In this document: piece after piece, positions 1 through 64,000 of the stretch
Position numbering within the stretch: the stretch's first letter is position 1
Layout: the number at the start of each line of letters is the position of its first letter
Virus record (IMG/VR): IMGVR_UViG_3300043399_000297
Coordinates: 180,023-244,022 of that record
Direction: 5' to 3' (one strand)
Length of the DNA stretch: 64,000 nt
Notes under the pieces: generated by a model
Seen by the model: the letters and a program-made list of their open reading frames with translations, nothing else
Told to the model about the DNA's origin: nothing
Database searches by the model: none
Position numbers and translations under genes: made by a program

Positions 1-133
1 TTATGATAATAATCTTAATCCTCCCGCCTGGATAGGCTTGCCTAGTGCTACTCCTGTACCCGATCCTAAGGATTCTAAGAACTTTTATGTTTGGTTCCCT
101 AGGCAAACTATTTTATCCGATAAAACACAGTAA
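1..133 (+). CDS. 3' end of a CDS truncated by the window edge (probably virion structural)
   Basis: Frame 2 is open: YDNNLNPPAWIGLPSATPVPDPKDSKNFYVWFPRQTILSDKTQ*, stop at 131-133; followed by AATAAATA. Confidence 0.55.
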   Translation, partial: YDNNLNPPAWIGLPSATPVPDPKDSKNFYVWFPRQTILSDKTQ

Positions 134-157
134 TAAATACATTATGGAATTATTAAT

Positions 158-1438
158 ATGAGTCAGATTAACACTAACGGCATCAACGTAAATTATCCAA
201 TACCCGGGAAAAACAATAGTTCTCAGGGGTTCCGTGATAACTTTACTCAAATAAAAACCAACTTGAATACTGCCAGTGCGGAAATCACTGACCTGCAAAA
301 CAAAGTTGTATTGAAAGCTGCACTAGATAATTCGACATTAAACAATGATATGGCTAATACATTGATTAGCAATTTATCGACTAGAGGATTTAGAGCTACT
401 ACATATAATTTAGGAAACGCTCTTTCAGGTACAGTGTTAGTCGATGTTAACAAAGCAGATGTGCATTATGGTACTGTCACTCAGGATGTTTTGTTACAAT
501 TTGGCAGTTGGGCTCCTACTAACACAGAAAGTAATGTTGTTGTAAGACTTACTATAGCTAATACTGATGCTACTGTGTCGTTGCCCAGTCAATGTGTAAG
601 TAGTAACAATAACTTTGGTGTAACTTTACTTGAGAATTATGCTAATGTTGCAAACACTGCAACATTGACTGCGCCCGCAAATACTCAAATACTTGAATAC
701 ACATTCAGCACTATTGATTGTGGTAATACTATTACAGTATCACCTATTAATAGACCATTCCAATCAACACAGATAGTAAATAGAAATCCTCCCCCGACTG
801 GGATTCCAGGCGACGTAACAGGTACTGTTAGTGTAGGGACCTCACAATCTCAACTATCAATTACAAATACTTATGCAAATGATGAGATATTAACGTCAAG
901 CACTAGCAGTATGTATATTGATATGCCCGTAACATTTACCGGCGAACTACTAGGCGGTATCACAGAAGATACTACTTACTATATCAATAATATTGTAAAT
1001 GGAAACACTTTTACTATCTCATCAACTGCGGGAGGCGGAAACGTAAATCTTTCTGCTGACAGTGGTAATATGTATTTAAACCCTGTCAGCTATATGTATG
1101 TATGCACTAACAATTTTTCAGCAAACATCGAAGAAAAAGATGTAATTAACACTTATTCAACCGGCAACATCATCAAACTGAGCAGCACAGTTGATCTAAC
1201 TGAAAACTCTCCGATCATCTTTACTGGAAATACTGATAGTGGAAATACTAATATTCTTGAGAATGAAGTTTATTATATCAAGACTATTAGTTCACCCAAC
1301 ATTACTATAAGTCAAAGTCGCTTTAATGGTATTGCAGGAACTGAATACGCAGTTGGTAATAAAACAAATGTAGACGCTGTAGCAACTGTATACGTTGGTC
1401 CTGACATTTGGAAAAGAATACAACTGAATAACTGGTAA
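158..1438 (+). CDS. Virion structural protein (tail/fibre-like)
   Basis: 426 aa, Asn/Thr/Val-rich; two repeats of a 'YY(I)x(N/T)I...TIS' beta module; preceded by a late-type AATAAATA. Confidence 0.55.
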   Translation: MSQINTNGINVNYPIPGKNNSSQGFRDNFTQIKTNLNTASAEITDLQNKVVLKAALDNSTLNNDMANTLISNLSTRGFRATTYNLGNALSGTVLVDVNKADVHYGTVTQDVLLQFGSWAPTNTESNVVVRLTIANTDATVSLPSQCVSSNNNFGVTLLENYANVANTATLTAPANTQILEYTFSTIDCGNTITVSPINRPFQSTQIVNRNPPPTGIPGDVTGTVSVGTSQSQLSITNTYANDEILTSSTSSMYIDMPVTFTGELLGGITEDTTYYINNIVNGNTFTISSTAGGGNVNLSADSGNMYLNPVSYMYVCTNNFSANIEEKDVINTYSTGNIIKLSSTVDLTENSPIIFTGNTDSGNTNILENEVYYIKTISSPNITISQSRFNGIAGTEYAVGNKTNVDAVATVYVGPDIWKRIQLNNW

Positions 1439-1439
1439 T

Positions 1440-1682
1440 ATGGAACATCCATTCATTGATAAATCTACGCTTGCTGACAAGTCACTAGAAGAATTGCAAG
1501 ATACCATATCTGGATTAATGAACAAATTGACTTTTGCATATCGAACTGGTAATGGTCCATTAATTCATCAATTACAGATGGTGATTGAAAGCTATAGAGG
1601 TCAATATTCTAAAAAGATGGATGAGATGTTCGCTAAGCAAAAACTAAACAATCAAATCAACATTCAGTCGGATAAATTATGA
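1440..1682 (+). CDS. Hypothetical protein
   Basis: 80 aa ORF, tightly packed in the operon. Confidence 0.7.
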   Translation: MEHPFIDKSTLADKSLEELQDTISGLMNKLTFAYRTGNGPLIHQLQMVIESYRGQYSKKMDEMFAKQKLNNQINIQSDKL

Positions 1683-2230
1683 ACACTAGGATTGAACGAG
1701 ACTTCTATTTTCACGCTGCACTACACTTCAAAAAGGAGTTTTACGTTAATACCTATGACATTACGTTATCTATGCTCATAGATACAGACAGTGCAAGAGA
1801 ACAGCAAGTGGCTATGGACAGGATATTACATTATCTGAAATGTATATTCAGTGATTGTATCTTTGTTCACTGTTTAGATACTGAATCTATCAACAAATAC
1901 AAAATGGCGGGCATAAGAGTTTGTGAACTACCAGAAGAACCCTGGGACCAAGTTGTAGCAATGGTAGTTTTAAACAAGTTAAATGCTATAATGGAAAATA
2001 GAATACGTATTACTGATATGGTATTGGCTAGTGCGATGAGCGAGGGTGTTAGATATTCAATCGTCAGTGAAGAAGCAGAAAGTGTATTAGCTGGAAATAA
2101 CTGGTGGAATAACGCAAGTATGTCAATTACAAATGAGAATGGTTATCCTGGAGAGAACGTAGTCAAGTTATTTCACGAAGACGATTGGATTAGTTTGGGG
2201 TTATCCTGGAAAGAAATGGGTAAAACTTAA
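1679..2230 (+). CDS. Hypothetical protein, possibly a degenerate QueD/PTPS-like T-fold
   Basis: N-terminus RIERDFYFHAALHF..NTYDITLSM resembles the QueD N-terminal strand pattern but lacks HGH; ATGA overlap. Confidence 0.45.
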   Translation: MNTRIERDFYFHAALHFKKEFYVNTYDITLSMLIDTDSAREQQVAMDRILHYLKCIFSDCIFVHCLDTESINKYKMAGIRVCELPEEPWDQVVAMVVLNKLNAIMENRIRITDMVLASAMSEGVRYSIVSEEAESVLAGNNWWNNASMSITNENGYPGENVVKLFHEDDWISLGLSWKEMGKT

Positions 2231-2232
2231 TA

Positions 2233-2261
2233 TTGACATTATGTTAAGTTAGTGCTATCTT
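2233..2261 (+). promoter_or_regulatory. Sigma70-type promoter, probably giving a leaderless transcript
   Basis: TTGACA-N17-TATCTT; ATG at 2268 with no SD. Confidence 0.65.
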
Positions 2262-2267
2262 GACACT

Positions 2268-2774
2268 ATGGAAAGAGACAAGTTCGGCCAAATCATATAT
2301 AATGAGAATGACTTAATAGACTTGTATCTATCCAATCCTGACATTAGCTTAAATAACGTTATCGTAAATAAAAAAATAGTATTCAATAATGAATTGTCAC
2401 TAGAAAATATACCGGAACTGATTGACTACCTGGTTAGTGATAGTAGCATTGAAGATTTTGATAAAGAATGTCAGAACAATTGGTTTCTTCCTGACGAATA
2501 CAAAACTTTTGATATTGCACAGTTTGTATTAGATCAATGCACTAATCAGGAAGAACTACAACGTGCTGGTGAAGAGTTATTGCTTTACCAAGAACGTGAT
2601 ATGTTTATGTTACTTAGATATCTAAAATACTTTGTAGATACGATGAGGAAACATAAAATAGTATGGGGAGTTGGGAGAGGCTCTAGCGTTAGTAGTTTTG
2701 TATTGTTTTTAATTGGTGTCCATAAGATTAATTCATTATACTATGACCTTTCTGTTGATGAGTTTTTAAAGTAA
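2268..2774 (+). CDS. DNA polymerase III alpha (DnaE)-like fragment
   Basis: WGVGRGSSVSSFVLFLIGVHKINSLYYDL matches the DnaE GxGRGS motif region; only 168 aa. Confidence 0.75.
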   Translation: MERDKFGQIIYNENDLIDLYLSNPDISLNNVIVNKKIVFNNELSLENIPELIDYLVSDSSIEDFDKECQNNWFLPDEYKTFDIAQFVLDQCTNQEELQRAGEELLLYQERDMFMLLRYLKYFVDTMRKHKIVWGVGRGSSVSSFVLFLIGVHKINSLYYDLSVDEFLK

Positions 2775-2785
2775 GGTTTTCGCTG

Positions 2786-2793
2786 TATAAATA
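2786..2793 (+). promoter_or_regulatory. T4-like late promoter TATAAATA (representative of many (T/G/A)ATAAATA sites)
   Basis: Same motif recurs before genes at 6842, 6895, 12334, 16307, 25612, 26674, 36555, 43391, 52159, 53761 and 60745. Confidence 0.7.
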
Positions 2794-2814
2794 AAAATGA
2801 CAAGGAGTTAATTT

Positions 2815-3291
2815 ATGGGTGTTTATAGATCAGCACAAGGAAAAACAATTGATATGGCAAGACTTGCTGCAATGAACGAAAGAGTTCGTGCGGTAGGTAA
2901 TATGAACGTCAACGCTAGAGGTGATACTATTGACAGTAACGGTAGAGTTGTCGTTCCTGTTACTAAAAAGGTAGGAGAAGCTTACCAAAAGACTGTAGCA
3001 AATAGAGCGGCAAATCTTCTCAAGAAGAAAAGAGAAGCTGCCGAAATTGCTGCTGCAAACAAGGCTCAGTCTACTAACCAACAAAAAGTTAAAAATGAAG
3101 TTATTGCTGAACCCGTAGAAGAAGAAATCGAATTATTGGAAGAGGAATTTGAATTAGAAAATGACGAAGATGCACTTGCTATCGAAGTATTGAAGGCCGA
3201 AGAAAACAAAAAGAACTTTGTCGTTAAGCCTGCAAGTGAAGCTCCTGACTTCTTTGATCCAAATATTGATGTAACTACTAAGAAAAAGTAA
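2815..3291 (+). CDS. Hypothetical protein
   Basis: 158 aa, AAGGAG SD, acidic C-terminus. Confidence 0.75.
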   Translation: MGVYRSAQGKTIDMARLAAMNERVRAVGNMNVNARGDTIDSNGRVVVPVTKKVGEAYQKTVANRAANLLKKKREAAEIAAANKAQSTNQQKVKNEVIAEPVEEEIELLEEEFELENDEDALAIEVLKAEENKKNFVVKPASEAPDFFDPNIDVTTKKK

Positions 3292-3293
3292 AA

Positions 3294-3662
3294 ATGGCAA
3301 ATCAAATACACATTACAAAGCACAAGATTGAGAAGATTACTCCACTAAAGGATACTATTTTAGTTCACGGAATGGAGTTTAAAGAGCGTCTAAGTAGGGG
3401 TGGAATCATTCTTATGGACGACGATATGAAAAGCCAAGGCATTCGGCCAAGATGGGCGCAGGTCTACGCTGTTGGTCCGGATGTTACAGATATTAAAGTA
3501 GATGATTATATTATGATAGCACACGGTCGCTGGAGTCGTGGGATAGCAATTGAAGACGAAGACGGCGAGAAAACGATCCGTAAAGTAGATCCAAATGACA
3601 TTTTATTAATTAGTGATGAACCAGTAGAAGATTATACAATGAGTGATAAGGTTATTGCTTAA
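3294..3662 (+). CDS. groES: Co-chaperonin GroES-like
   Basis: PLKDTILV..ERLSRGGIIL..AQVYAVGP..IKVDDYI pattern of Cpn10. Confidence 0.85.
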   Translation: MANQIHITKHKIEKITPLKDTILVHGMEFKERLSRGGIILMDDDMKSQGIRPRWAQVYAVGPDVTDIKVDDYIMIAHGRWSRGIAIEDEDGEKTIRKVDPNDILLISDEPVEDYTMSDKVIA

Positions 3663-3794
3663 ACGAATATTGAGAAACATTTCTAGTAGGGCCGTGAGCC
3701 GAGAATCACTATTTGTTTAAGACTTTAAAGTGAGAAAAAAATACCCATATTAGTAAAATTCCGTACTATGGTCACTTTAAATAATGGAAAAATT

Positions 3795-3965
3795 ATGAAA
3801 AATCAAACTAAAAAAGAAATAGTTGCTCTTGCTGCATTAATAGGTGCAGCAGGAGCAGCAACCTATATGTTCTTAAAGACATACAAATCCATTCGTGATT
3901 TGGAGAACATTGATCTTGACATTGGCGATGATAGTGTGTTATCTTCTCTTTTTAAGAAGGATTAA
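3795..3965 (+). CDS. Small membrane-anchored protein
   Basis: Hydrophobic stretch IVALAALIGAAGAATYMFL; start uncertain (3768 or 3795). Confidence 0.55.
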   Translation: MKNQTKKEIVALAALIGAAGAATYMFLKTYKSIRDLENIDLDIGDDSVLSSLFKKD

Positions 3966-3968
3966 TCA

Positions 3969-4892
3969 GTGAAGAATCGGTTGTGGGTTGAGAAATATCG
4001 CCCATCTAAAATAGATGATTATGTGTTTGTTGACGATAGACAAAAGAACACAGTTGAGCAGTGGATCAAAGACGAGTCTATTCCCCATCTATTGCTTTCA
4101 GGCGATCCCGGCACAGGTAAAACTACATTAGCTAAGGTTCTTATCAATGAACTTAATGTAGAAGACTTTGACGTTCTAGAAATCAATGCTAGTAGAGAAA
4201 ATGGCATTGACAACCTTAGAGAAAAAATCAATGGCTTTGTGCAGACTATGCCTTTCGGCAAGTTCAAGGTTGTTTTGTTAGACGAAGCTGACTATCTTAC
4301 TCAGCCAGCACAGGCAGCATTGCGTAATGATATGGAAGCATATCACGAAACAGTCAGATACATTTTAACTTGTAACTATCAGCACAAAATTATTCCTGCG
4401 TTGAAAAGTCGTTGTCACGAATTCCATATCGCAAAGCCCGATATCACGGAATACACAACTCGTGCCGCTACTGTTCTTATAAACGAAAACATTGAGTTTG
4501 ATCTAGATGACCTTGACACATATGTTCGTGCCTGTTATCCCGATCTAAGAAAGTGTTTGAATCAGTTACAGCAGAATAGCATCACTGGTTCTCTTGCCAA
4601 GCCACAGTCAACTGGTAGTGGCGAAGATGAACTATTGGTCGCTGCTACAGAATTGTTCAAGAGTGGTAAGATTCTTGAAGGTCGTCAGCAATTGTTACAA
4701 TATATCAGTCTATATCCAACTCGGGTAGAAGATGTGGTAAGATGGGCATATGACAATCTTGATCTTTGGGGTAAGACTCAAGAGAGCAAAGATGCTTCAA
4801 TTGTGATCATTCGCAATACGTTAGCAAACCTGCCCTTAGTAGGGATACCTGAAATAAGCATTGCGGCCATGATGGTTGAATTATGTAGCTAA
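3969..4892 (+). CDS. Clamp loader ATPase subunit (RFC small / gp44-like)
   Basis: [17 protein letters not shown] Walker A, LLDEAD Walker B, SRC motif. Confidence 0.92.
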
Positions 4893-5552
4893 TTCCCAAC
4901 CCTTGACTGATTTGTAATATTTTGTGCGGTTGACCAAATTATAAATATTACTGGCTGAGGCACTGATGTAATTACAGAAATCGTATTTTGTCATGGTAAC
5001 TACTTCTTGAGTTTCTTTGTTTCTAAATGAATATAAAGTGTGATCATATTGGTGGTTACCGGCACCTGTTCTATTTCTACTTCTAGTCGCTCGTACTTCC
5101 GGAGAACTCATACGCTTCTTAAACGCCTCACGACTTTTTTGGCTTTTTGCAGGGTGTCTTTCACCCAAAGACAGCATTCTCTCGGATTGCAGTGTTCGGT
5201 ATTTTTCTAATTTGTTGTGACTGTTCTCGCCTGATATTCTTAGAATATGCTCTTCGGTATGCTTATATCCGCTACATCCGTCTCCACCGTCGGTGAGATT
5301 TCGTAGTATGCCGGTGTCATTATCTACTCTACCGTACCATCGTATCATCCGTCTTTCTAACGCAAACGCTCCGGTTTCGGTGAGATTTTGTTCAAGAAAT
5401 ACAATTCTTGAAAGGTCATCTGGAACCTTAAGTTTTCCGTGATTAGCAAACGCTCGGTTCCCGTTGCCTTTTCCTATGTAATAAGGGGTTCCTGCTTTAG
5501 CTGTAGTTGAGTCATTTTTTCGTAGATATGCGTAGACATAATAAATATTCAT
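4881..5552 (-). CDS. GIY-YIG-type free-standing homing endonuclease
   Basis: [33 protein letters not shown] followed by NUMOD3-like KHTEE. Confidence 0.8.
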
Positions 5553-5618
5553 GCTGATTCTCCTTAACAGAATTAGAGTGAGTAGGAATGCCAGTTCCGT
5601 GACTCACAACTATTTATA
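5541..5618. ncRNA. Conserved two-hairpin element copy A between convergent late promoters
   Basis: +ATAAATA 5541-5547; CTGATTCT-ccttaac-AGAATTAG; GTGAGT-A-GGAA-tgccag-TTCC-gTg-ACTCAC; -TATAAATA 5611-5618; homologous to three other copies. Confidence 0.75.
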
Positions 5619-5631
5619 CTAGGAGGTTATT

Positions 5632-5946
5632 ATCCGTTACTTATTGATTAGTTTCCTCAGAAAGATGGGTGGACAGATTGACGAAATGGTCAGTGTTGGC
5701 AAAAGAGTTCGTGATAGTGATAAGATCAATGCTAATGTCATTCTTGACTTTGCTGATAAAAAGATTATTAAGTGTATCATTGAGGGCAATGAACACGACT
5801 CTACCTTTGAGCAACTAAGAGATTATTATTATAAGGTCTATCCTAACTTAATTGATCAGTTAGAGCGTGAGGCTAATATTACTGCAATGCAAGAGCAGCC
5901 AATGAATAGACAGCAGCGTAGAGCGCAAGAAAGTAAAAAGAAGTAA
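5632..5946 (+). CDS. Hypothetical protein (start uncertain: ATC at 5632 or TTG at 5644)
   Basis: AGGAGG at 5621-5626; open frame IRYLLISFLRKMGGQIDE... Confidence 0.65.
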   Translation: MRYLLISFLRKMGGQIDEMVSVGKRVRDSDKINANVILDFADKKIIKCIIEGNEHDSTFEQLRDYYYKVYPNLIDQLEREANITAMQEQPMNRQQRRAQESKKK

Positions 5947-5970
5947 ATGGGGCTTTCGCCCCATTTACTT
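5941..5970. terminator. Bidirectional intrinsic terminator
   Basis: AAGTAAATGGGGC-TTTC-GCCCCATTTACTT between convergent genes. Confidence 0.8.
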
Positions 5971-6743
5971 TATGAATACATATTCAATATGTGTTCAATA
6001 ATTTCGTGACGCCTAATATCCTTATTAGTAAATTCACAAGATACCATACCTGGCACACGATACTCTATAATTTTAGATTTCAAATCTAATAATCCGTTGT
6101 CGGGAGTTTTTCTGTCGGTTTGTTCAACGTCGCCAGTAATGACAATCTTACTGCCCTCACCAATTCTTGTCATTAGCATTTTCATCTGACTAGGCGTTGC
6201 ATTCTGGGCTTCATCCAGAATAATCCAACTGTGCTTAAAGTTACGGCCTCTGCAAAAGGCTAGTGGGGTTATTTCAATAACTTGTTCATCTATCATATAC
6301 TCCAATTCTTTAGTTGAGTAAAACTCTTTCAAAACATCAAACAATGGTCTGACCCACGGTTCCATCTTTGAGTTCAAGTCGCCGGGTAAGAACCCGTGCT
6401 TTTCATCATCAACAGCAACCGCGGGTCTTGTTAGTAGAATCTTGTCACACTGACCACTACGCATAGCTTGAATTGCTGCAAGCATTGCAAGATATGTTTT
6501 ACCAGTTCCCGCAGGGCCACTCACCACGACTATATCTGTGTCAGGGTCAGTTAATGCGATTATATATTTTTCCTGATTTACCGATTGCGGTATTAGTTCG
6601 ATGGACTTTTTGGTCCTCTTGGGACTGGCTTGATTGAAGTCAATTGTCTTTGATTCATTACTATAGAAAGGTTTACTTTCATAATCTTTTTTCTGTGTGT
6701 ATCGTGTGTCTTTTCTTAGTGCGCTTGTTTTTCTCTTTGTCAA
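5970..6743 (-). CDS. phoH: PhoH-like ATPase
   Basis: GPAGTGKT, LTRPAV, GFLPG, RGRNF, DEAQN, GDVEQTD; likely TTG start at 6743 after AGGAGA. Confidence 0.92.
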   Translation of the reverse strand: MTKRKTSALRKDTRYTQKKDYESKPFYSNESKTIDFNQASPKRTKKSIELIPQSVNQEKYIIALTDPDTDIVVVSGPAGTGKTYLAMLAAIQAMRSGQCDKILLTRPAVAVDDEKHGFLPGDLNSKMEPWVRPLFDVLKEFYSTKELEYMIDEQVIEITPLAFCRGRNFKHSWIILDEAQNATPSQMKMLMTRIGEGSKIVITGDVEQTDRKTPDNGLLDLKSKIIEYRVPGMVSCEFTNKDIRRHEIIEHILNMYS

Positions 6744-6907
6744 GTATGGTCTCCTGATACCGTTTGAAAGCATTTGCTCTCAAACTTACTTAGATAGGGG
6801 ATAATGAGTAAACTATGAGTATGTGAAAAATAGTTTCCTATGATAAATATAAAGCTTATTGCTAAAGTTGTTTCCTTCTTATTATAGCTGGAGAGATAAA
6901 TACATAT

Positions 6908-7528
6908 ATGACTACTTTACCAGCAGATAAATTCTTTAACGATATTGACTTCGTTTCTATTGTAGATACTATCAAGGGTGTCTATATGAGCGACGGATCT
7001 ATGTCCACATTACTCGATTTTGAACGAGTATTAGATGAAGCCGACTTGTATGCCTTTAAAAATTGGATCGTCGGTGAATTAGTTGATGGTCCAGTTATCG
7101 GACGATACAATTGCAAATGCACATTCATGTGGCCATACAAGTTAATGCCAGACCCTAGAGGGGCATTACGTTTGGTAAACATAGGGTGCAAAGTTACATT
7201 TGGTAAAGGTAAAATCAAAGTTCCCGTTCAAGTTAAAGACTATGAAGACTTTGAGCCCGGTACAAGATATCCTAAGTGGAAAGAACATAAAGTTTGGTTC
7301 ATAGAGATTGTAGTACCTGCTGACTTAATGGATGACATTAAAGAAGGTTCTATTGATCTTGCTGACCAGTCTATTGACTTAAGTGAAATTGAAGACGCAT
7401 ACGATGAAGACCTAGACGATTCAACTAAAGAAGATGCAGGATCAGACACACAAGCAGAAGAAAATCAGCCACTAGGCGGAGCTCCTGGTGAAATGGCAGC
7501 GCCCGGTCCAGAAATGGGGATGATGTAA
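6908..7528 (+). CDS. Hypothetical late protein
   Basis: 206 aa; GATAAATA 5 nt upstream. Confidence 0.75.
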   Translation: MTTLPADKFFNDIDFVSIVDTIKGVYMSDGSMSTLLDFERVLDEADLYAFKNWIVGELVDGPVIGRYNCKCTFMWPYKLMPDPRGALRLVNIGCKVTFGKGKIKVPVQVKDYEDFEPGTRYPKWKEHKVWFIEIVVPADLMDDIKEGSIDLADQSIDLSEIEDAYDEDLDDSTKEDAGSDTQAEENQPLGGAPGEMAAPGPEMGMM

Positions 7529-7529
7529 T

Positions 7530-8054
7530 ATGAGCCTAGATTACATGGACCTTGAAGGTCAACTTAAAGACACTATTACAGTTGATGAGTATGCTGCTAA
7601 GATGGGTGAAGACAAAGATATTATCACCATAACATTTACTACTAATTCAAAATTAGCAGCAGAAGATTTAGTAACTTGGTTTGAATTGGGATATAAATTT
7701 GTTTTAGATGCAAGCGTCAGCGATGGTGAAATCGAACCCGGACAATGGTTAGTATTTGTTGAAATCAAACGTAGAAGTAAAGCTCCAGAACAAATAATTA
7801 GTTTGTTGACGGACCTAGAAACATTAACTGGTTATAAACTCAAAGATTGGAATATAATCATTGATGATGAAGAATATGACGCAGATGAGCATTTACTTCA
7901 TCAAACTATGATATTAAATCCAAACGAATACAAAAAAGATGATGAAGTAGAAGAAGAACTTAATGAGTTCAGAACAATTGCCGGACTAGATGTAGAATCG
8001 GTATACGAAGATGATGGACTTATTCAAAATATGAAAGAAATAGCGGGAATATAA
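7530..8054 (+). CDS. Hypothetical acidic protein
   Basis: 174 aa ORF in the operon. Confidence 0.75.
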   Translation: MSLDYMDLEGQLKDTITVDEYAAKMGEDKDIITITFTTNSKLAAEDLVTWFELGYKFVLDASVSDGEIEPGQWLVFVEIKRRSKAPEQIISLLTDLETLTGYKLKDWNIIIDDEEYDADEHLLHQTMILNPNEYKKDDEVEEELNEFRTIAGLDVESVYEDDGLIQNMKEIAGI

Positions 8055-8056
8055 TT

Positions 8057-8563
8057 ATGTGGTTAGCTCAGCAAAATACTAGCGAGGAACTTCAATTAGT
8101 CGCAAGAAACGATGAACACGAAGAATCGATGACCGGAGATTTAAACTTTATGGCACAGGTACAGCAAAGAAATCAAGAAGCTAACCAACTTATGAATTTA
8201 AACAACGCCGCTTTAACTCAAGCTGGCGACAATGCTGCACAGAATGCAGATGTTTTGGTTGCGAATGACAACGAAGACTGGATCAACAAAAAATGGCGAC
8301 CAGCAATGGGCTGGATGTATATGGCAGTCTGTATTTGCGACTTCATTATTTTCCCCATACTATGGTCTATATTACAAGTCGTAAGCAAGGGTAGTGTAAC
8401 TACTCCCTGGCAACCAATTAGTTTGCAAGGTGCTGGGTTATTCCACGTTGCAATGGGTGCTGTCCTAGGTATCGCTGCATATGGTCGCACTAAGGAAAAA
8501 ATCGAAGGTGTAACTCAGGTTACCACTACAGTAAATTCTGCTCCTAGCACATCATTAAAATAA
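8057..8563 (+). CDS. Holin-like membrane protein (GTA 3TM holin family-like)
   Basis: KWRPAMGWMYMAVCICDFIIFPILW...GAVLGIAAYGRTKEK. Confidence 0.65.
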   Translation: MWLAQQNTSEELQLVARNDEHEESMTGDLNFMAQVQQRNQEANQLMNLNNAALTQAGDNAAQNADVLVANDNEDWINKKWRPAMGWMYMAVCICDFIIFPILWSILQVVSKGSVTTPWQPISLQGAGLFHVAMGAVLGIAAYGRTKEKIEGVTQVTTTVNSAPSTSLK

Positions 8564-8566
8564 TTC

Positions 8567-8595
8567 TTGACATTTAACATACTATGTGTTAAATA
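8567..8595 (+). promoter_or_regulatory. Sigma70-type promoter with overlapping inverted repeat
   Basis: TTGACA-N17-TAAATA; ATTTAACA-N7-TGTTAAAT at 8572-8594. Confidence 0.55.
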
Positions 8596-8600
8596 TGATT

Positions 8601-9401
8601 ATGGATCATTATAACACACTAGGTGTCCCCAAGGATGCCTCGCCAGATCAAATTAAAAAAGCATATCGTAAACTTGCAATGGAGCATCATCCTGACAAGG
8701 GAGGTGATGTTAGTAAGTTCCAAGAAATAACTAACGCATATGAAACATTAAGTGATCCTCAAAAGCGAGCAGAATACGACAACCCACAACAACATAATAT
8801 ATTCAACCAGCATCCGGGAGGGTTCAGCTTTAATGTAAATGGGTTCGATCTTGATGGATTATTCAGTCAGGTATTCGGCAGGGGCGGAGACTTTAGACAA
8901 CAACCTAGACAGCAGGTTTATAGAACAAAAGTTCAAGTATCATTATTAGATGCATATAATGGAAACGATCACACCCTACAATTAAATACCGGCAACGTGC
9001 AAAAAATAATCAACGTAAAAATTCCTTTGGGAGTGCAAACAGGAGAATCACTTAGGCTCGATAATGTAATTGATAACGCACAACTTATTGTTGAGTTTTA
9101 TGTGTTGCCGGATCATAGATTTGAAAGGCACGGAAATGATTTGTATTCAATACAACCAATATCAGTATTGGACCTAATAGTAGGGACGCAAGTAGATATT
9201 AATACTATCAATGGTAAAACATTAAAAATTACGATTAAGCCAGGAACGCAGCCCACACAACATATACGAGTTCCCGGATATGGAATGCCACTTAGAAATG
9301 GGACTTTTGGTGACCAAATACTATTGCTAAAACCCTTCGTTCCTGATAATATACCAACTGAAGTCATAGAGACTATCAAACAACACCAAATAAATACTTA
9401 A
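8601..9401 (+). CDS. dnaJ: DnaJ/CbpA-type co-chaperone (no Zn finger)
   Basis: J domain with HPD motif (MEHHPDKGG), G/F region, C-terminal DnaJ_C (FERHGNDL). Confidence 0.9.
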   Translation: MDHYNTLGVPKDASPDQIKKAYRKLAMEHHPDKGGDVSKFQEITNAYETLSDPQKRAEYDNPQQHNIFNQHPGGFSFNVNGFDLDGLFSQVFGRGGDFRQQPRQQVYRTKVQVSLLDAYNGNDHTLQLNTGNVQKIINVKIPLGVQTGESLRLDNVIDNAQLIVEFYVLPDHRFERHGNDLYSIQPISVLDLIVGTQVDINTINGKTLKITIKPGTQPTQHIRVPGYGMPLRNGTFGDQILLLKPFVPDNIPTEVIETIKQHQINT

Positions 9402-9413
9402 AAGGAAAATACA

Positions 9414-11681
9414 TTGCAATCCTCACCTGAAATTGAAAACATTATCGAACACGCTATTGAATCTGCTAAGCAGAGGCAGCACGAATATGTGACCGTAGAA
9501 CACCTACTACACGCATTGGTCAATCATCCTCCGTTTAAGAAGTGTCTTAATGGGTTTAACGTAGACACTGATATGATGATTCAAGAAATTGAAGCATATT
9601 TGGGTGGATTGCAGTCAATCGTTTCCAAGGAAGCAGGTATCCAGCCCAAGCGCACTAATACACTTGAGCGAGTTATTAATCGCAGTGTTACGCAGGTGTT
9701 GTTTACTGGTCGTAGGCAAGTAGCTACTATCGATCTTTATATGAGCATTGCTAGCGAAAACAATAGCCACGCTCACTATTTCCTTCTCAAGTATGGTGTG
9801 ATTAAGGGTGATTTTCTTGTTCACTGGCAGAAGACTTATAAGGGCGGAGACTATTCCGGCGGCATTACAGACAATCAAGCTGATGAAATCCTCGAAGAAT
9901 ATACAATCAATCTAACTGATTTGGCTCGCAATGAAAAGCTTGAGCCAGTGATTGGACGCACTAAGGAAATTGACGATATTATCAATGTTCTTGCTAAGCG
10001 TTTCAAGAGCAACGTATTGATGGTCGGCGACCCGGGCGTTGGTAAGACTGCTATTGCAGAAGGAATCGCCAACGCAATCGTAGAAGGCAATGTCCCTGAG
10101 TTCCTTGAGGGCTTTGAACTTTACAGTCTTGAAGTAGGTTCATTGCTTGCAGGTAGTCGTTATCGCGGCGACTTCGAAGAAAAGGTCAAGCAGGTCATCG
10201 ATGCGCTTAACGTAAAGAAGAAGGCTATCCTTTTCATTGACGAAGCACACACTATGCAGGGTGCAGGTGGAGCAAGTAATGGTGCAGTTGATTTTGCGAA
10301 TATGCTTAAGCCCGCCATCACTAAGGGCACATTGAAAGTAATCGCAAGCACGACTTGGGAAGAGTTCTATGAGAGCTTTGAGAAGGACCGTGCATTGATG
10401 CGCAGGTTCTATCGCGTAAGCGTTGATGAGCCTAGCCGTGACAGCACAGTGCGTATTCTTAAGGGTCTTGCAGTCAGGCTAAATGATTTCCACGAAGTCC
10501 ATATCACTGACGAGGCGGTCGAGGCCGCAGTAGATAATGCTGCCCGTTATATTCACGATAGAAAGAATCCTGACAAGAGTATCGACCTATTGGATGCTGC
10601 CTGTGCTAAGCAGAAGGTGCTTGGTCGCAAGGGAGTAGACATTACTAAGGAGTTGATCTTTGAGCAGGTCGAGAAGTTCACTGGTGTCCCGGCTGACAAG
10701 TTGAATGGCGATAATATGGATCGTGTTCAGAATCTTGAAATGAACGTAAAGAACAAGCTTTATGGTCAGGACGAAGTTGTTGACAAGGTTCTTGAACGTG
10801 TTTATGTTTCGTTTGCTGGTATCGGTAACGATACTAAGCCTATCGCAAGTTTCTTGTTCTTGGGCCCAACTGGCACGGGTAAAACAGAATTGGCTAAGCT
10901 ATTGTCCAAGAATTTGGATATGCCATTGCTTAAGTATGATATGAGTGAATATTCAGAAAAGCATAGCGTAAGTAGCTTGATCGGTCCGCCCCCGGGTTAT
11001 GTAGGCTTCGGCGATTCGCAGGTGCAGGGTGGACGTTTGATTTCAGACTTGAGCAAGAACCCTCATTCAATTCTACTCTTTGATGAAGTTGAGAAGGCGC
11101 ACCCCGATATCTTCAATATCTTCTTGCAGATTTTGGATGAGGGAACAGTTACTGGTTCAAATGGTAAGCAGGTATCTTGCAAGAATACTCTTATTATCTT
11201 GACTAGCAATCTTGGTAGTGCAGACAATGAACGCAACACTATCGGCTTCGGTGATCTTGAACGCACCGGTGAAGACGATAAGGCACTTAAGCAGTTCTTC
11301 AAGCCTGAGTTTAGAAATCGTCTTGATATGGTCTGTAAGTTCAACAAGCTTGATACGCTTTCTATCAAGAAGATCGTTATCAAGTTCGTAGAAGAACTTA
11401 AGAAGCCACTACTTGACAAGCACGATATCACTCTCAATCTTTCCGAAGAAGTTGTTGATCATCTTGCTAAGGTAGGATATGATAACAAGATGGGCGCTCG
11501 TCCTTTAGCTCGTAAGATTGACGAGTTGATTCGTGTTCCATTGTCAAAGAAGATTCTTTTTGAGCGTATCAACAATGCGAATGTGCTAGCAGTAATGGAT
11601 AACGAAGATGTTACGTTTGAAATTACTGTCAAGCAGAATGCAAGGATCGGTGATGACGGCATCATTCAAATTGAAAACTGA
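9414..11681 (+). CDS. clpA: ClpA/ClpB family AAA+ chaperone
   Basis: Clp N domain (EHLL), GDPGVGKT, LFIDEAH, GPTGTGKTE, LFDEVEKAH, PEFRNRLD, MGARPL; no ClpB M-domain. Confidence 0.9.
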   Translation: MQSSPEIENIIEHAIESAKQRQHEYVTVEHLLHALVNHPPFKKCLNGFNVDTDMMIQEIEAYLGGLQSIVSKEAGIQPKRTNTLERVINRSVTQVLFTGRRQVATIDLYMSIASENNSHAHYFLLKYGVIKGDFLVHWQKTYKGGDYSGGITDNQADEILEEYTINLTDLARNEKLEPVIGRTKEIDDIINVLAKRFKSNVLMVGDPGVGKTAIAEGIANAIVEGNVPEFLEGFELYSLEVGSLLAGSRYRGDFEEKVKQVIDALNVKKKAILFIDEAHTMQGAGGASNGAVDFANMLKPAITKGTLKVIASTTWEEFYESFEKDRALMRRFYRVSVDEPSRDSTVRILKGLAVRLNDFHEVHITDEAVEAAVDNAARYIHDRKNPDKSIDLLDAACAKQKVLGRKGVDITKELIFEQVEKFTGVPADKLNGDNMDRVQNLEMNVKNKLYGQDEVVDKVLERVYVSFAGIGNDTKPIASFLFLGPTGTGKTELAKLLSKNLDMPLLKYDMSEYSEKHSVSSLIGPPPGYVGFGDSQVQGGRLISDLSKNPHSILLFDEVEKAHPDIFNIFLQILDEGTVTGSNGKQVSCKNTLIILTSNLGSADNERNTIGFGDLERTGEDDKALKQFFKPEFRNRLDMVCKFNKLDTLSIKKIVIKFVEELKKPLLDKHDITLNLSEEVVDHLAKVGYDNKMGARPLARKIDELIRVPLSKKILFERINNANVLAVMDNEDVTFEITVKQNARIGDDGIIQIEN

Positions 11682-12333
11682 ACATAGAGATAAGTTGTAT
11701 TGGAACAAATACAACTATAAAATGTCAGTTGAATATATTGGGTTAAGATGTGCCCATTATGCTAATACTCTTGCTGAGTTTGAAATGTATGTTAAGGACC
11801 GCGAGAAGTCAAAATGGTATCATACTCCAATTAAATATAAGGATTTAACTGGTAAAGACCTAAACACAATTGATAAAATCATTAAGTTTAAGACTAGATT
11901 TAAGACTATAGATGGAACTATTCGTAGAGAAAATGATAGTTTTGTATTCTATAGCGATGATCTTAAGTTCTTGAAAGAAATATTCAAGATTGATAACCTA
12001 TCACCTAAGTTGTATAAAGTAGAACTGATGCCAACTGGTATCAAGTATTTTGCTAAGGATCCTCCTAGTACCTTTAGGCTTTATTTAACTAATGGTAAAA
12101 TTGATTTAGAAACTAAGCGGGATATACTTGAATATATTAATAGAACACCCGACTTGGAACCTAGTAATAGATTATACGATTGGTTACATAGAGAGTCGAG
12201 CCGCTATAACTATACTTACTTGTGGGATAACTATTTTATCAATTACAATGATTCTAGTAATTATACTATGATGGCATTGAAGTTTCCAGAAATAATTGGT
12301 AAAAATTACAAGTTAGAAAAGAAGCCCAAGTAA
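11653..12333 (+). CDS. Hypothetical protein
   Basis: Long ORF; start uncertain (11608 or 11653). Confidence 0.7.
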   Translation: MTASFKLKTEHRDKLYWNKYNYKMSVEYIGLRCAHYANTLAEFEMYVKDREKSKWYHTPIKYKDLTGKDLNTIDKIIKFKTRFKTIDGTIRRENDSFVFYSDDLKFLKEIFKIDNLSPKLYKVELMPTGIKYFAKDPPSTFRLYLTNGKIDLETKRDILEYINRTPDLEPSNRLYDWLHRESSRYNYTYLWDNYFINYNDSSNYTMMALKFPEIIGKNYKLEKKPK

Positions 12334-12365
12334 GATAAATACTCTATATATTTTGGAGTATTATA

Positions 12366-12530
12366 ATGGCAAAAATGATCGAAGAGGTCATTGTTATCAA
12401 GTTATCAAAGCTTGTAAAAGACAGTGACGATACTGACCAGATCGTAACAGAAGATGCTCAAATTGCATTAGAGCAAGTTGCACAGGAACTTGCAGGTAAT
12501 GGGGTCTTAGTAGAGGTTGAGAAAGCTTAA
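12366..12530 (+). CDS. Small hypothetical protein not in the ORF track (54 aa)
   Basis: GATAAATA, GGAG SD, MAKMIEEVIVIKLSKLVKD...EVEKA*, TAATG overlap with the next gene. Confidence 0.7.
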   Translation: MAKMIEEVIVIKLSKLVKDSDDTDQIVTEDAQIALEQVAQELAGNGVLVEVEKA

Positions 12531-12916
12531 TGTCTCAAGTCACTACTCTGATCCTATTCCCACAAACCGTTTATCACAATCCTGGTAACGGTGCCCCCTA
12601 TACAGTAACTGGCAATAGCCAGGCTGCTGCTGCATATTATCTAGGAAATCAAGATTTACAAACAGTGAACATTGGATTATCTAATTGTTCAGGTAATATC
12701 GTATTGGAAGCTACATTAGCTAGTAACCCAAGTGAAACTGATTGGTTTAAAGTCTATGAATTGGAAGCAAACGCAAATGCTGCTAGTAATTCAGCACCTC
12801 AAATCGCAAGCAATGCTAAAATCTACACTAACGTTGAAGGTAACTTCGTCTATATGAGAGCAAAGATTGAGGACTTTCAGGGCGGCGTAGTAAATTACGT
12901 CAAATTATCATATTAA
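12530..12916 (+). CDS. Probable virion protein
   Basis: 128 aa, beta-rich, late operon. Confidence 0.5.
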   Translation: MSQVTTLILFPQTVYHNPGNGAPYTVTGNSQAAAAYYLGNQDLQTVNIGLSNCSGNIVLEATLASNPSETDWFKVYELEANANAASNSAPQIASNAKIYTNVEGNFVYMRAKIEDFQGGVVNYVKLSY

Positions 12917-12926
12917 GGAAAGTTAA

Positions 12927-13451
12927 ATGTCAGTTGAACTTTTTAGGAAATATATTGATATCATCAATGAAAATGCGGATGTTGATATAAATCAAATTGC
13001 AAGCCAACTTGAGTTTTTGCCAACCAAAAAGCAAGCAAAGCAATATAAGTTTGTCAACAACGGCAAGCCAGGACAATTACCTCCTATGACATATACTGTT
13101 TCTGCTATGGAACAGCCGGTTGTTACTATTACTAGCGATGGTAAAGAAACGCAGAATGTAGCAGAAAAGGGCGATATTATTATGAGTGGCCCGAGCAGAG
13201 AAAATTATGTGGTGAAGTCTGCTAAGTTTCCTAAGTTATATCAAGGTGAACTAGGGCAGACAGTTGTTCCAGAACAAAGTCCTAGAATGGTAGCAGTCTA
13301 TACAGCACAGCAGCCTATCACGTTCACTGCACCTTGGGGAGAATCAATGGTACTAAAGCCCGGCGACTATCTTGTTAAGGATGGGGATCAGGGATATTAT
13401 AGAATAGCCAAAGTAGAATACGAACAAACATATAATCCACCAGGAAAATAA
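12927..13451 (+). CDS. PGDYG-like domain protein with putative capsid-targeting N-terminus
   Basis: AEKGDIIM and LKPGDYLV repeats; N-terminus ends IINE. Confidence 0.55.
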   Translation: MSVELFRKYIDIINENADVDINQIASQLEFLPTKKQAKQYKFVNNGKPGQLPPMTYTVSAMEQPVVTITSDGKETQNVAEKGDIIMSGPSRENYVVKSAKFPKLYQGELGQTVVPEQSPRMVAVYTAQQPITFTAPWGESMVLKPGDYLVKDGDQGYYRIAKVEYEQTYNPPGK

Positions 13452-13454
13452 TCT

Positions 13455-14621
13455 ATGAGTCAAATTGTCATTATGCCAGGGGGATTTCACCCCTTTCACG
13501 CAGGACACGCTGCATTATATAATAGCGCCTTAAAAGCCTTCCCTAACGCAGAAGTTTATGTAGCAGCAACTAATGATACTAAGACTCGCCCATTTCCTTT
13601 TGAGATTAAAGAGAAACTAGCTAAAGTTGCGGGTGTAAAGCCTGGGCATTTCATACAAGTAAAGAGTCCGTTTCAAGCTAAAGAAATTACACAGAATTAT
13701 GATCCAGAACGCGACACACTAATTTTTGTTCGTAGCGAAAAAGATAGAACAGAACAACCACAGCCCGGCGGCACAAAGAAAGATGGGTCGCCTGCGTATT
13801 TTCAACCATATACAGGTAAGAATATGCAACCATTCGGCAAACACGCATATATGGCATATCTACCTACAGTAGAGTTTGGTCCTGGAATCAAGAGTGCAAC
13901 TGAGATACGAAATAGTTGGCCTAAATTAGATGATCGTCGTAAACTAGCTATGGTTATGAGTTTATATCCTGCTGCACAAGAAAATCAAAAATTAGCACAG
14001 AATATTATTAAGATGCTTGATTTGGGTATGGGAACAGAACAAATGAATGAATCAATTCTTCAAGAAAAGCCCGGTGATGTTTACTCTAAACGAATGGCTA
14101 ATATTGTTCAAGATTTAGGTAATAATTATTATTTAGGTGATGATAGTTATGATGATGACGAAGGATTCACTAAAGAAAGTTATTCTGTGTGGCATAGAGA
14201 AGGACCTGATGAATACAGGCACGTTGGGTATGTAAATATAAGTCCATATGGACGTTTCCGTAGACCCGGCCAACTAGAAGACGAAATTGAAAAACTAATT
14301 GTTCAAGATCAAAGTCTTGATGAAGAAAAATCTAGTGTAGAAGACTTATACAATGATCCAGAAACACATAGTATTCTTGCTTATGCCAAACAGCATTACC
14401 CAGAGGAACCTGATTTACAGACAGCATTCGTTAAGTTTGTTTTACGTAGTTTAAAGCACAGTGAAGAAGACGATAGAAACCAAGATCAAGAGCTAGAGCG
14501 TCATAGTAAAGATATTAATTTATTGATGAATCGGGTAAAATCGTTACATAATGAGTTGGAAAAAGTTAGTAAAAAATCTAATAAAGTAGATGAAAGTCGA
14601 GATTATTTAGAAGAAAAATAA
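13455..14621 (+). CDS. HIGH-motif nucleotidyltransferase-like protein with modular C-terminus
   Basis: IMPGGFHPFHAGH and ..SATEIR; C-terminal modules separated by MNE/LDE/VDE. Confidence 0.7.
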   Translation: MSQIVIMPGGFHPFHAGHAALYNSALKAFPNAEVYVAATNDTKTRPFPFEIKEKLAKVAGVKPGHFIQVKSPFQAKEITQNYDPERDTLIFVRSEKDRTEQPQPGGTKKDGSPAYFQPYTGKNMQPFGKHAYMAYLPTVEFGPGIKSATEIRNSWPKLDDRRKLAMVMSLYPAAQENQKLAQNIIKMLDLGMGTEQMNESILQEKPGDVYSKRMANIVQDLGNNYYLGDDSYDDDEGFTKESYSVWHREGPDEYRHVGYVNISPYGRFRRPGQLEDEIEKLIVQDQSLDEEKSSVEDLYNDPETHSILAYAKQHYPEEPDLQTAFVKFVLRSLKHSEEDDRNQDQELERHSKDINLLMNRVKSLHNELEKVSKKSNKVDESRDYLEEK

Positions 14622-14673
14622 TTTCACTGCCATAATTCCTCGTAAATATCATTATAATTTAAAAGAGGACCAA

Positions 14674-15573
14674 ATGGCACGTAAACCAACTACTACTAAG
14701 AATACCAAAAAGAACGAACAGAAGATTATTCCCGTAGAAGCCGTTCAGGAAATTGCTGAACAGGCTGCACAAGAGCAGCAGGAAGGCCCCAAGGAAGGTC
14801 AAGTTCAGGTTAACGTAGATTTTCTACGCACTACTAAGGTACATATCGCTATGCCTTGCTATGGCGGTATGCTTACAGAATCAACATTTATGAGTTTTAT
14901 CAAGTGGGCAAATACTGCCCGTCAGCTTGGCATTGACTGGACATTAGAAACTATGGTTAATGAAAGTCTCATTAGCCGCGCACGTAACACACTTACTGCG
15001 AAGTTTCTTGATATGCCCGACGCAACTCACTTATTCTTCGTTGACGCCGATATCGGCTGGGAGCCCTGGCATCTATTGGTCCTCTTGAACAGGGACGTTG
15101 ACGTTATCGGCGGACTATACCCAATGAAGACAATGCCTATCAAGTGGGTTGTTAACGGGTTTGAGGGTGCAGAAGAAGGTCCTGACGGATTGCAGGAAGT
15201 ATCAAAGGCAGGTACTGGTTTCTTATTGATGAAGAAGCACGTATTCGAAAAGCTTAATGTTCACCCGGCAGTCAAGCAGTATAAGAATGATATTGGCCTT
15301 GATCCAAAGTATGACCAATATCTAAAGACATATTTTGATACCGCAGTTCGTCAGAATCGTTATTATAGCGAGGATTGGACATTTTCAGAGAACTTTAGAG
15401 ATTTGGGAGGCAAGATTTATGTTGACAAAAGAGTATTATTGCGTCACAGTGGATCATATGTTTTCTGCTTAGAAAATCAACAGTATTTGCTTGATCAAAT
15501 CGGCCCCATGTGGGCTGAAGCTCAAAAAGCTAAAGGATTCAAGATTATTGATGAAAATGGAAACGAGATTTAA
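14674..15573 (+). CDS. GT-A fold glycosyltransferase-like protein
   Basis: IAMPCYGG, RARN, FFVDAD (DxD), GTGFLL, SEDWTF. Confidence 0.7.
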   Translation: MARKPTTTKNTKKNEQKIIPVEAVQEIAEQAAQEQQEGPKEGQVQVNVDFLRTTKVHIAMPCYGGMLTESTFMSFIKWANTARQLGIDWTLETMVNESLISRARNTLTAKFLDMPDATHLFFVDADIGWEPWHLLVLLNRDVDVIGGLYPMKTMPIKWVVNGFEGAEEGPDGLQEVSKAGTGFLLMKKHVFEKLNVHPAVKQYKNDIGLDPKYDQYLKTYFDTAVRQNRYYSEDWTFSENFRDLGGKIYVDKRVLLRHSGSYVFCLENQQYLLDQIGPMWAEAQKAKGFKIIDENGNEI

Positions 15574-15585
15574 GTTTCTATAACT

Positions 15586-15615
15586 AGAAAGGGTTAACTT
15601 AAGTTAACCCTTTCT
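15586..15615. terminator. Perfect 30-bp palindrome / bidirectional terminator
   Basis: AGAAAGGGTTAACTTAAGTTAACCCTTTCT between convergent genes, followed by a T-run. Confidence 0.65.
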
Positions 15616-16222
15616 TTTTACAATGATCAAAGTGATGTTTTCTCATTCCGCCGGACATCCCTGTTTTGTTACAATGAGGACAAGTTACTATTTCTCTAGC
15701 CGGATTCTTATCACCTAACTTAGATGCTGATAAGTTGGCTCGCGTTTCATCCGTTCGCTTCTGTCCTTTTCCTCCTTTTGATATGAGGGCTTTAGACTCT
15801 TCCGAATGAGTTCTGCCGTAAAAGGGATTGTTATTCCCTTTATTTTTACCCCTCATGAATTCACTATGAAATCGGGCTGCTTCTGCTCTAATATCAGAAT
15901 AGTCATTATTGAATGTTCGTTGTTGTGTTCTACTCTGCGGATTACACATTCTAACCGCCGCGGCTAGCATCTTTCTTTTGGGTTCAATGTTATTAACCAT
16001 ATTAGGTAACAACAAATGAACTTCCAGATGTTCGTTTGCTGTTAGCCACACTAGATTGTCCGCAGTATTTTCTCCTCCCAATGATTTAGGAATAATATGG
16101 TGTCGTTCTACATAGCCTACGATAGCTTTTGCTTGTTTCCTAGATAGATAGCCAGGTGCTCTTGTATTTGCTATATCTACTATACGATAGTATTGTTTTG
16201 TATAATCAGTGTCATTAAACAT
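15599..16222 (-). CDS. HNH homing endonuclease with NUMOD3 repeats
   Basis: ERHHIIPKSLGG..NLVWLT..EH..H; NPFYGRTHSEES; terminal CPHC. Confidence 0.85.
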   Translation of the reverse strand: MFNDTDYTKQYYRIVDIANTRAPGYLSRKQAKAIVGYVERHHIIPKSLGGENTADNLVWLTANEHLEVHLLLPNMVNNIEPKRKMLAAAVRMCNPQSRTQQRTFNNDYSDIRAEAARFHSEFMRGKNKGNNNPFYGRTHSEESKALISKGGKGQKRTDETRANLSASKLGDKNPAREIVTCPHCNKTGMSGGMRKHHFDHCKKKGLT

Positions 16223-16226
16223 AAAT

Positions 16227-16282
16227 ACCTCAGCTTTATTTATACTATAGTAACAATATTCAAATAAAACATTGTGTGAGGT
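16227..16282 (-). promoter_or_regulatory. RBS-sequestering hairpin with embedded late promoter
   Basis: Minus strand ACCTCA...TATAAATA(16244-16237)...TGAGGT just before the ATG. Confidence 0.5.
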
Positions 16283-16337
16283 TAGTATATGTTATTTAGG
16301 TTGGATGATAAATACTCTATAACAATGGGTTTCCAAT

Positions 16338-17723
16338 ATGAAAATTAAAGATATCTATGAAAGTACTACTAGTGGCGCTATCGCTACAGTAGCCTCTCCA
16401 ATGACCACACAATCTCGTAATGCTAGTATCTATGGTGGTAAGAAGGGCGGCAATCTACTTACTGGCACAAAAACTAAAAAGAAGTATGCTAACTCTATTT
16501 CAGAATCGCCAGCTACCGATAAGAGTAACTATTCGGTTGTAAAGGCAGAAGATCACAAGGGAAAGCCGTGTTTCAAAGTAGAATATAAAGGCAAGCCTGC
16601 GTTAAGCACTAGAATCTTTAGAACTAGAGAGGACGCTAATAAGGCGATTGCTAAGATGACAACTGTTAACGAAAGCAAGATGAAAGAGCTTTCTATGGAT
16701 CTTAAAGATATGGACAATGGCAATTTCAAAAAGAAATATGGCAAAAGCAAAGAACAAATGAGATTATCATTAGGTGATCCTGAATCAAAGAAGACGGTTC
16801 ACGAGGCACATCTAGAAGAAGATGATTCCAAGTATAAGCTGGCTAAATTTAATTACAAATCCAATCGGTTTGAACACCACAGTGATCACGACACTGCGGA
16901 TCAGGCCCGCACTGCGGCCCGGTCATTATTAGGCGGAAGACACGGTAATCAAATACGTATCACTGACCCAGCAGGAGAAAAGATTTCATTAAAAAAGAAG
17001 CCAGTAAAGGAAGCACATCTAGAAGAAGACGATTTGATTCTTGTGCCGGGGCAAGGTCATAAATTAAAGACAGGTTTTCATAAGTTTGATCCAGATAAAG
17101 CAGAACATGAGGGCGAAACATTAAAGAATAGTCTTAGAACTATTGCTCGCAATGCTAAAGAACTTCATAGTAGATTAGAAAATCACGATCAATTTCCAGA
17201 ATGGGTAAGTGAAAAGATTGGCACTATTAAGGGTATGATGACTAGTGTTACTGAATATCTCATTAGTCACCAAGAAGGTGATGCCCTAGATGAGCCAACT
17301 GAAATGGCAACTACAGCCGGCGTTATTGCAGGTGGCGGCGTTGGTGAGGCTGCTGACCCAATCGCAAAAAGAATCACTGTCAAAAAATGGGGCGGAAATG
17401 ACATGCATAGCTGGGCTGTTCTAGTCGACGGTAAGCCAGCAGTCACTGGATTGGGTAAGAACGAAGTCAACTATTACAAGAATATGGTAATGAAAAAATT
17501 ACGAGATAAGCCACATTTAACCGGAACTAATATTGAAGAAGCACAGACAATGAGCGGTGCATTAAAGAACACTCTCGCTAAAGCAGAGACTGGTTCTAAG
17601 CTAGATCAAAGTATCAAAAGACATAATGCTAATATCAAAGCCGGGCAATCTGGTACATTAAAGAATGCCCCAACTGGTTATCACTTTGATAGCAAGGGCT
17701 ATTGCAGATTGGGAGATAAGTGA
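16338..17723 (+). CDS. Putative internal head protein (modular, protease-processed)
   Basis: MKIKDIYE N-terminus; many (I/V/L)xE sites; GATAAATA upstream. Confidence 0.55.
   Translation: MKIKDIYESTTSGAIATVASPMTTQSRNASIYGGKKGGNLLTGTKTKKKYANSISESPATDKSNYSVVKAEDHKGKPCFKVEYKGKPALSTRIFRTREDANKAIAKMTTVNESKMKELSMDLKDMDNGNFKKKYGKSKEQMRLSLGDPESKKTVHEAHLEEDDSKYKLAKFNYKSNRFEHHSDHDTADQARTAARSLLGGRHGNQIRITDPAGEKISLKKKPVKEAHLEEDDLILVPGQGHKLKTGFHKFDPDKAEHEGETLKNSLRTIARNAKELHSRLENHDQFPEWVSEKIGTIKGMMTSVTEYLISHQEGDALDEPTEMATTAGVIAGGGVGEAADPIAKRITVKKWGGNDMHSWAVLVDGKPAVTGLGKNEVNYYKNMVMKKLRDKPHLTGTNIEEAQTMSGALKNTLAKAETGSKLDQSIKRHNANIKAGQSGTLKNAPTGYHFDSKGYCRLGDK
16806..17029 (+). repeat. 17-bp direct repeat GCACATCTAGAAGAAGA flanking a 69-codon module
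   Basis: Copies at 16806-16822 and 17013-17029, both encoding AHLEED. Confidence 0.8.
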
Positions 17724-17725
17724 GG

Positions 17726-18373
17726 TCACTTTGACTTACACTTGTCTCCGTGCCATCGCTTAAAGTTTGACGCTCCCTTACCGGAAGTTCCGCAATGTTC
17801 ACACTTCCAAAGTTGCTGGGATGGGTGAGTTCCGTTTTCTAACATTTCGCGGTTTCTTGCTTTATGGTAGCCTGCACCTTGCCAAGGATGAGTGCCGTTC
17901 TTTACGCGGTCACTAGCAACACTTGTTCCATCCGGCCTCTTTAAAAATGGATTAGTGCCATCTTTAACTCTATCACTAGTTCTACTAGTACCGTCGGCAC
18001 GCCTAAGAAAAGGATGAGTGCCGTTCTTAACTCTCTTTAAGTTTCGTTTAGTAGCAGCTTCTTTGTCTAAGAAATGATGGACGCCAGCCGCCAGCCTTTC
18101 GTATGCTGCCTTTCTTGACAATTCCGACTTTTCTTCCGGCGTTATTTGTATATGCCCGCTGATCTTTAAACAAGCGGACCAATCACCCTGTGAATAATGA
18201 ATGTCATAGTGTTCTTTGATAGATACCGCGATTAGATTATTAGGGTCATTATTTGAACGCTTACCGTCGATATGATGAATCTCATACTTTCTTCCGGTTT
18301 CGTCTTTCGGTATTTGACCATAATGATGTTCATATATTCTACGGTACTTGTCTGTACCACAATAAATACACAT
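17726..18373 (-). CDS. HNH endonuclease with GTHPF repeats
   Basis: YEIHHIDGKRSNNDPNNL..EHYDIH; repeated RVKNGTHPF; terminal CEHC..WHGDKCK; paralog of 53054-53653. Confidence 0.85.
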   Translation of the reverse strand: MCIYCGTDKYRRIYEHHYGQIPKDETGRKYEIHHIDGKRSNNDPNNLIAVSIKEHYDIHYSQGDWSACLKISGHIQITPEEKSELSRKAAYERLAAGVHHFLDKEAATKRNLKRVKNGTHPFLRRADGTSRTSDRVKDGTNPFLKRPDGTSVASDRVKNGTHPWQGAGYHKARNREMLENGTHPSQQLWKCEHCGTSGKGASNFKRWHGDKCKSK

Positions 18374-18448
18374 AGCTGATGCTCCTTGTAAGCGTTAGAG
18401 TAGTTGGGTATTACCAGTACCGTGAACTACATTATATTTCTATTTATA
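18362..18448. ncRNA. Conserved two-hairpin element copy B between convergent late promoters
   Basis: +ATAAATA 18362-18368; CTGATGCT-ccttgta-AGCGTTAG; GTAGTT-G-GGTA-ttaccag-TACC-gTg-AACTAC; -TATAAATA 18441-18448. Confidence 0.75.
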
Positions 18449-18483
18449 CTAAATACATAATAATGACATTTAAGGAGACCGGC

Positions 18484-19806
18484 GTGAGTTCAATAATGAA
18501 AGGGATCGTAGACGAAGGCGAGAGCGTATCCGTTCTTTACATTGACGGGAAACCATCAACAAAGTATTCTAAATCACACGAAGCAGAAGAAGATGCAAAA
18601 CGACTTCGCGTAAAGTTTCCGAACAAGAAGATTGAAATCAAGCAAGAAGTTCGTGAGGTTAAGCAGCGTTTAGACCCTAAGTGCTGGAAAGGTAAGCACA
18701 AAGAAGGCACAAAGATTAAAGGCGGTGTAAGAGTTAATAATTGCGTCCCAAATGAAAGTGTTGAAGAAGCGTCAAGTCCTGCACAACAGGCTGCTATTGC
18801 CATCAATATGAAAAAGCAAGGTAAAAAGCCAAAGAACGAAGATTATACCGGACAATTCACAGCAGAAAGAACAGCAGCAATTAATCCATACGGTGGATTA
18901 AAAGATCGTCAATATAGAGGTGCAATTAATGAAGGTGATGACAATTACGAAATTGGTTCTCAGCTTTTAGACATTGCATATGAAATGAAAGAACTTGCTG
19001 AAAGTGCAATGCGTTTAGTTAGAGGAACACCTGAAGAAGGTAGAGCTAAATCATATTGGTATCCTCATATCTTAATGGCAATCACTGATGATCATGGTTA
19101 TATGGGTAAGAATATGGCTACACTGATGGGGTCTGCTGAAGCACTTATGAGTGGTGATGAAGATGAGATAGGTGAGGCTCGCGACCCTGCAATGGTCAAA
19201 GCAGCAAACAAGAATCTAGTAGACTTAGCATCCGGTGAAGTTCGTCGCAGAGAAATAGCAAGAAGAAAAGCAGAAAAAGCACAAAGGCAAGCGTCAAAAT
19301 ACCTAGCTAGTCTAGATAGACCAAAGAAAAAATCTAAGCAAGATTTACAAATGCTTTGGTCTAAGATTGAGGGCGTAATTTCCAACTCTTTCCCAGACGG
19401 TGATCCATATGATCAATTATGGCCATATATGCAAAAGAATGGATTTACACAAGATGATGTAGAACGAGCATCAAAGATGAATGGCTATAAGGATCTATGG
19501 GACTATTGGGATACGTTAGCTAACGATATTGAAACAGATATGCGGTATGATTGGGAACATAGTGGTCGTCAAGGTCCTGAACCAAAGATACATAGATTTG
19601 GAATGAATGAAACACCAGACACTTCTGGGCCAATTGGCACTCAGCCCGGCGGTTGGCGCAGAACAGATATGGATGAAGATACTTCATTTGGAACTGGTAT
19701 GGGACAAGGTGGCAATGCCGGCCAATCATATCGTAAGTTCAGACCAAAAAGTGCAGGAACTTTCAAAGAAAGTGCAATCTTAAAAGGAATCACTAGTGAG
19801 AGCTAA
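18484..19806 (+). CDS. Putative internal head protein (modular)
   Basis: AAGGAG then GTG at 18484; modules such as CWKGKHKEGTK..NCVP and ASSPAQQAAIAI separated by VxE/INE/IGE/MNE. Confidence 0.55.
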   Translation: MSSIMKGIVDEGESVSVLYIDGKPSTKYSKSHEAEEDAKRLRVKFPNKKIEIKQEVREVKQRLDPKCWKGKHKEGTKIKGGVRVNNCVPNESVEEASSPAQQAAIAINMKKQGKKPKNEDYTGQFTAERTAAINPYGGLKDRQYRGAINEGDDNYEIGSQLLDIAYEMKELAESAMRLVRGTPEEGRAKSYWYPHILMAITDDHGYMGKNMATLMGSAEALMSGDEDEIGEARDPAMVKAANKNLVDLASGEVRRREIARRKAEKAQRQASKYLASLDRPKKKSKQDLQMLWSKIEGVISNSFPDGDPYDQLWPYMQKNGFTQDDVERASKMNGYKDLWDYWDTLANDIETDMRYDWEHSGRQGPEPKIHRFGMNETPDTSGPIGTQPGGWRRTDMDEDTSFGTGMGQGGNAGQSYRKFRPKSAGTFKESAILKGITSES

Positions 19807-22084
19807 AGAGTTCCTACTAGAAAATACTGTTGATGAAGCTAAGATGAATCCATCTAGCTTTGCCAACGCCATTAAAGAAGGCGGGGATAAAGGTGTATTG
19901 GTTGGCTTTGAGTTTGAAGTATGCATACCTAAAAAAACATTAAATATGGTACCTAAAGAAGAAAAAAAATATGATGAAATTATAGCTGAGGCATTCAAAT
20001 CAGAAATTAGCTTATATGATTGGTACTACACATCTAATGGCCCATATTATAGTATATCAATCACGCCTAGAAAATTTGATATATTATTCAAAGTTAAGCC
20101 TGGTATGGGTAAGTTTAACACTTTTAGTGATTTGTTAAGATCAATGTCTAAAGACGAAAAAGAAGAAAATGAAACATATGGCGATTTAATGAAGTTAATG
20201 TTTGATAAACATCCTGAGGCGATTGAAGAAAAGTTTTTTAAGTATTTTGACGTAGAAGATCCAAAGAAAGTATATAAATTCTTAGCAGGAACAGAACAGT
20301 TTAATCTTGATAATCAAGATGAATATGATTACTGGGATAATCATAATCCAAATTATGATAAAGCTGCTACTGTCTTAAAGCCTGCGGTTGAGCAAGCGAT
20401 GAACGCTGAAGTAGAGGTATTTCACGAATACCACGAATCTAGCAAAAACACTACAAGTTGGTACATTGAACCAGATGGCAGCTTAGAACCAAATAGTGGT
20501 GATGCCGCAGCAGAAATCGTAAGCCCGCCACTTCCAGCTGATCAAGCAATGAATGCGTTAAAAAGCTTTTATGCAATGGCTAAGCAACTTAAACTATATA
20601 CGAGCGCAGATAACAGCACAGGTTTGCATATCAATGTAAGTATTCCAGGAACATTAGATGTATTGAAACTTGCTGTGTTCTTAGGGGAACAATATGTATT
20701 AAAATATTTTGGTCGCGAAGATAATGAATATGTAAAAAGCGTAATACAAACTTTGCAAGGTTATACTCCATCACAAGTCTATAAACAAACAGCTAATCGC
20801 AGTAAAAAGAACAAAAAAGTTCAACATCAAATTAATTACAAAGCATTGCAAAAAATAATCAATAAGGAAACTGGTGATCACTTTGCAAGTATTAGCAGTA
20901 ATGGCAAATATATTAGCTTTAGGCACGCCGGCGGAAATTACTTAAGTGACTATAGTAGTATAGTCAACATTGTAGGTAGATTTGTTCAAGCAATGATTAT
21001 TGCAAGCGATCCTGAAATGTATAAGCAAGAATACTTAAAGAAGCTTGTTAAATTATTTGGTGCTCCTGTTACACAACCAACTGGCATTAAAGCTGTTAGA
21101 ACAACTATTGATCAAATAAAGCAAAATGGTATCCCTGTTATACAAATAGCTATGATGTATCCGAAGAAACGCACTGCAACAAATTGGGACAATCTAGAAC
21201 AAAACATAATTTATGGTCATACTCGTTCATATAAGGTAAATCAATATTTTAATGTGGGCGGCGAAGAAATACAGAAAAATAGCCAGCAAGCTAAAAATAT
21301 GATCTTGGAAAAACTCAGAGGTAATGCAAGGCAGGAAGTGTCTAAGTTAGGAGTAGAAAACTTTGCTCTTTCTATCATATATCCTAACTTAGACACATTG
21401 CCACAATTATATCAATTTTTTAAAGAAGGTGGTGAATTAATTTATACTACTTTCGGATCAACAATCACCGGTGACAAATACCCGGCAGCATTAAGTGAAG
21501 ATAGTCTACCCTACAATGATCCTATAGTGCAGCAATATGTCAGGAAATTGATTGCTCAAAGTAAATCTACTGTGGACGAAACAGTAAGCACTGGACAAGG
21601 TGGCGGAAGTGCTGGAAATAATGGTGGTCAAATGGTAGGTGGACCCACTACATATGAACAAGAATATAACAAGTTTAAAAGGAAGGGTCCTCGTCGTATC
21701 ATTGCGATGACTTATGAAGATCAAGGTGCTGAAACTATCACGTTGACTGACTTATATAAACAAGAGAAACCAGACGACAATGAGCAAATCTGGGACTACG
21801 GTACTATGATATGGGATACTCCATTTGAAATTAAAAAGATCACACCTAGAGAACTAGACTTTAATTTAGCGCATCAATATGATGTAGAAGGTATTGAAGA
21901 CTTGTTTGATAGGATGGAACCAGAACAACACGACATTGTTAATGCATACATCAAAGATCCTAATCTTTCAAATTATATTATCGTATTAGATAATGGGCAC
22001 ATTGTAGATGGTAATCATAGAGCTATTGCAGCGGTATTAACTAAAAAACCATTAAGATATATAGATATCGGGGAGGAAGGATAA
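19796..22084 (+). CDS. Putative amidoligase (amidoligase_2-like) fused to a C-terminal ParB/Srx-like domain
   Basis: GFEFEV, EPDGSL, EIVSPP, STGLHINVS, FRHAGG; C-terminal IVDGNHR. Confidence 0.7.
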   Translation: MRAKEFLLENTVDEAKMNPSSFANAIKEGGDKGVLVGFEFEVCIPKKTLNMVPKEEKKYDEIIAEAFKSEISLYDWYYTSNGPYYSISITPRKFDILFKVKPGMGKFNTFSDLLRSMSKDEKEENETYGDLMKLMFDKHPEAIEEKFFKYFDVEDPKKVYKFLAGTEQFNLDNQDEYDYWDNHNPNYDKAATVLKPAVEQAMNAEVEVFHEYHESSKNTTSWYIEPDGSLEPNSGDAAAEIVSPPLPADQAMNALKSFYAMAKQLKLYTSADNSTGLHINVSIPGTLDVLKLAVFLGEQYVLKYFGREDNEYVKSVIQTLQGYTPSQVYKQTANRSKKNKKVQHQINYKALQKIINKETGDHFASISSNGKYISFRHAGGNYLSDYSSIVNIVGRFVQAMIIASDPEMYKQEYLKKLVKLFGAPVTQPTGIKAVRTTIDQIKQNGIPVIQIAMMYPKKRTATNWDNLEQNIIYGHTRSYKVNQYFNVGGEEIQKNSQQAKNMILEKLRGNARQEVSKLGVENFALSIIYPNLDTLPQLYQFFKEGGELIYTTFGSTITGDKYPAALSEDSLPYNDPIVQQYVRKLIAQSKSTVDETVSTGQGGGSAGNNGGQMVGGPTTYEQEYNKFKRKGPRRIIAMTYEDQGAETITLTDLYKQEKPDDNEQIWDYGTMIWDTPFEIKKITPRELDFNLAHQYDVEGIEDLFDRMEPEQHDIVNAYIKDPNLSNYIIVLDNGHIVDGNHRAIAAVLTKKPLRYIDIGEEG

Positions 22085-22203
22085 TGAGAACTTACACCTT
22101 TAACGCACTATGCAAAAGCGGGGAATGGAAAACTACTACATTTGAAGCCGCTAGTTATAAAGAAGCAAGACAAATATTGCAAGACTTTATTGAGAACAAC
22201 TAA
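22084..22203 (+). CDS. 39-aa protein not in the ORF track
   Basis: MRTYTFNALCKSGEWKTTTFEAASYKEARQILQDFIENN*, TAATG overlaps at both ends. Confidence 0.65.
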   Translation: MRTYTFNALCKSGEWKTTTFEAASYKEARQILQDFIENN

Positions 22204-22418
22204 TGAAAGAGGGATTGATAAAAGATATATTAATGGCGATATTTCCTTTATTATTGACAGGAGTAGGTTACCTATTAATGACTGTCATTGACCTGCAGGA
22301 ACAAATACAATTAATACAAGATAATAACCAAATTGCAAGAGACCAACTCAAAGATGATATTGAAGATGAGATTCACGACTTGGACAAAAGAGTTGCTGTT
22401 CTTGAATCAAAACAATAA
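22203..22418 (+). CDS. Small TM + coiled-coil protein
   Basis: N-terminal hydrophobic helix, heptad C-terminus. Confidence 0.65.
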   Translation: MKEGLIKDILMAIFPLLLTGVGYLLMTVIDLQEQIQLIQDNNQIARDQLKDDIEDEIHDLDKRVAVLESKQ

Positions 22419-22439
22419 ATAGTCTATAGGACTTATATT

Positions 22440-22883
22440 ATGTTAGCAGATACACTTAAAACACTATTGGCAACAGCCTATGCCCTATCTATCAAGGCAC
22501 AGAATTTTCACTGGAACGTAGAGGGTCCAGACTTCCCCCAATATCACGAATTCTTTAGTAACTATTACTCAGAAGTATATGACAACACCATTGACAAGAT
22601 AGCTGAAATCATTCGCCAGCTTGATAGTTATACACCTGGCAGTATAACTCGTTATGCTGAACTAAGTCAAATTGAAGACCAAACGAAGATTCCACGAGCC
22701 GAATTAATGATGCAGGAATTATACTATGATAATGATATCATACTCGGGATGTATAAGCAAGCCTTCCACGTAGCAAATGATGCCGACGAACAGGGTATTG
22801 CTAACTTCATTGCAGAACGCATTGACGCCCACAGTAAACACAAGTGGATGTTAAGAAGCATTTTAAAAACAGCGAGGGCCTAA
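22440..22883 (+). CDS. dps: Dps / ferritin-like DNA protection protein
   Basis: HWNVEGPDFPQYHEFF, DKIAE, KHKWML. Confidence 0.9.
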   Translation: MLADTLKTLLATAYALSIKAQNFHWNVEGPDFPQYHEFFSNYYSEVYDNTIDKIAEIIRQLDSYTPGSITRYAELSQIEDQTKIPRAELMMQELYYDNDIILGMYKQAFHVANDADEQGIANFIAERIDAHSKHKWMLRSILKTARA

Positions 22884-22886
22884 CAC

Positions 22887-25562
22887 TTGCGCGCTAAAGA
22901 TTTCTTAATAGTTGAATCATACGAAGACTTATTTGAAGTCAAGATGAGTCCTAGCAACCTCAAAAAATTAGCTAGTGACATTGATGCTAAAGTTGGTATT
23001 GAGTTTGAGATGATCGTGCCTAATGTTGGCACAGTAGATGATGATGCCGATCCAGAAGAAGATATGAGTATGGATGAAGATGCTTATGACATTGACGATA
23101 TCATAAGGTTTTTTGACGATGGCGAATATAATTACGGTAGTGCTATAAATGATTTGCGCAATGAACTTCAAGAAAAGTTCTACGAATATCAAAGCGAACA
23201 AATTGACGATTTATGGAGTCAAGAAAGTGGAGAATATTTTACCAAGTGGTGTCGTGAAAATGTAAGCGATGACGAAGTTGCTGATTATGTAGGAACAGAA
23301 GAAGATTTATTAGGCGACCGAGTTCCTTCAAAGGAAGACTGGGAAAAATTCATTGAGGATGAATGGGAAGAACAAGGTTATAACTACAGTAAAGCATATG
23401 AAGAATTTCGTGATGAAAAACAAGAAGAAGGCGACTTTGATGAAAGACAATTTTTAAATAGTATCGGCATTTATAATATGTCGGATGTTCCCGGTGCCAC
23501 TAGTGGATATATTATGTGGCCATACTATACCGGCGGCGATAGTGAAATGAATCTTGAACAGGTAGCTAGCGAATTTTCACGAGCAGTAGGAATGCATGCC
23601 AATTATAGCACAAGTTATCACGGCGGTAATAGAGAAGATGATGCATACGATATTGAACCTGACTCAAGTTTACACGGTGAAGGTGGTGATACCGGTTTAG
23701 AGTTTATTAGTCCTCCGTTGTCATTAGACCAAGCAGTTGAACAAGTTAAGTTAGTTAAGAAATGGGCCGACGGAAGAGGTGCCTATACTAATCGCTCTAC
23801 CGGATTACATATGAATGTTAGTGTTCCTGATTTTGATCAAGACAAATTAGACTTTGTTAAGCTTACATTGTTATTAGGTGACAAATATCTATTAGATAGA
23901 TTTGGTCGCAGTGCAAATACATATTGTAAAAGTGCGATGGATGTTATTGCAGATGCTAGTCCGCAAGATAAAGAACTTTTATTTAAAAAATTAAAAAATA
24001 ATTTAGAAGAAATGGCAAGTAAAGTTATTCACTCGGGAAGAGTAGGTAAGTTCACTAGTATCAATCCAAAAGATAATCGTGTTGAATTCAGAGGCCCGGG
24101 CGGAGATTGGCTTGGTGATAATTTTGATAAGGTAGAAGATACACTATATCGCTGTGTTGTAGCACTTGATGCAGCAGTTGATCCTGACAAATATCGTAAG
24201 GAATACCTAAAGAAATTAACTAAGATGTTTGCTCCTACTAAAGGATCAATTGAGGATATATTTGTTCAGTATGCTGCCGGCACTATCACTAGAAGTGAAC
24301 TTAAGAATAAACTTAAGACTGCACAAGCAGAAAGAAAACAATCAAAATATACTGCACAGGGTATCATTGAAGTTCCAATCTATCAGGCAAGAGACGGTGA
24401 CTGGATTGTTGAATATGATAACCCAACCGGCGATAATCGCAGAATCATTCTCAAGCGAACAGAGCAAGTCAGTAATGATGATAAAGCATTACAAGCCGCA
24501 GTTAAGCTAGAGCCTAGCTGGTTCAAGCCAGACGATATAGAAAACATCTTAGTAACTGAGTTTACCGGCAATCACTACTATATTGTTCACGGTGACGACC
24601 CGGATAAGAGAGTTGAAATCTACGCCTTCAGCCCAATGCAAGCAGTTGAAATCGCGGTTGATATGTATCCTAATATGGTTAATCAAGGCGAACTTACTGC
24701 TAGATTGAAGGATGAGTTTGAGGAACCACAGCAATCATCTCCTAGAATGGCACCAGGTGAGCAATTATATATTGTTCGCAACAATGACACAGGACATGAG
24801 GTTAGATTAGCTGCTGGCAGTGAACAAAATGCTAGAGGGCGTGCAATTAGAAACGATCCACATAATTTTACTAGTGGCGCTGATATCACTGTTACTCCTG
24901 TAAGCTTGCAAACTGGCGCAGAACCTTCTAGTGACCTGGGTCAGGAATATCAGTTATACCGTGTGACTGGACAAACTCAACCTTACGTAACAGCTAGTGA
25001 ATATATTGCAGCTAGATCGGTTTCAGAAGCTAATCGCATTGCAATGACATTGTATCCTAACTTGTATAGAGTTCAAGAACCTGATATTGTATTGCAGGAT
25101 TCTGACAGAAGCACAGTCTCTATGTATCAAGCTAGACAAGCACAACAGATAGAACGAATGAATGAACCAAGTCAATCTTCTGATTGGAGAGATAGGTTGC
25201 GCGGTCATTTAGGTCAGGCTCAGCCAGCATTTGGCGGTAGTGACGAAGATAATACATTCGGAAGCTGGGTAGTATCTAATAGTAGAACTGGCGAAACTAT
25301 AAATGTTATGGCTAATAATGAGCAACACGCAAGAGATAGAGCCGAATCACATAGACCTATGTGGAGCCAGCAAGATTTAGAAGTTAGGCGACAACATCAG
25401 CCTTCTAGCAGCAGTGGTATGAATGTATATACCATCACCACTACGAGTGGCAGGCAGATTAATCTTTTAGGTTATGATCGTGATCACGCTGCTACCAGGG
25501 CCATAGAAATGGAGCCCGGACTATCTGGAAACATCGTGGATGTGAATTTGGCAACAGATTGA
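22887..25562 (+). CDS. Putative amidoligase with C-terminal tandem domain repeats
   Basis: GIEFEM, EPDSSL, EFISPP, STGLHMNVS, VEFRGPGG; paralog of 19796; about six ~45-aa repeats after 24400. Confidence 0.7.
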   Translation: MRAKDFLIVESYEDLFEVKMSPSNLKKLASDIDAKVGIEFEMIVPNVGTVDDDADPEEDMSMDEDAYDIDDIIRFFDDGEYNYGSAINDLRNELQEKFYEYQSEQIDDLWSQESGEYFTKWCRENVSDDEVADYVGTEEDLLGDRVPSKEDWEKFIEDEWEEQGYNYSKAYEEFRDEKQEEGDFDERQFLNSIGIYNMSDVPGATSGYIMWPYYTGGDSEMNLEQVASEFSRAVGMHANYSTSYHGGNREDDAYDIEPDSSLHGEGGDTGLEFISPPLSLDQAVEQVKLVKKWADGRGAYTNRSTGLHMNVSVPDFDQDKLDFVKLTLLLGDKYLLDRFGRSANTYCKSAMDVIADASPQDKELLFKKLKNNLEEMASKVIHSGRVGKFTSINPKDNRVEFRGPGGDWLGDNFDKVEDTLYRCVVALDAAVDPDKYRKEYLKKLTKMFAPTKGSIEDIFVQYAAGTITRSELKNKLKTAQAERKQSKYTAQGIIEVPIYQARDGDWIVEYDNPTGDNRRIILKRTEQVSNDDKALQAAVKLEPSWFKPDDIENILVTEFTGNHYYIVHGDDPDKRVEIYAFSPMQAVEIAVDMYPNMVNQGELTARLKDEFEEPQQSSPRMAPGEQLYIVRNNDTGHEVRLAAGSEQNARGRAIRNDPHNFTSGADITVTPVSLQTGAEPSSDLGQEYQLYRVTGQTQPYVTASEYIAARSVSEANRIAMTLYPNLYRVQEPDIVLQDSDRSTVSMYQARQAQQIERMNEPSQSSDWRDRLRGHLGQAQPAFGGSDEDNTFGSWVVSNSRTGETINVMANNEQHARDRAESHRPMWSQQDLEVRRQHQPSSSSGMNVYTITTTSGRQINLLGYDRDHAATRAIEMEPGLSGNIVDVNLATD

Positions 25563-25637
25563 TAAAATAGGTTGACAATGCTAGCTAACTATGCTAAAAC
25601 AGTGATTCACTGATAAATACACAAAAGGTGATATAAT

Positions 25638-25952
25638 ATGAAAATTAATGAAATCTTGTTTGAATCGTTTGAAGATGACAACATTGAAGATCCGGATACT
25701 GAAAAGGTTCCCAACCTTGTCGTTCAGATTCGCAAGAGTATGGATACTGGCGGCAATCGCCCTATCGCCTTTCGTGATGGTTCCAGAGTTGAGCTTCCTG
25801 TAAATGCAATGATTGCATTCTTGAATCGCTATGAAACGCTCAAGCCCATGGACCGTGAAGAAATGCAGAACCTTGCTATTCAGAGTAAGGAAGCATTCAT
25901 TGATACCGTGAAGAATTATAACAAGCCACGTGCTCCGAAAAGCATTTATTGA
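25638..25952 (+). CDS. Hypothetical protein with putative capsid-targeting N-terminus
   Basis: MKINEILFES; GATAAATA upstream. Confidence 0.7.
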   Translation: MKINEILFESFEDDNIEDPDTEKVPNLVVQIRKSMDTGGNRPIAFRDGSRVELPVNAMIAFLNRYETLKPMDREEMQNLAIQSKEAFIDTVKNYNKPRAPKSIY

Positions 25953-25967
25953 GTTTACCCAATAAAT

Positions 25968-25996
25968 TTGACATACACCTACACACCTGTTAAATA
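25968..25996 (+). promoter_or_regulatory. Sigma70-type promoter for the porin gene
   Basis: TTGACA-N17-TAAATA followed by a GCAA-tetraloop hairpin in the 5' UTR. Confidence 0.55.
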
Positions 25997-26051
25997 TATA
26001 ACTGACTATGCAAATAGTCGGACTTTAACTATGAAAAAGGAAAGTTAATTT

Positions 26052-26618
26052 ATGAAGAAGCTAATTGCAATCGCAGCACTCGCCTCGGCAGTCGTTGCAA
26101 CTCCTGCTCTTGCAGCAGGAACACTCACTGGCGAAGTTCGTCTTGGCGATGTTCGCGGTGGCGCACACACTGACTCTACCGAACTTAAGGTTGAATACTG
26201 GGGTAATGTATACGGCAATGTAGTTGCTGGTGCAGAGCTACAGGCTAAGCAGGCGCAGAATGCTGGTGCAGTTGATGCTAAGTTTTCTGGTAAGATTGGA
26301 TACAATCTCCCAGAAGTAGCTGGTATTAAGACCACTGCTTATGCCGAGCTTGGTGAATCTTTCAAGCAGGGCAATACCAGTGAATTCTGGGGTCTTGGAA
26401 TCAAGGGTTCGCGTCAGGTATATGGTCCGGTTTCAGTAACTGCTGGTTATCGCCATCGTCAGGGATTTGAATATCTCGACAATATTAACGAGGAGCGAGT
26501 TCACGCTGGTCTCACCTACGCAATCAGTGATAGAACTGGGGTAGGCGCTACTTATTATCGCACTCGCGGAACTACCGATAGCGATACTGTTGGTATTTCC
26601 ATCAGCCAGAAGTTTTAA
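26052..26618 (+). CDS. Outer-membrane beta-barrel (porin-like) protein
   Basis: Sec signal MKKLIAIAALASAVVATPALA; alternating beta strands; C-terminal Phe (ISISQKF). Confidence 0.75.
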   Translation: MKKLIAIAALASAVVATPALAAGTLTGEVRLGDVRGGAHTDSTELKVEYWGNVYGNVVAGAELQAKQAQNAGAVDAKFSGKIGYNLPEVAGIKTTAYAELGESFKQGNTSEFWGLGIKGSRQVYGPVSVTAGYRHRQGFEYLDNINEERVHAGLTYAISDRTGVGATYYRTRGTTDSDTVGISISQKF

Positions 26619-26631
26619 TTAATTTATAAAA

Positions 26632-26663
26632 GAAATGGCGGCGAAGTAATTCGTCGCCATTTC
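26632..26663 (+). terminator. Intrinsic terminator
   Basis: GAAATGGCGGCGAA-GTAA-TTCGTCGCCATTTC. Confidence 0.7.
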
Positions 26664-26685
26664 CATATCCAATGATAAATATAAT

Positions 26686-27270
26686 ATGCTCGGTGATGAA
26701 ATCTTAGTAGAATCTGCTGCCTCGGAATTAGCCAAAAAACTACCTAGTTTGGCTAAGCACGATTATGATACCATTGATAAACTTATGCGTAAAGTTGCAC
26801 AAAAGCATCATATTACTGGTAAGGCATTACACGACTTGTTTGTTAAAAAATACAAAAGAACTCCTGATACCTGGATTAAAAACAAGTTAGATGAAGTAGA
26901 TGTTGACATTGAAAATCTAGACATTCCTGACGAAGTGAATAAGTTTGCTGAATGGGCAATGCGTAGGGTTCATCTTAAGAATCCAATAAAAATTGAACTG
27001 AGTATGGACACAGAAGATGCTCAGCAAAATCATCATACTGGTAGGCACACTGAAGGTTCAGATACTATATGGGTTTATGCAAAGAACCGAAATTTAGTCG
27101 ATATCTTAAGAACAGTATTCCACGAAATTGTTCATTGTCGCCAAAGTGAACTGGGTATGATTCAGCCCGGCGATAGTTATCCCGGCAGTCCCATTGAAGC
27201 GATGGCTGATATGTTAGCTGGCAAGTATATCAAAATCTATGGCGAGAAGAACCATCACATATTTCAGTAA
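26686..27270 (+). CDS. Zincin-like metallopeptidase domain protein
   Basis: LRTVFHEIVHCRQ (HExxH) with downstream PIEAMAD; N-terminus ends ILVE. Confidence 0.65.
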   Translation: MLGDEILVESAASELAKKLPSLAKHDYDTIDKLMRKVAQKHHITGKALHDLFVKKYKRTPDTWIKNKLDEVDVDIENLDIPDEVNKFAEWAMRRVHLKNPIKIELSMDTEDAQQNHHTGRHTEGSDTIWVYAKNRNLVDILRTVFHEIVHCRQSELGMIQPGDSYPGSPIEAMADMLAGKYIKIYGEKNHHIFQ

Positions 27271-27922
27271 CTACTTCTTTCTTTTGTATATTCTTCCCGG
27301 AACATAATCCGGGGGACAGGTATCAGAAACAACAGAGAGGATACCGTTATTATACCACTTCATTCCGGTTGATCCGCGGGTCTTCTCTCTTTTCTTGCCA
27401 AACATAGGGTTTCCGGCCCCCTTCATTTTTTCGCTATGATCTGGACGTTTGGTTCCTCTTTTTAATTCCCGAGCTTTTCGTAGGTTTTCTAATCCTCGCC
27501 CTGTTATTTTCTTTCCTTTTTTTGCAATGCTAATTGCCTTTTTTCTTTCTTCAGTGTGAGGACCTTTAGGTACACCAAGTTGAGCTATACTTCTTGCACG
27601 ATTGGATTCTTCACTTTGTATCATTCCAGATACGCCATCGCCGCCGTCAGTGCGATTCTGTAATATGCCGGTACCTATATCTTTTCGACCGTGCCACTTA
27701 ATGTACCTCCTCTCTAGTGCGAATGCTCCTATTTCAGTCAATCCTGCTTCTAATATAATTACTCTAGAATAGTCAGATGGAGTTTTGAATTGTTCGTGTT
27801 TGTTATGTTTCCACCTTCTACCTTTTCCTTTACCAATATAATAAGGTGTTCCGTTTTTTTCGGATAAACGCATATACATAAAAACCATCAGGCTTGTTGG
27901 AATAGAAATAAATAGTGTTCAT
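27271..27922 (-). pseudogene. GIY-YIG-type homing endonuclease with a frameshift in an A7 run
   Basis: ATG 27922 gives MNTIYFYSNKPDGFYVYAFIRK; the catalytic [10 protein letters not shown] continues in another frame after A7 (plus-strand T7, 27854-27860). Confidence 0.7.
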
Positions 27923-27992
27923 CGCTGATACTCCGTTTCAGTATTAGAGAGAATGGGTATTACCAGTACCGCGATTCTCAACTATATTTATA
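27908..27992. ncRNA. Conserved two-hairpin element copy C between convergent late promoters
   Basis: +ATAAATA 27908-27914; CTGATACT-ccgtttc-AGTATTAG; GAGAAT-G-GGTA-ttaccag-TACC-gCg-ATTCTC; -TATAAATA 27985-27992. Confidence 0.75.
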
Positions 27993-28055
27993 CCAAACCA
28001 GTTGTGTTGCTACACAAAATACTGTAATATAGTTAAACAAATAAGGAGATAAAAT

Positions 28056-28310
28056 TTGTCACGAACATTTAATGCTGAAGCAAAGGTCAAATTGGTTCAA
28101 TTAGTAAACGAAGGTATTTCGGTCCTTGTTGAAGTGGAAACACTCAACGAAGGTCTTAATGATACAATTAAGGCTATTGCAGAAGAATTAGAAATCAAGC
28201 CCTCTATCCTCAAGAAGGCAATTAAGGTCGCACACAAGTCCCGTTTGAACGAAACGAACGAGGAAAATGAGGAACTCAACAACATTCTACTTACGGTGGG
28301 CAAAGCCTAA
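28056..28310 (+). CDS. Small dsDNA-binding protein (T4 DsbA-like)
   Basis: 84 aa helical; IKAIAEELEIKPSILKKAIKVAHK; AAGGAG SD. Confidence 0.5.
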   Translation: MSRTFNAEAKVKLVQLVNEGISVLVEVETLNEGLNDTIKAIAEELEIKPSILKKAIKVAHKSRLNETNEENEELNNILLTVGKA

Positions 28311-28313
28311 TTA

Positions 28314-31031
28314 ATGTCATATATTGACGCCGTTCTTGACGGAAAAAGTGATAGGATATTTGTCGTAGAGCGTAGTTCTGAGGGCAAACGCCTCTACAAG
28401 GAATATCCTACCAACTATACTTTCTATTACACAGATCCTCGAGGAAAATATCGCAGTATCTTTGGAGACAGCGTATCTCGTTTCTCTACTCGCAAGAAAG
28501 CAGAGTTTGAGAAAGAGCGTAGAATACATCGTGGTAAAACTCTGTTCGAAAGTGATATCAATGTAGTTTTTAGGTGTCTCAGTGACAACTACTTAAACGC
28601 TGAACCGCCTAAGCTTCATACTTGCTTTTTCGATATTGAGGTCGACTTTGATCCTGATAGAGGATTCAGTCCTACCGATGATCCATTCAATAGTGTAACA
28701 GCAATAAGTATGTATTTGGATTGGCTTGATCAATTGATTACATTGGTTATGCCTCCAAGACATATGACAGATGAAACTGCAAAAGAATTAACCAAAGACT
28801 TTGAGAATTGTTTCTTATTTCGTAATGAGATAGAAATGTTTGAAACATTCTTTGAATTGATTGAAGATGCAGATGTTTTGACTGGTTGGAACTCAGAAGG
28901 GTACGATATTCCCTATCTAGTAAATCGTGTTACCCGTATTATGAGTAAGGACGATACTAGAAAGTTTTGTTTGCTTGGTCAACTTCCAAAGTCTAGAACA
29001 TATGAGCGATATGGTAAAGAAGAAACAACTTATGACCTAGTTGGTCGCATTCATATGGACTATCTACAGTTGTATAAGAAGTATAACTATGAAAGTCGCC
29101 ATAGCTATAGTCTAGATGCTATTGGTGAAATGGAAGTTGGTGAGCGCAAGACTCAATATGAAGGTAGTCTTGACCAGTTATACAACAAAGATTTCAAGAC
29201 ATTCGTGCAGTATAATCGTCAGGATACAATGCTGATGGTTAAGATTCATAATAAACTAAAGTTTCTTGATCTTGCAAATGCTCTAGCACACGAAAACACT
29301 GTATTGATGCCCACTGTTATGGGTTCAGTAGCAATGATTGAAATGGCTATCTATAACGAAGCACATAATCGTGATTTAGTCGTGCCTGACAAAAAGCGCA
29401 GAGATAGTTTCGGTGATGAGCAACAAGCAGCGGGTGCATATGTTGCTGTTCCTAAGAAGGGCATTCACGAATGGGTCGGTGCAGTTGACATTAACAGTCT
29501 ATATCCATCTACAATTCGCGCATTGAATATGGCTCCTGAAACTATCATTGGTCAGGTTAGACAGACATTGACTAATCAATATATGCGTGAAAAGAGCCTT
29601 GCACTTGCTAAAGACAAGCGTAAAAAGAAGAACGGTGATGATGCAGATGCAGTCACTGGCGCTATTCTTTGGGAAAACTTGTTTGGTTCATTAGAATATA
29701 CTGCTATTATGAACCAAGAACGTGGTACTATGCTTACCATTGATTATGAAGATGGTCGTAGCGTAGAAATGAGTGCTGCTGAAATCTGGAAACTAATCTT
29801 TGACAGTCATAAGCCCTGGATGATTAGTGCTAATGGCACCATCTTTACATATGAACAAGAAGGTGTCATTCCCGGATTGTTGTCTCGTTGGTATACTGAA
29901 CGAAAAAGTATTCAGAAAGAAGCCAAAGAAGCATATGGCACAGATATGTTTGACTATTATGATAAGCGTCAGCTTGTTCGCAAGATTTTGCTTAACTCAG
30001 CATATGGTGCATTGTTGAACGAACATTGTCGTTTCTATGATAAAAGAATCGGGCAGTCAGTTACATTAAGCGGTCGTCAAGTTGTGAAACATATGATGAG
30101 CCAAATTAATGAAATCATCACGGAAAAGTATGAACACGACGGCGAAGCTATTGTGTATGGTGATACTGACTCCTGTTATTTTAGTGCATATCCTCTTGTC
30201 AAGGGTCAGATTGAACGAGGAGAACTTGTTTGGAACAAAGAAACTTGTATTGAACTATATGACACTATCGCGGACCATGTCAATCTAAGCTTCCCTTCAT
30301 TTATGGAACGAGCATTTCATTGTCCTATCAAAAACGGTGAAGTTATTAAGGCAGGTCGTGAACTTATCGGTGATAGAACATTGTTCATCACAAAGAAAAG
30401 ATATGCCATCAACATCTTTGACAAAGAAGGCAAAAGAAAAGATACAGGGAACAAGATGGGCGAGATTAAGGCAATGGGTCTTGATCTTAAGCGGGCAGAC
30501 ACTCCCAAGTATGTTCAAGCATTCTTGATGGAAGTTCTTGAAATTGTGCTTGCTGGTGCGCCAAGAGACGAAGTTGTAAGCAAGATTCGTGAATTCAAGA
30601 ATTGGCTAAGCGAGCAAGATAGCTGGACTAAGGGTTCTCCCAAGAGTGTTAATAAACTCACATATTATGGTGAATTAGAAGCTCGTAGCAAGACAGGCAA
30701 AGCTAATATGCCCGGACATGTTAGAGCAGCACTTAACTATAACTATCTTCGTAAGATGAACAATGATCAATATAGTCAAAAGATAGTTGATGGAATGAAG
30801 ATTATTGTTTGTAAAGTAAAGGATAATCCACTTGGATTTACAAGTGTTGCATATCCTACAGACGAATTGAGATTGCCCAAATGGTTTATTGATCTTCCAT
30901 TTGATGACTTAGAAATGGAACGAACATTAGTTGATGAAAAGATTGACAACTTATTGGGCGTATTGAATTGGAACATTAGAACCGATACCAATACTAATAG
31001 CAAGGTCGATGACTTCTTTAGTTTCGGATAA
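28314..31031 (+). CDS. Family B DNA polymerase
   Basis: FDIE, GWNSEGYDIPY, YNRQD exonuclease motifs; DINSLYPS, KILLNSAYG, YGDTDS polymerase motifs. Confidence 0.95.
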   Translation: MSYIDAVLDGKSDRIFVVERSSEGKRLYKEYPTNYTFYYTDPRGKYRSIFGDSVSRFSTRKKAEFEKERRIHRGKTLFESDINVVFRCLSDNYLNAEPPKLHTCFFDIEVDFDPDRGFSPTDDPFNSVTAISMYLDWLDQLITLVMPPRHMTDETAKELTKDFENCFLFRNEIEMFETFFELIEDADVLTGWNSEGYDIPYLVNRVTRIMSKDDTRKFCLLGQLPKSRTYERYGKEETTYDLVGRIHMDYLQLYKKYNYESRHSYSLDAIGEMEVGERKTQYEGSLDQLYNKDFKTFVQYNRQDTMLMVKIHNKLKFLDLANALAHENTVLMPTVMGSVAMIEMAIYNEAHNRDLVVPDKKRRDSFGDEQQAAGAYVAVPKKGIHEWVGAVDINSLYPSTIRALNMAPETIIGQVRQTLTNQYMREKSLALAKDKRKKKNGDDADAVTGAILWENLFGSLEYTAIMNQERGTMLTIDYEDGRSVEMSAAEIWKLIFDSHKPWMISANGTIFTYEQEGVIPGLLSRWYTERKSIQKEAKEAYGTDMFDYYDKRQLVRKILLNSAYGALLNEHCRFYDKRIGQSVTLSGRQVVKHMMSQINEIITEKYEHDGEAIVYGDTDSCYFSAYPLVKGQIERGELVWNKETCIELYDTIADHVNLSFPSFMERAFHCPIKNGEVIKAGRELIGDRTLFITKKRYAINIFDKEGKRKDTGNKMGEIKAMGLDLKRADTPKYVQAFLMEVLEIVLAGAPRDEVVSKIREFKNWLSEQDSWTKGSPKSVNKLTYYGELEARSKTGKANMPGHVRAALNYNYLRKMNNDQYSQKIVDGMKIIVCKVKDNPLGFTSVAYPTDELRLPKWFIDLPFDDLEMERTLVDEKIDNLLGVLNWNIRTDTNTNSKVDDFFSFG

Positions 31032-31106
31032 CAACACTATTGCTTTTTGCAAAAAATTCCACTATTATACACTATATACGAACCTAAATACTATAAAGGA
31101 AACAAA

Positions 31107-31838
31107 ATGAAAGATAATTTACTAGATTTGATCCAACATACTCAGGGACTAGGTGTCATTGAACTTGTAAAGGTCGAGGGCTCCGATACAGAAACTAAGA
31201 TTTCTGCATATTCTGATGACAAGACTGTTATCGTCACTGGGACATTTAAGACTCCCATTGATGGATTTCAGGGAACTTTCGGTATGCCTAACTTGTCAAA
31301 GCTTAAGACAATTCTAAGCTTTGATGATTACGATGACACTTCAGTTATCAATGTGACTAAGGAAAACAGAGACGGAGCTGATGTTCCTGCTGCAATTCAC
31401 TTTGAAACTAAGGTAGGTGACTTTGTTAACGACTATCGCTTGATGTTGAAGAATGTAGTTGAAGATAAGATTAAGAATGTCACATTCAAGGGCGCTAGCT
31501 GGGATGTTGAGTTTGAACCAACAGTTGCTGGTGTTATGCGTCTTAAGAAGCAGGCTAGTGCTAACAGCGAAGAACTTAACTTTAAGACCAAGACAGACAA
31601 TGGCGATCTAAAGATTTATTTCGGTGATCATTCTACACACAGTGGTAACTTTGTGTTTCATTCAGATGTGACTGGAAATCTTACTAAGGCTTGGAACTGG
31701 CCTGTTAAGGTCTTTCTTGCTATTATGGATCTACCCGGTGATAAGGTAGTTCGTTTTGCTGATGCAGGCGCTGCTGAAATCACAGTTGATAGTGGCATTG
31801 CAAACTATCGTTATCTATTACCAGCACAGACTAAGTGA
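31107..31838 (+). CDS. Sliding clamp (gp45/PCNA-like)
   Basis: ~243 aa directly after polB, two-domain alpha/beta pattern, ends YRYLLPAQ; clamp loader also present. Confidence 0.6.
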   Translation: MKDNLLDLIQHTQGLGVIELVKVEGSDTETKISAYSDDKTVIVTGTFKTPIDGFQGTFGMPNLSKLKTILSFDDYDDTSVINVTKENRDGADVPAAIHFETKVGDFVNDYRLMLKNVVEDKIKNVTFKGASWDVEFEPTVAGVMRLKKQASANSEELNFKTKTDNGDLKIYFGDHSTHSGNFVFHSDVTGNLTKAWNWPVKVFLAIMDLPGDKVVRFADAGAAEITVDSGIANYRYLLPAQTK

Positions 31839-31839
31839 T

Positions 31840-32217
31840 ATGATTAGGACGATTAACGGTGGTCGTTATATGGTGGTCAACGGTGGAATGCCAGCGACCA
31901 CATATGTCAATAGCTATACAGGCGCTATGTGTCTTGGGGATATGCGATTTAATACTTCTACTCAGAATATAGAAGTGTATGACGGCAATAGTTGGATCCA
32001 GTTAAATATGAGTCACGCTCAGGTTAACTTGACTCCTGATGCTGAAACAGCATTGGATTGGGCTATCAAAAAAGCAACAGAAGATGCTGAACTTGAAAAA
32101 CTAGCAAAAACTAATCCTACTATTGCTGATCTTGTAAACCAAAAGAAAGAAATTGATCAAAAGATTAAAGTCGTACAGACTTTAATCAAAGATGAGGTAA
32201 AAATTGGATCAAATTAA
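31840..32217 (+). CDS. Hypothetical protein
   Basis: GDMRFNTSTQNIEVYDGNSW motif plus coiled-coil. Confidence 0.65.
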   Translation: MIRTINGGRYMVVNGGMPATTYVNSYTGAMCLGDMRFNTSTQNIEVYDGNSWIQLNMSHAQVNLTPDAETALDWAIKKATEDAELEKLAKTNPTIADLVNQKKEIDQKIKVVQTLIKDEVKIGSN

Positions 32218-33832
32218 TCTCTCTGATTATCACAATGATGATTGGGCATTGTTTCTGCCTGCAATCTCGTCCTTCTTCATTAGCGGCTTAGGTAAGCAGC
32301 GTGAAGGTGAAAACTATTTTGACCCTACGAGAATTCCTGCAGGATTTAATGGTGATGTTGAATGTTTGAATTTCTTCAACAGTAAAGCAGGATTATTCAC
32401 ATATAAGTGGGGCTTATATTCTGCTGGTCACGCGAATCTAGATATTACTAAGGATGACAATAACGAATCTATCATCCGCAAAAGAGAAGAAGGTACATTT
32501 CTTCTAGGAGACAGCGGTGGATTCCAGATTCTTAAATGTCAGTGGCCCGCAGATTGGAAGGATCCTAACTGCCCTCGTGCAATGAAGAAAAGAACAGAAG
32601 TTCTTAAGTGGATGGATGAATATATGGACTATGGTATGTGTCTTGATATTCCATCACAGAGCCTGACAACTTATCATATCAAGGATAAGAAGACTAGTAC
32701 CTCGGCACATGGTATCAGCACCATTGAAGAAGCAATTACTGCTACCCATATCAATAACGAATACTTCATCAACAATCGTGATGGTCGCTGCAAGTTCTTA
32801 AATGTTTTGCAGGGCCGCAATCATAAGCAGAGTGATGACTGGTACGAGGAGATGAAGAAGTATTGCGATACCAACATCTATGGGGATCGTGCATTTAATG
32901 GCTGGGCGTTCGGTGGTCAAAACAAGATTGACATTCATTTGATGCTTAAGCGTTTAGTGGGTATTATTCACGATGGTTTCTTAGAAGAAGGCAAGCACGA
33001 CTTAATTCACTGTCTCGGCACTAGTATTATGGAATATGCAGTATTGTTTACTGATATTCAGAAGGCGATTCGCAAATATCATAATAGCAAGTTCAAGATT
33101 ACATTTGATTGTGCAAGCCCATTCTTTGCTGCTGCTAAAGGTCTAGCATACAACAACAATACATTTGAACACGATACAAAGTGGACTTATGCTATGGAGA
33201 AAACTGCTGAGAATAAAAAGTATGCAACTGACAATCGCAAGTATAGTCAAGGTTGCTTAGAAGATAATATTCATCAATTGTTTACTGATAGTCCAATAAC
33301 TGATAGATTGTTGATGAAAGATATCTGCTATCGTGGTGTAGGTTTTCTTGGTCAGCACGGTAAAGAAACTAAGACTAGCTGGGATACTCTTAGCTATACA
33401 TTGATACAAGCACATAATGTCTATCAGCATATCTATGCTGTTCAGGAAGCCAATCGTCGTTACGAGACAGGCATTCTTCCTAATATGGTTATAGACAAGT
33501 TTGATCATACAACTTTTGGTGAAATTGTTGACGAGATTTTTAGCCTTAAAGATAGACAAAGTAGCTTGGATTTGATAGAACATTATAGTAAGTTCTGGAC
33601 TCAGATGAAAGCAGGCCAAGGATTCTCTGGTAAGAAGGCAGTTAATTCTGAAACACAATCTACTGAATTATTCGATGGTAAGTTTGGTTCTAGTAAAGTT
33701 GAAAAAGTAAAGAAGGAGCCACTGAAATCTATGTTTGATGATTTGTTTTCAGTTGATGAAAGTGATATAGAAGTTGATGAAGAAATCATTGATAGCGATG
33801 ATGCTATACAAGATATGGTAGATGAATTATGA
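32204..33832 (+). CDS. dpdA: tRNA-guanine transglycosylase-fold protein, probable DNA 7-deazaguanine transglycosylase (DpdA-like)
   Basis: GDSGGFQ, MCLDIP, NVLQG, GWAFGG, IHCLG, TFDCAS, AHN motifs of the TGT family; clustered with folE/queD/queE. Confidence 0.75.
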   Translation: MDQINLSDYHNDDWALFLPAISSFFISGLGKQREGENYFDPTRIPAGFNGDVECLNFFNSKAGLFTYKWGLYSAGHANLDITKDDNNESIIRKREEGTFLLGDSGGFQILKCQWPADWKDPNCPRAMKKRTEVLKWMDEYMDYGMCLDIPSQSLTTYHIKDKKTSTSAHGISTIEEAITATHINNEYFINNRDGRCKFLNVLQGRNHKQSDDWYEEMKKYCDTNIYGDRAFNGWAFGGQNKIDIHLMLKRLVGIIHDGFLEEGKHDLIHCLGTSIMEYAVLFTDIQKAIRKYHNSKFKITFDCASPFFAAAKGLAYNNNTFEHDTKWTYAMEKTAENKKYATDNRKYSQGCLEDNIHQLFTDSPITDRLLMKDICYRGVGFLGQHGKETKTSWDTLSYTLIQAHNVYQHIYAVQEANRRYETGILPNMVIDKFDHTTFGEIVDEIFSLKDRQSSLDLIEHYSKFWTQMKAGQGFSGKKAVNSETQSTELFDGKFGSSKVEKVKKEPLKSMFDDLFSVDESDIEVDEEIIDSDDAIQDMVDEL

Positions 33833-34290
33833 ATATAGATGACAATATAGAAATGGCCAGAGCTACGCAAAGATTGCGTATTGTTGATCAGGCTAAACGA
33901 ATGATTTGGGTTACCTTTCGTAAAGAAGGAATTCATAAGTATCCTGATGCATTAGAAAACATTGATCTTGCTACAGGGAATGAATACGATGTAAGTTTTC
34001 TTGGATACCCACATAGGCATATCTTTCATTTTAAAGTGGGTATTCAAGTTAAGCACAATGACCGAGAAATTGAGTTCATTCAATTCAAACGCTATCTAGA
34101 AAATCTATATGGCAAGGGAGTTATTGATCTTGATTATCAGTCTTGTGAAATGATTTGTGATAGCTTGTATGAGCATATTGCAAGTCGTTACCCCGAGCGT
34201 GACATTGAAATCACAGTCAGCGAAGACGGTGAGAACGGTGCCACTATTTATTACAACACAACAAAACCTTATCAATCACTTGCCATCTAA
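33829..34290 (+). CDS. QueD-paralog T-fold protein, DpdL-like (putative CDG decarboxylase)
   Basis: LGYPHRHIF fits LxxxHRHxF; SCEM; VSEDGENGA. Confidence 0.6.
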   Translation: MNIDDNIEMARATQRLRIVDQAKRMIWVTFRKEGIHKYPDALENIDLATGNEYDVSFLGYPHRHIFHFKVGIQVKHNDREIEFIQFKRYLENLYGKGVIDLDYQSCEMICDSLYEHIASRYPERDIEITVSEDGENGATIYYNTTKPYQSLAI

Positions 34291-34300
34291 GGAGTATATA

Positions 34301-34522
34301 ATGGCTAAGACTAATATCAATCAGATTTTTGAAGATTTGGACACTCTACGCAATTTTTGCGTAGAATATGGTTATCGCTTTGATGAGCGCGACCTTTATA
34401 ATAACAAGAGCAACACTTATAAGGTGTTCCAGAGACATATGTCCGGGAAGCCAGTTAAGAACAATTGGGAAGCTGACCTAGCAAAGTTTAAGGAACAGGA
34501 AGTTCTAGGGACTCATAGGTAA
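34301..34522 (+). CDS. Hypothetical protein
   Basis: AAGGAG SD before ATG at 34301. Confidence 0.7.
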   Translation: MAKTNINQIFEDLDTLRNFCVEYGYRFDERDLYNNKSNTYKVFQRHMSGKPVKNNWEADLAKFKEQEVLGTHR

Positions 34523-34576
34523 AGTTGTTTGTAATATCTAGTGGCTTCGTTTACAGTTGGTGAAAGAAAATAACAA

Positions 34577-35755
34577 ATGAGAAAACTATTTTATATGGGC
34601 CTTGAAGCCTATAATGCTCGGTATACACTACAATTAACAGAATGGAATCGTCGAGTATTCGCTAGGCGGGGCCTTGATGTAGTGTATGTTTTGGGGCGCG
34701 AACTTGATAACAGTCAGAAGATCGTGACTGGTCAGGTGCTTGATGCACACGGTCGCTCTTACTATGCTATGAGTCAGATGATGAATCTTGTTCAGCTTAT
34801 GCAGCAGGGTGAAGTCACTAGCGAAGACGTAATCTACTTTGAAGATATGTTTCAGCCCGGTTTTGAATCACTGCCCTACATCATTGATCAGCTTCCCGAA
34901 GACAAGTGTCCTCACATCTTTGTTCGTTGTCTAGCACAGACTATTGATCCTGATGATTTTGTCCACGTTTGGGGAATGGATCGTTGGATGAGAGCATATG
35001 AACAAATGGTATGCGCTAGTGTGTCCGGTGTTCTTGCGACTAACGAAGAAATGGTTGCACATATGCGAGTAGCTGGATGGGACGTTCCTATCTATAATAT
35101 CTCAGGTCTTGCATTTGGTAAGGATGAGGTAATTGAAAGAGTAGACAATTATATTCGTCCCTTCAACAGTCGTAGGATGCGTGTAGTATTCTCAGCAAGA
35201 TGGGATCAAGAAAAGCAACCTGATTTCTATATGGATGTTATTGAGGAGTATAGAACTCGTCATCCAAAGGTTGACATTGAGTTTGTTGTTTGTAGTGGAG
35301 GAGAACTTCGTTCAAATAACGAAACTTATATGGCTCGCACTCGCAAGATGGTTGAAGACGGTAAGTTGATTATCTATGATAATCTTGACAAGAACAAGTA
35401 TTATGAGATTCTTAACGAAAGCCGTGTTGTATTCAATTGTGCGTTGCAGGATTGGGTGAGTAACACTGTAAGTGAAGCAGATGCACTGGGATGCAATGTA
35501 TTATACCCTGCCTATCGCAGTTTTCCTGAAACATTTGCCAATGATCACGAAAGAATGTATGTTCCTTGGTCTATTGATGACGCGGTAAATAAGCTTGATG
35601 TATTGTTGAAGAAGGCTCATCCTAATATGGGCAAGATCAGTGATTATACTGATGGAACCATTGATCGTATCTGTGACATTCTTGAGGGTAAGGGTGATCA
35701 ATATCGTCGTTATACTACAGATTATCGTAAGCACACTAGAGAGGCAAAGTATTAA
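34577..35755 (+). CDS. GT-B (GT4-like) glycosyltransferase
   Basis: VVFSARWDQEKQP, FNCALQDWVSNTVSEADALG, YRSFPE. Confidence 0.75.
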   Translation: MRKLFYMGLEAYNARYTLQLTEWNRRVFARRGLDVVYVLGRELDNSQKIVTGQVLDAHGRSYYAMSQMMNLVQLMQQGEVTSEDVIYFEDMFQPGFESLPYIIDQLPEDKCPHIFVRCLAQTIDPDDFVHVWGMDRWMRAYEQMVCASVSGVLATNEEMVAHMRVAGWDVPIYNISGLAFGKDEVIERVDNYIRPFNSRRMRVVFSARWDQEKQPDFYMDVIEEYRTRHPKVDIEFVVCSGGELRSNNETYMARTRKMVEDGKLIIYDNLDKNKYYEILNESRVVFNCALQDWVSNTVSEADALGCNVLYPAYRSFPETFANDHERMYVPWSIDDAVNKLDVLLKKAHPNMGKISDYTDGTIDRICDILEGKGDQYRRYTTDYRKHTREAKY

Positions 35756-35880
35756 TGAATAAGTATGCAGCGTGGCTTCACAAATGGTTTGGTATCCATC
35801 ATTGGGTATTAATTGATAGCTGCGGAACCACTAATCCGCACCGATGCACTATCTGCGGAGAGATAAGGATGATGCGATAA
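35755..35880 (+). CDS. 41-aa His/Cys protein not in the ORF track
   Basis: MNKYAAWLHKWFGIHHW..HRCTICGE; TAATG overlaps at both ends. Confidence 0.55.
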   Translation: MNKYAAWLHKWFGIHHWVLIDSCGTTNPHRCTICGEIRMMR

Positions 35881-36284
35881 TGAAAGTTATCATCGCTGGT
35901 ACTCGTTACAAAGACAAAGAGAATAAGATTCCATTCAATGATTTCAAGTTAGTTCTTGAAGCAGTTGACCGTAGTGGAATAGAACGCAATGGCATTCAAG
36001 TTACTGAAATTGTCTCCGGAAAAGCAATAGGTGTTGATCAGTTAGGTGAACAGTATGCTAATATGCGAGGAATTCCAATTAAGGAAATGCCGGCGGATTG
36101 GAATACATATGGCAAAAGAGCTGGCCCTATTCGCAATCGTCAGATGGCCGAATACGCAGATATAGCAATTATTATATGGGACGGTGAAAGTAACGGAACT
36201 AGAAATATGATCAATGAAATGATTCGCAAGAATAAACCCTATTTCATTGTTATGACCGAATCAAAAGATGTACCACCGGAGTAA
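35880..36284 (+). CDS. SLOG/YspA (DUF2493-like) protein
   Basis: MKVIIAGTR, IVSGKAIGVD, AGPIRNRQMA, WDGESNGT. Confidence 0.8.
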   Translation: MKVIIAGTRYKDKENKIPFNDFKLVLEAVDRSGIERNGIQVTEIVSGKAIGVDQLGEQYANMRGIPIKEMPADWNTYGKRAGPIRNRQMAEYADIAIIIWDGESNGTRNMINEMIRKNKPYFIVMTESKDVPPE

Positions 36285-36546
36285 TGATGCAGTGATTATT
36301 CACACCATAGAAGAACAAGTCAAGCGGGTTATATTGAAATATTTATATGACACTATTGATGATTTTACCTGTATGCGTTTAATGAAGGAAATACTCCCCA
36401 TCACTGGAGAAGGGGCTAATGTTCTAGTCTTAGCAGATAGCAAAACGGATTCACTTGAAGTATCGTTTGTCAACAATGGAATATTAAACAAGTTCGTGTT
36501 ATTAAATGGTGAAGTTAAGCACGAAACTAAAAGAATAAATGAGTAG
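36268..36546 (+). CDS. Hypothetical protein
   Basis: 92 aa ORF; start uncertain. Confidence 0.55.
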   Translation: MYHRSNDAVIIHTIEEQVKRVILKYLYDTIDDFTCMRLMKEILPITGEGANVLVLADSKTDSLEVSFVNNGILNKFVLLNGEVKHETKRINE

Positions 36547-36624
36547 TTATTTGGGATAAATAGTAATGTTGAAATATGATAGATTTCAACATCATTTATA
36601 TTATATAAGGAGTTAGGAACTTAT

Positions 36625-37464
36625 ATGTCACATTACTATGTATATGCTTACCTTGATCCGCGAGAACCGGGCCAATTCATAACTGAGAATATTTCATTTC
36701 TCTACAAACCTTTCTATATAGGAAAGGGCAAAGATGGAAGAATGTACGATCATTTAAAGGATGCTCGTCCTACCCGAAAATTTAAAAACAGCCATAAGCT
36801 TAACACTATCCGGCAAATGTGCGCTGAGGGTATACCACCTACAATCATTAAATTACACGAAGGTCTTACAGAAGATGAGGCTGTGCGAATAGAGGAAACT
36901 TTAATCAAGCGCCTCAAGGAAGAATATGGGTTGACTAATATTAGAACCTCTTCTTGGTCTTCCGGTAATTCTCACAGCAATAGCGGCAAAGAATTCAATA
37001 ATCCTAGAAAAGATACAATAACAATTTACAACACTTTGCTAGGTGAACATACTGTCATTAAAAAACCTCAACTTGGCCTATTCATTGAAATATACGGAAA
37101 AGACAATATAATTAACACTTCTGCTATTAAAACCAGAGTGGGTAAGAAACAAACCAAAGCCAGACACGGAACTACAAATGGAATGTACGGTAAATCCGCA
37201 GTCAGAGGAAAACGATGGTGTATCGTTAACTGTGAGGAAAAGTTTTTATCACCCAAAGAAATTGACAGATACATTGCGCTTGATTATAATGTGGAGTACG
37301 GAAGAAAGTATAAACCTTCCGGAAAGAGAGTTATATTTGAAGGGGAATTAAAGGGTAAATATAGATCGGATGATGACATATCTGCTTTCCCTAACAGAAA
37401 ATATCAGTATGGTTTAGTGTGGAACTCTACTAAACCTACATTTATGAACCATAAACAATTATGA
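36625..37464 (+). CDS. GIY-YIG (LEM-3-like) endonuclease
   Basis: YYVYAYLDPR..PFYIGKGK..RMYDH..EE.LI..LTN; preceded by GATAAATA and hairpin ATGTTGAAAT/ATTTCAACAT. Confidence 0.75.
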   Translation: MSHYYVYAYLDPREPGQFITENISFLYKPFYIGKGKDGRMYDHLKDARPTRKFKNSHKLNTIRQMCAEGIPPTIIKLHEGLTEDEAVRIEETLIKRLKEEYGLTNIRTSSWSSGNSHSNSGKEFNNPRKDTITIYNTLLGEHTVIKKPQLGLFIEIYGKDNIINTSAIKTRVGKKQTKARHGTTNGMYGKSAVRGKRWCIVNCEEKFLSPKEIDRYIALDYNVEYGRKYKPSGKRVIFEGELKGKYRSDDDISAFPNRKYQYGLVWNSTKPTFMNHKQL

Positions 37465-37479
37465 GTAAGGAGAATCATT

Positions 37480-38160
37480 GTGAGTTTTGATAAGACTAAA
37501 ACAGACCCTAAGTTGGGAAAGAAGATTAGAGAACACCTTATTAACAAAGGTGTAGAATGCCCTATTGTTGAATCAGCACTTGAAGTAGAAAACAAGAAAA
37601 AAATTGATATTCTTGAAGAGGCATTTACTACTATTTGGAAGACGGTGGGGCTGGATCTGAATGATGATAGTCTTGCGGAAACTCCCAACAGAATGGCCAA
37701 AATGTATATTAATGAGATTTATTTCGGTCTCAAAGAAGAAAACTTCCCCAAATGTACCGTTGTAGAAAACAAGATGGGTCACGATGAAATGGTAGTTGAA
37801 CGCAATGTGGTTGTGATGAGTAACTGTGAACATCACGGCGTTGTCATCGATGGTCTTGCTACCGTTGCATATGTTCCGACTACTAAGGTGCTTGGTCTAT
37901 CAAAGATAAATCGTATCGTTGAATACTTCAGTAAGCGTCCTCAGATTCAGGAACGATTGACCGAGCAGGTGTTCTATGCATTGCAGTATATCCTTGAAAC
38001 AGAGAATGTGGCTGTTATGATTGATGCTAAGCATTATTGCGTAGCCAGCCGTGGCGTTGAAGATACTGGTTCTCGCACTATCACTAGCCGTCTCGGTGGT
38101 GGATTCAAGACTGACCCTGCTGCAAGAGCAGAGTTCCTCAGTATTGCGAGAATGAAATGA
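37480..38160 (+). CDS. folE: GTP cyclohydrolase I
   Basis: ETPNRMAKMY, SNCEHH, GLSKINRIV, RPQIQERLT, HYCVASRG. Confidence 0.95.
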   Translation: MSFDKTKTDPKLGKKIREHLINKGVECPIVESALEVENKKKIDILEEAFTTIWKTVGLDLNDDSLAETPNRMAKMYINEIYFGLKEENFPKCTVVENKMGHDEMVVERNVVVMSNCEHHGVVIDGLATVAYVPTTKVLGLSKINRIVEYFSKRPQIQERLTEQVFYALQYILETENVAVMIDAKHYCVASRGVEDTGSRTITSRLGGGFKTDPAARAEFLSIARMK

Positions 38161-38447
38161 GCAATATTCCTAAGTTTGAAATTATTAAAACCAAAGTCAA
38201 TGCGCCTACTAGAAAACTAAACGCTAGTTGGACAGTTGAACCGCTAATACTCAAACCCTGGACTAAACTTTCCGCTTTGCATTGTGGAAAAAATGTATAT
38301 GCTATTCGTGATAGAGAAATTCAAAATTGGATAGAATCCTACCCCAAAGACAAGTGGACCTATGTAGACTATGATTTTGTCAATCATTCGGCTGGATATA
38401 CATTCACAGAAGATTTAGAATCGTGGTTCTTATTGAGGTGGTCGTGA
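38157..38447 (+). CDS. Small protein of the 'WFxLxW' paralog family
   Basis: Ends ESWFLLRWS. Confidence 0.65.
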   Translation: MSNIPKFEIIKTKVNAPTRKLNASWTVEPLILKPWTKLSALHCGKNVYAIRDREIQNWIESYPKDKWTYVDYDFVNHSAGYTFTEDLESWFLLRWS

Positions 38448-38692
38448 CAGTAAGAATGTATCTGCCATTTAGTATGGGAAAAGTAACACACACTGATCCT
38501 TTTACATTTGAACCAGTAATTGAACATCCTATCTTAGACATTGGTAGTAGCTATAGCTTGATAAAGCCGCACATAGAAGATTGGGTAGATGAACACTGTC
38601 CTGATCGGGCTATAGGTCTTGAAGACGGTAACTACTACATTGATTTCCCCACAGAAGAAGATATGGTTTGGTTTAAGTTGAGGTGGTTGTGA
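38444..38692 (+). CDS. Small protein of the 'WFxLxW' paralog family
   Basis: GTGA overlap start; ends FPTEEDMVWFKLRWL. Confidence 0.65.
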   Translation: MTVRMYLPFSMGKVTHTDPFTFEPVIEHPILDIGSSYSLIKPHIEDWVDEHCPDRAIGLEDGNYYIDFPTEEDMVWFKLRWL

Positions 38693-38988
38693 CTGACAAA
38701 TACCAAAAAATTATTGATATTATGCGCAAACAGACCGCAGAACGCTTAGCCGATCCTGTTAAACTACGCGAATGGATTCGTCAGGTTCATGGTCCTGAAA
38801 TGCGAGAACTTATTGGTGAAGAGGCAGAGCAAATGCTTGTCGTCCTCAAGTTAGTAGGTCATCATAGTGATTCAAACAATCAAATAACGCATACTTATTT
38901 TTACAAGTATAATGATAAAGAATATAGAATAACATATGGAGCGGGAGACGATCCATTAATAGAAGAGGTATTACCATATGATCTTTAA
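38689..38988 (+). CDS. Hypothetical protein
   Basis: GTGA overlap start after GAGGTGG. Confidence 0.65.
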   Translation: MTDKYQKIIDIMRKQTAERLADPVKLREWIRQVHGPEMRELIGEEAEQMLVVLKLVGHHSDSNNQITHTYFYKYNDKEYRITYGAGDDPLIEEVLPYDL

Positions 38989-39451
38989 TAAGATTAAGGA
39001 ACTTAAGGAAGAAGGTAGGAAGATAGGTATTACTTTCAGCACCTTTGATATGCTTCACGCGGGTCATATCGCAATGCTCGCCGAAGCTAAAAATCATTGT
39101 GATTACTTGATTGCTGGTTTACAGACTGATCCTACTATTGATCGCCCTGATACCAAGAACAAACCTATTCAATCAATTGTTGAACGGCAGATTCAATTAG
39201 CAGCAGTTAAGTATGTTGATGAAGTTGTAATATACCAGACCGAACAAGATTTAATTGATCTATTACTTATTTTACCCGTTGATGTTCGTATTTTAGGAAT
39301 TGAATATGAAGGTAAAGCATTTACTGGCCGTAAAGAATGTATTCAACGAGGCATAGAGTTAGTATATAACAGTCGTGATCATAGCTTTAGTTCAAGCAGC
39401 TTAAGAAAGCGTGTTGCGGATGCGCAGATAGTGGATAAATTAAATGCGTGA
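38978..39451 (+). CDS. Cytidylyltransferase (TagD/RfaE-like)
   Basis: TFSTFDMLHAGH, LIAGLQTD, KYVDEV, FSSSSLR. Confidence 0.85.
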   Translation: MIFNKIKELKEEGRKIGITFSTFDMLHAGHIAMLAEAKNHCDYLIAGLQTDPTIDRPDTKNKPIQSIVERQIQLAAVKYVDEVVIYQTEQDLIDLLLILPVDVRILGIEYEGKAFTGRKECIQRGIELVYNSRDHSFSSSSLRKRVADAQIVDKLNA

Positions 39452-39662
39452 CAATGAGTTAGACTTACACGGAGTAAAACATCAGGATGTTGACTTATTG
39501 GTAGAAAATTTTATTTTTACCAATCAGGATAGATTTCCCTTGACAATCATCTGCGGAAATAGTATAAAGATGATAGAACGAGCCAACTCCGTGATAAATA
39601 GGATTGGCTGCGAAACTGTCTCACTTAGATATGGTGTGATAACAATAAGGAAGTTTAAGTAA
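39444..39662 (+). CDS. Smr/MutS2-domain small protein
   Basis: ELDLHG...LTIICGNS. Confidence 0.65.
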   Translation: MRDNELDLHGVKHQDVDLLVENFIFTNQDRFPLTIICGNSIKMIERANSVINRIGCETVSLRYGVITIRKFK

Positions 39663-40100
39663 TTGTTGTATCTAGCATACGGAATGAATACTAATATCGA
39701 TCAGATGGCTTATCGCTGTCCAGCCGCCGTTTCACTTGGTCGCTATGATTTGCCTGATCATCGTTTAGTTTTCCGTGGCGTAGCTGATGTTGTTTATAGC
39801 CAGGGTGATACATTGCAAACTGTATTGTGGGACATTACACGAAATTGCGAAGAAGCATTAGATATTCTTGAGGGCTATCCACATCTTTATGATAAGAAAG
39901 AGGTACCTATTGAGTTTATGAATATCAATGATTACGCTATGATTTATTATATGGTTAATCCATATGTTCCTTCTCATCCTAGCATAACCTATCAAGAAAT
40001 GCTAAAAGAAGGATATTATGATCACAGTTTAGATTTAGAACAAATCTATAACGCTGAAGGATATTGTGATATATACAACATTAATTACAGTGGTCTCTGA
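39663..40100 (+). CDS. Gamma-glutamylcyclotransferase-like (GGCT/AIG2) protein
   Basis: YLAYGMN..QM..RCP, LVFRGVAD, LDILEGYPHLY. Confidence 0.8.
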   Translation: MLYLAYGMNTNIDQMAYRCPAAVSLGRYDLPDHRLVFRGVADVVYSQGDTLQTVLWDITRNCEEALDILEGYPHLYDKKEVPIEFMNINDYAMIYYMVNPYVPSHPSITYQEMLKEGYYDHSLDLEQIYNAEGYCDIYNINYSGL

Positions 40101-40143
40101 CGCTCATCCCACTCAAAACATTCTGCGTGTCATCTTATAAGGA
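40089..40143 (+). promoter_or_regulatory. PreQ1-I-like riboswitch candidate (H-type pseudoknot) upstream of queD
   Basis: P1 AGTGG/CCACT, loop ending CATC, A-rich CAAAACA tail, loop TGACGC complementary to GCGTGTCA, then AAGGA SD. Confidence 0.55.
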
Positions 40144-40150
40144 AATAAAG

Positions 40151-40621
40151 ATGGCAAAATATATTAGTACTAAAACATATAACCAAATAGGACCAGTAGC
40201 ATATCGTCAGTGGAAGGCAGATAGCCACTGTAATTTGATTCACGGTTATGCACTTAGTTTTCATTTTGAGTTTGAATCAAATACATTAGACGCAAGAAAC
40301 TGGGTAGTAGACTTTGGTGGATTAAAGCCACTTAAGGCATTGCTTGAAGACTGGTTTGATCACACATTGCTTGTTGCTGTTGATGATCCTCAGCGTGAAG
40401 AACTACTTAGACTAGGTGAGTTGAAGCTTGCTAAGATTACTGAAGTTGAAAAGACAGGATGCGAAGGCATCGCAGACTTTCTTTATGAATATGTGAATAC
40501 TATTTTTCTTCCAACATATGGTTGGGGAGACAATGTTTGGTGTTGTAAGGTAGCAGTACGCGAGACCGACAGCAATATGGCGATGCGTGTTGGTCACAGA
40601 GAAGATAAGGAGTTTGATTAA
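40151..40621 (+). CDS. queD: 6-carboxytetrahydropterin synthase
   Basis: HCNLIHGY, WVVDFGGLK, FDHTLL, GCE, VRET; AAGGA SD supports ATG at 40151. Confidence 0.85.
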   Translation: MAKYISTKTYNQIGPVAYRQWKADSHCNLIHGYALSFHFEFESNTLDARNWVVDFGGLKPLKALLEDWFDHTLLVAVDDPQREELLRLGELKLAKITEVEKTGCEGIADFLYEYVNTIFLPTYGWGDNVWCCKVAVRETDSNMAMRVGHREDKEFD

Positions 40622-41499
40622 TGCCAATTCAACAACAAAAAATTTCAATTTTACTTCCTACTAGAGGAAGGCCTGATCTATTAAAGAGAAGCGTCTTTTC
40701 TCTTTTGGATACTGCAAGTAATACAGACGGTATTGAAATATTGTTGGCAATTGATGATGATGATCCATTGACCATTGATTATGTCAATAATGAATTGGTT
40801 CCAGAATTGAATGACCGCGATGTTGCAATGCGAGCCTTTACATTTAAAAGATTGGGTTATCTTAATCTTCATCTATATGTTAATCATTTAGCCCGTGAAA
40901 GTATGGGTGAGTGGATGATATTATGGAATGATGATGCAGTGATGCAAACTGACAACTGGGACCTTGAAATTGCTAAGTATAATGGACAATTTAAGGTACT
41001 ACGATTTAAAGATAATCATAATGAACACCCTAATGCAATATTTCCTTGCATACCAAAAGACTGGGTAGCATTATTTGATGTTTTGACTCCTCATCAAGTA
41101 ACTGATTCTTGGGTAAGTCAAGTTGCATACATCGTAGGTATCATTCAAAATGTTCCTAGTGTTTATGTTTATCACGATAGACACGATTTGACCGGTAATA
41201 ATAACGATCAAACTGCTCAAGAAAGAATGTTTGACGATAATAATCCACACCAACCCACTGATTTGAATCACCCTGACCAATTAAGGTTGAAGTTAGCGTG
41301 GGGTAAGAAACTGAATTGGTATCTACAAAGAATTGGACAGAGCCCGGGCTGGCTAGATCAGTGGTTAAAGGATCCAAAAAACTTTGACTTGTGGTCTACA
41401 TTCAAAGAAAACGACCCGAATAATCAATGTTTTACTAGTTTGGAAGAAAGAGAAGAAATTGTCAAGAATAAAAAGAATTTGGTTCAAGGCTCTGGGTGA
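40621..41499 (+). CDS. GT-A (GT2-like) glycosyltransferase
   Basis: ISILLPTRGRP, EILLAIDDDD, WNDD. Confidence 0.8.
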   Translation: MPIQQQKISILLPTRGRPDLLKRSVFSLLDTASNTDGIEILLAIDDDDPLTIDYVNNELVPELNDRDVAMRAFTFKRLGYLNLHLYVNHLARESMGEWMILWNDDAVMQTDNWDLEIAKYNGQFKVLRFKDNHNEHPNAIFPCIPKDWVALFDVLTPHQVTDSWVSQVAYIVGIIQNVPSVYVYHDRHDLTGNNNDQTAQERMFDDNNPHQPTDLNHPDQLRLKLAWGKKLNWYLQRIGQSPGWLDQWLKDPKNFDLWSTFKENDPNNQCFTSLEEREEIVKNKKNLVQGSG

Positions 41500-41623
41500 G
41501 AAGGCAAGCGATTGTGATAATGAAAGTGATAGTGTAGCTTGGGTAAGAACATTCTTGATTTTTCAAGCAATAGTCACTAATATGTTCATTATCGCAAACG
41601 CATTGAGGCATTGGAATGGTTAA
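41459..41623 (+). CDS. Small membrane protein
   Basis: WFKALGEKA..ESDSVAWVRT..IIANALRHW; start uncertain. Confidence 0.55.
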   Translation: MSRIKRIWFKALGEKASDCDNESDSVAWVRTFLIFQAIVTNMFIIANALRHWNG

Positions 41624-41855
41624 GATATATTCTAGTTGGAGTACCTCTCCTATAGGAAAAGCATCTAGATGGAAATTAGTATTAGCCAAATTTTGGTTTC
41701 TCACGCATCCATATATTAGTGTTACTCCTAGTTCAAGTACTTCCGGTTGGGGATTTGACAAAACACCCTACGGATTCATTCTTTGGTTACCCGGAAAGAA
41801 ACATAAAAGGTGTGGAAAAAGAATTCATATTTCTTGGAGAATGTTAATTGATTAA
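41616..41855 (+). CDS. Hypothetical protein
   Basis: 79 aa, overlaps its neighbours by a few nt. Confidence 0.5.
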   Translation: MVKIYSSWSTSPIGKASRWKLVLAKFWFLTHPYISVTPSSSTSGWGFDKTPYGFILWLPGKKHKRCGKRIHISWRMLID

Positions 41856-42351
41856 AAAAGTATATTACACAGACAAACAGATTGACGCATTGATTCATAA
41901 CATCCTTCGTCAGATCATAAAGGATCAGTGGGTGCCTGACTATATCGTGGGTCTTACTCGCGGCGGTCTAGTTCCCGCAGTCAAGATCAGTCAGTATCTT
42001 GACATTCCATTAGAAACTGTTAAAGTCAGTTTGCGTGACGGAAGTGATGATGGGTGTGAAAGTAACTGTTGGATGGCAGAAGATGCATACGATGGTAAGA
42101 AGATTCTCATTGTTGATGACATTAACGATACTGGTGCTACATTAGAATGGATCAAGAAAGATTGGCAATCAAGTGCATTCCCCGGTGATGAAAAATGGGA
42201 TGGTATTTGGAATGAAAGTGTTCGCTTTGCAGCATTGATTGACAATGATCAAAGTTTAACGCAGATAAATTATATTGGTAAGAGTATCAACAAGGCTGAA
42301 GATCCACACTGGGTAATTTTTCCTTGGGAAAATTGGTGGGAAAATGACTGA
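41848..42351 (+). CDS. Type I purine phosphoribosyltransferase (Gpt-like)
   Basis: GLTRGGLVPA, ILIVDDINDTGAT PRPP motif, WVIFPWE. Confidence 0.88.
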   Translation: MIKKVYYTDKQIDALIHNILRQIIKDQWVPDYIVGLTRGGLVPAVKISQYLDIPLETVKVSLRDGSDDGCESNCWMAEDAYDGKKILIVDDINDTGATLEWIKKDWQSSAFPGDEKWDGIWNESVRFAALIDNDQSLTQINYIGKSINKAEDPHWVIFPWENWWEND

Positions 42352-42514
42352 CTTAATTATAGTTATAAGTGTTTCTGTATTGTGCGCTATACTTTCTTTT
42401 ATTGTGTATGGATGTTGGCGTTGGGAACAAGATAGATATGAATATAGAAAAAAGTATGGGATTGATCCCAAATATCACGGTTGGAAAATAGATGACAAAA
42501 ATCAAGATAAGTGA
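42344..42514 (+). CDS. 56-aa membrane protein not in the ORF track
   Basis: MTDLIIVISVSVLCAILSFIVYGCW... Confidence 0.55.
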   Translation: MTDLIIVISVSVLCAILSFIVYGCWRWEQDRYEYRKKYGIDPKYHGWKIDDKNQDK

Positions 42515-43361
42515 ATTATTTTACTCAATCCAAGGTGAGGGTAGATATATGGGAGTCCCAAGTATCTTCCTGAGAACATTTGGATGCAACTTTACTTGTA
42601 GCGGCTTTGGAATGCCAAAAGGAGAATTATCAAATGAGCGGGAAAAAATTGAAGCAAACGAATACAACGAATACGGACAGCTTCCTCTCGTCACTACGGG
42701 CTGCGACTCCTACGCATCCTGGGATCCTCGCTTCAAGCATCTTTCTCCCAGCAGGGACATTGATACTATTGTCAGCGACATTATGGAACTACTACCGTTT
42801 AAAGAATGGAAAGAAGAACACCTCGTCATCACAGGAGGAGAACCACTCCTCGGATGGCAACGATCCTACCCAGAACTCTTAAGTCACGAAAAGATGAAAA
42901 GTCTCAGAGAGATTACCTTTGAGACAAACGGCACACAACCGATTACAGATGAGTTTATCAAATATCTTGACGATTGGCGTTGGGAAGCTGTTCTGGGTGA
43001 AAAGACTGGCTATGCATTTGATCGTGAGATTACATTTAGCGTAAGTCCCAAACTATCTTGTTCCGGACATACTACAGAAGAAGCTATCAAGCCCGAGGTA
43101 GTGTGCCGGTATGAAGATGTTGGTTATACCTATCTCAAGTTTGTTATCGCAACAGAAGACGATGCTAATGAAGCATTAGAAATGATTAAGCGTTATCGTC
43201 AAGAAGGCTTTATAGGTCCTGTTTACTTTATGCCTGTCGGCGGAGTAGAGAGTGTATATCATCTTAACAATCGCACAGTTGCAGACCTTGCTATAAAAAA
43301 TGGTGTTCGTTATAGTGATCGGCTGCATTTGCCATTGTTCGGCAACAGGTGGGGTACCTAA
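42492..43361 (+). CDS. queE: 7-carboxy-7-deazaguanine synthase (radical SAM)
   Basis: ELFYSIQGEG, FLRTFGCNFTC..CDS, ITGGEP, ETNGT, SPKL, RLH. Confidence 0.9.
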   Translation: MTKIKISELFYSIQGEGRYMGVPSIFLRTFGCNFTCSGFGMPKGELSNEREKIEANEYNEYGQLPLVTTGCDSYASWDPRFKHLSPSRDIDTIVSDIMELLPFKEWKEEHLVITGGEPLLGWQRSYPELLSHEKMKSLREITFETNGTQPITDEFIKYLDDWRWEAVLGEKTGYAFDREITFSVSPKLSCSGHTTEEAIKPEVVCRYEDVGYTYLKFVIATEDDANEALEMIKRYRQEGFIGPVYFMPVGGVESVYHLNNRTVADLAIKNGVRYSDRLHLPLFGNRWGT

Positions 43362-43378
43362 ATAGTAAAAGTTTATTA

Positions 43379-43425
43379 CCCCTCGTATTGTATAAATAAT
43401 GAAGACTATTTAATAATACGAGGGG
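43379..43425 (+). promoter_or_regulatory. RBS-sequestering hairpin with a late promoter in its loop
   Basis: CCCCTCGTATT...TATAAATA(43391-43398)...AATACGAGGGG then ATG 43429. Confidence 0.75.
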
Positions 43426-43428
43426 AAT

Positions 43429-44184
43429 ATGACAAATCCTATTAATAAGAAAACCACAGAACAGTTCATAAGCGAAGTAAATCCGGAATTAGGTATTACG
43501 ATATTAGGAGAGTATCTTAATACCGACACCAAGATTGAATATCAATGTAAGCACGGGACCTTCTATTCATTGCCTTGGCAAATATTAAAGTTAAAACATT
43601 GTTGTCGCAAGGGATATTACGAAAGTGGCAAGATGTGGGAAAAAAGAACCAACACCTTGTTTGAACTCAAGAACAGGGCTCTTAAGGACAGACCCAACAT
43701 TGATGTTACAGAGTGTTATATTGACACTTCCGGAAGATACAAAAGATTAGCAAATATTAGATGCACCAAACATAATGTATATTATAGTTCTATAGCAAGT
43801 AACAAGATGGGACAATGCCCTGAATGTTACAAAGAAGACAATATGGAACGCCTAAAGTTAGCGCAGGTTGCGGCATGGACAAGTCAGTCGGTCGGTAGTT
43901 TTGTTAGTGACAGTGAAACAAAATGGTTAGATTCTTTGGGGATTAAAGGTAGACAAGTATGGTTAAAGGATGTACAATACAAAGTAGACGGGTATGACGA
44001 GACCACAAACACTGTTTATTTATACCATGGTAGATTTTGGCATGGGTGTCCAGAAACATTTGATCCAAACTTGATTCATCCGGTAGTGAAGATACCGATG
44101 AAGGATTTATATGAGAAAACGATTATGTATGAAAATAAGATCAAAGATGCAGGGTACAACCTCGTAGTAGAGTGGGGAAGATAA
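43429..44184 (+). CDS. Vsr/EDxHD-like endonuclease with Zn-binding repeats
   Basis: Cys/His repeats; C-terminal SDSE..WLD..KVDGYD..YLYHGRFWHG..GYNLVVEW. Confidence 0.7.
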   Translation: MTNPINKKTTEQFISEVNPELGITILGEYLNTDTKIEYQCKHGTFYSLPWQILKLKHCCRKGYYESGKMWEKRTNTLFELKNRALKDRPNIDVTECYIDTSGRYKRLANIRCTKHNVYYSSIASNKMGQCPECYKEDNMERLKLAQVAAWTSQSVGSFVSDSETKWLDSLGIKGRQVWLKDVQYKVDGYDETTNTVYLYHGRFWHGCPETFDPNLIHPVVKIPMKDLYEKTIMYENKIKDAGYNLVVEWGR

Positions 44185-44245
44185 TGTTACGTCTAGAATA
44201 TCCAATTGGGTTGACAAGTATGAATATATTAAATGGAAGTTAAAA

Positions 44246-45019
44246 ATGACTGATAACTTAGAACAAAAGATTGTTGACTATTGGAATCGTCAACCCTGTA
44301 ACATTAAGCATAGTACCAGTGAGATTGGTACACTAGAGTTCTTTGAAGAAAACTCTAACAAGCGATATAAGGTCGAGCCACATCTCCGTGAACTTGCGCA
44401 ATTCCACTTATATCAAGGCAAACGAGTGCTTGAAATTGGTTGTGGGTTAGGCGCAGATGCAGCAGAATTTGTGAAAAACGGTGCTGAATATGTGGGAATT
44501 GACATTAGTGACGAAAGTGTTAAGCTTGCACAAAAGCGTTTTGAAGTAATGGGATTGCAAGGTCAATTTTTTGTTGACAACGCAATTAATGACCTATCTA
44601 AATATGGCAAGTTTGATCTTGTTTATAGTTGCGGTGTGCTACATCATTATCCGGATATTCAAAAGATTTTTAATAACATTCATAATGTTTTAGTTGACGG
44701 CGGTGATTTGAGATTTTTTGTTTACGCAAAGAATAGCTGGAAATATGCTATGATTAAAGCTGGATTAGATCAATATGAGGCTCAAGCAGGATGCCCATAT
44801 GCAAAAGCATATACGCACGATGAAATTTATGAATTGCTTGAAGGTAAGTTTGAAATAGCAAGAATACGCCAAGCTCATTGTTTTATGTGGAATGTAGAAA
44901 AATACAAACAACATATCTATGAACTTGAACCCTGGTTTGCAGCAATGTCTACTGAAATGCGAGAGGCAGTGAGTGAATACCTAGGTTGGCATCTATTAGT
45001 AAAAGCAAATAAGATATGA
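44246..45019 (+). CDS. Class I SAM-dependent methyltransferase
   Basis: VLEIGCGLG, GIDIS, FDLVYSCGVLHH. Confidence 0.85.
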   Translation: MTDNLEQKIVDYWNRQPCNIKHSTSEIGTLEFFEENSNKRYKVEPHLRELAQFHLYQGKRVLEIGCGLGADAAEFVKNGAEYVGIDISDESVKLAQKRFEVMGLQGQFFVDNAINDLSKYGKFDLVYSCGVLHHYPDIQKIFNNIHNVLVDGGDLRFFVYAKNSWKYAMIKAGLDQYEAQAGCPYAKAYTHDEIYELLEGKFEIARIRQAHCFMWNVEKYKQHIYELEPWFAAMSTEMREAVSEYLGWHLLVKANKI

Positions 45020-46344
45020 AAAGAATCGGATTCCTAGTTAGTTCGCAGACATTAATACCGCACGGTGGTATTGGTCAATTCACAAAAAGTTTCTGCGAGT
45101 TAATGAATAGTCAAGGACTATATGTGGATGTTATCACCGATAAAAGCCCTCAAGGTATTGCGGATGATTTTGTTAGAGAACTCAAAGCAAATATCATCTA
45201 TCCAGACAATCCATTAAAATACACTGACCACAGTGCCATCTTTATGTATGGTGATAGTTATTGCTATGAGCGTATGGCTAACTTTCGTGATGCTACTATT
45301 AAGGCTCTTACATCTAACTTGTATGATGTTTTTGTTTGCAATACATACGAGACTATTCAGGTAATATCTACTCTCGGATTAACAGATTATATCCAAACCA
45401 TTGCATATACCCATTTGGAAAGTCAAATCTTCAAGGATACTAAGAATCCTTTCTTAGATAGTGTCAACGATATGATGAGGTTGCAATTACAGATGCCAAA
45501 CATCACTATCGGCACTCAAAGTGTGTTCAATCGTCTTCGTTTTGAAAATGCATATCATCTACCCATTCCTCTCCCCGAACCAAACTTGTTGAAAGAATAC
45601 GATAAAAATCGTGAAGGTGTGTTGTTCATCGGTCGTTGGGAAGAAGGTAAGAATCCCGAGTTGTTTCTTGACTTGATTGAGCAGACTAGACTTCCCGCTC
45701 GTATTATGACTAGTAGCAATGGTGCTAAAAAGTTTGATGAGAGACTAAAGAAGCTTGGAGTTGACTATCAGATTAAAGTTGGAATCATTGGGCAGGAAAA
45801 GGTAGATTTTATCACTGGATGTAGAGTAGCTTTTAATCCAAGCACGGTAGAAAGTTATGGAATTGCTTTTCTAGAACAGATTATTCAATTGCCTACATTT
45901 GCGTTAATCAACCAGCGTTGGACAGATAATTTCCCAAGCACACAATTTTTTACGACAAGTAAGCGTAATATGGCTGAGGATGTAAAAAAAGTTTATGATC
46001 AGTATCCTACTGCAAAAGATTGGTATAAAGAATATGACTCAGTGAACCATTTTAAAGTTCACGAAGAGGCGGTGTTTCATAAGTGGAATCATTGCTTCAA
46101 TGAATTTGAATCTCGCAAGAGTAATAGTAATACTGCTAAGATTTGCAATGAAACCACCGTCAAATATAGCGATTACATCACTGACTTAAAGCGTAGAATC
46201 ATTTGTATTGACGATGTGAAAAGTGTATTGTCCAATAAACATAAGTTTAGAGTAATATACACTGACACTGATACTTATTTGACAAAGGACCCTTCTTTTG
46301 AACCCAAAGAAGAAGTAATAGGAACAGGATTGTTTGAGTTTTGA
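45016..46344 (+). CDS. GT-B (GT4-like) glycosyltransferase
   Basis: PHGGIG, LFIGRWEEGKNP, NPSTVESYGIAFLE. Confidence 0.8.
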   Translation: MKRIGFLVSSQTLIPHGGIGQFTKSFCELMNSQGLYVDVITDKSPQGIADDFVRELKANIIYPDNPLKYTDHSAIFMYGDSYCYERMANFRDATIKALTSNLYDVFVCNTYETIQVISTLGLTDYIQTIAYTHLESQIFKDTKNPFLDSVNDMMRLQLQMPNITIGTQSVFNRLRFENAYHLPIPLPEPNLLKEYDKNREGVLFIGRWEEGKNPELFLDLIEQTRLPARIMTSSNGAKKFDERLKKLGVDYQIKVGIIGQEKVDFITGCRVAFNPSTVESYGIAFLEQIIQLPTFALINQRWTDNFPSTQFFTTSKRNMAEDVKKVYDQYPTAKDWYKEYDSVNHFKVHEEAVFHKWNHCFNEFESRKSNSNTAKICNETTVKYSDYITDLKRRIICIDDVKSVLSNKHKFRVIYTDTDTYLTKDPSFEPKEEVIGTGLFEF

Positions 46345-46345
46345 T

Positions 46346-47215
46346 ATGAAAAAGATACTAGTTACTGGAAGTTCAGGGTATATTGGTTCGCACCTTTGTA
46401 AGTTGCTTGAGAAGGATTATATAGTTCACGGACTTGATATTCGTGAGCCACAACATCCAGTCAAGGAATTCTACAAGATTGATATTAATCGTCCTTTTGA
46501 TTCAGACGAGGAATACGATGCAGTTATTCATCTTGCTGCATTAGTTAATATTTCTGAAAGCGAAAAGCACCCCATAATTCATTATATTACCAATTTAAAC
46601 GGAACAATGAATGTAATCAATAGGATAAAGACTAAGAACTTTATCTTTGCATCTACTGGAGCGGCTGTATTATGTGATAGTGCATATGGAATTAGCAAGA
46701 GAGCAGCAGAAGATGTAGTAAGAGAATATTGCACAGAACACGACAACATTCCATATACCATTTTTAGATTTTACAATGTAATTGGTACAAGCGGGTATGG
46801 TCCTACTAATATAGATGGACTTATGTATAATTTAATGAAGATGAGAGAGACTAGAGAATTCACTATATATGGTAACGATTATCCTACTGGGTTTGACGGA
46901 ACCTGTGTTAGAGATTATGTTCACGTTGACGAAATCTGTTATGCGCTTAAGCTAGCAATTGAAAAGCCAGCTAACACTGTTGAATCGTTAGGACACGGTG
47001 TGGGATATAGTGTCAAGGAAATCTTTGAGATTTTTGAAAGAGTGAATCAAAATTATCTGTATCCCACTGGAGAAGAAGATGCTATCACAATGAAGATAGG
47101 TCCTCGCAGAAAGGGAGACACTCCCCATAGCGTTTTGGAAGATGTGTCTAAATATATGGTTGATATGTTTACGATAGATGAGCTTTTAAAGGTTGACACA
47201 CTCACTAAACAATGA
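46346..47215 (+). CDS. NAD-dependent nucleotide-sugar epimerase (GalE-like)
   Basis: ILVTGSSGYIG, IHLAA, YGISK, FRFYNV, DGTCVRDYVHV, RRKGD. Confidence 0.88.
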   Translation: MKKILVTGSSGYIGSHLCKLLEKDYIVHGLDIREPQHPVKEFYKIDINRPFDSDEEYDAVIHLAALVNISESEKHPIIHYITNLNGTMNVINRIKTKNFIFASTGAAVLCDSAYGISKRAAEDVVREYCTEHDNIPYTIFRFYNVIGTSGYGPTNIDGLMYNLMKMRETREFTIYGNDYPTGFDGTCVRDYVHVDEICYALKLAIEKPANTVESLGHGVGYSVKEIFEIFERVNQNYLYPTGEEDAITMKIGPRRKGDTPHSVLEDVSKYMVDMFTIDELLKVDTLTKQ

Positions 47216-47221
47216 TATAGT
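47193..47221 (+). promoter_or_regulatory. Sigma70-type promoter (leaderless uvsE)
   Basis: TTGACA-N17-TATAGT; ATG at 47229. Confidence 0.65.
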
Positions 47222-47228
47222 GGATACT

Positions 47229-48257
47229 ATGAACACATTTAATTCAGATATCCGCCGCATTGGTTTCGCTTGTAAGTGGGCTGAAATCAATAAGAAAGGT
47301 GAAATCGCTAGTGCTGAGGGACTCAACACTGGCGGAACTACCTATGCTTGGGCTAAGCGTAATACACGCAATAAGGTCGAAGACAAGTTGATTGAAGTTG
47401 CTAAACGCAACAGTATCAATACGCACAATCTTGTCAAAAAGGTAGCTACTCTTCCTATTGAACAGCGTATGTTGCGTCTTACTAGCGATATGCTATCATT
47501 CTATACTATGGATGAATACAAAGACTTCTGGACTCGGCAGGATGTGCAGGATAGTCTTGCTCGTTGGTTCGCTCCGATCGGCAAGACTGCTCGTGACAAT
47601 GATGTTCGCTTGTCGTTTCATCCCGATCAGTTTGTAGTTCTTGCTAGTGATCGCGAGGAAGTGGTCAATAAGTCAATCGAAGAATTCGAGTATCACGTTG
47701 ACTTGGCTCGTTTTATGGGTTATGGTAACAACTTTCAGGATATCAAGATCAACGTTCATATCAGTGGTCGTCAAGGACCTGACGGCATCAAGCGTGTTAT
47801 GTCTCGCCTTAGTCCCGAGGCTCGTAACAGTCTCACAATCGAGAATGACGAAATGACTTGGGGTATTGATGCAAGTCTTGAGCTTGTAGACACTTGCCCG
47901 CTCGTGTTAGACATTCATCATCACTGGGTAAAAACAGGAGAATACATTGAACCTACTGACGACCGCATTAAGAGGATTATTGATAGCTGGAATGGTAATC
48001 GTCCTGTTATCCATTATTCAGTTTCCCGTGAAGACTTGCTCACAGACCACTGTAGGAACACTAGACCCCATATTGACACACTGTTAGAAAGTGGTCACAA
48101 CAAGCAGAGGCTTCGTGCCCATAGTGACTATTATTGGAATAAGGAAGTCAACGACTGGGCAATGACCCACAATGAGTGGGCTGATATTATGTGCGAGAGT
48201 AAGGCTAAGAATCTAGCCACACAACTACTCTATGATACATATATCAAGAAAGGTTGA
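47229..48257 (+). CDS. uvsE: UV damage endonuclease
   Basis: RIGFAC, RLSFHPDQFVVL, TIENDE, VLDIHHH, IHYS, RAHSD, IMCESKAK. Confidence 0.9.
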   Translation: MNTFNSDIRRIGFACKWAEINKKGEIASAEGLNTGGTTYAWAKRNTRNKVEDKLIEVAKRNSINTHNLVKKVATLPIEQRMLRLTSDMLSFYTMDEYKDFWTRQDVQDSLARWFAPIGKTARDNDVRLSFHPDQFVVLASDREEVVNKSIEEFEYHVDLARFMGYGNNFQDIKINVHISGRQGPDGIKRVMSRLSPEARNSLTIENDEMTWGIDASLELVDTCPLVLDIHHHWVKTGEYIEPTDDRIKRIIDSWNGNRPVIHYSVSREDLLTDHCRNTRPHIDTLLESGHNKQRLRAHSDYYWNKEVNDWAMTHNEWADIMCESKAKNLATQLLYDTYIKKG

Positions 48258-48259
48258 TT

Positions 48260-48736
48260 ATGTTTGAAAAATTAAAAAGATTTTTAGCACCTGAATTATA
48301 TGATATTGGTTCTGGAGGAAGTGGGGCACCACAACCTATACCTGAACCAGTCGTTGAAGAAAAGCCCAAAAAGCCGAGAAAGCCTCGTAAGCCAAAACCC
48401 AAGCCGGTTGAATTAACTGCTAAAGAAAAAGCTACTTTAGCAGGTGAACCCTATATCGCAATCTTGAGCGTTGATCTTGATCCTAAAGATATTAACAATG
48501 GATCATTTGAGCTTGATTGGAATGATAAGTTTGTCGTAAATCTTGTTAAGCAGGGATATAAGCTTAGCAATAGCGACACCGATGCTATGATCGTTGATCG
48601 TTGGTTCCAAACTGTTTGTCGCAATATTGCCCTTGAAGTGTATGAACAAGAGCAAGCTGATCCGGAAAAGCGTGATAGTGATTTGAGAATCATCCAGCAG
48701 CGTGATTTGGGTGATGGGTATACTGAGGTAAGTTAA
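48260..48736 (+). CDS. Hypothetical protein
   Basis: Pro/Lys-rich N-terminus; FELDWNDKFV. Confidence 0.75.
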   Translation: MFEKLKRFLAPELYDIGSGGSGAPQPIPEPVVEEKPKKPRKPRKPKPKPVELTAKEKATLAGEPYIAILSVDLDPKDINNGSFELDWNDKFVVNLVKQGYKLSNSDTDAMIVDRWFQTVCRNIALEVYEQEQADPEKRDSDLRIIQQRDLGDGYTEVS

Positions 48737-48748
48737 GGAAAGTTGATA

Positions 48749-49399
48749 ATGTCAGAAGTCCAAAGTCATGGTCTGTTATTTGAGAATGTAGTAATTGAGG
48801 CTATTACCGGGTTGTCTAAGGCTGAATATCAAAGACTGCTGCCAAATTCCTATACTAATTCAATGGATATTGCTAGAGGCTATCTAAGCGAGGTAGACAG
48901 ATCAATAAAGGCCACTAGCGGCTCCGGAGTAGGTTGCGGAGACATATTGCGGTTCCTACGCCATTGTAGAGATGACGATTTTGTTATGGTTGTAGGTATT
49001 TGGAAGCAGATCACACCTAAGCTGAAACTATATCACGAAATCTACGAATTTCAGTTTTCACCCAAGCATTATGCTACGTTGTTCGCAGATTTGACCGAAG
49101 AAACTTTGACACCGTTTGTGGAATATGTCAAGGCGATCCCATATGGTAGAGAGGGGCAGTTATCAAATCGTAAGGTCTGGAAGGAGCGGCGTTCTACAAT
49201 TTATGAGACATACGGTAAAGGTATAGTTGCTATTGATGCCAAGATCGATAGTAAAACACAGCGCAGAGTCCAATGTTCAGTAAAGATCAATGATTTGATT
49301 AGCTCTGACATACCCTTTAGTAAATACACTACTGATTATAAAGGAATAAGTTTACCATATGAGCAAGAAAGCACACCAAGAACGTTCTCGGGAGCTTGA
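48749..49399 (+). CDS. Putative restriction endonuclease-like (PD-(D/E)xK) protein
   Basis: HGLLFE..MDI..SIK pattern; overlaps an N6-adenine MTase gene. Confidence 0.45.
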   Translation: MSEVQSHGLLFENVVIEAITGLSKAEYQRLLPNSYTNSMDIARGYLSEVDRSIKATSGSGVGCGDILRFLRHCRDDDFVMVVGIWKQITPKLKLYHEIYEFQFSPKHYATLFADLTEETLTPFVEYVKAIPYGREGQLSNRKVWKERRSTIYETYGKGIVAIDAKIDSKTQRRVQCSVKINDLISSDIPFSKYTTDYKGISLPYEQESTPRTFSGA

Positions 49400-50201
49400 T
49401 CAGTTTTATACTGATCCTAAATACGCAGAACATTTCTACAATAAAATTAAGGAAGTAATAGATATAAGTGCAGCAGATATTCTTTTGGAGCCCTCGGCGG
49501 GAACAGGTAGCTTCTATAATCTCCTTGATGTCAACAAGCGGATTGGACTTGATTTAGAACCAAAGGCGGTAGGTGTTATACAGCAAGATTTCTTCTGGTG
49601 GAACGTCCCTAAAGACAAAAGTATTATTACACTTGGGAATCCTCCGTTCGGGAAAAATTCTAACCTAGCAATACAATTCTTCAATCGAGCAGCCATATTC
49701 AGTGATGCTATTGCGTTTGTCCTTCCGAGAACATTTAAGAAAGACAGTGTTATTAACCGTTTGGATAAAAATTTTCATCTTATATATGAGGAAATTGTTC
49801 CCGAAAATAGTTTTATCTTTAATGGAAATCCTTATAGCGTATGGTGTTGTGCCCAAGTATGGGTTAAGAAAGACGTAGTTCGTCCCAAAATTCAGACATT
49901 TTCTATTAAAGACGTATCTGAATGGTTCACTATCACTGAACCTGATGATGCCGACTTTTCTATTCAGCGCGTCGGCGGAAAAGCCGGTACCATTCGTACC
50001 GAAGAATTCAAGAGTTATAGTAGGCAAAGTCATTATTTCTTTAAACAACACGATTCAAGAGTCTTGGAAATTTTCAAGGGCATCGACTTTGATGAGGTTC
50101 GATATAACACAGCTGGAAACCCTTCAGTTAGCCCAAGTGAACTGGTTAAACTTTGGATAAAAAATGCCAAATTGGCTGGAATTATTAAAGATGCAGCTTG
50201 A
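49359..50201 (+). CDS. DNA amino (N6-adenine) methyltransferase
   Basis: DQFYT, LEPSAGTGSF (motif I), GNPPFG (motif IV). Confidence 0.85.
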   Translation: MSKKAHQERSRELDQFYTDPKYAEHFYNKIKEVIDISAADILLEPSAGTGSFYNLLDVNKRIGLDLEPKAVGVIQQDFFWWNVPKDKSIITLGNPPFGKNSNLAIQFFNRAAIFSDAIAFVLPRTFKKDSVINRLDKNFHLIYEEIVPENSFIFNGNPYSVWCCAQVWVKKDVVRPKIQTFSIKDVSEWFTITEPDDADFSIQRVGGKAGTIRTEEFKSYSRQSHYFFKQHDSRVLEIFKGIDFDEVRYNTAGNPSVSPSELVKLWIKNAKLAGIIKDAA

Positions 50202-50226
50202 CAACTGCTACTATATCGTGTAATAT
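50198..50226 (+). promoter_or_regulatory. Sigma70-type promoter
   Basis: TTGACA-N17-TAATAT. Confidence 0.6.
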
Positions 50227-50254
50227 GTCTATATATTAACAGACAGGATACCGC

Positions 50255-51256
50255 ATGAAATACGCACTTATTGACACTGCTAACACTTTCTTCCGCGCTC
50301 GGCACGTTGCTAATCGCAATACTGACACTTGGGAGAAGATTGGTATGGCATTGCATCTTACATTCTCATCAGTCAATATGATTGTGCGTAACTATGGCAT
50401 AGACCACGTTGTGTTCTGTCTTGAGGGTCGCAGTTGGCGTAAGGATTATTATCCCAGATATAAGGCTCATCGCAAGCTTGACGAAAGTGCGATGACGCAA
50501 AAAGAAGTTGAAGAAAATCAGATGTTCTGGGAAACGTATGATATCTTCACTACCTACCTGCGTGATAAGACTAATGCTAGCGTGTTGCGTTGTCCTAATG
50601 CAGAAGCAGACGACCTTATTGCTCGTTTCATTGACCTTCATCCCGATGATGAACATTATATCATTTCTAGCGACAGTGACTTTGTCCAGCTTATCAGTGA
50701 CAATGTGAAGCAGTATAATGGTGTTAGCAACCAGCTTATCACTAAAGATGGTTACTTCAATGATCGTGGTAAGCCTGTTAAGGACAAGAAGACTGGCGAG
50801 CATAAGTTGCTTGAGGATCCCGAGTATCTACTGTTCAAGAAGATCATTCGCGGTGACGCTACTGACAATGTGTTCAGTGCATATCCCGGCGCTCGTGAGA
50901 AGGGTTCTAAGAATACAGTAGGTATTCGTGAGGCTTTTGAGGACCGTAACAAGCAAGGGTTCAATTGGAATAACTTTCTGTTGCAGCGTTGGGTTGATCA
51001 CGATGGTATTGAGCATCGTGTTAAGGATGACTATGAGCGCAACCGCACACTAATTGATCTTCGCGCCCAGCCCGATGAAATCAAGGAGGCTGTTGACAAT
51101 GTGATCAAGGCTGAAGTTCGCACCAACATTAATTCAATGGTTGGCATTCATCTTATGAAGTTCTGCGGTAAGTATGAACTTACTCGTATCAGTGAGCAGG
51201 CTGAGACTTTCAGTAAGTGGCTGAATACATCATATAAGGGTGTTCTTAATGACTGA
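50255..51256 (+). CDS. rnh: RNase H / 5'-3' exonuclease (T4 rnh, FEN family)
   Basis: LIDTAN, WRKDYYPRYKAHR, EADDLI, SSDSDFVQL, GDATDNV. Confidence 0.88.
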   Translation: MKYALIDTANTFFRARHVANRNTDTWEKIGMALHLTFSSVNMIVRNYGIDHVVFCLEGRSWRKDYYPRYKAHRKLDESAMTQKEVEENQMFWETYDIFTTYLRDKTNASVLRCPNAEADDLIARFIDLHPDDEHYIISSDSDFVQLISDNVKQYNGVSNQLITKDGYFNDRGKPVKDKKTGEHKLLEDPEYLLFKKIIRGDATDNVFSAYPGAREKGSKNTVGIREAFEDRNKQGFNWNNFLLQRWVDHDGIEHRVKDDYERNRTLIDLRAQPDEIKEAVDNVIKAEVRTNINSMVGIHLMKFCGKYELTRISEQAETFSKWLNTSYKGVLND

Positions 51257-51545
51257 ATTCACTTGTAAATCTTGTATTCATTCTCGTTGCAGCAAGTTAG
51301 CTACATTCTTTAGCTATCTGATGGAATGGAAAGGCCCGGAGTCACATTGGTACAAGTGTGCTAAATCTTTTAGTCCCGCCCACGAAATTAGCCATCCGGT
51401 TGTGGGTACTCAAAAGGTTAAGGCCAAAATGGATTATTGTGAAGTATATCGCAATCACGGTAAATGTGGTCCCGATGCTAAATACTGGGCTCCTAAGAAA
51501 AAGAAAGATTTATTCAAAATGCTAACAAAGGAATACAATGACTGA
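51249..51545 (+). CDS. Cys-rich hypothetical protein
   Basis: CKSCIH..C..C..CGP. Confidence 0.65.
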   Translation: MTEFTCKSCIHSRCSKLATFFSYLMEWKGPESHWYKCAKSFSPAHEISHPVVGTQKVKAKMDYCEVYRNHGKCGPDAKYWAPKKKKDLFKMLTKEYND

Positions 51546-51723
51546 CAAGACTGAAAAAGCCCTCAAGCTTTATGATATTGTAGAACAATTCATTGAAGAT
51601 CAGGATATTTGGGGCGAGGAAAGCGTTTATCAATGCGACCGGGTAATTGAAAACGCATATGATTTTATTGCCCAACTATGCGATATCGTAGGATACCGAG
51701 AATTGGAGCCTGAGGATGACTGA
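51538..51723 (+). CDS. Hypothetical protein
   Basis: 61 aa, AAGGA SD. Confidence 0.65.
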   Translation: MTDKTEKALKLYDIVEQFIEDQDIWGEESVYQCDRVIENAYDFIAQLCDIVGYRELEPEDD

Positions 51724-52171
51724 ATTAGTAGCAAAACCAATCGTTAAAAACCAATTTTGGATCGTCACTGATGGTCACAAGAAAGTAGGTAATATTGAAG
51801 CAAACAATGCTGGTTATGGGGTGCAATTGAACGGAAATTTCCTGCAATTCAACAACACCGATGATCTAAAGAAAACCACAAAAATTAAGTTTGAGAGTAT
51901 TTCAGATACTATCAGCAAACCTACTCATCCATATCCAGAGTATCCTACTACGAAACGAGTATATAACAGTATACTTGATATTCAGCGTGGATTGCATCTG
52001 TTCACTAAAACTAAAAAGAGCAAGTGCCTTCACGCAGCCGGATATTATGTTATGGAGCAGAATAATGTTAAGCAAGTATTATTCTGTCCCAAGTATATCT
52101 TCATTCAGCGGTATCCATATCAAGGACCTTTTAAAACTGAATCAGAAGCACAGGCAGTGATAAATACTTGA
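51716..52171 (+). CDS. Hypothetical protein
   Basis: 151 aa, GAGG SD. Confidence 0.75.
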   Translation: MTELVAKPIVKNQFWIVTDGHKKVGNIEANNAGYGVQLNGNFLQFNNTDDLKKTTKIKFESISDTISKPTHPYPEYPTTKRVYNSILDIQRGLHLFTKTKKSKCLHAAGYYVMEQNNVKQVLFCPKYIFIQRYPYQGPFKTESEAQAVINT

Positions 52172-52377
52172 TGTTACATATTAAGCGTTTCATTGATAAG
52201 ATGGCTGTTGTAGAATCCAAGATGAATAAGGATGTGGTTCTGCCTATTAATGATGCTCGGGGATTACGTGACGATATCACTAGGTTGCTTGCTGATTTAC
52301 AAGAATTGAATGATAACTCAAAAAACAAAAACGATGACGTAATACAGATTGAAATTAAAGGCGGAACATTTAAATGA
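52171..52377 (+). CDS. Hypothetical protein
   Basis: GATAAATA just upstream. Confidence 0.7.
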   Translation: MLHIKRFIDKMAVVESKMNKDVVLPINDARGLRDDITRLLADLQELNDNSKNKNDDVIQIEIKGGTFK

Positions 52378-52673
52378 GCAGAACACAGCCAACTGTGTTG
52401 CTAGAATATGTTGATAAGAAAACATATAAGTGCGACCAAATTGTGGAGGCAGCAGGAATCTGGGCTGTGTTCTATGATGACCAGCCTATCAATCTCAAAT
52501 CAAGTCATTATCTTGCTAATGATGCTGCACCTAAATATAAGAAAACTAGTTTTTCTAATCCTGGACATGCAAGAAATCTATGTCGCAAGTTGAACGCACA
52601 GTTTAAAACTGATAAGTTCACTGTTGTCTTTATGAACTCGGGTAGAACAGTCTATCCTGATGACCTATCCTAA
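52374..52673 (+). CDS. Hypothetical protein
   Basis: 99 aa, ATGA overlap. Confidence 0.75.
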   Translation: MSRTQPTVLLEYVDKKTYKCDQIVEAAGIWAVFYDDQPINLKSSHYLANDAAPKYKKTSFSNPGHARNLCRKLNAQFKTDKFTVVFMNSGRTVYPDDLS

Positions 52674-53061
52674 AACCAAGACTGATATAATCAAACTCAT
52701 ACTTGATGAAGCCAAGGATAACCCAGACTTTCCTTGGAAGGATGTAGCGTCGGATAAGCTGATCTTTGACTGGTTTGTTACCGGCAGAGCAGGATCAGGA
52801 CTAAGACTTACTGATGCAGGAGCTAAAGCATTTGAGACTGCAAAGATAGCGCACTATGACTTTGACTTCACCCCTCCTAACAATACTAAGGGCGCTGCTA
52901 ACTGGGGAAGATATACTCTCATACTTGACAAAAAGGTCAAATGCCCTTACTATGTTGGCGTGGGTAAGAAACAACCTTACATTAGATTATACGACCATCG
53001 TACTGCGATGATGTTAACTCTTTATGGAGACCTTGAGAGTTATTTGGAATCTGTCAAGTGA
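52660..53061 (+). CDS. Hypothetical protein
   Basis: 133 aa; GLRLT..G pattern suggests a winged helix. Confidence 0.7.
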   Translation: MTYPKTKTDIIKLILDEAKDNPDFPWKDVASDKLIFDWFVTGRAGSGLRLTDAGAKAFETAKIAHYDFDFTPPNNTKGAANWGRYTLILDKKVKCPYYVGVGKKQPYIRLYDHRTAMMLTLYGDLESYLESVK

Positions 53062-53653
53062 CACGGTGCTTACAGCTATCACCGTGAAACCTAGTATAGT
53101 TTCCTCTCCCTTTGCCAATTTTACCACAATGTGGACAGGTCCACATTATTTGACTAGGTGCATGTGGCCCTGCAAATGGATGATTGCCGTTCTGTAATTG
53201 AGTATACACTGGGTTGGAATTACCGATAAAATGATGAGAGCCGCTTGCTAGTCGTCTTTGTGTAGTTGCTCTACTAATCTCGCCGCCCAGAAACGGATGA
53301 GTCCCTTCGATCACTCGTTTCTGACCGCTTCTGCGTTGAATCTCTCCTCCCAAAAAGTTATGAGTTCCGTTTTTTACCTGCTCTTTTGCGTTCCGACTAG
53401 CCAGGTCTGATATTTCTTTTGCAGTTAGTCCTAGTTTAAAACTCAGACGATGGCAGGCAGCCCAGTCACCTTGTGAATAATGAATGTCGTAATGCTCCTG
53501 CATTGATACTGCTTTGAGGTTTAAGGGAGAGTTATTTGAACGGTCGCCGTCGATATGATGAATATCATATGACCGACCTTGGTCATCTTTGGGAATAGGA
53601 CCATAGTGGTTTTCGTATATTTTGCGGTAATTGGTTTTTCTATAAATAGTCAT
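53054..53653 (-). CDS. HNH endonuclease with GTHPF repeats
   Basis: YDIHHIDGDRSNNSPLNL..EHYDIH; repeats NGTHNFLGG/EGTHPFLGG; CPHC..FHGDSCK. Confidence 0.85.
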   Translation of the reverse strand: MTIYRKTNYRKIYENHYGPIPKDDQGRSYDIHHIDGDRSNNSPLNLKAVSMQEHYDIHYSQGDWAACHRLSFKLGLTAKEISDLASRNAKEQVKNGTHNFLGGEIQRRSGQKRVIEGTHPFLGGEISRATTQRRLASGSHHFIGNSNPVYTQLQNGNHPFAGPHAPSQIMWTCPHCGKIGKGRGNYTRFHGDSCKHRVT

Positions 53654-53722
53654 CGCTGATGCTCCTTGTAAGCGTTAGAGTAGTTGGGAACGCCAATTCC
53701 GCGAACTACATCTTTATTTATC
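53641..53722. ncRNA. Conserved two-hairpin element copy D between convergent late promoters
   Basis: +TATAAATA 53641-53648; CTGATGCT-ccttgta-AGCGTTAG; GTAGTT-G-GGAA-cgccaa-TTCC-gCg-AACTAC; -GATAAATA 53715-53722. Confidence 0.75.
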
Positions 53723-53811
53723 ATTTACCCAAAATCGTTTACTTTTATAGTACTAGCATGTATAAATAAATATGCGGAACTTAGTTCCGTTAACACACAC
53801 GGAGAAAAAAT

Positions 53812-54090
53812 ATGTTTAAGATGATGATTAATAATACCACTGATATTGTGGAAACCTCAAAGAGAATGTATATTGATACGTTCTTCAAGCACGAAGGTCT
53901 GAATAAGGCTTTTCACGATTTTGTTAATGCACAGTCAGAATATACAAGAAAAGCCATTGACACTATGTTTAAAGCAGGTGATGATGTAACTAAGATTGTT
54001 ACTGACAAACAGTTTTATACACAGTCTTATAATGATATCAAGAATCGTTTTAAGAGAGATAAGACAGATACACAGAAGAAGGGAAAGTAA
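53812..54090 (+). CDS. Helical hypothetical protein (possibly phasin-like)
   Basis: TATAAATA, small 5' hairpin, GGAG SD; amphipathic helices. Confidence 0.55.
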   Translation: MFKMMINNTTDIVETSKRMYIDTFFKHEGLNKAFHDFVNAQSEYTRKAIDTMFKAGDDVTKIVTDKQFYTQSYNDIKNRFKRDKTDTQKKGK

Positions 54091-54091
54091 A

Positions 54092-54187
54092 ATGCAGACA
54101 GAGAACATTGTTTTAGTATCGCGCGGACTTGCCGCAACCGTTTTAATCGGTATGGGCTTTTTGTTTTGCGCATTGTTTGGAATTTAA
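54092..54187 (+). CDS. 31-aa membrane peptide
   Basis: MQTENIVLVSRGLAATVLIGMGFLFCALFGI*. Confidence 0.45.
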   Translation: MQTENIVLVSRGLAATVLIGMGFLFCALFGI

Positions 54188-54197
54188 GGATTATACT

Positions 54198-54467
54198 ATG
54201 AATGAGAATAAGATTCCGGGAATGCCCGAAATTAAGTTTAACAAGAATGGATATGAGATTCGTTCTGATATTTTGGGCCTCGCCAACAAGCTGGTTCTTG
54301 AGGAATACAAGATGAAATTCGCTGGATGGGAAATGACTCAGTACCGTGATCCAGAAACCAAGCAAGTTGTTGCTAAGGTTGATATGCCAGAATTTCCGGG
54401 TCTTGAAAAGGTCCTAGAGACCGCTCAAAAAATGTATGATTTTGTAAATCAGAATCCAAAAAAGTAA
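54198..54467 (+). CDS. Hypothetical protein
   Basis: AAGGA SD; KNGYEIRSDIL..AQKMYDFV. Confidence 0.75.
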   Translation: MNENKIPGMPEIKFNKNGYEIRSDILGLANKLVLEEYKMKFAGWEMTQYRDPETKQVVAKVDMPEFPGLEKVLETAQKMYDFVNQNPKK

Positions 54468-54476
54468 AATAAACGG

Positions 54477-54532
54477 TTGACAAAAGGTCTCCTTGGAGCT
54501 ATATTCTAATATAGCTTCTAAGGAGATTTTTT
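54477..54532 (+). promoter_or_regulatory. Sigma70 promoter nested in a terminator-like hairpin
   Basis: TTGACA-N17-TATATT; TCTCCTTGGAGCTATATT / AATATAGCTTCTAAGGAGA followed by a T-run. Confidence 0.6.
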
Positions 54533-54713
54533 ATGTTTACGGATATCTTAAAAATTAATGCTGAACGTAAAATGGATAAGTTTGACCGGCTTTCTCCTGA
54601 GTGGCGAGAGTTAGTTCGTGAATAATAATCGTTTCCCCGAACACAACGAATCCGTTGAAAATTATCTGTACCGTGTTCGTGTTGTGAATGTTGCGGATAG
54701 GAGCCTGATCTAA
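54533..54713 (+). pseudogene. Small ORF interrupted by a 1-nt frameshift (or an intact 30-aa ORF)
   Basis: MFTDILK..RELVRE* stops at 54623; the +1 frame continues NRFPEHNES..RSLI* to a TAATG overlap at 54711-54715. Confidence 0.4.
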
Positions 54714-54937
54714 TGACTCGTGAAGAAGCTATGAAGCCCTTGGGCTCAGGGGAAGCACGTTTTCCCTGCTCAGCCGGCGCTCTCCTCCGTGGCCAAGTCC
54801 GCAATGCTGCTATAATGTATGGCGTAGACTACTATGAAGAAAAAGGTTGGCTTGAGTCAACTTTTATCTTGCGTGGCGATGCATTTCGTGTTATTAAACT
54901 TCAGCGGGCACTTAAAGCTCAGCTTGGAGATGACTAA
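54713..54937 (+). CDS. Hypothetical early protein
   Basis: AGGAG SD, TAATG coupling. Confidence 0.7.
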   Translation: MTREEAMKPLGSGEARFPCSAGALLRGQVRNAAIMYGVDYYEEKGWLESTFILRGDAFRVIKLQRALKAQLGDD

Positions 54938-55122
54938 TGCAACGATATATCACAGTATGGCGTAAGGCGACGCCCGACAATGTCCTTGATTGGGATCATT
55001 ATGTCAGCTTCGATCTTGACGATGTTGCTACTGTTGTAGAGAACATCAAGAAGCAGGGTGTGCATCAGTATCACACCTATCCAATCGGCGATGTAATTCC
55101 TGAATATTCATCGGAGTATTGA
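54937..55122 (+). CDS. Hypothetical early protein
   Basis: TAATG coupling. Confidence 0.7.
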   Translation: MQRYITVWRKATPDNVLDWDHYVSFDLDDVATVVENIKKQGVHQYHTYPIGDVIPEYSSEY

Positions 55123-55331
55123 CAATGGATAAGGAAGATTTTGTCAACTATGTTCTCTCCTTCTATAACGGTAAGGATGGTGTCTACAAGGATGTTGATG
55201 CTACTTATCACGAAGTAGTTGACGCTACCCGTAAGCTTGAATATATGTATCGTAGTCACGGTGATCAGCCTGTCTATGATAGCATTGACCGAGAGCGTGT
55301 TCGTGACTTTATACTGGAGTCTAGGAAGTGA
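55119..55331 (+). CDS. Hypothetical early protein
   Basis: GGAG SD; overlaps the previous stop. Confidence 0.7.
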   Translation: MTMDKEDFVNYVLSFYNGKDGVYKDVDATYHEVVDATRKLEYMYRSHGDQPVYDSIDRERVRDFILESRK

Positions 55332-55510
55332 GTCTTAAAATCTTATACCTGTCTGCTGCTGTTGCACAGTTGGTAATTTTCTTCCTCATTGGCTGTTTTT
55401 ATCTAGGGGTTAATGTGGTAGTCGCTGGTTTATCGGGCGCTATTTTTGCTTATATTTTGGCTCTAGTAACTGTTAAATTGAATCTTTTTGGAGTTAGAAA
55501 TGAAGTATAA
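55328..55510 (+). CDS. Small two-TM membrane protein
   Basis: Two hydrophobic stretches. Confidence 0.6.
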   Translation: MSLKILYLSAAVAQLVIFFLIGCFYLGVNVVVAGLSGAIFAYILALVTVKLNLFGVRNEV

Positions 55511-55658
55511 AGAAATCACACTGCCGGGCGGTATCTTTCGTCAGTATGAGGACCGTCCTAATGTTTGGGTTCAGGTTCTGGAGGAAGGTGAAAAGAGCCT
55601 GGTTGACAAGATCGTAGATGCCTTTGAGTCCGGGCGTGTTAAAAAGGATAATAACTAA
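55500..55658 (+). CDS. 52-aa protein not in the ORF track
   Basis: GGAG SD; MKYKEITLPGGIFRQYEDRP...DNN*. Confidence 0.6.
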   Translation: MKYKEITLPGGIFRQYEDRPNVWVQVLEEGEKSLVDKIVDAFESGRVKKDNN

Positions 55659-55681
55659 TTACGGTACTACTGATTAAATAA

Positions 55682-56623
55682 TTGATGACTATACGAACCT
55701 GGTATGTTGGAAAAAACAACTATAAAAAGTTAACGCTTGAATCCATCAGTGAAAATGAAAACTTGTTCACTATGGAATTTCTTGATGTTGATTGTGAAAA
55801 TTTCCCAAATGGTATAGATGCTTTAGCATCTAATATACCTGACATAAAAAAGTCAGCAGAAGTATTATATAGTGGTGGTCTTGATAGTGAGGCCACCATT
55901 GTATCTTGTTTAAAACACAACATTCCTGTTATTGCAGTAACTATGAAGTTAATGTATAAAGGTAGCCCCTTTAATACGCACGATTTATATTATGCTGAAA
56001 AATTTTGCAGAGAACATAACGTTAGACAAGTTTTCTATGAATTGGATGTTGAAAATTTTTTCACAAACGGAGATCACGTACCATATATGGAGCCATATGG
56101 TATAACTTATACTATGGTCCCTACACATATGTGGTTGATACAGCAGTGTCACAATTTCCCAATCATTGGCGGAGATTATAGTTGGCCGCAAACTGAAATC
56201 AATAAACCACAATATAGCCCGCATAGGCACGAATTTGCGTTTTATGATATTTTTATGCGAGAACAAGGCATACCTGGAATAGGCAATATGCTTAGTCATA
56301 GTTTAGAGTCAAACTTGTTCTTTATCAAAGAGCATATTAAACTTGTATCTGAAAACCCGTTTGATATGGGAGGAGATAACCTACGTATCAAAAACTTAAA
56401 ACATCAAATGCTATACAATCTAGGGTTTGGTCGTTTGGAACTAAGACACAAAAGTCACGGTTGGGAAAATATCACGATGTTAAAAGATTGGTTTGATGGT
56501 GTTAAAATCAAAAAAGATATGGAAGAGCTATGCGGTACAACAGCTAGTATCATTAAATGGAATACTAGTATGGGTAGAATGTTGGGCGTTGAGCCCGGAA
56601 AAAATGACAATTTTGGAATTTAA
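55682..56623 (+). CDS. PP-loop (adenine nucleotide alpha-hydrolase-like) protein
   Basis: VLYSGGLDSE..IIGGD; lacks the QueC C-terminal Cys cluster. Confidence 0.6.
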   Translation: MMTIRTWYVGKNNYKKLTLESISENENLFTMEFLDVDCENFPNGIDALASNIPDIKKSAEVLYSGGLDSEATIVSCLKHNIPVIAVTMKLMYKGSPFNTHDLYYAEKFCREHNVRQVFYELDVENFFTNGDHVPYMEPYGITYTMVPTHMWLIQQCHNFPIIGGDYSWPQTEINKPQYSPHRHEFAFYDIFMREQGIPGIGNMLSHSLESNLFFIKEHIKLVSENPFDMGGDNLRIKNLKHQMLYNLGFGRLELRHKSHGWENITMLKDWFDGVKIKKDMEELCGTTASIIKWNTSMGRMLGVEPGKNDNFGI

Positions 56624-56626
56624 CAC

Positions 56627-56655
56627 TTGACATAGGTTACCCAAAATGCTATAAC
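56627..56655 (+). promoter_or_regulatory. Sigma70-type promoter
   Basis: TTGACA-N17-TATAAC with TGC extension. Confidence 0.7.
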
Positions 56656-56679
56656 AAATATATAGCAAGGAGATATCAG

Positions 56680-57330
56680 ATGGCTCGTTATACCCGTCCC
56701 GTTTACAATGTTAGTGATGTTTTTGCTGCTGCTTGTGCTGCTCACCGTGTCAATGGTGGCTACTTTAAGTATGATGAGAACACTTATCACGATGATGGTA
56801 ATGTTACCGTCGACAAGACTGCCAACAAGACTCTCATCCGTATGTTTCTGAACGGCACTTATGATATCTCCGACGCCGATCGTGAAATGGGCGATAAGGT
56901 CCGTCAATATTGTCACGGTCTTTCCTTCAAGATTATCACTGGCAAGACCCTCAGCGATTTTGAGCAGGCTATGCTCAACATTGCCGACAAGGAAACTACC
57001 GATAGCAATTATGATATTGCTGTTGCTTCCTCACTTCCTGCTAGCTATGAGCGTTCTTTGGTTCGTAATGAACAGAATGTTCGTCTTCGTGAAACTAGCG
57101 GCACACTGAACAACAGTGTTGGTTCGAAGGTTGAGCTTGACATTGAAGTTGTTCGCTGCAACTATTCTAACAACTGGGATACCAACTTTGTCACTGCTAT
57201 CACTGATGGTGCCGTAGTGTTCTTCGCTTCGCGCAAGAGTTTAGATGTTGGTTCTAAGCTTCGTATCAAGGGTAAGGTTAAGAGCCATAAGGAAGATCGC
57301 ACCCAGCTTAGCCACGTGAAGGTTCTGTAA
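56680..57330 (+). CDS. Hypothetical protein with C-terminal OB-fold-like domain
   Basis: VGSKVELDIEVV...IKGKVKSH..TQLSHVK. Confidence 0.6.
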   Translation: MARYTRPVYNVSDVFAAACAAHRVNGGYFKYDENTYHDDGNVTVDKTANKTLIRMFLNGTYDISDADREMGDKVRQYCHGLSFKIITGKTLSDFEQAMLNIADKETTDSNYDIAVASSLPASYERSLVRNEQNVRLRETSGTLNNSVGSKVELDIEVVRCNYSNNWDTNFVTAITDGAVVFFASRKSLDVGSKLRIKGKVKSHKEDRTQLSHVKVL

Positions 57331-57567
57331 GTGTCATTCCTAGTCATACTTTCTGAAAAACCCGAAGATCGTCCTAAGTGGTTCAGAGACAAATACCGTG
57401 ATTTGCTTGTTGAAAATATAATGTTCGGTAATGGTTTTCGTGACAAGCCATGGACTTGGTATTGGAATGACAAATATGAACACAAGGTTCGGCTGAGACA
57501 GGGTAGAATTCATATTGATTTCGAAAACGAAGAAATGTATACTTGGTTCATATTAAAGGAACTATGA
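57331..57567 (+). CDS. 'WFxLxW' family small protein
   Basis: Ends FENEEMYTWFILKEL. Confidence 0.65.
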   Translation: MSFLVILSEKPEDRPKWFRDKYRDLLVENIMFGNGFRDKPWTWYWNDKYEHKVRLRQGRIHIDFENEEMYTWFILKEL

Positions 57568-57758
57568 TGAGATTATATTTCAGTGACACCAAACTCTCGT
57601 ATAATGAGATTAACGCACTGTTGAACAGCCATATTGGACCTTCTGGTCCTGACACTTGGCAAAACGGTGTTAGCGAACCCAGTGAGGGATTTAAGGGTTA
57701 TGTAGAAATATACAATGATCCGCCATCATTGTCATTTATAGTGTTGAAGTGGTCGTGA
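57564..57758 (+). CDS. 'WFxLxW' family small protein
   Basis: Ends LSFIVLKWS. Confidence 0.6.
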   Translation: MMRLYFSDTKLSYNEINALLNSHIGPSGPDTWQNGVSEPSEGFKGYVEIYNDPPSLSFIVLKWS

Positions 57759-57964
57759 AATTCACAGCTATTCAGCATAGAGAGCCTATGCTTAAAAATA
57801 TAGCACCTATGCTCGTTATTAAAGACTGGCGTTATTATGTCGACCATCAGATGGAAATTGAAGATTGGACAAACAAGTATACTCCGGGTTGGTTACTAAC
57901 TGGGCTAATTCTTACATTCAAGAATGAAGCTGATAGATTAGCATTTTTGTTGAGGTGGGAATGA
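57755..57964 (+). CDS. 'WFxLxW' family small protein
   Basis: Ends FKNEADRLAFLLRWE. Confidence 0.65.
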   Translation: MKFTAIQHREPMLKNIAPMLVIKDWRYYVDHQMEIEDWTNKYTPGWLLTGLILTFKNEADRLAFLLRWE

Positions 57965-58347
57965 TAGAAAAACTTAAACAACGCTATAAAGGTTATAAGG
58001 AAAAGCGTTTCCTAGAAACTCACGGCTGTAAGACCTGGCGTGAGTATGAACTTAAACACGACCCTGATATAGGATATCTAGCACGACAGTCGCATACTTT
58101 CTATCACGGGTATGCTCAGGTGTTTCCGGTTGAACCGCTAGGCTACGATCCGTATATGAATCGTATTAATCAAATGGTAAAATGGTGCGAAAAGAATTGT
58201 CAAGGTAAATGGCGCAACGATTGGCTGCGAGGCTTTTATGATCAACAAGGCAACTTTGAGTTTAATGGTATCGGCGGTGTTGACCTTATGTTCTTCGCCT
58301 TCAAAGAAGAAAGTGACTATGTTTGGTTTACATTGGTGTGGTCGTGA
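57961..58347 (+). CDS. 'WFxLxW' family protein
   Basis: WCEKNCQGKW..FKEESDYVWFTLVWS. Confidence 0.7.
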   Translation: MIEKLKQRYKGYKEKRFLETHGCKTWREYELKHDPDIGYLARQSHTFYHGYAQVFPVEPLGYDPYMNRINQMVKWCEKNCQGKWRNDWLRGFYDQQGNFEFNGIGGVDLMFFAFKEESDYVWFTLVWS

Positions 58348-58583
58348 TCAAGTATAAGCTAGTTAGGCGTGGTCCCAAATATTGTGTTAGGGTCAAGGGC
58401 ACTATTAACACCACTAAGGCATTTAGATTTTGTCACGACCGTAAAATGAGCTATAGTATTAAGAAACGCTGGCCCTTCACCGCTCCGCACTATGAAGATT
58501 ATTATGGTAGAGAGTTATGGGACTATGATTTTATCTTTGACAAAGAATATGAAGCTACCGCTTTTATAATAGGTTTCTTATAA
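58344..58583 (+). CDS. 'WFxLxW' family small protein (divergent)
   Basis: Ends FDKEYEATAFIIGFL. Confidence 0.6.
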   Translation: MIKYKLVRRGPKYCVRVKGTINTTKAFRFCHDRKMSYSIKKRWPFTAPHYEDYYGRELWDYDFIFDKEYEATAFIIGFL

Positions 58584-58585
58584 TA

Positions 58586-58807
58586 ATGTGCATTTTACCC
58601 ATAACAGGCGATGATTATAAGCCCAAAACTTGGTGGTTTAATTTCTTATATCAGTTACCATCTGAAAAGATTATCCGTGACTTATCGACAGAATTTGCCA
58701 AGTGGAATGCTGAATTGATATCTACAACTGGTATCCCCGAGGTTAAAGACAGTCTTGCGTTTCAAAATGAGAATGATATGACCTGGTTCCTATTACATTG
58801 GTCTTGA
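58586..58807 (+). CDS. 'WFxLxW' family small protein
   Basis: Ends FQNENDMTWFLLHWS. Confidence 0.65.
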   Translation: MCILPITGDDYKPKTWWFNFLYQLPSEKIIRDLSTEFAKWNAELISTTGIPEVKDSLAFQNENDMTWFLLHWS

Positions 58808-58832
58808 CAACAGTGTTTGTCTGTGATATAGT
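58804..58832 (+). promoter_or_regulatory. Sigma70-type promoter
   Basis: TTGACA-N17-TATAGT. Confidence 0.65.
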
Positions 58833-58866
58833 TAGAAACTAAGTTAAATAAATTATAGGATAATAT

Positions 58867-60198
58867 ATGTCAGCCGCGTGGATCAAAAAGCTTAACGAAG
58901 ACAATGGGCGTCTTCATAAAGAAGATGTTCTTAAGCAAGCACTTGAGGCTGCTAAGCTTGGCAGCGAGATATCACATTTCTTTCTCAAGGGGCTTTATCT
59001 CTGCTATAATCCATATGTTACATTTGGTGTAAAGCAGATTCCAGACAGTTTAGGTATCGTTGACGCTGAAAATCCTTGGGATGAATTCGTTGAACTTATC
59101 GATGACCTTAGTCAGCGCAGGATCACTGGTAATGCTGCTCGTGATGCTATCAGTGATATCTCCTATCGTTTTGACAGTGACGAGTGGAATCTATTTCTTG
59201 CTCCCATTCTTCGTCGTGATATGCGTTGCGGAGTAAGCACTACTACCATAAACAAGATTGTTAAAAAGACGGAATATGAGATTCCCGTATTCAGTTGCCA
59301 ACTTGCTACTAACAGCGAGGGCCGCCCTGAAATGAAGGGCATCAAGCGTCTTGAACCCAAGCTTGACGGTGTTCGTGTTCTGATGACTGTTGGCTTCCCC
59401 GATTATGGTGGTGTCAATATCAACTGTTACAGTCGCAATGGTAAAATTTTTGAAAATTTCCGTCATATTGAAGAACAGATTGAAAATTATGCAATTGACC
59501 TGCTTGAAGCAGAAGGTGTGACTGGGCAAGGATTTGTTCTTGACGGTGAGGTTGTAGGCAATAGTTTTCAGGAACTGATGCGGCAGGCTCGTCGTAAGGA
59601 AGATGTTCAGAATGATGATAGTGTCTTCCATATTTTTGATGTTATTCCTATGAATAATTTCCTAGAGGGGCATCATAACGCACAGTTGCATAAGCGTCTT
59701 GCTATTCTTGACAAGATGCGTCCTACCATTGATAAGATGCCCAATGTTGAACTGCTTCCTCATATTGAAGTTGACCTTGACACCGAAGAAGGACAAAATG
59801 AACTTCATAAGTATGCACAGAATATGGTTGCTGCTGGATTTGAGGGCATTATGATCAAGGACCTTGATGCTCCTTATGAATGCACTCGTAGCAAGTTTTG
59901 GCTCAAGTGGAAGCCCACGATCACTGTTGACTTGCAGGTTATCGGTATTGAAGAAGGTACTGGTCGCAATAAGGGTCGTCTTGGTGCATTGGTTTGTGCA
60001 GGACACGATCACGGTAAGGATATTGTTGTCAATGCTGGTAGTGGGTTCAGTGATAGCGAACGCAAGCAACTTTGGGAAGACCGTTCGTTTATCTTTGGTC
60101 GCACTGTGGAAATTATGGCTGATGCTATTACGCAGAATCAGGATGGTAGCTATAGTCTTCGGTTCCCCCGTTTTGTTCGTTTTAGGGATGATAAGTGA
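58867..60198 (+). CDS. lig: ATP-dependent DNA ligase
   Basis: EPKLDGVR, VLDGE, FHIFD, EGIMIK, WLKWK, SLRFPRF..RDDK. Confidence 0.95.
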   Translation: MSAAWIKKLNEDNGRLHKEDVLKQALEAAKLGSEISHFFLKGLYLCYNPYVTFGVKQIPDSLGIVDAENPWDEFVELIDDLSQRRITGNAARDAISDISYRFDSDEWNLFLAPILRRDMRCGVSTTTINKIVKKTEYEIPVFSCQLATNSEGRPEMKGIKRLEPKLDGVRVLMTVGFPDYGGVNINCYSRNGKIFENFRHIEEQIENYAIDLLEAEGVTGQGFVLDGEVVGNSFQELMRQARRKEDVQNDDSVFHIFDVIPMNNFLEGHHNAQLHKRLAILDKMRPTIDKMPNVELLPHIEVDLDTEEGQNELHKYAQNMVAAGFEGIMIKDLDAPYECTRSKFWLKWKPTITVDLQVIGIEEGTGRNKGRLGALVCAGHDHGKDIVVNAGSGFSDSERKQLWEDRSFIFGRTVEIMADAITQNQDGSYSLRFPRFVRFRDDK

Positions 60199-60353
60199 TG
60201 AATGATACTAAGTGGCTAGCTATTATGGTTATAGGGTTTGCTTTAGCTATATTCGGTGCTTTAGCAATAGATAGTATGGCAAAGTCAAACTGCCGTATAG
60301 AAGGGTTCGCACAGCATACACCTGCCGATCAAATTGAAAGAATCTGTAAATGA
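60198..60353 (+). CDS. 51-aa membrane protein not in the ORF track
   Basis: MNDTKWLAIMVIGFALAIFGALAI..C..ICK*; TGATG and ATGA overlaps. Confidence 0.6.
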   Translation: MNDTKWLAIMVIGFALAIFGALAIDSMAKSNCRIEGFAQHTPADQIERICK

Positions 60354-60532
60354 CTATTTTTAAAATTATTATTGAAGAACCACCTCATCGTTGTGAAGGA
60401 TGTGGTCTTATCACGACTACACGCCCATATGGTATCAAACACGAAGAAATTTGTGAAGAATGCGCTCTCAAGGATCCTATGATCACAGAGATTCGTATGA
60501 AAGAAAATATGTTCGGAGAAAATAATGAATGA
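60350..60532 (+). CDS. Small Zn-finger protein
   Basis: CEGCG..RPYG..ICEEC. Confidence 0.65.
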   Translation: MTIFKIIIEEPPHRCEGCGLITTTRPYGIKHEEICEECALKDPMITEIRMKENMFGENNE

Positions 60533-60749
60533 AGAACTTCCTAAAGTGGAAGACTATCAACATCTTGTAGGCGAAATTTATACATTTGAAGATGGCGATA
60601 GCATTGAAGTAGTTCAAGTTAAGCGCAGAGAGGAAGGCGCCTGGATCACTTATCATATTCATCAAGGACCAGGAATTCCCAGAAAATTGGTTATGTTTGC
60701 ACCTGAGTTTATAAGTAACTATGGTCATTTATTTGGTGTAACCGAATAA
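60525..60749 (+). CDS. Hypothetical protein
   Basis: GGAG SD, 74 aa. Confidence 0.65.
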   Translation: MNEELPKVEDYQHLVGEIYTFEDGDSIEVVQVKRREEGAWITYHIHQGPGIPRKLVMFAPEFISNYGHLFGVTE

Positions 60750-60756
60750 ATACATT

Positions 60757-62247
60757 ATGAATTTTAGAAAAGTATTCAGTTTTGCAACATTAACCTTATT
60801 GGTTGCACTTAGTCTTAGCGCAATAGCGGCTTATTACAGTATACAGGGATTAATAGCAATATTTGCTGCTGCTGTTATCCCTATCATCATTATGGGTGGT
60901 TCCCTAGAACTCGCCAAAGTTGTAACTACGGTTTGGTTACATAGATATTGGAATAGAGCAGGATGGAATCTTAAACTATATCTTGTTCCTGCTGTAGTAG
61001 CTCTTGCGTTTCTAACTAGTATGGGTATATTTGGTTTCTTGAGTAAAGCACACAGTGACCAAACATTGGTCAGTGGTGATGTTGGCGCTAAAGTAGCAGT
61101 ATATGATACTAAGATTCAAACTGCTAAAGAAAACATAGATGCTAACCGCAAAGCACTACAACAGATGGATGCGCAAGTTGACCAGCTTCTAGGTAGAACA
61201 ACTGACGATAAGGGTGCAAATCGTGCTGTTTCAGTTAGAAATCAGCAGAAGAAAGAACGTGCCCGAATCCAAGCTGAAATCGCAGCCGATCAAGAAACGA
61301 TAGCTAAATTAAACGAAGACGCTGCTCCCATTCGTGCCCAGGTTCGTAAGGTAGAAGCAGAAGTTGGCCCAATCAAATATATAGCAGCATTGATCTATGG
61401 TGATAATCCTGATAGTAACTTACTTGAAAGAGCGGTTAGATGGGTAATCATACTTATAGTGTTTGTATTTGATCCACTAGCTCTTACATTAGTTCTTGCT
61501 GCACAAAGTAGTTATAAGTGGTTAGAAGAAGACTTGAAAAAGCGTGAGGAAGAAGAGGAAGAGGATAAGTTTAAAGAAACGTTCTCAACCAATAAACTTG
61601 ACGAAGATACTAGTAAGTTCTTAGATGAAGTTCTTGATGATGTATTAACCGAAACTCCTTACGAGGTTAAGGAGAAGCCTAATGTTGAAATTGAGATACA
61701 GCCGGTGGTTGTTGAACCAGTTGGAGAATTACGACCGAGTGAGCTGGAGATACACGATCCCTCTGATGATGAAATTGATGGGGAACTACCAGGACAAGAA
61801 GAAAAGATTGAGGGACACATTAGGGGAGAGGCACGACAGCCCGAAGCCGCACCGGAAATCAGAACTGAAGGAATAACACTTCAAGAAACCGACACCGGAT
61901 ATATAAAATATCAGGGGAAAAGCGTGAGCAAGAGTGCATTACAAGAAATGCATCCTGAATTGTTTATCGCAAAACCCGATGAAACTCTGTCTAATGCAAA
62001 CTTTGGAATAGAATTTCCTAAATTCGCAAAAAAAGGTGATACGTTTGTTAGAGTAGATATGCTTCCTAACCGAGCATATAAGTTTGGTGGTGATAGATGG
62101 TTTGAAATAAACAAAGAACAAACTTTATTTGACGAAGAATATATTCGTCATTTGATAACCAAACTTGATTCGGGCGAGTATGATCCAGAGTTATTGTCTG
62201 ATAACGAGCGTGATCAAATCGAAGAATATCTAAGCAAAAATAGTTAG
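60757..62247 (+). CDS. Membrane protein with long coiled-coil
   Basis: Three N-terminal TM segments, coiled-coil, a fourth TM, acidic tail. Confidence 0.7.
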
Positions 62248-62261
62248 TAATAAGTAAACAT

Positions 62262-63461
62262 ATGTCTGATAAAAAATTACATCACTGCTCTTTCTGCGGG
62301 AGCCACAAAGATGAAGTTAAAAAATTAATCGTAGGTGAAGATGTTGCTATCTGCACCACTTGCATTGATTTGTGCAATCAACTAGTAATAGAAGAAAAGA
62401 ACGTTAAACCAATCAAACTTGATGAACAGAAGATGTTTGATGCATATAGCATCAAAGATCACCTTGATAAGCACGTTATAGGACAGGATAACGCTAAGAA
62501 AGTATTAGCAGTTGCTATTGCCAATCACTATAAACGCATTAATAATCCTCCTAAGGACCTTGACATACAGAAGGGCAACGTATTGTTCGTTGGACCAACT
62601 GGTTCTGGTAAGACATTGCTTGCACGTAGCGTAGCAAAGTATCTCAACGTTCCCTTCGTAGTAGCTGATGCAACTAACCTTACCGAAGCTGGGTATGTAG
62701 GCGAAGACGTAGAAAGTATGATCAATATGCTATTAAGCTTGGCCAACTATGATGTATCTTTGGCAGAGCGCGGCATTGTATTCATTGACGAAATTGATAA
62801 GATTGCTCGTAAGAGCGAACATACTAGCATTACAAGAGACGTTAGCGGAGAAGGCGTGCAGCAGGCATTGCTTAAATTAGTAGAAGGAACTAAGTGCAGA
62901 GTCAATCCTGCCGGAAAGAGGAAGCATCCGCAAGCAGAAAATATTGAGGTAGATACCAAAAATATATTGTTTATTGCTGGCGGGGCTTTCGTGGGACTTG
63001 ACAAGATTATCAAAACTAGAACTGAAAGCAGTGCAATTGGTTTTGGCGCTGTAGTTAAAAACAAAGATGAAGCAGTCGATATCTCGAAAGTTACTCCAGA
63101 CGATTTAACAAGATTTGGTATGATTCCTGAGTTTATCGGACGATTTACTACCACTATCACTTTAGAAGAACTCACTTTAGACCAATTGGTGTCAGTGTTG
63201 ACTGAGGTTAAGAATAGTTTCATTGAACAATACAAATATTTGTTCTCCGTCGACGGAATTGACTTAGTATTCACTGATGGTGCATTAAGAAAAATTGCTC
63301 AAAACTGCATTGATCTAAAGACCGGAGCAAGAGGATTACATACTGAAATTGAAAAAGTATTGATGCCTCATATGTTCCACATAAGGTTATACAAAGAACG
63401 AGGGCTTGTTCAACTTATCATCGATGAAGATTTAGTTAATGCTCCCGAATCATTGTATTGA
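62262..63461 (+). CDS. clpX: ClpX ATPase
   Basis: CSFCG..ICTTC zinc domain, [42 protein letters not shown] loop, TGARGL. Confidence 0.95.
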
Positions 63462-63505
63462 CCAAAAAACTAGTATTTTTTGCGAAAAAGTAGTATATAA
63501 GTATC

Positions 63506-63570
63506 GTTGTAGATGCTCAGTGAGGTCTACAACAAAATAGTCTTGCTTAATAAAGGAGATAGAAACAATG
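63506..63570 (+). promoter_or_regulatory. ROSE-like RNA thermometer leader
   Basis: 5' hairpin GTTGTAGA/TCTACAAC then TCTTGCTT-aata-AAGGAGA (UUGCU opposite the SD) before a small heat-shock gene. Confidence 0.6.
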
Positions 63571-64000
63571 ACTAGAGAATTAAGCCTTCGTTCCCTCGAT
63601 ATCCCATCAATTCATAAGTTCGGTATCGGATTTGACAACATCTTTGATGAATTGATGCGAGCTAACCAACAACAAACCAGCGTCAATTATCCACCTTACA
63701 ATATTATAAAATATAGCGAGGACTCATTCGAAATTGAGTTAGCTGTTGCTGGTTTCCGCGAAGGTGATATCAACATCACGGTTGAAAAGAATGTTCTAAC
63801 TATTTCAGGCGAACAAACGATTGAGTATAATAGGGAATTTGAGTACCTACATCGTGGTATTAGTGCCCGCACATTCGGTCGCACATTCACGCTTGCTGAT
63901 TACGTTGAAGTTATCGGTGCAAAGGTTGAAAACGGCATTCTCAAGATCGGACTTGAACGACAAGTTCCTGAAGAGCAAAAGCCCAAAACGATTGCTATTA
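63568..64000 (+). CDS. Small heat-shock protein Hsp20/IbpA (runs off the window; not in the ORF track)
   Basis: IGFD..NYPPYNIIK..ELAVAGF..YLHRGISARTF..ENGIL..PEEQKPK. Confidence 0.9.
   Translation, partial: MTRELSLRSLDIPSIHKFGIGFDNIFDELMRANQQQTSVNYPPYNIIKYSEDSFEIELAVAGFREGDINITVEKNVLTISGEQTIEYNREFEYLHRGISARTFGRTFTLADYVEVIGAKVENGILKIGLERQVPEEQKPKTIAI

Follow-up and report, generated by a model that had tools for sequence, protein, structure and literature searches.

The short RNA fold in front of the queD gene of this phage is a real, conserved element that resembles, but is not, a known preQ1 riboswitch, and it is probably a new sensor RNA that is predicted to switch on an enzyme of a DNA-base-modification pathway. 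The element, of about 45 nt, forms an H-type pseudoknot and is conserved with compensating base changes in both helices in about 180 related uncultured phage contigs. It was found in a window of 64,000 nt, comprising positions 180,023 to 244,022 of the IMG/VR record IMGVR_UViG_3300043399_000297, which represents only 64 kb of a 244-kb contig. On the comparative evidence it is regarded as a candidate for a new riboswitch class, with small-molecule binding and the direction of switching inferred from sequence alone.

The pseudoknot and its conservation

The initial annotation described a preQ1-I-like pseudoknot upstream of queD, and this observation is confirmed: the P1 strands, a 15-nt loop (40094-40108) ending in CATC, an A-rich tail, the sequence GCGTGTCA at 40125-40132, the Shine-Dalgarno (SD) sequence and the ATG (40151-40153) of a PTPS/QueD open reading frame (ORF) are all present (Table 1). 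Two details need correction. The stop codon TGA of the upstream GGACT-like ORF lies inside the loop, and the pseudoknot register supported by comparison is GACGC (40099-40103) with GUGUC (40127-40131), plus C40105:G40125 and A40106:U40124. The register first proposed, in which TGACGC pairs with a downstream strand through GC:GC pairs and a 2-nt bulge, is rejected as those columns do not covary, whereas the shifted register does.

Table 1. Features of the queD leader and of related genes in the 64-kb window
Coordinates	Strand	Feature	Basis
40089..40093	+	P1 5' strand (AGUGG)	Pairs with 40109-40113; in 99 distinct sequences pair 3 is CG 55, AU 30, UA 14 and pair 2 is GC 86, CG 9, UA 2; the two closing G-C pairs never vary
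40094..40098	+	L1 (UCUCU): variable first base, invariant C-U, variable-length spacer	First base U 59, A 40, C 39 in 138 distinct sequences; positions 2 and 3 are C and U in all 138
40099..40106	+	P2 5' strand: core GACGC, U (mismatch), C-A	Core pairs show 4-6 pair types each; the C:G pair is invariant; the A:U pair becomes G:C in exactly the three distinct sequences with a UCCGC box
40107..40108	+	L2 (U, C); C40108 immediately 5' of the P1 3' strand	C in 138 of 138; same position as the ligand-pairing cytosine of class I preQ1 aptamers (PMC11625349)
40109..40113	+	P1 3' strand (CCACU)	Covariation with 40089-40093
40114..40123	+	L3: A-rich tail CAAAACAU followed by UC	Tail of 8 nt in 135 of 138 sequences; positions 3, 5 and 7 are A in all 135 of these
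40124..40131	+	P2 3' strand: UGC of the invariant UCUGC box (40122-40126) plus core GUGUC; also the predicted switching sequence	Covaries with 40099-40106; 40128-40131 are shared with the start-codon-sequestering helix
40128..40156	+	Alternative hairpin, UGUCAUCUU (40128-40136) with AAGAUGGCA (40148-40156); buries the start codon and leaves the SD in its loop	Minimum free energy (MFE) structure, -8.9 kcal/mol; RNAalifold consensus of group A leaders, with compensatory pairs
40139..40143	+	Shine-Dalgarno AAGGA, 7 nt before the ATG	Read directly from the sequence
40151..40621	+	queD (6-carboxytetrahydropterin synthase family, motif CNLIHGY)	Pfam PTPS (PF01242) E 4.4e-15; PHROG QueD-like E 1.3e-39; 73% identical to ACP17 gp119
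39663..40100	+	Upstream GGACT-like ORF; stop codon (40098-40100) inside the aptamer loop	Pfam GGACT; PHROG gamma-glutamyl cyclotransferase
37480..38160	+	folE (GTP cyclohydrolase I)	Pfam E 2.9e-58; 60% identical to ACP17 FolE
42492..43361	+	queE-like radical SAM gene	PHROG QueE-like E 3.8e-56; NCBIfam QueE models match below their cut-offs
33829..34290	+	DpdL-like QueD paralogue (LGYPHRHIF)	52% identical to ACP17 gp125; LxxxHRHxF signature of PMC10516641
32204..33832	+	Possible distant DpdA/TGT-like transglycosylase (a lead only)	Atlas feature hits to TGT (0.92) and DpdA (0.88) clusters; no Pfam or PHROG hit
55682..56623		PP-loop (SGGLDS) protein	Atlas relatives partly carry QueC or Asn-synthase Pfam hits

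Taken alone, the sequence is unremarkable. Its MFE z-score is -0.97, with 32 of 200 shuffles folding as well, and the evidence that the fold is more than chance is comparative. A covariance model finds one strong hit in the window (54.5 bits, E 1e-17) and one hit per locus in about 180 related loci, always on the coding strand upstream of queD. Of 80 related IMG/VR loci 59 carry the element, these being 57 of the 78 QueD loci searched, at 41-70 bits, plus two identical to the window. All 100 of the pattern-found viral loci tested carry it, at 36-69 bits. A pattern scan of genome contigs returned 23 hits, about the chance expectation, of which 17 were rejected by the model and six, on MAG contigs, were kept, each lying upstream of a divergent QueD. 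The bins of these MAG contigs hint at Bacteroidota or other freshwater hosts. In total, 138 distinct sequences were obtained. Of 193 instances found by regular expression, 172 are directly followed by a QueD homologue (32-100% identity), and most of the rest are followed by a short ORF and then queD.

The absence of conservation or covariation in homologous leaders had been named beforehand as grounds for refutation, but both are present. On an unfitted MAFFT alignment 94.8% of cells are paired (94.6-94.8% across analyses), against 76.0% in shuffles and 37-50% with slid partners, and the covariation score is 0.481 against 0.152, with 0 of 500 shuffles as high. The P2 variants include GACGC/GUGUC, GGCAU/AUGCC, GACUU/AAGUC, GACAA/UUGUC, GUGU/ACAC, GGCG/CGCC, GGUG/CACC, GGAC/GUCC and GAAC/GUUC. 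The A:U to G:C swap links L2 to the UCUGC box, and many unpaired bases are invariant, as in aptamers.

The element was absent from the cultured phages examined. Megablast of the region against cultured phages gave no match, short blastn searches with two leaders gave only noise, and the covariance model found no copy in any of 11 cultured phages (ACP17, X1, BUDD, phiST, MA9V-3, BUCT-ZZ01, Phosso, R5C, Me-ZS1, Iggy and Erebus). A second, weak covariance-model hit in the window, at 55845-55901 on the minus strand (15 bits), lies antisense inside an ORF and has no P2 partner, and was treated as chance. Literature searches found no description of this motif.

Relationship to known riboswitches

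The architecture shares several features with class I preQ1 aptamers (Rfam RF00522), especially type I. Both are small H-type pseudoknots with a 5-bp P1, of consensus aGuGG/CCaCu, closed by G-C, a cytosine immediately 5' of the P1 3' strand, an A-rich L3 and a location upstream of a queuosine or 7-deazaguanine pathway gene. The base preceding the invariant cytosine is mostly U, as in type I (U 100, C 26, A 12 of 138).

The element is nevertheless not a member of the Rfam PreQ1 family. No Rfam family matched the whole window at gathering, 301-nt and 62-nt slices gave no hit even at E<=10, and none of 20 diverse loci reached any gathering score. The only Rfam family to align at all was PreQ1, on relative L009 (L numbers designate related loci), at 9.8 bits and E 7.9 against a gathering score of 39 bits, and covering only model positions 6-34 of 45. 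The first base of L1, which in preQ1-I is the conserved, ligand-contacting U6 (UU in types I and III), is variable, and the invariant bases are instead the C and U that follow it. Nor does the A-rich L3 lead directly into a short P2 containing SD bases. It is followed by the invariant UCUGC box, which preQ1-I lacks and which pairs with UCA of L2; P2 spans 7-8 positions, with a core of 4-5 bp, a U.C mismatch and then C:G and A:U pairs into the UCUGC box, and the SD lies 8-30 nt downstream of P2. The predicted logic is ON rather than OFF, and the element has been found only in uncultured phage contigs.

The preQ1-II (RF01054) and preQ1-III (RF02680) riboswitches have the same pathway association and are also pseudoknotted aptamers, but they have HLout-type folds of about 80-100 nt with different conserved cores (PMC11625349), and neither covariance model appeared in any scan. 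The proposed logic, in which ligand-stabilized folding of an aptamer frees a ribosome-binding site that is otherwise paired, is that of small pseudoknot and purine ON switches such as guanidine-III and the add adenine riboswitch, although the sequences, pockets and ligands are unrelated and no Rfam match was found. Orphan riboswitch candidates carried by phages, for example the manA and wcaG motifs (survey in PMC2864571), are likewise structured leaders without an assigned ligand. They are found mainly in phage or metagenomic DNA upstream of auxiliary metabolic genes, but have different folds and gene associations, the present element being tied to a DNA-modification precursor pathway.

Predicted expression platforms

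The 3' strand of P2 is complementary to the translation-initiation region in four different leader designs, so that pseudoknot formation and sequestration of the ribosome site exclude each other. In one design UGUCAUC:GAUGRCA forms over the start codon; this is the RNAalifold consensus with compensatory pairs, and in L125, L164 and L211 it is a perfect 8-bp AAGUCAUC:GAUGACUU. In another, CCUAUG:CAUAGG forms over the SD, with variants CCUUAUU:AAUAAGG in L103 and CCUAUA:UAUAGG in L197. The remaining two are UGUCU:AGACA just after the SD, and ACUCC:GGAGU in L078. No terminator-like site follows the element.

Blocking the aptamer raises predicted SD accessibility from 0.23 to 0.64 in group B leaders, and AUG accessibility from 0.10 to 0.36 in group A leaders, which include the window. 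The effect of blocking peaks at the P2 3' strand and the bases that follow it. The accessibility shifts are moderate, however, and the ON direction rests on nearest-neighbour folding without pseudoknot or tertiary energies. Duplexes between the switching strand and the initiation region average -7.7 kcal/mol (z = -2.0 against shuffles), although only half of the leaders beat 95% of shuffles in this complementarity test. In the window, the sequestering hairpin is -8.9 kcal/mol and the P2 duplex about -9.0 kcal/mol.

Interpretation and alternatives

The explanation favored here, with a confidence only a little better than even, is that the element is the aptamer-like domain of a cis-acting translational regulator of queD, most likely a new riboswitch class. 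Without a ligand the sequestering helix should dominate and queD would be poorly translated; a ligand that stabilizes the pseudoknot should free the start codon or SD and turn queD on. [quoted passage not shown] The invariant cytosine next to P1 suggests a ligand with a guanine-like face, such as a 7-deazaguanine, guanine or a pterin such as the QueD substrate. An activating switch at the first committed step of a biosynthetic route would be unusual, and all described preQ1 riboswitches repress (PMC11625349). In addition, in the window and 17 other contexts the upstream ORF ends inside the aptamer, so terminating ribosomes would unfold it, and about 90 group B leaders contain an internal promoter-like TTTACA-N17-TATAAT from which transcripts would lack the aptamer.

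The interpretation in the initial annotation is only partly supported. It had proposed a feedback sensor whose ligand, as no QueC or QueF was recognizable in the window and a DpdL-like protein was present, could be CDG, 7-deazaguanine or preQ0 rather than preQ1. The conserved pseudoknot, its resemblance to class I preQ1 aptamers, the DpdL-like protein and the lack of a Pfam QueC or QueF match among ORFs of at least 100 aa in the window are all upheld, but the argument from missing QueC to a new ligand does not generalize, as the same aptamer core sits 1.2 kb downstream of a clear QueC homologue (E about 1e-20) in the L063/L067/L079/L081/L177 clade. A divergent preQ1-type riboswitch, in which preQ1, preQ0, CDG or 7-deazaguanine stabilizes the pseudoknot and represses queD, would follow the usual metabolic logic of end-product repression of the first committed enzyme, and is in keeping with the aptamer architecture and the presence of FolE, QueD, QueE and DpdL homologues. 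It is considered unlikely because the ribosome-binding site lies outside the pseudoknot, the four leader designs predict its release rather than occlusion, no terminator follows and the Rfam preQ1 models do not match.

A structured leader working without a small molecule, either as the binding site of a phage or host protein (autoregulation or a translational repressor) or as a constitutive pseudoknot setting the basal translation, stability or coupling of queD, appears equally unlikely. The upstream ORF does end 0-20 nt before P1 in 94 of 151 contexts and inside the element in 18, phages of this kind encode translational repressors (ACP17 is annotated with a RegA-like protein), and a ligand is only inferred from the sequence. 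Against this, the fold and the placement of its invariant bases parallel a known ligand pocket, two mutually exclusive conserved structures imply a switch, and the link to queD, and to no other gene, is kept across QueD proteins as low as 32% identical and across unrelated neighbors, a pattern typical of metabolite sensors. That the sequence is merely a chance stem-loop, or promoter or operator DNA, is very improbable. The unexceptional single-sequence fold and the promoter-like group B leaders, which have an inverted repeat across the -10, could be read this way, but the idea is contradicted by compensatory changes in two interleaved helices with variable loop lengths of 13-20 nt, which a DNA site for a protein would not produce, and group A leaders lack the internal promoter-like pattern. 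A frameshift or readthrough stimulator was considered because upstream ORFs end close by, but was rejected because the upstream genes are unrelated and the stop position relative to the knot varies.

It is possible, although somewhat less likely than not, that this is a previously undescribed riboswitch class confined to phages, a preQ1-I-like pseudoknot rewired into an ON switch and sensing a compound other than preQ1 with a guanine-like face, candidates being 7-deazaguanine, CDG, preQ0, guanine or the pterin substrate of QueD. It would then be the first RNA sensor known to govern synthesis of a DNA hypermodification precursor. Phages replace guanine in their DNA with 7-deazaguanines to escape restriction and CRISPR, and a well-supported structured leader with about 140 distinct natural variants, tied exclusively to the enzyme that commits the shared folate precursor to this route, makes the question of how the pathway is regulated directly testable. 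If the element binds a metabolite, it would add a new riboswitch class, would show how the smallest known aptamer fold can be re-used with an extended P2 and inverted logic, and could identify which intermediate phages monitor. The compact 45-nt aptamer, with its natural ON platforms, would also be useful as a sensor part.

Pathway and genomic context

Of the components of a DpdL-type 7-deazaguanine DNA-modification cluster lacking QueC (PMC10516641), FolE, QueD, QueE-like and DpdL-like proteins are found in the window, while DpdA is represented only by an Atlas lead. No ORF of at least 100 aa in the window matches Pfam QueC, QueF or TGT, although the PP-loop protein provides a QueC/AsnB-like lead and the window covers only part of the contig.

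The ORFs upstream of the element in related loci fall into more than 45 unrelated clusters. A sigma70-like promoter ends 3-14 nt before P1 in 32 of 162 contexts, and several of these match TTGACA-N16/17-TATAAT at 12 of 12 positions. For the likely source sample only DNA runs, and no RNA-seq run, were listed, so that these promoters are read from sequence alone.

The queD leader

The sequence of the queD leader reads exactly as in the initial annotation, running from AGTGG through a 15-nt loop, CCACT, an A-rich tail and GCGTGTCA to AAGGA, followed by seven bases and the ATG that opens a PTPS/QueD ORF (identified with Pfam; PHROG QueD-like, E 1.3e-39). Two details had been missed: the upstream GGACT-like ORF ends with a TGA inside the proposed loop, and the GTG start obtained when ORFs are listed is only an extension of the frame, as the ATG preceded by the Shine–Dalgarno (SD) sequence lies downstream of it. 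Taken alone, the fold is not above chance (MFE -13.4 kcal/mol, z = -0.97). No Rfam family matches the window at the gathering score, nor is there a match at E<=10 in slices of 301 nt and 62 nt.

Coordinates of the leader, its predicted structural parts and other features of the window
Feature	Position	Strand	Remarks
Leader, P1 to ATG	40089-40153
P1	40089-40093 with 40109-40113
L1	40094-40098
P2	40099-40103 with 40127-40131		plus 40105:40125 and 40106:40124
L2	U40107, C40108
L3	40114-40123
queD ORF	40151-40621		ATG at 40151; GTG extension of the frame from 40127
Upstream GGACT-like ORF	39663-40100		stop codon TGA at 40098-40100
Covariance-model hit	40085-40137		54.5 bits, E 1e-17
Weak covariance-model hit	55845-55901	-	antisense inside an ORF
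FolE	37480-38160
QueE-like radical SAM enzyme	42492-43361
DpdL-like QueD paralogue	33829-34290		LGYPHRHIF
Three adjacent genes mirroring ACP17 gp123-gp125	32204-35755	+	order differs from ACP17
Deazaguanine genes interleaved with nucleotide and sugar enzymes	38978-47215	+
ORF with SGGLDS PP-loop	55682-56623	+	313 aa
HNH, NUMOD3 and GIY-YIG homing-endonuclease-like ORFs	15599-16222, 17726-18373, 27271-27888, 53054-53653	-
HNH, NUMOD3 and GIY-YIG homing-endonuclease-like ORFs	36625-37464, 43429-44184	+
Jumbo-phage cargo	3294-3662, 8586-11681, 19796-25562, 22440-22883, 62262-63461

Distribution of the element

The window is part of a 244-kb IMG/VR contig from a freshwater metagenome. The closest cultured QueD is gp119 of Acidovorax phage ACP17 (73% identity), but there queD overlaps its upstream gene and has no leader. 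A protein-guided scan of IMG/VR returned 80 loci with a QueD 80-100% identical, and their upstream regions showed an obvious shared motif with compensating changes. We aligned 36 distinct copies (alignment A1) and built from them a covariance model containing P1 only. In the window this model gives one strong hit, at the queD leader; the single weak hit elsewhere has no P2 partner and is regarded as chance. Of the 78 QueD loci searched, 57 contain one hit of 41-70 bits, making 59 of 80 with the two loci identical to the window. Every hit is on the coding strand, just upstream of queD or of a short ORF that precedes queD.

A degenerate DNA pattern found at least 120 loci in viral contigs, and all 100 of those tested with the model are strong hits of 36-69 bits. 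One of these contigs, L118 (L numbers denote individual loci carrying the motif), has two copies about 1 kb apart, at 4-56 and 998-1051, the second copy being weak (24.9 bits) and at the contig edge. The same pattern gave 23 hits across 185,579 species genomes, about the chance expectation, but six of them are real (37-53 bits); these are contigs of metagenome-assembled genomes (MAGs), and each lies upstream of a much more divergent QueD. Contigs carrying the motif (L088, L092, L100, L101, L103 and L107) are binned in MAGs labelled Bacteroidetes, Crocinitomicaceae, Chitinophagales, Nitrospira and Rickettsiales. Most are short and look like phage DNA, so these labels may hint at hosts or may be binning errors. 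So far the element is known only from uncultured phage contigs, and the eleven cultured phages with QueD that were searched lack it.

In all there are 138 distinct aptamer sequences. Of 193 instances found by regular expression, 172 are followed directly by a QueD homologue (32-100% identity). Most of the rest either are followed by a small ORF, a cupin or a methyltransferase-like gene and then queD, or run off the contig. The ORFs upstream fall into more than 45 unrelated clusters. The element therefore belongs to queD.

Structure of the pseudoknot

Both helices of an H-type pseudoknot covary. In A1, an unfitted MAFFT alignment, 94.8% of cells are paired compared with 76.0% in shuffled controls and 37-50% with slid partners; the covariation score is 0.481 versus 0.152, and 0 of 500 shuffles are as high. 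In a second alignment (A2) of 99 distinct sequences, fitted to P2 only, the corresponding values are 94.6%, 75.3% and 35-50%, with a score of 0.481 versus 0.142 and again 0 of 500 shuffles as high. P1 varies as AGCGG/CCGCU, AGAGG/CCUCU, AGUGG/CCACU, ACCGG/CCGGU and AUCGG/CCGAU. P2 varies as GACGC/GUGUC (the window), GACAU/AUGUC, GGCAU/AUGCC, GACUU/AAGUC, GACAA/UUGUC, GUGU/ACAC, GGCG/CGCC, GGUG/CACC, GGAC/GUCC, GAAC/GUUC, GGCU/AGCC and GACG/CGUC.

P2 continues past a U.C mismatch into an invariant UCUGC box, where C pairs with G and A with U. The only three distinct sequences with G in place of that A are exactly the three whose box reads UCCGC. The register initially proposed, in which TGACGC pairs with GCG..TCA around a bulge, is therefore only partly right. 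The invariant unpaired bases are the C-U at L1 positions 2-3, the final C of L2, three adenines of the tail, and the box.

Comparison with preQ1 riboswitches

Class I preQ1 riboswitches are defined [PMC11625349] by an H-type knot with a 5-bp P1 closed by G-C, a specificity cytosine directly before the P1 3' strand (preceded by U in type I), a ligand-contacting U at the start of L1, an A-rich L3 and SD bases in P2. The knot with its P1, the cytosine and the A-rich L3 are present here. The L1 uridine is not conserved (U 59, A 40, C 39 of 138), P2 is longer and includes the UCUGC box, and the SD lies 8-30 nt beyond P2. The Rfam PreQ1 model aligns to relative L009 at only 9.8 bits against a gathering score of 39, over model positions 6-34 of 45, and does not align to the window at all. 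None of 20 diverse loci reaches the gathering score of any Rfam family. The element thus resembles preQ1-I, and may share its fold and perhaps its ancestry, but it is not a member of that family as defined. Literature searches found no description of it.

Predicted expression platform

The leaders downstream of P2 come in several designs, in each of which the P2 3' strand, together with the next few bases, is complementary to the translation-initiation region. In group A, which includes the window, UGUCAUC pairs with GAUGRCA across the start codon. Examples are UGUCAUCUU/AAGAUGGCA in the window, UGUCAUUGUU/AACAAUGGCA in L100, UGUCAUCA/UGAUGACA in L025 and UGCCAUC/GAUGGCA in L068. In L125, L164 and L211 the pairing is a perfect AAGUCAUC/GAUGACUU, and the P2 5' strand GACUU has the same sequence as ORF bases 3-7. 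RNAalifold picks this helix as the consensus and reports compensatory pairs. In group B, CCUAUG pairs with CAUAGG of the SD, the two Cs being also the last bases of P2, and L103 (CCUUAUU/AAUAAGG) and L197 (CCUAUA/UAUAGG) covary. In a third design UGUCU pairs with AGACA just after the SD (L207, L127 and L176), and in a fourth, in L078, ACUCC pairs with GGAGU.

Several calculations agree with this picture. Blocking the folded aptamer raises predicted SD accessibility from 0.23 to 0.64 in 73 group B leaders and AUG accessibility from 0.10 to 0.36 in 81 group A leaders, and in a 5-nt blocking scan the effect peaks at the P2 3' strand and the bases after it. Duplexes between the switching strand and the initiation region average -7.7 kcal/mol (z = -2.0 against composition-matched shuffles). 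In the window the sequestering hairpin is worth -8.9 kcal/mol and the P2 duplex about -9.0 kcal/mol, a balance that a ligand could plausibly tip. No terminator follows the element.

We therefore settle on a translational ON switch, in which a pseudoknot stabilised by a putative ligand would free the ribosome site. Whereas the conservation of the element, the covariation of both helices and the association with queD are established by the comparison of sequences, ligand binding, the regulation of queD and the direction of the switch are inferred. The direction rests on nearest-neighbour models that ignore pseudoknot and tertiary energies, and it is the opposite of every described preQ1 riboswitch. 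The structure noticed in the initial annotation is thus confirmed and is far more than chance. The interpretation placed on it there is supported only in part: the element is a conserved, covarying, preQ1-I-like pseudoknot inferred to regulate queD, but it belongs to no Rfam family and its logic is probably activation rather than feedback repression. We regard it as a new riboswitch candidate class.

Transcription context

In 32 of 162 distinct contexts a sigma70-like promoter ends 3-14 nt before P1, and several match the consensus at 12 of 12 positions, for example in L088, L080 and L138. This places the aptamer at the 5' end of the mRNA, as expected for a riboswitch. The window has no such promoter, and its aptamer follows, and overlaps, the upstream cistron. 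The same overlap occurs in 17 other contexts, so that the stop codon of the upstream ORF lies inside the aptamer in 18 of 151 contexts (among them L032, L064, L068 and L069), and in the L064 type an ORF of roughly 360 aa ends in the A-rich tail. Terminating ribosomes must therefore unfold the knot. In 94 of 151 contexts the upstream ORF ends 0-20 nt before P1.

About 90 group B leaders, in addition to L009 (at 2832-2860), contain an internal near-consensus sigma70-like promoter (TTTACA or TTGACA, 17 nt, TATAAT) embedded in the element, with the A-rich tail serving as the -35 and the loop of the SD hairpin as the -10. Transcripts starting there would lack the aptamer.

Pathway context and candidate ligands

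The window encodes FolE, QueD, a QueE-like radical SAM enzyme and a DpdL-like QueD paralogue. The last is 52% identical to ACP17 gp125, and both carry the LxxxHRHxF signature given for the proposed CDG decarboxylase [PMC10516641]. Just upstream of the DpdL-like gene lies a gene for a 542-aa protein with only Atlas-level leads to TGT/DpdA. Together with a glycosyltransferase-like homologue of ACP17 gp124, these two adjacent genes mirror ACP17 gp123-gp125 in a different order.

The initial annotation argued that no QueC or QueF is recognisable in the window, whereas a DpdL-like protein is present, and hence that the ligand may not be preQ1. No ORF of at least 100 aa in the window hits Pfam QueC, QueF or TGT, but only a quarter of the contig is in view. 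Moreover, an ORF with an SGGLDS PP-loop, although without a Pfam or PDB sequence hit, has Atlas relatives in viral clusters of which 13-19% of members carry QueC or Asn-synthase Pfam hits. It may be a divergent QueC-like or amidotransferase-type enzyme, which weakens the claim that the pathway lacks QueC. Furthermore, the same aptamer core lies 1.2 kb downstream of a clear QueC homologue in five loci, while DpdL occurs in the flanks of 36 loci. Lack of QueC therefore cannot be the reason for a different ligand, and whatever may be sensed is probably common to both pathway variants. The invariant cytosine next to P1 suggests a ligand with a 2-amino-4-oxo (guanine-like) face, a description that fits 7-deazaguanines, guanine, and also pterins such as the QueD substrate. 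An ON switch would fit a substrate or precursor signal better than an end product.

The deazaguanine genes are interleaved with genes for nucleotide and sugar enzymes, namely a cytidylyltransferase-like protein, the GGACT-like protein, GT2, a phosphoribosyltransferase, a SAM methyltransferase, GT1 and a GalE-like epimerase, which hints at a more elaborate, uncharacterised product than a plain 7-deazaguanine. There are also many HNH, NUMOD3 and GIY-YIG homing-endonuclease-like ORFs, two of which are inserted within the deazaguanine gene cluster. The jumbo-phage cargo of the window includes Cpn10, DnaJ, a ClpB-like protein, a ClpX-like protein, a ferritin-like protein and two very large proteins with amidoligase domains.
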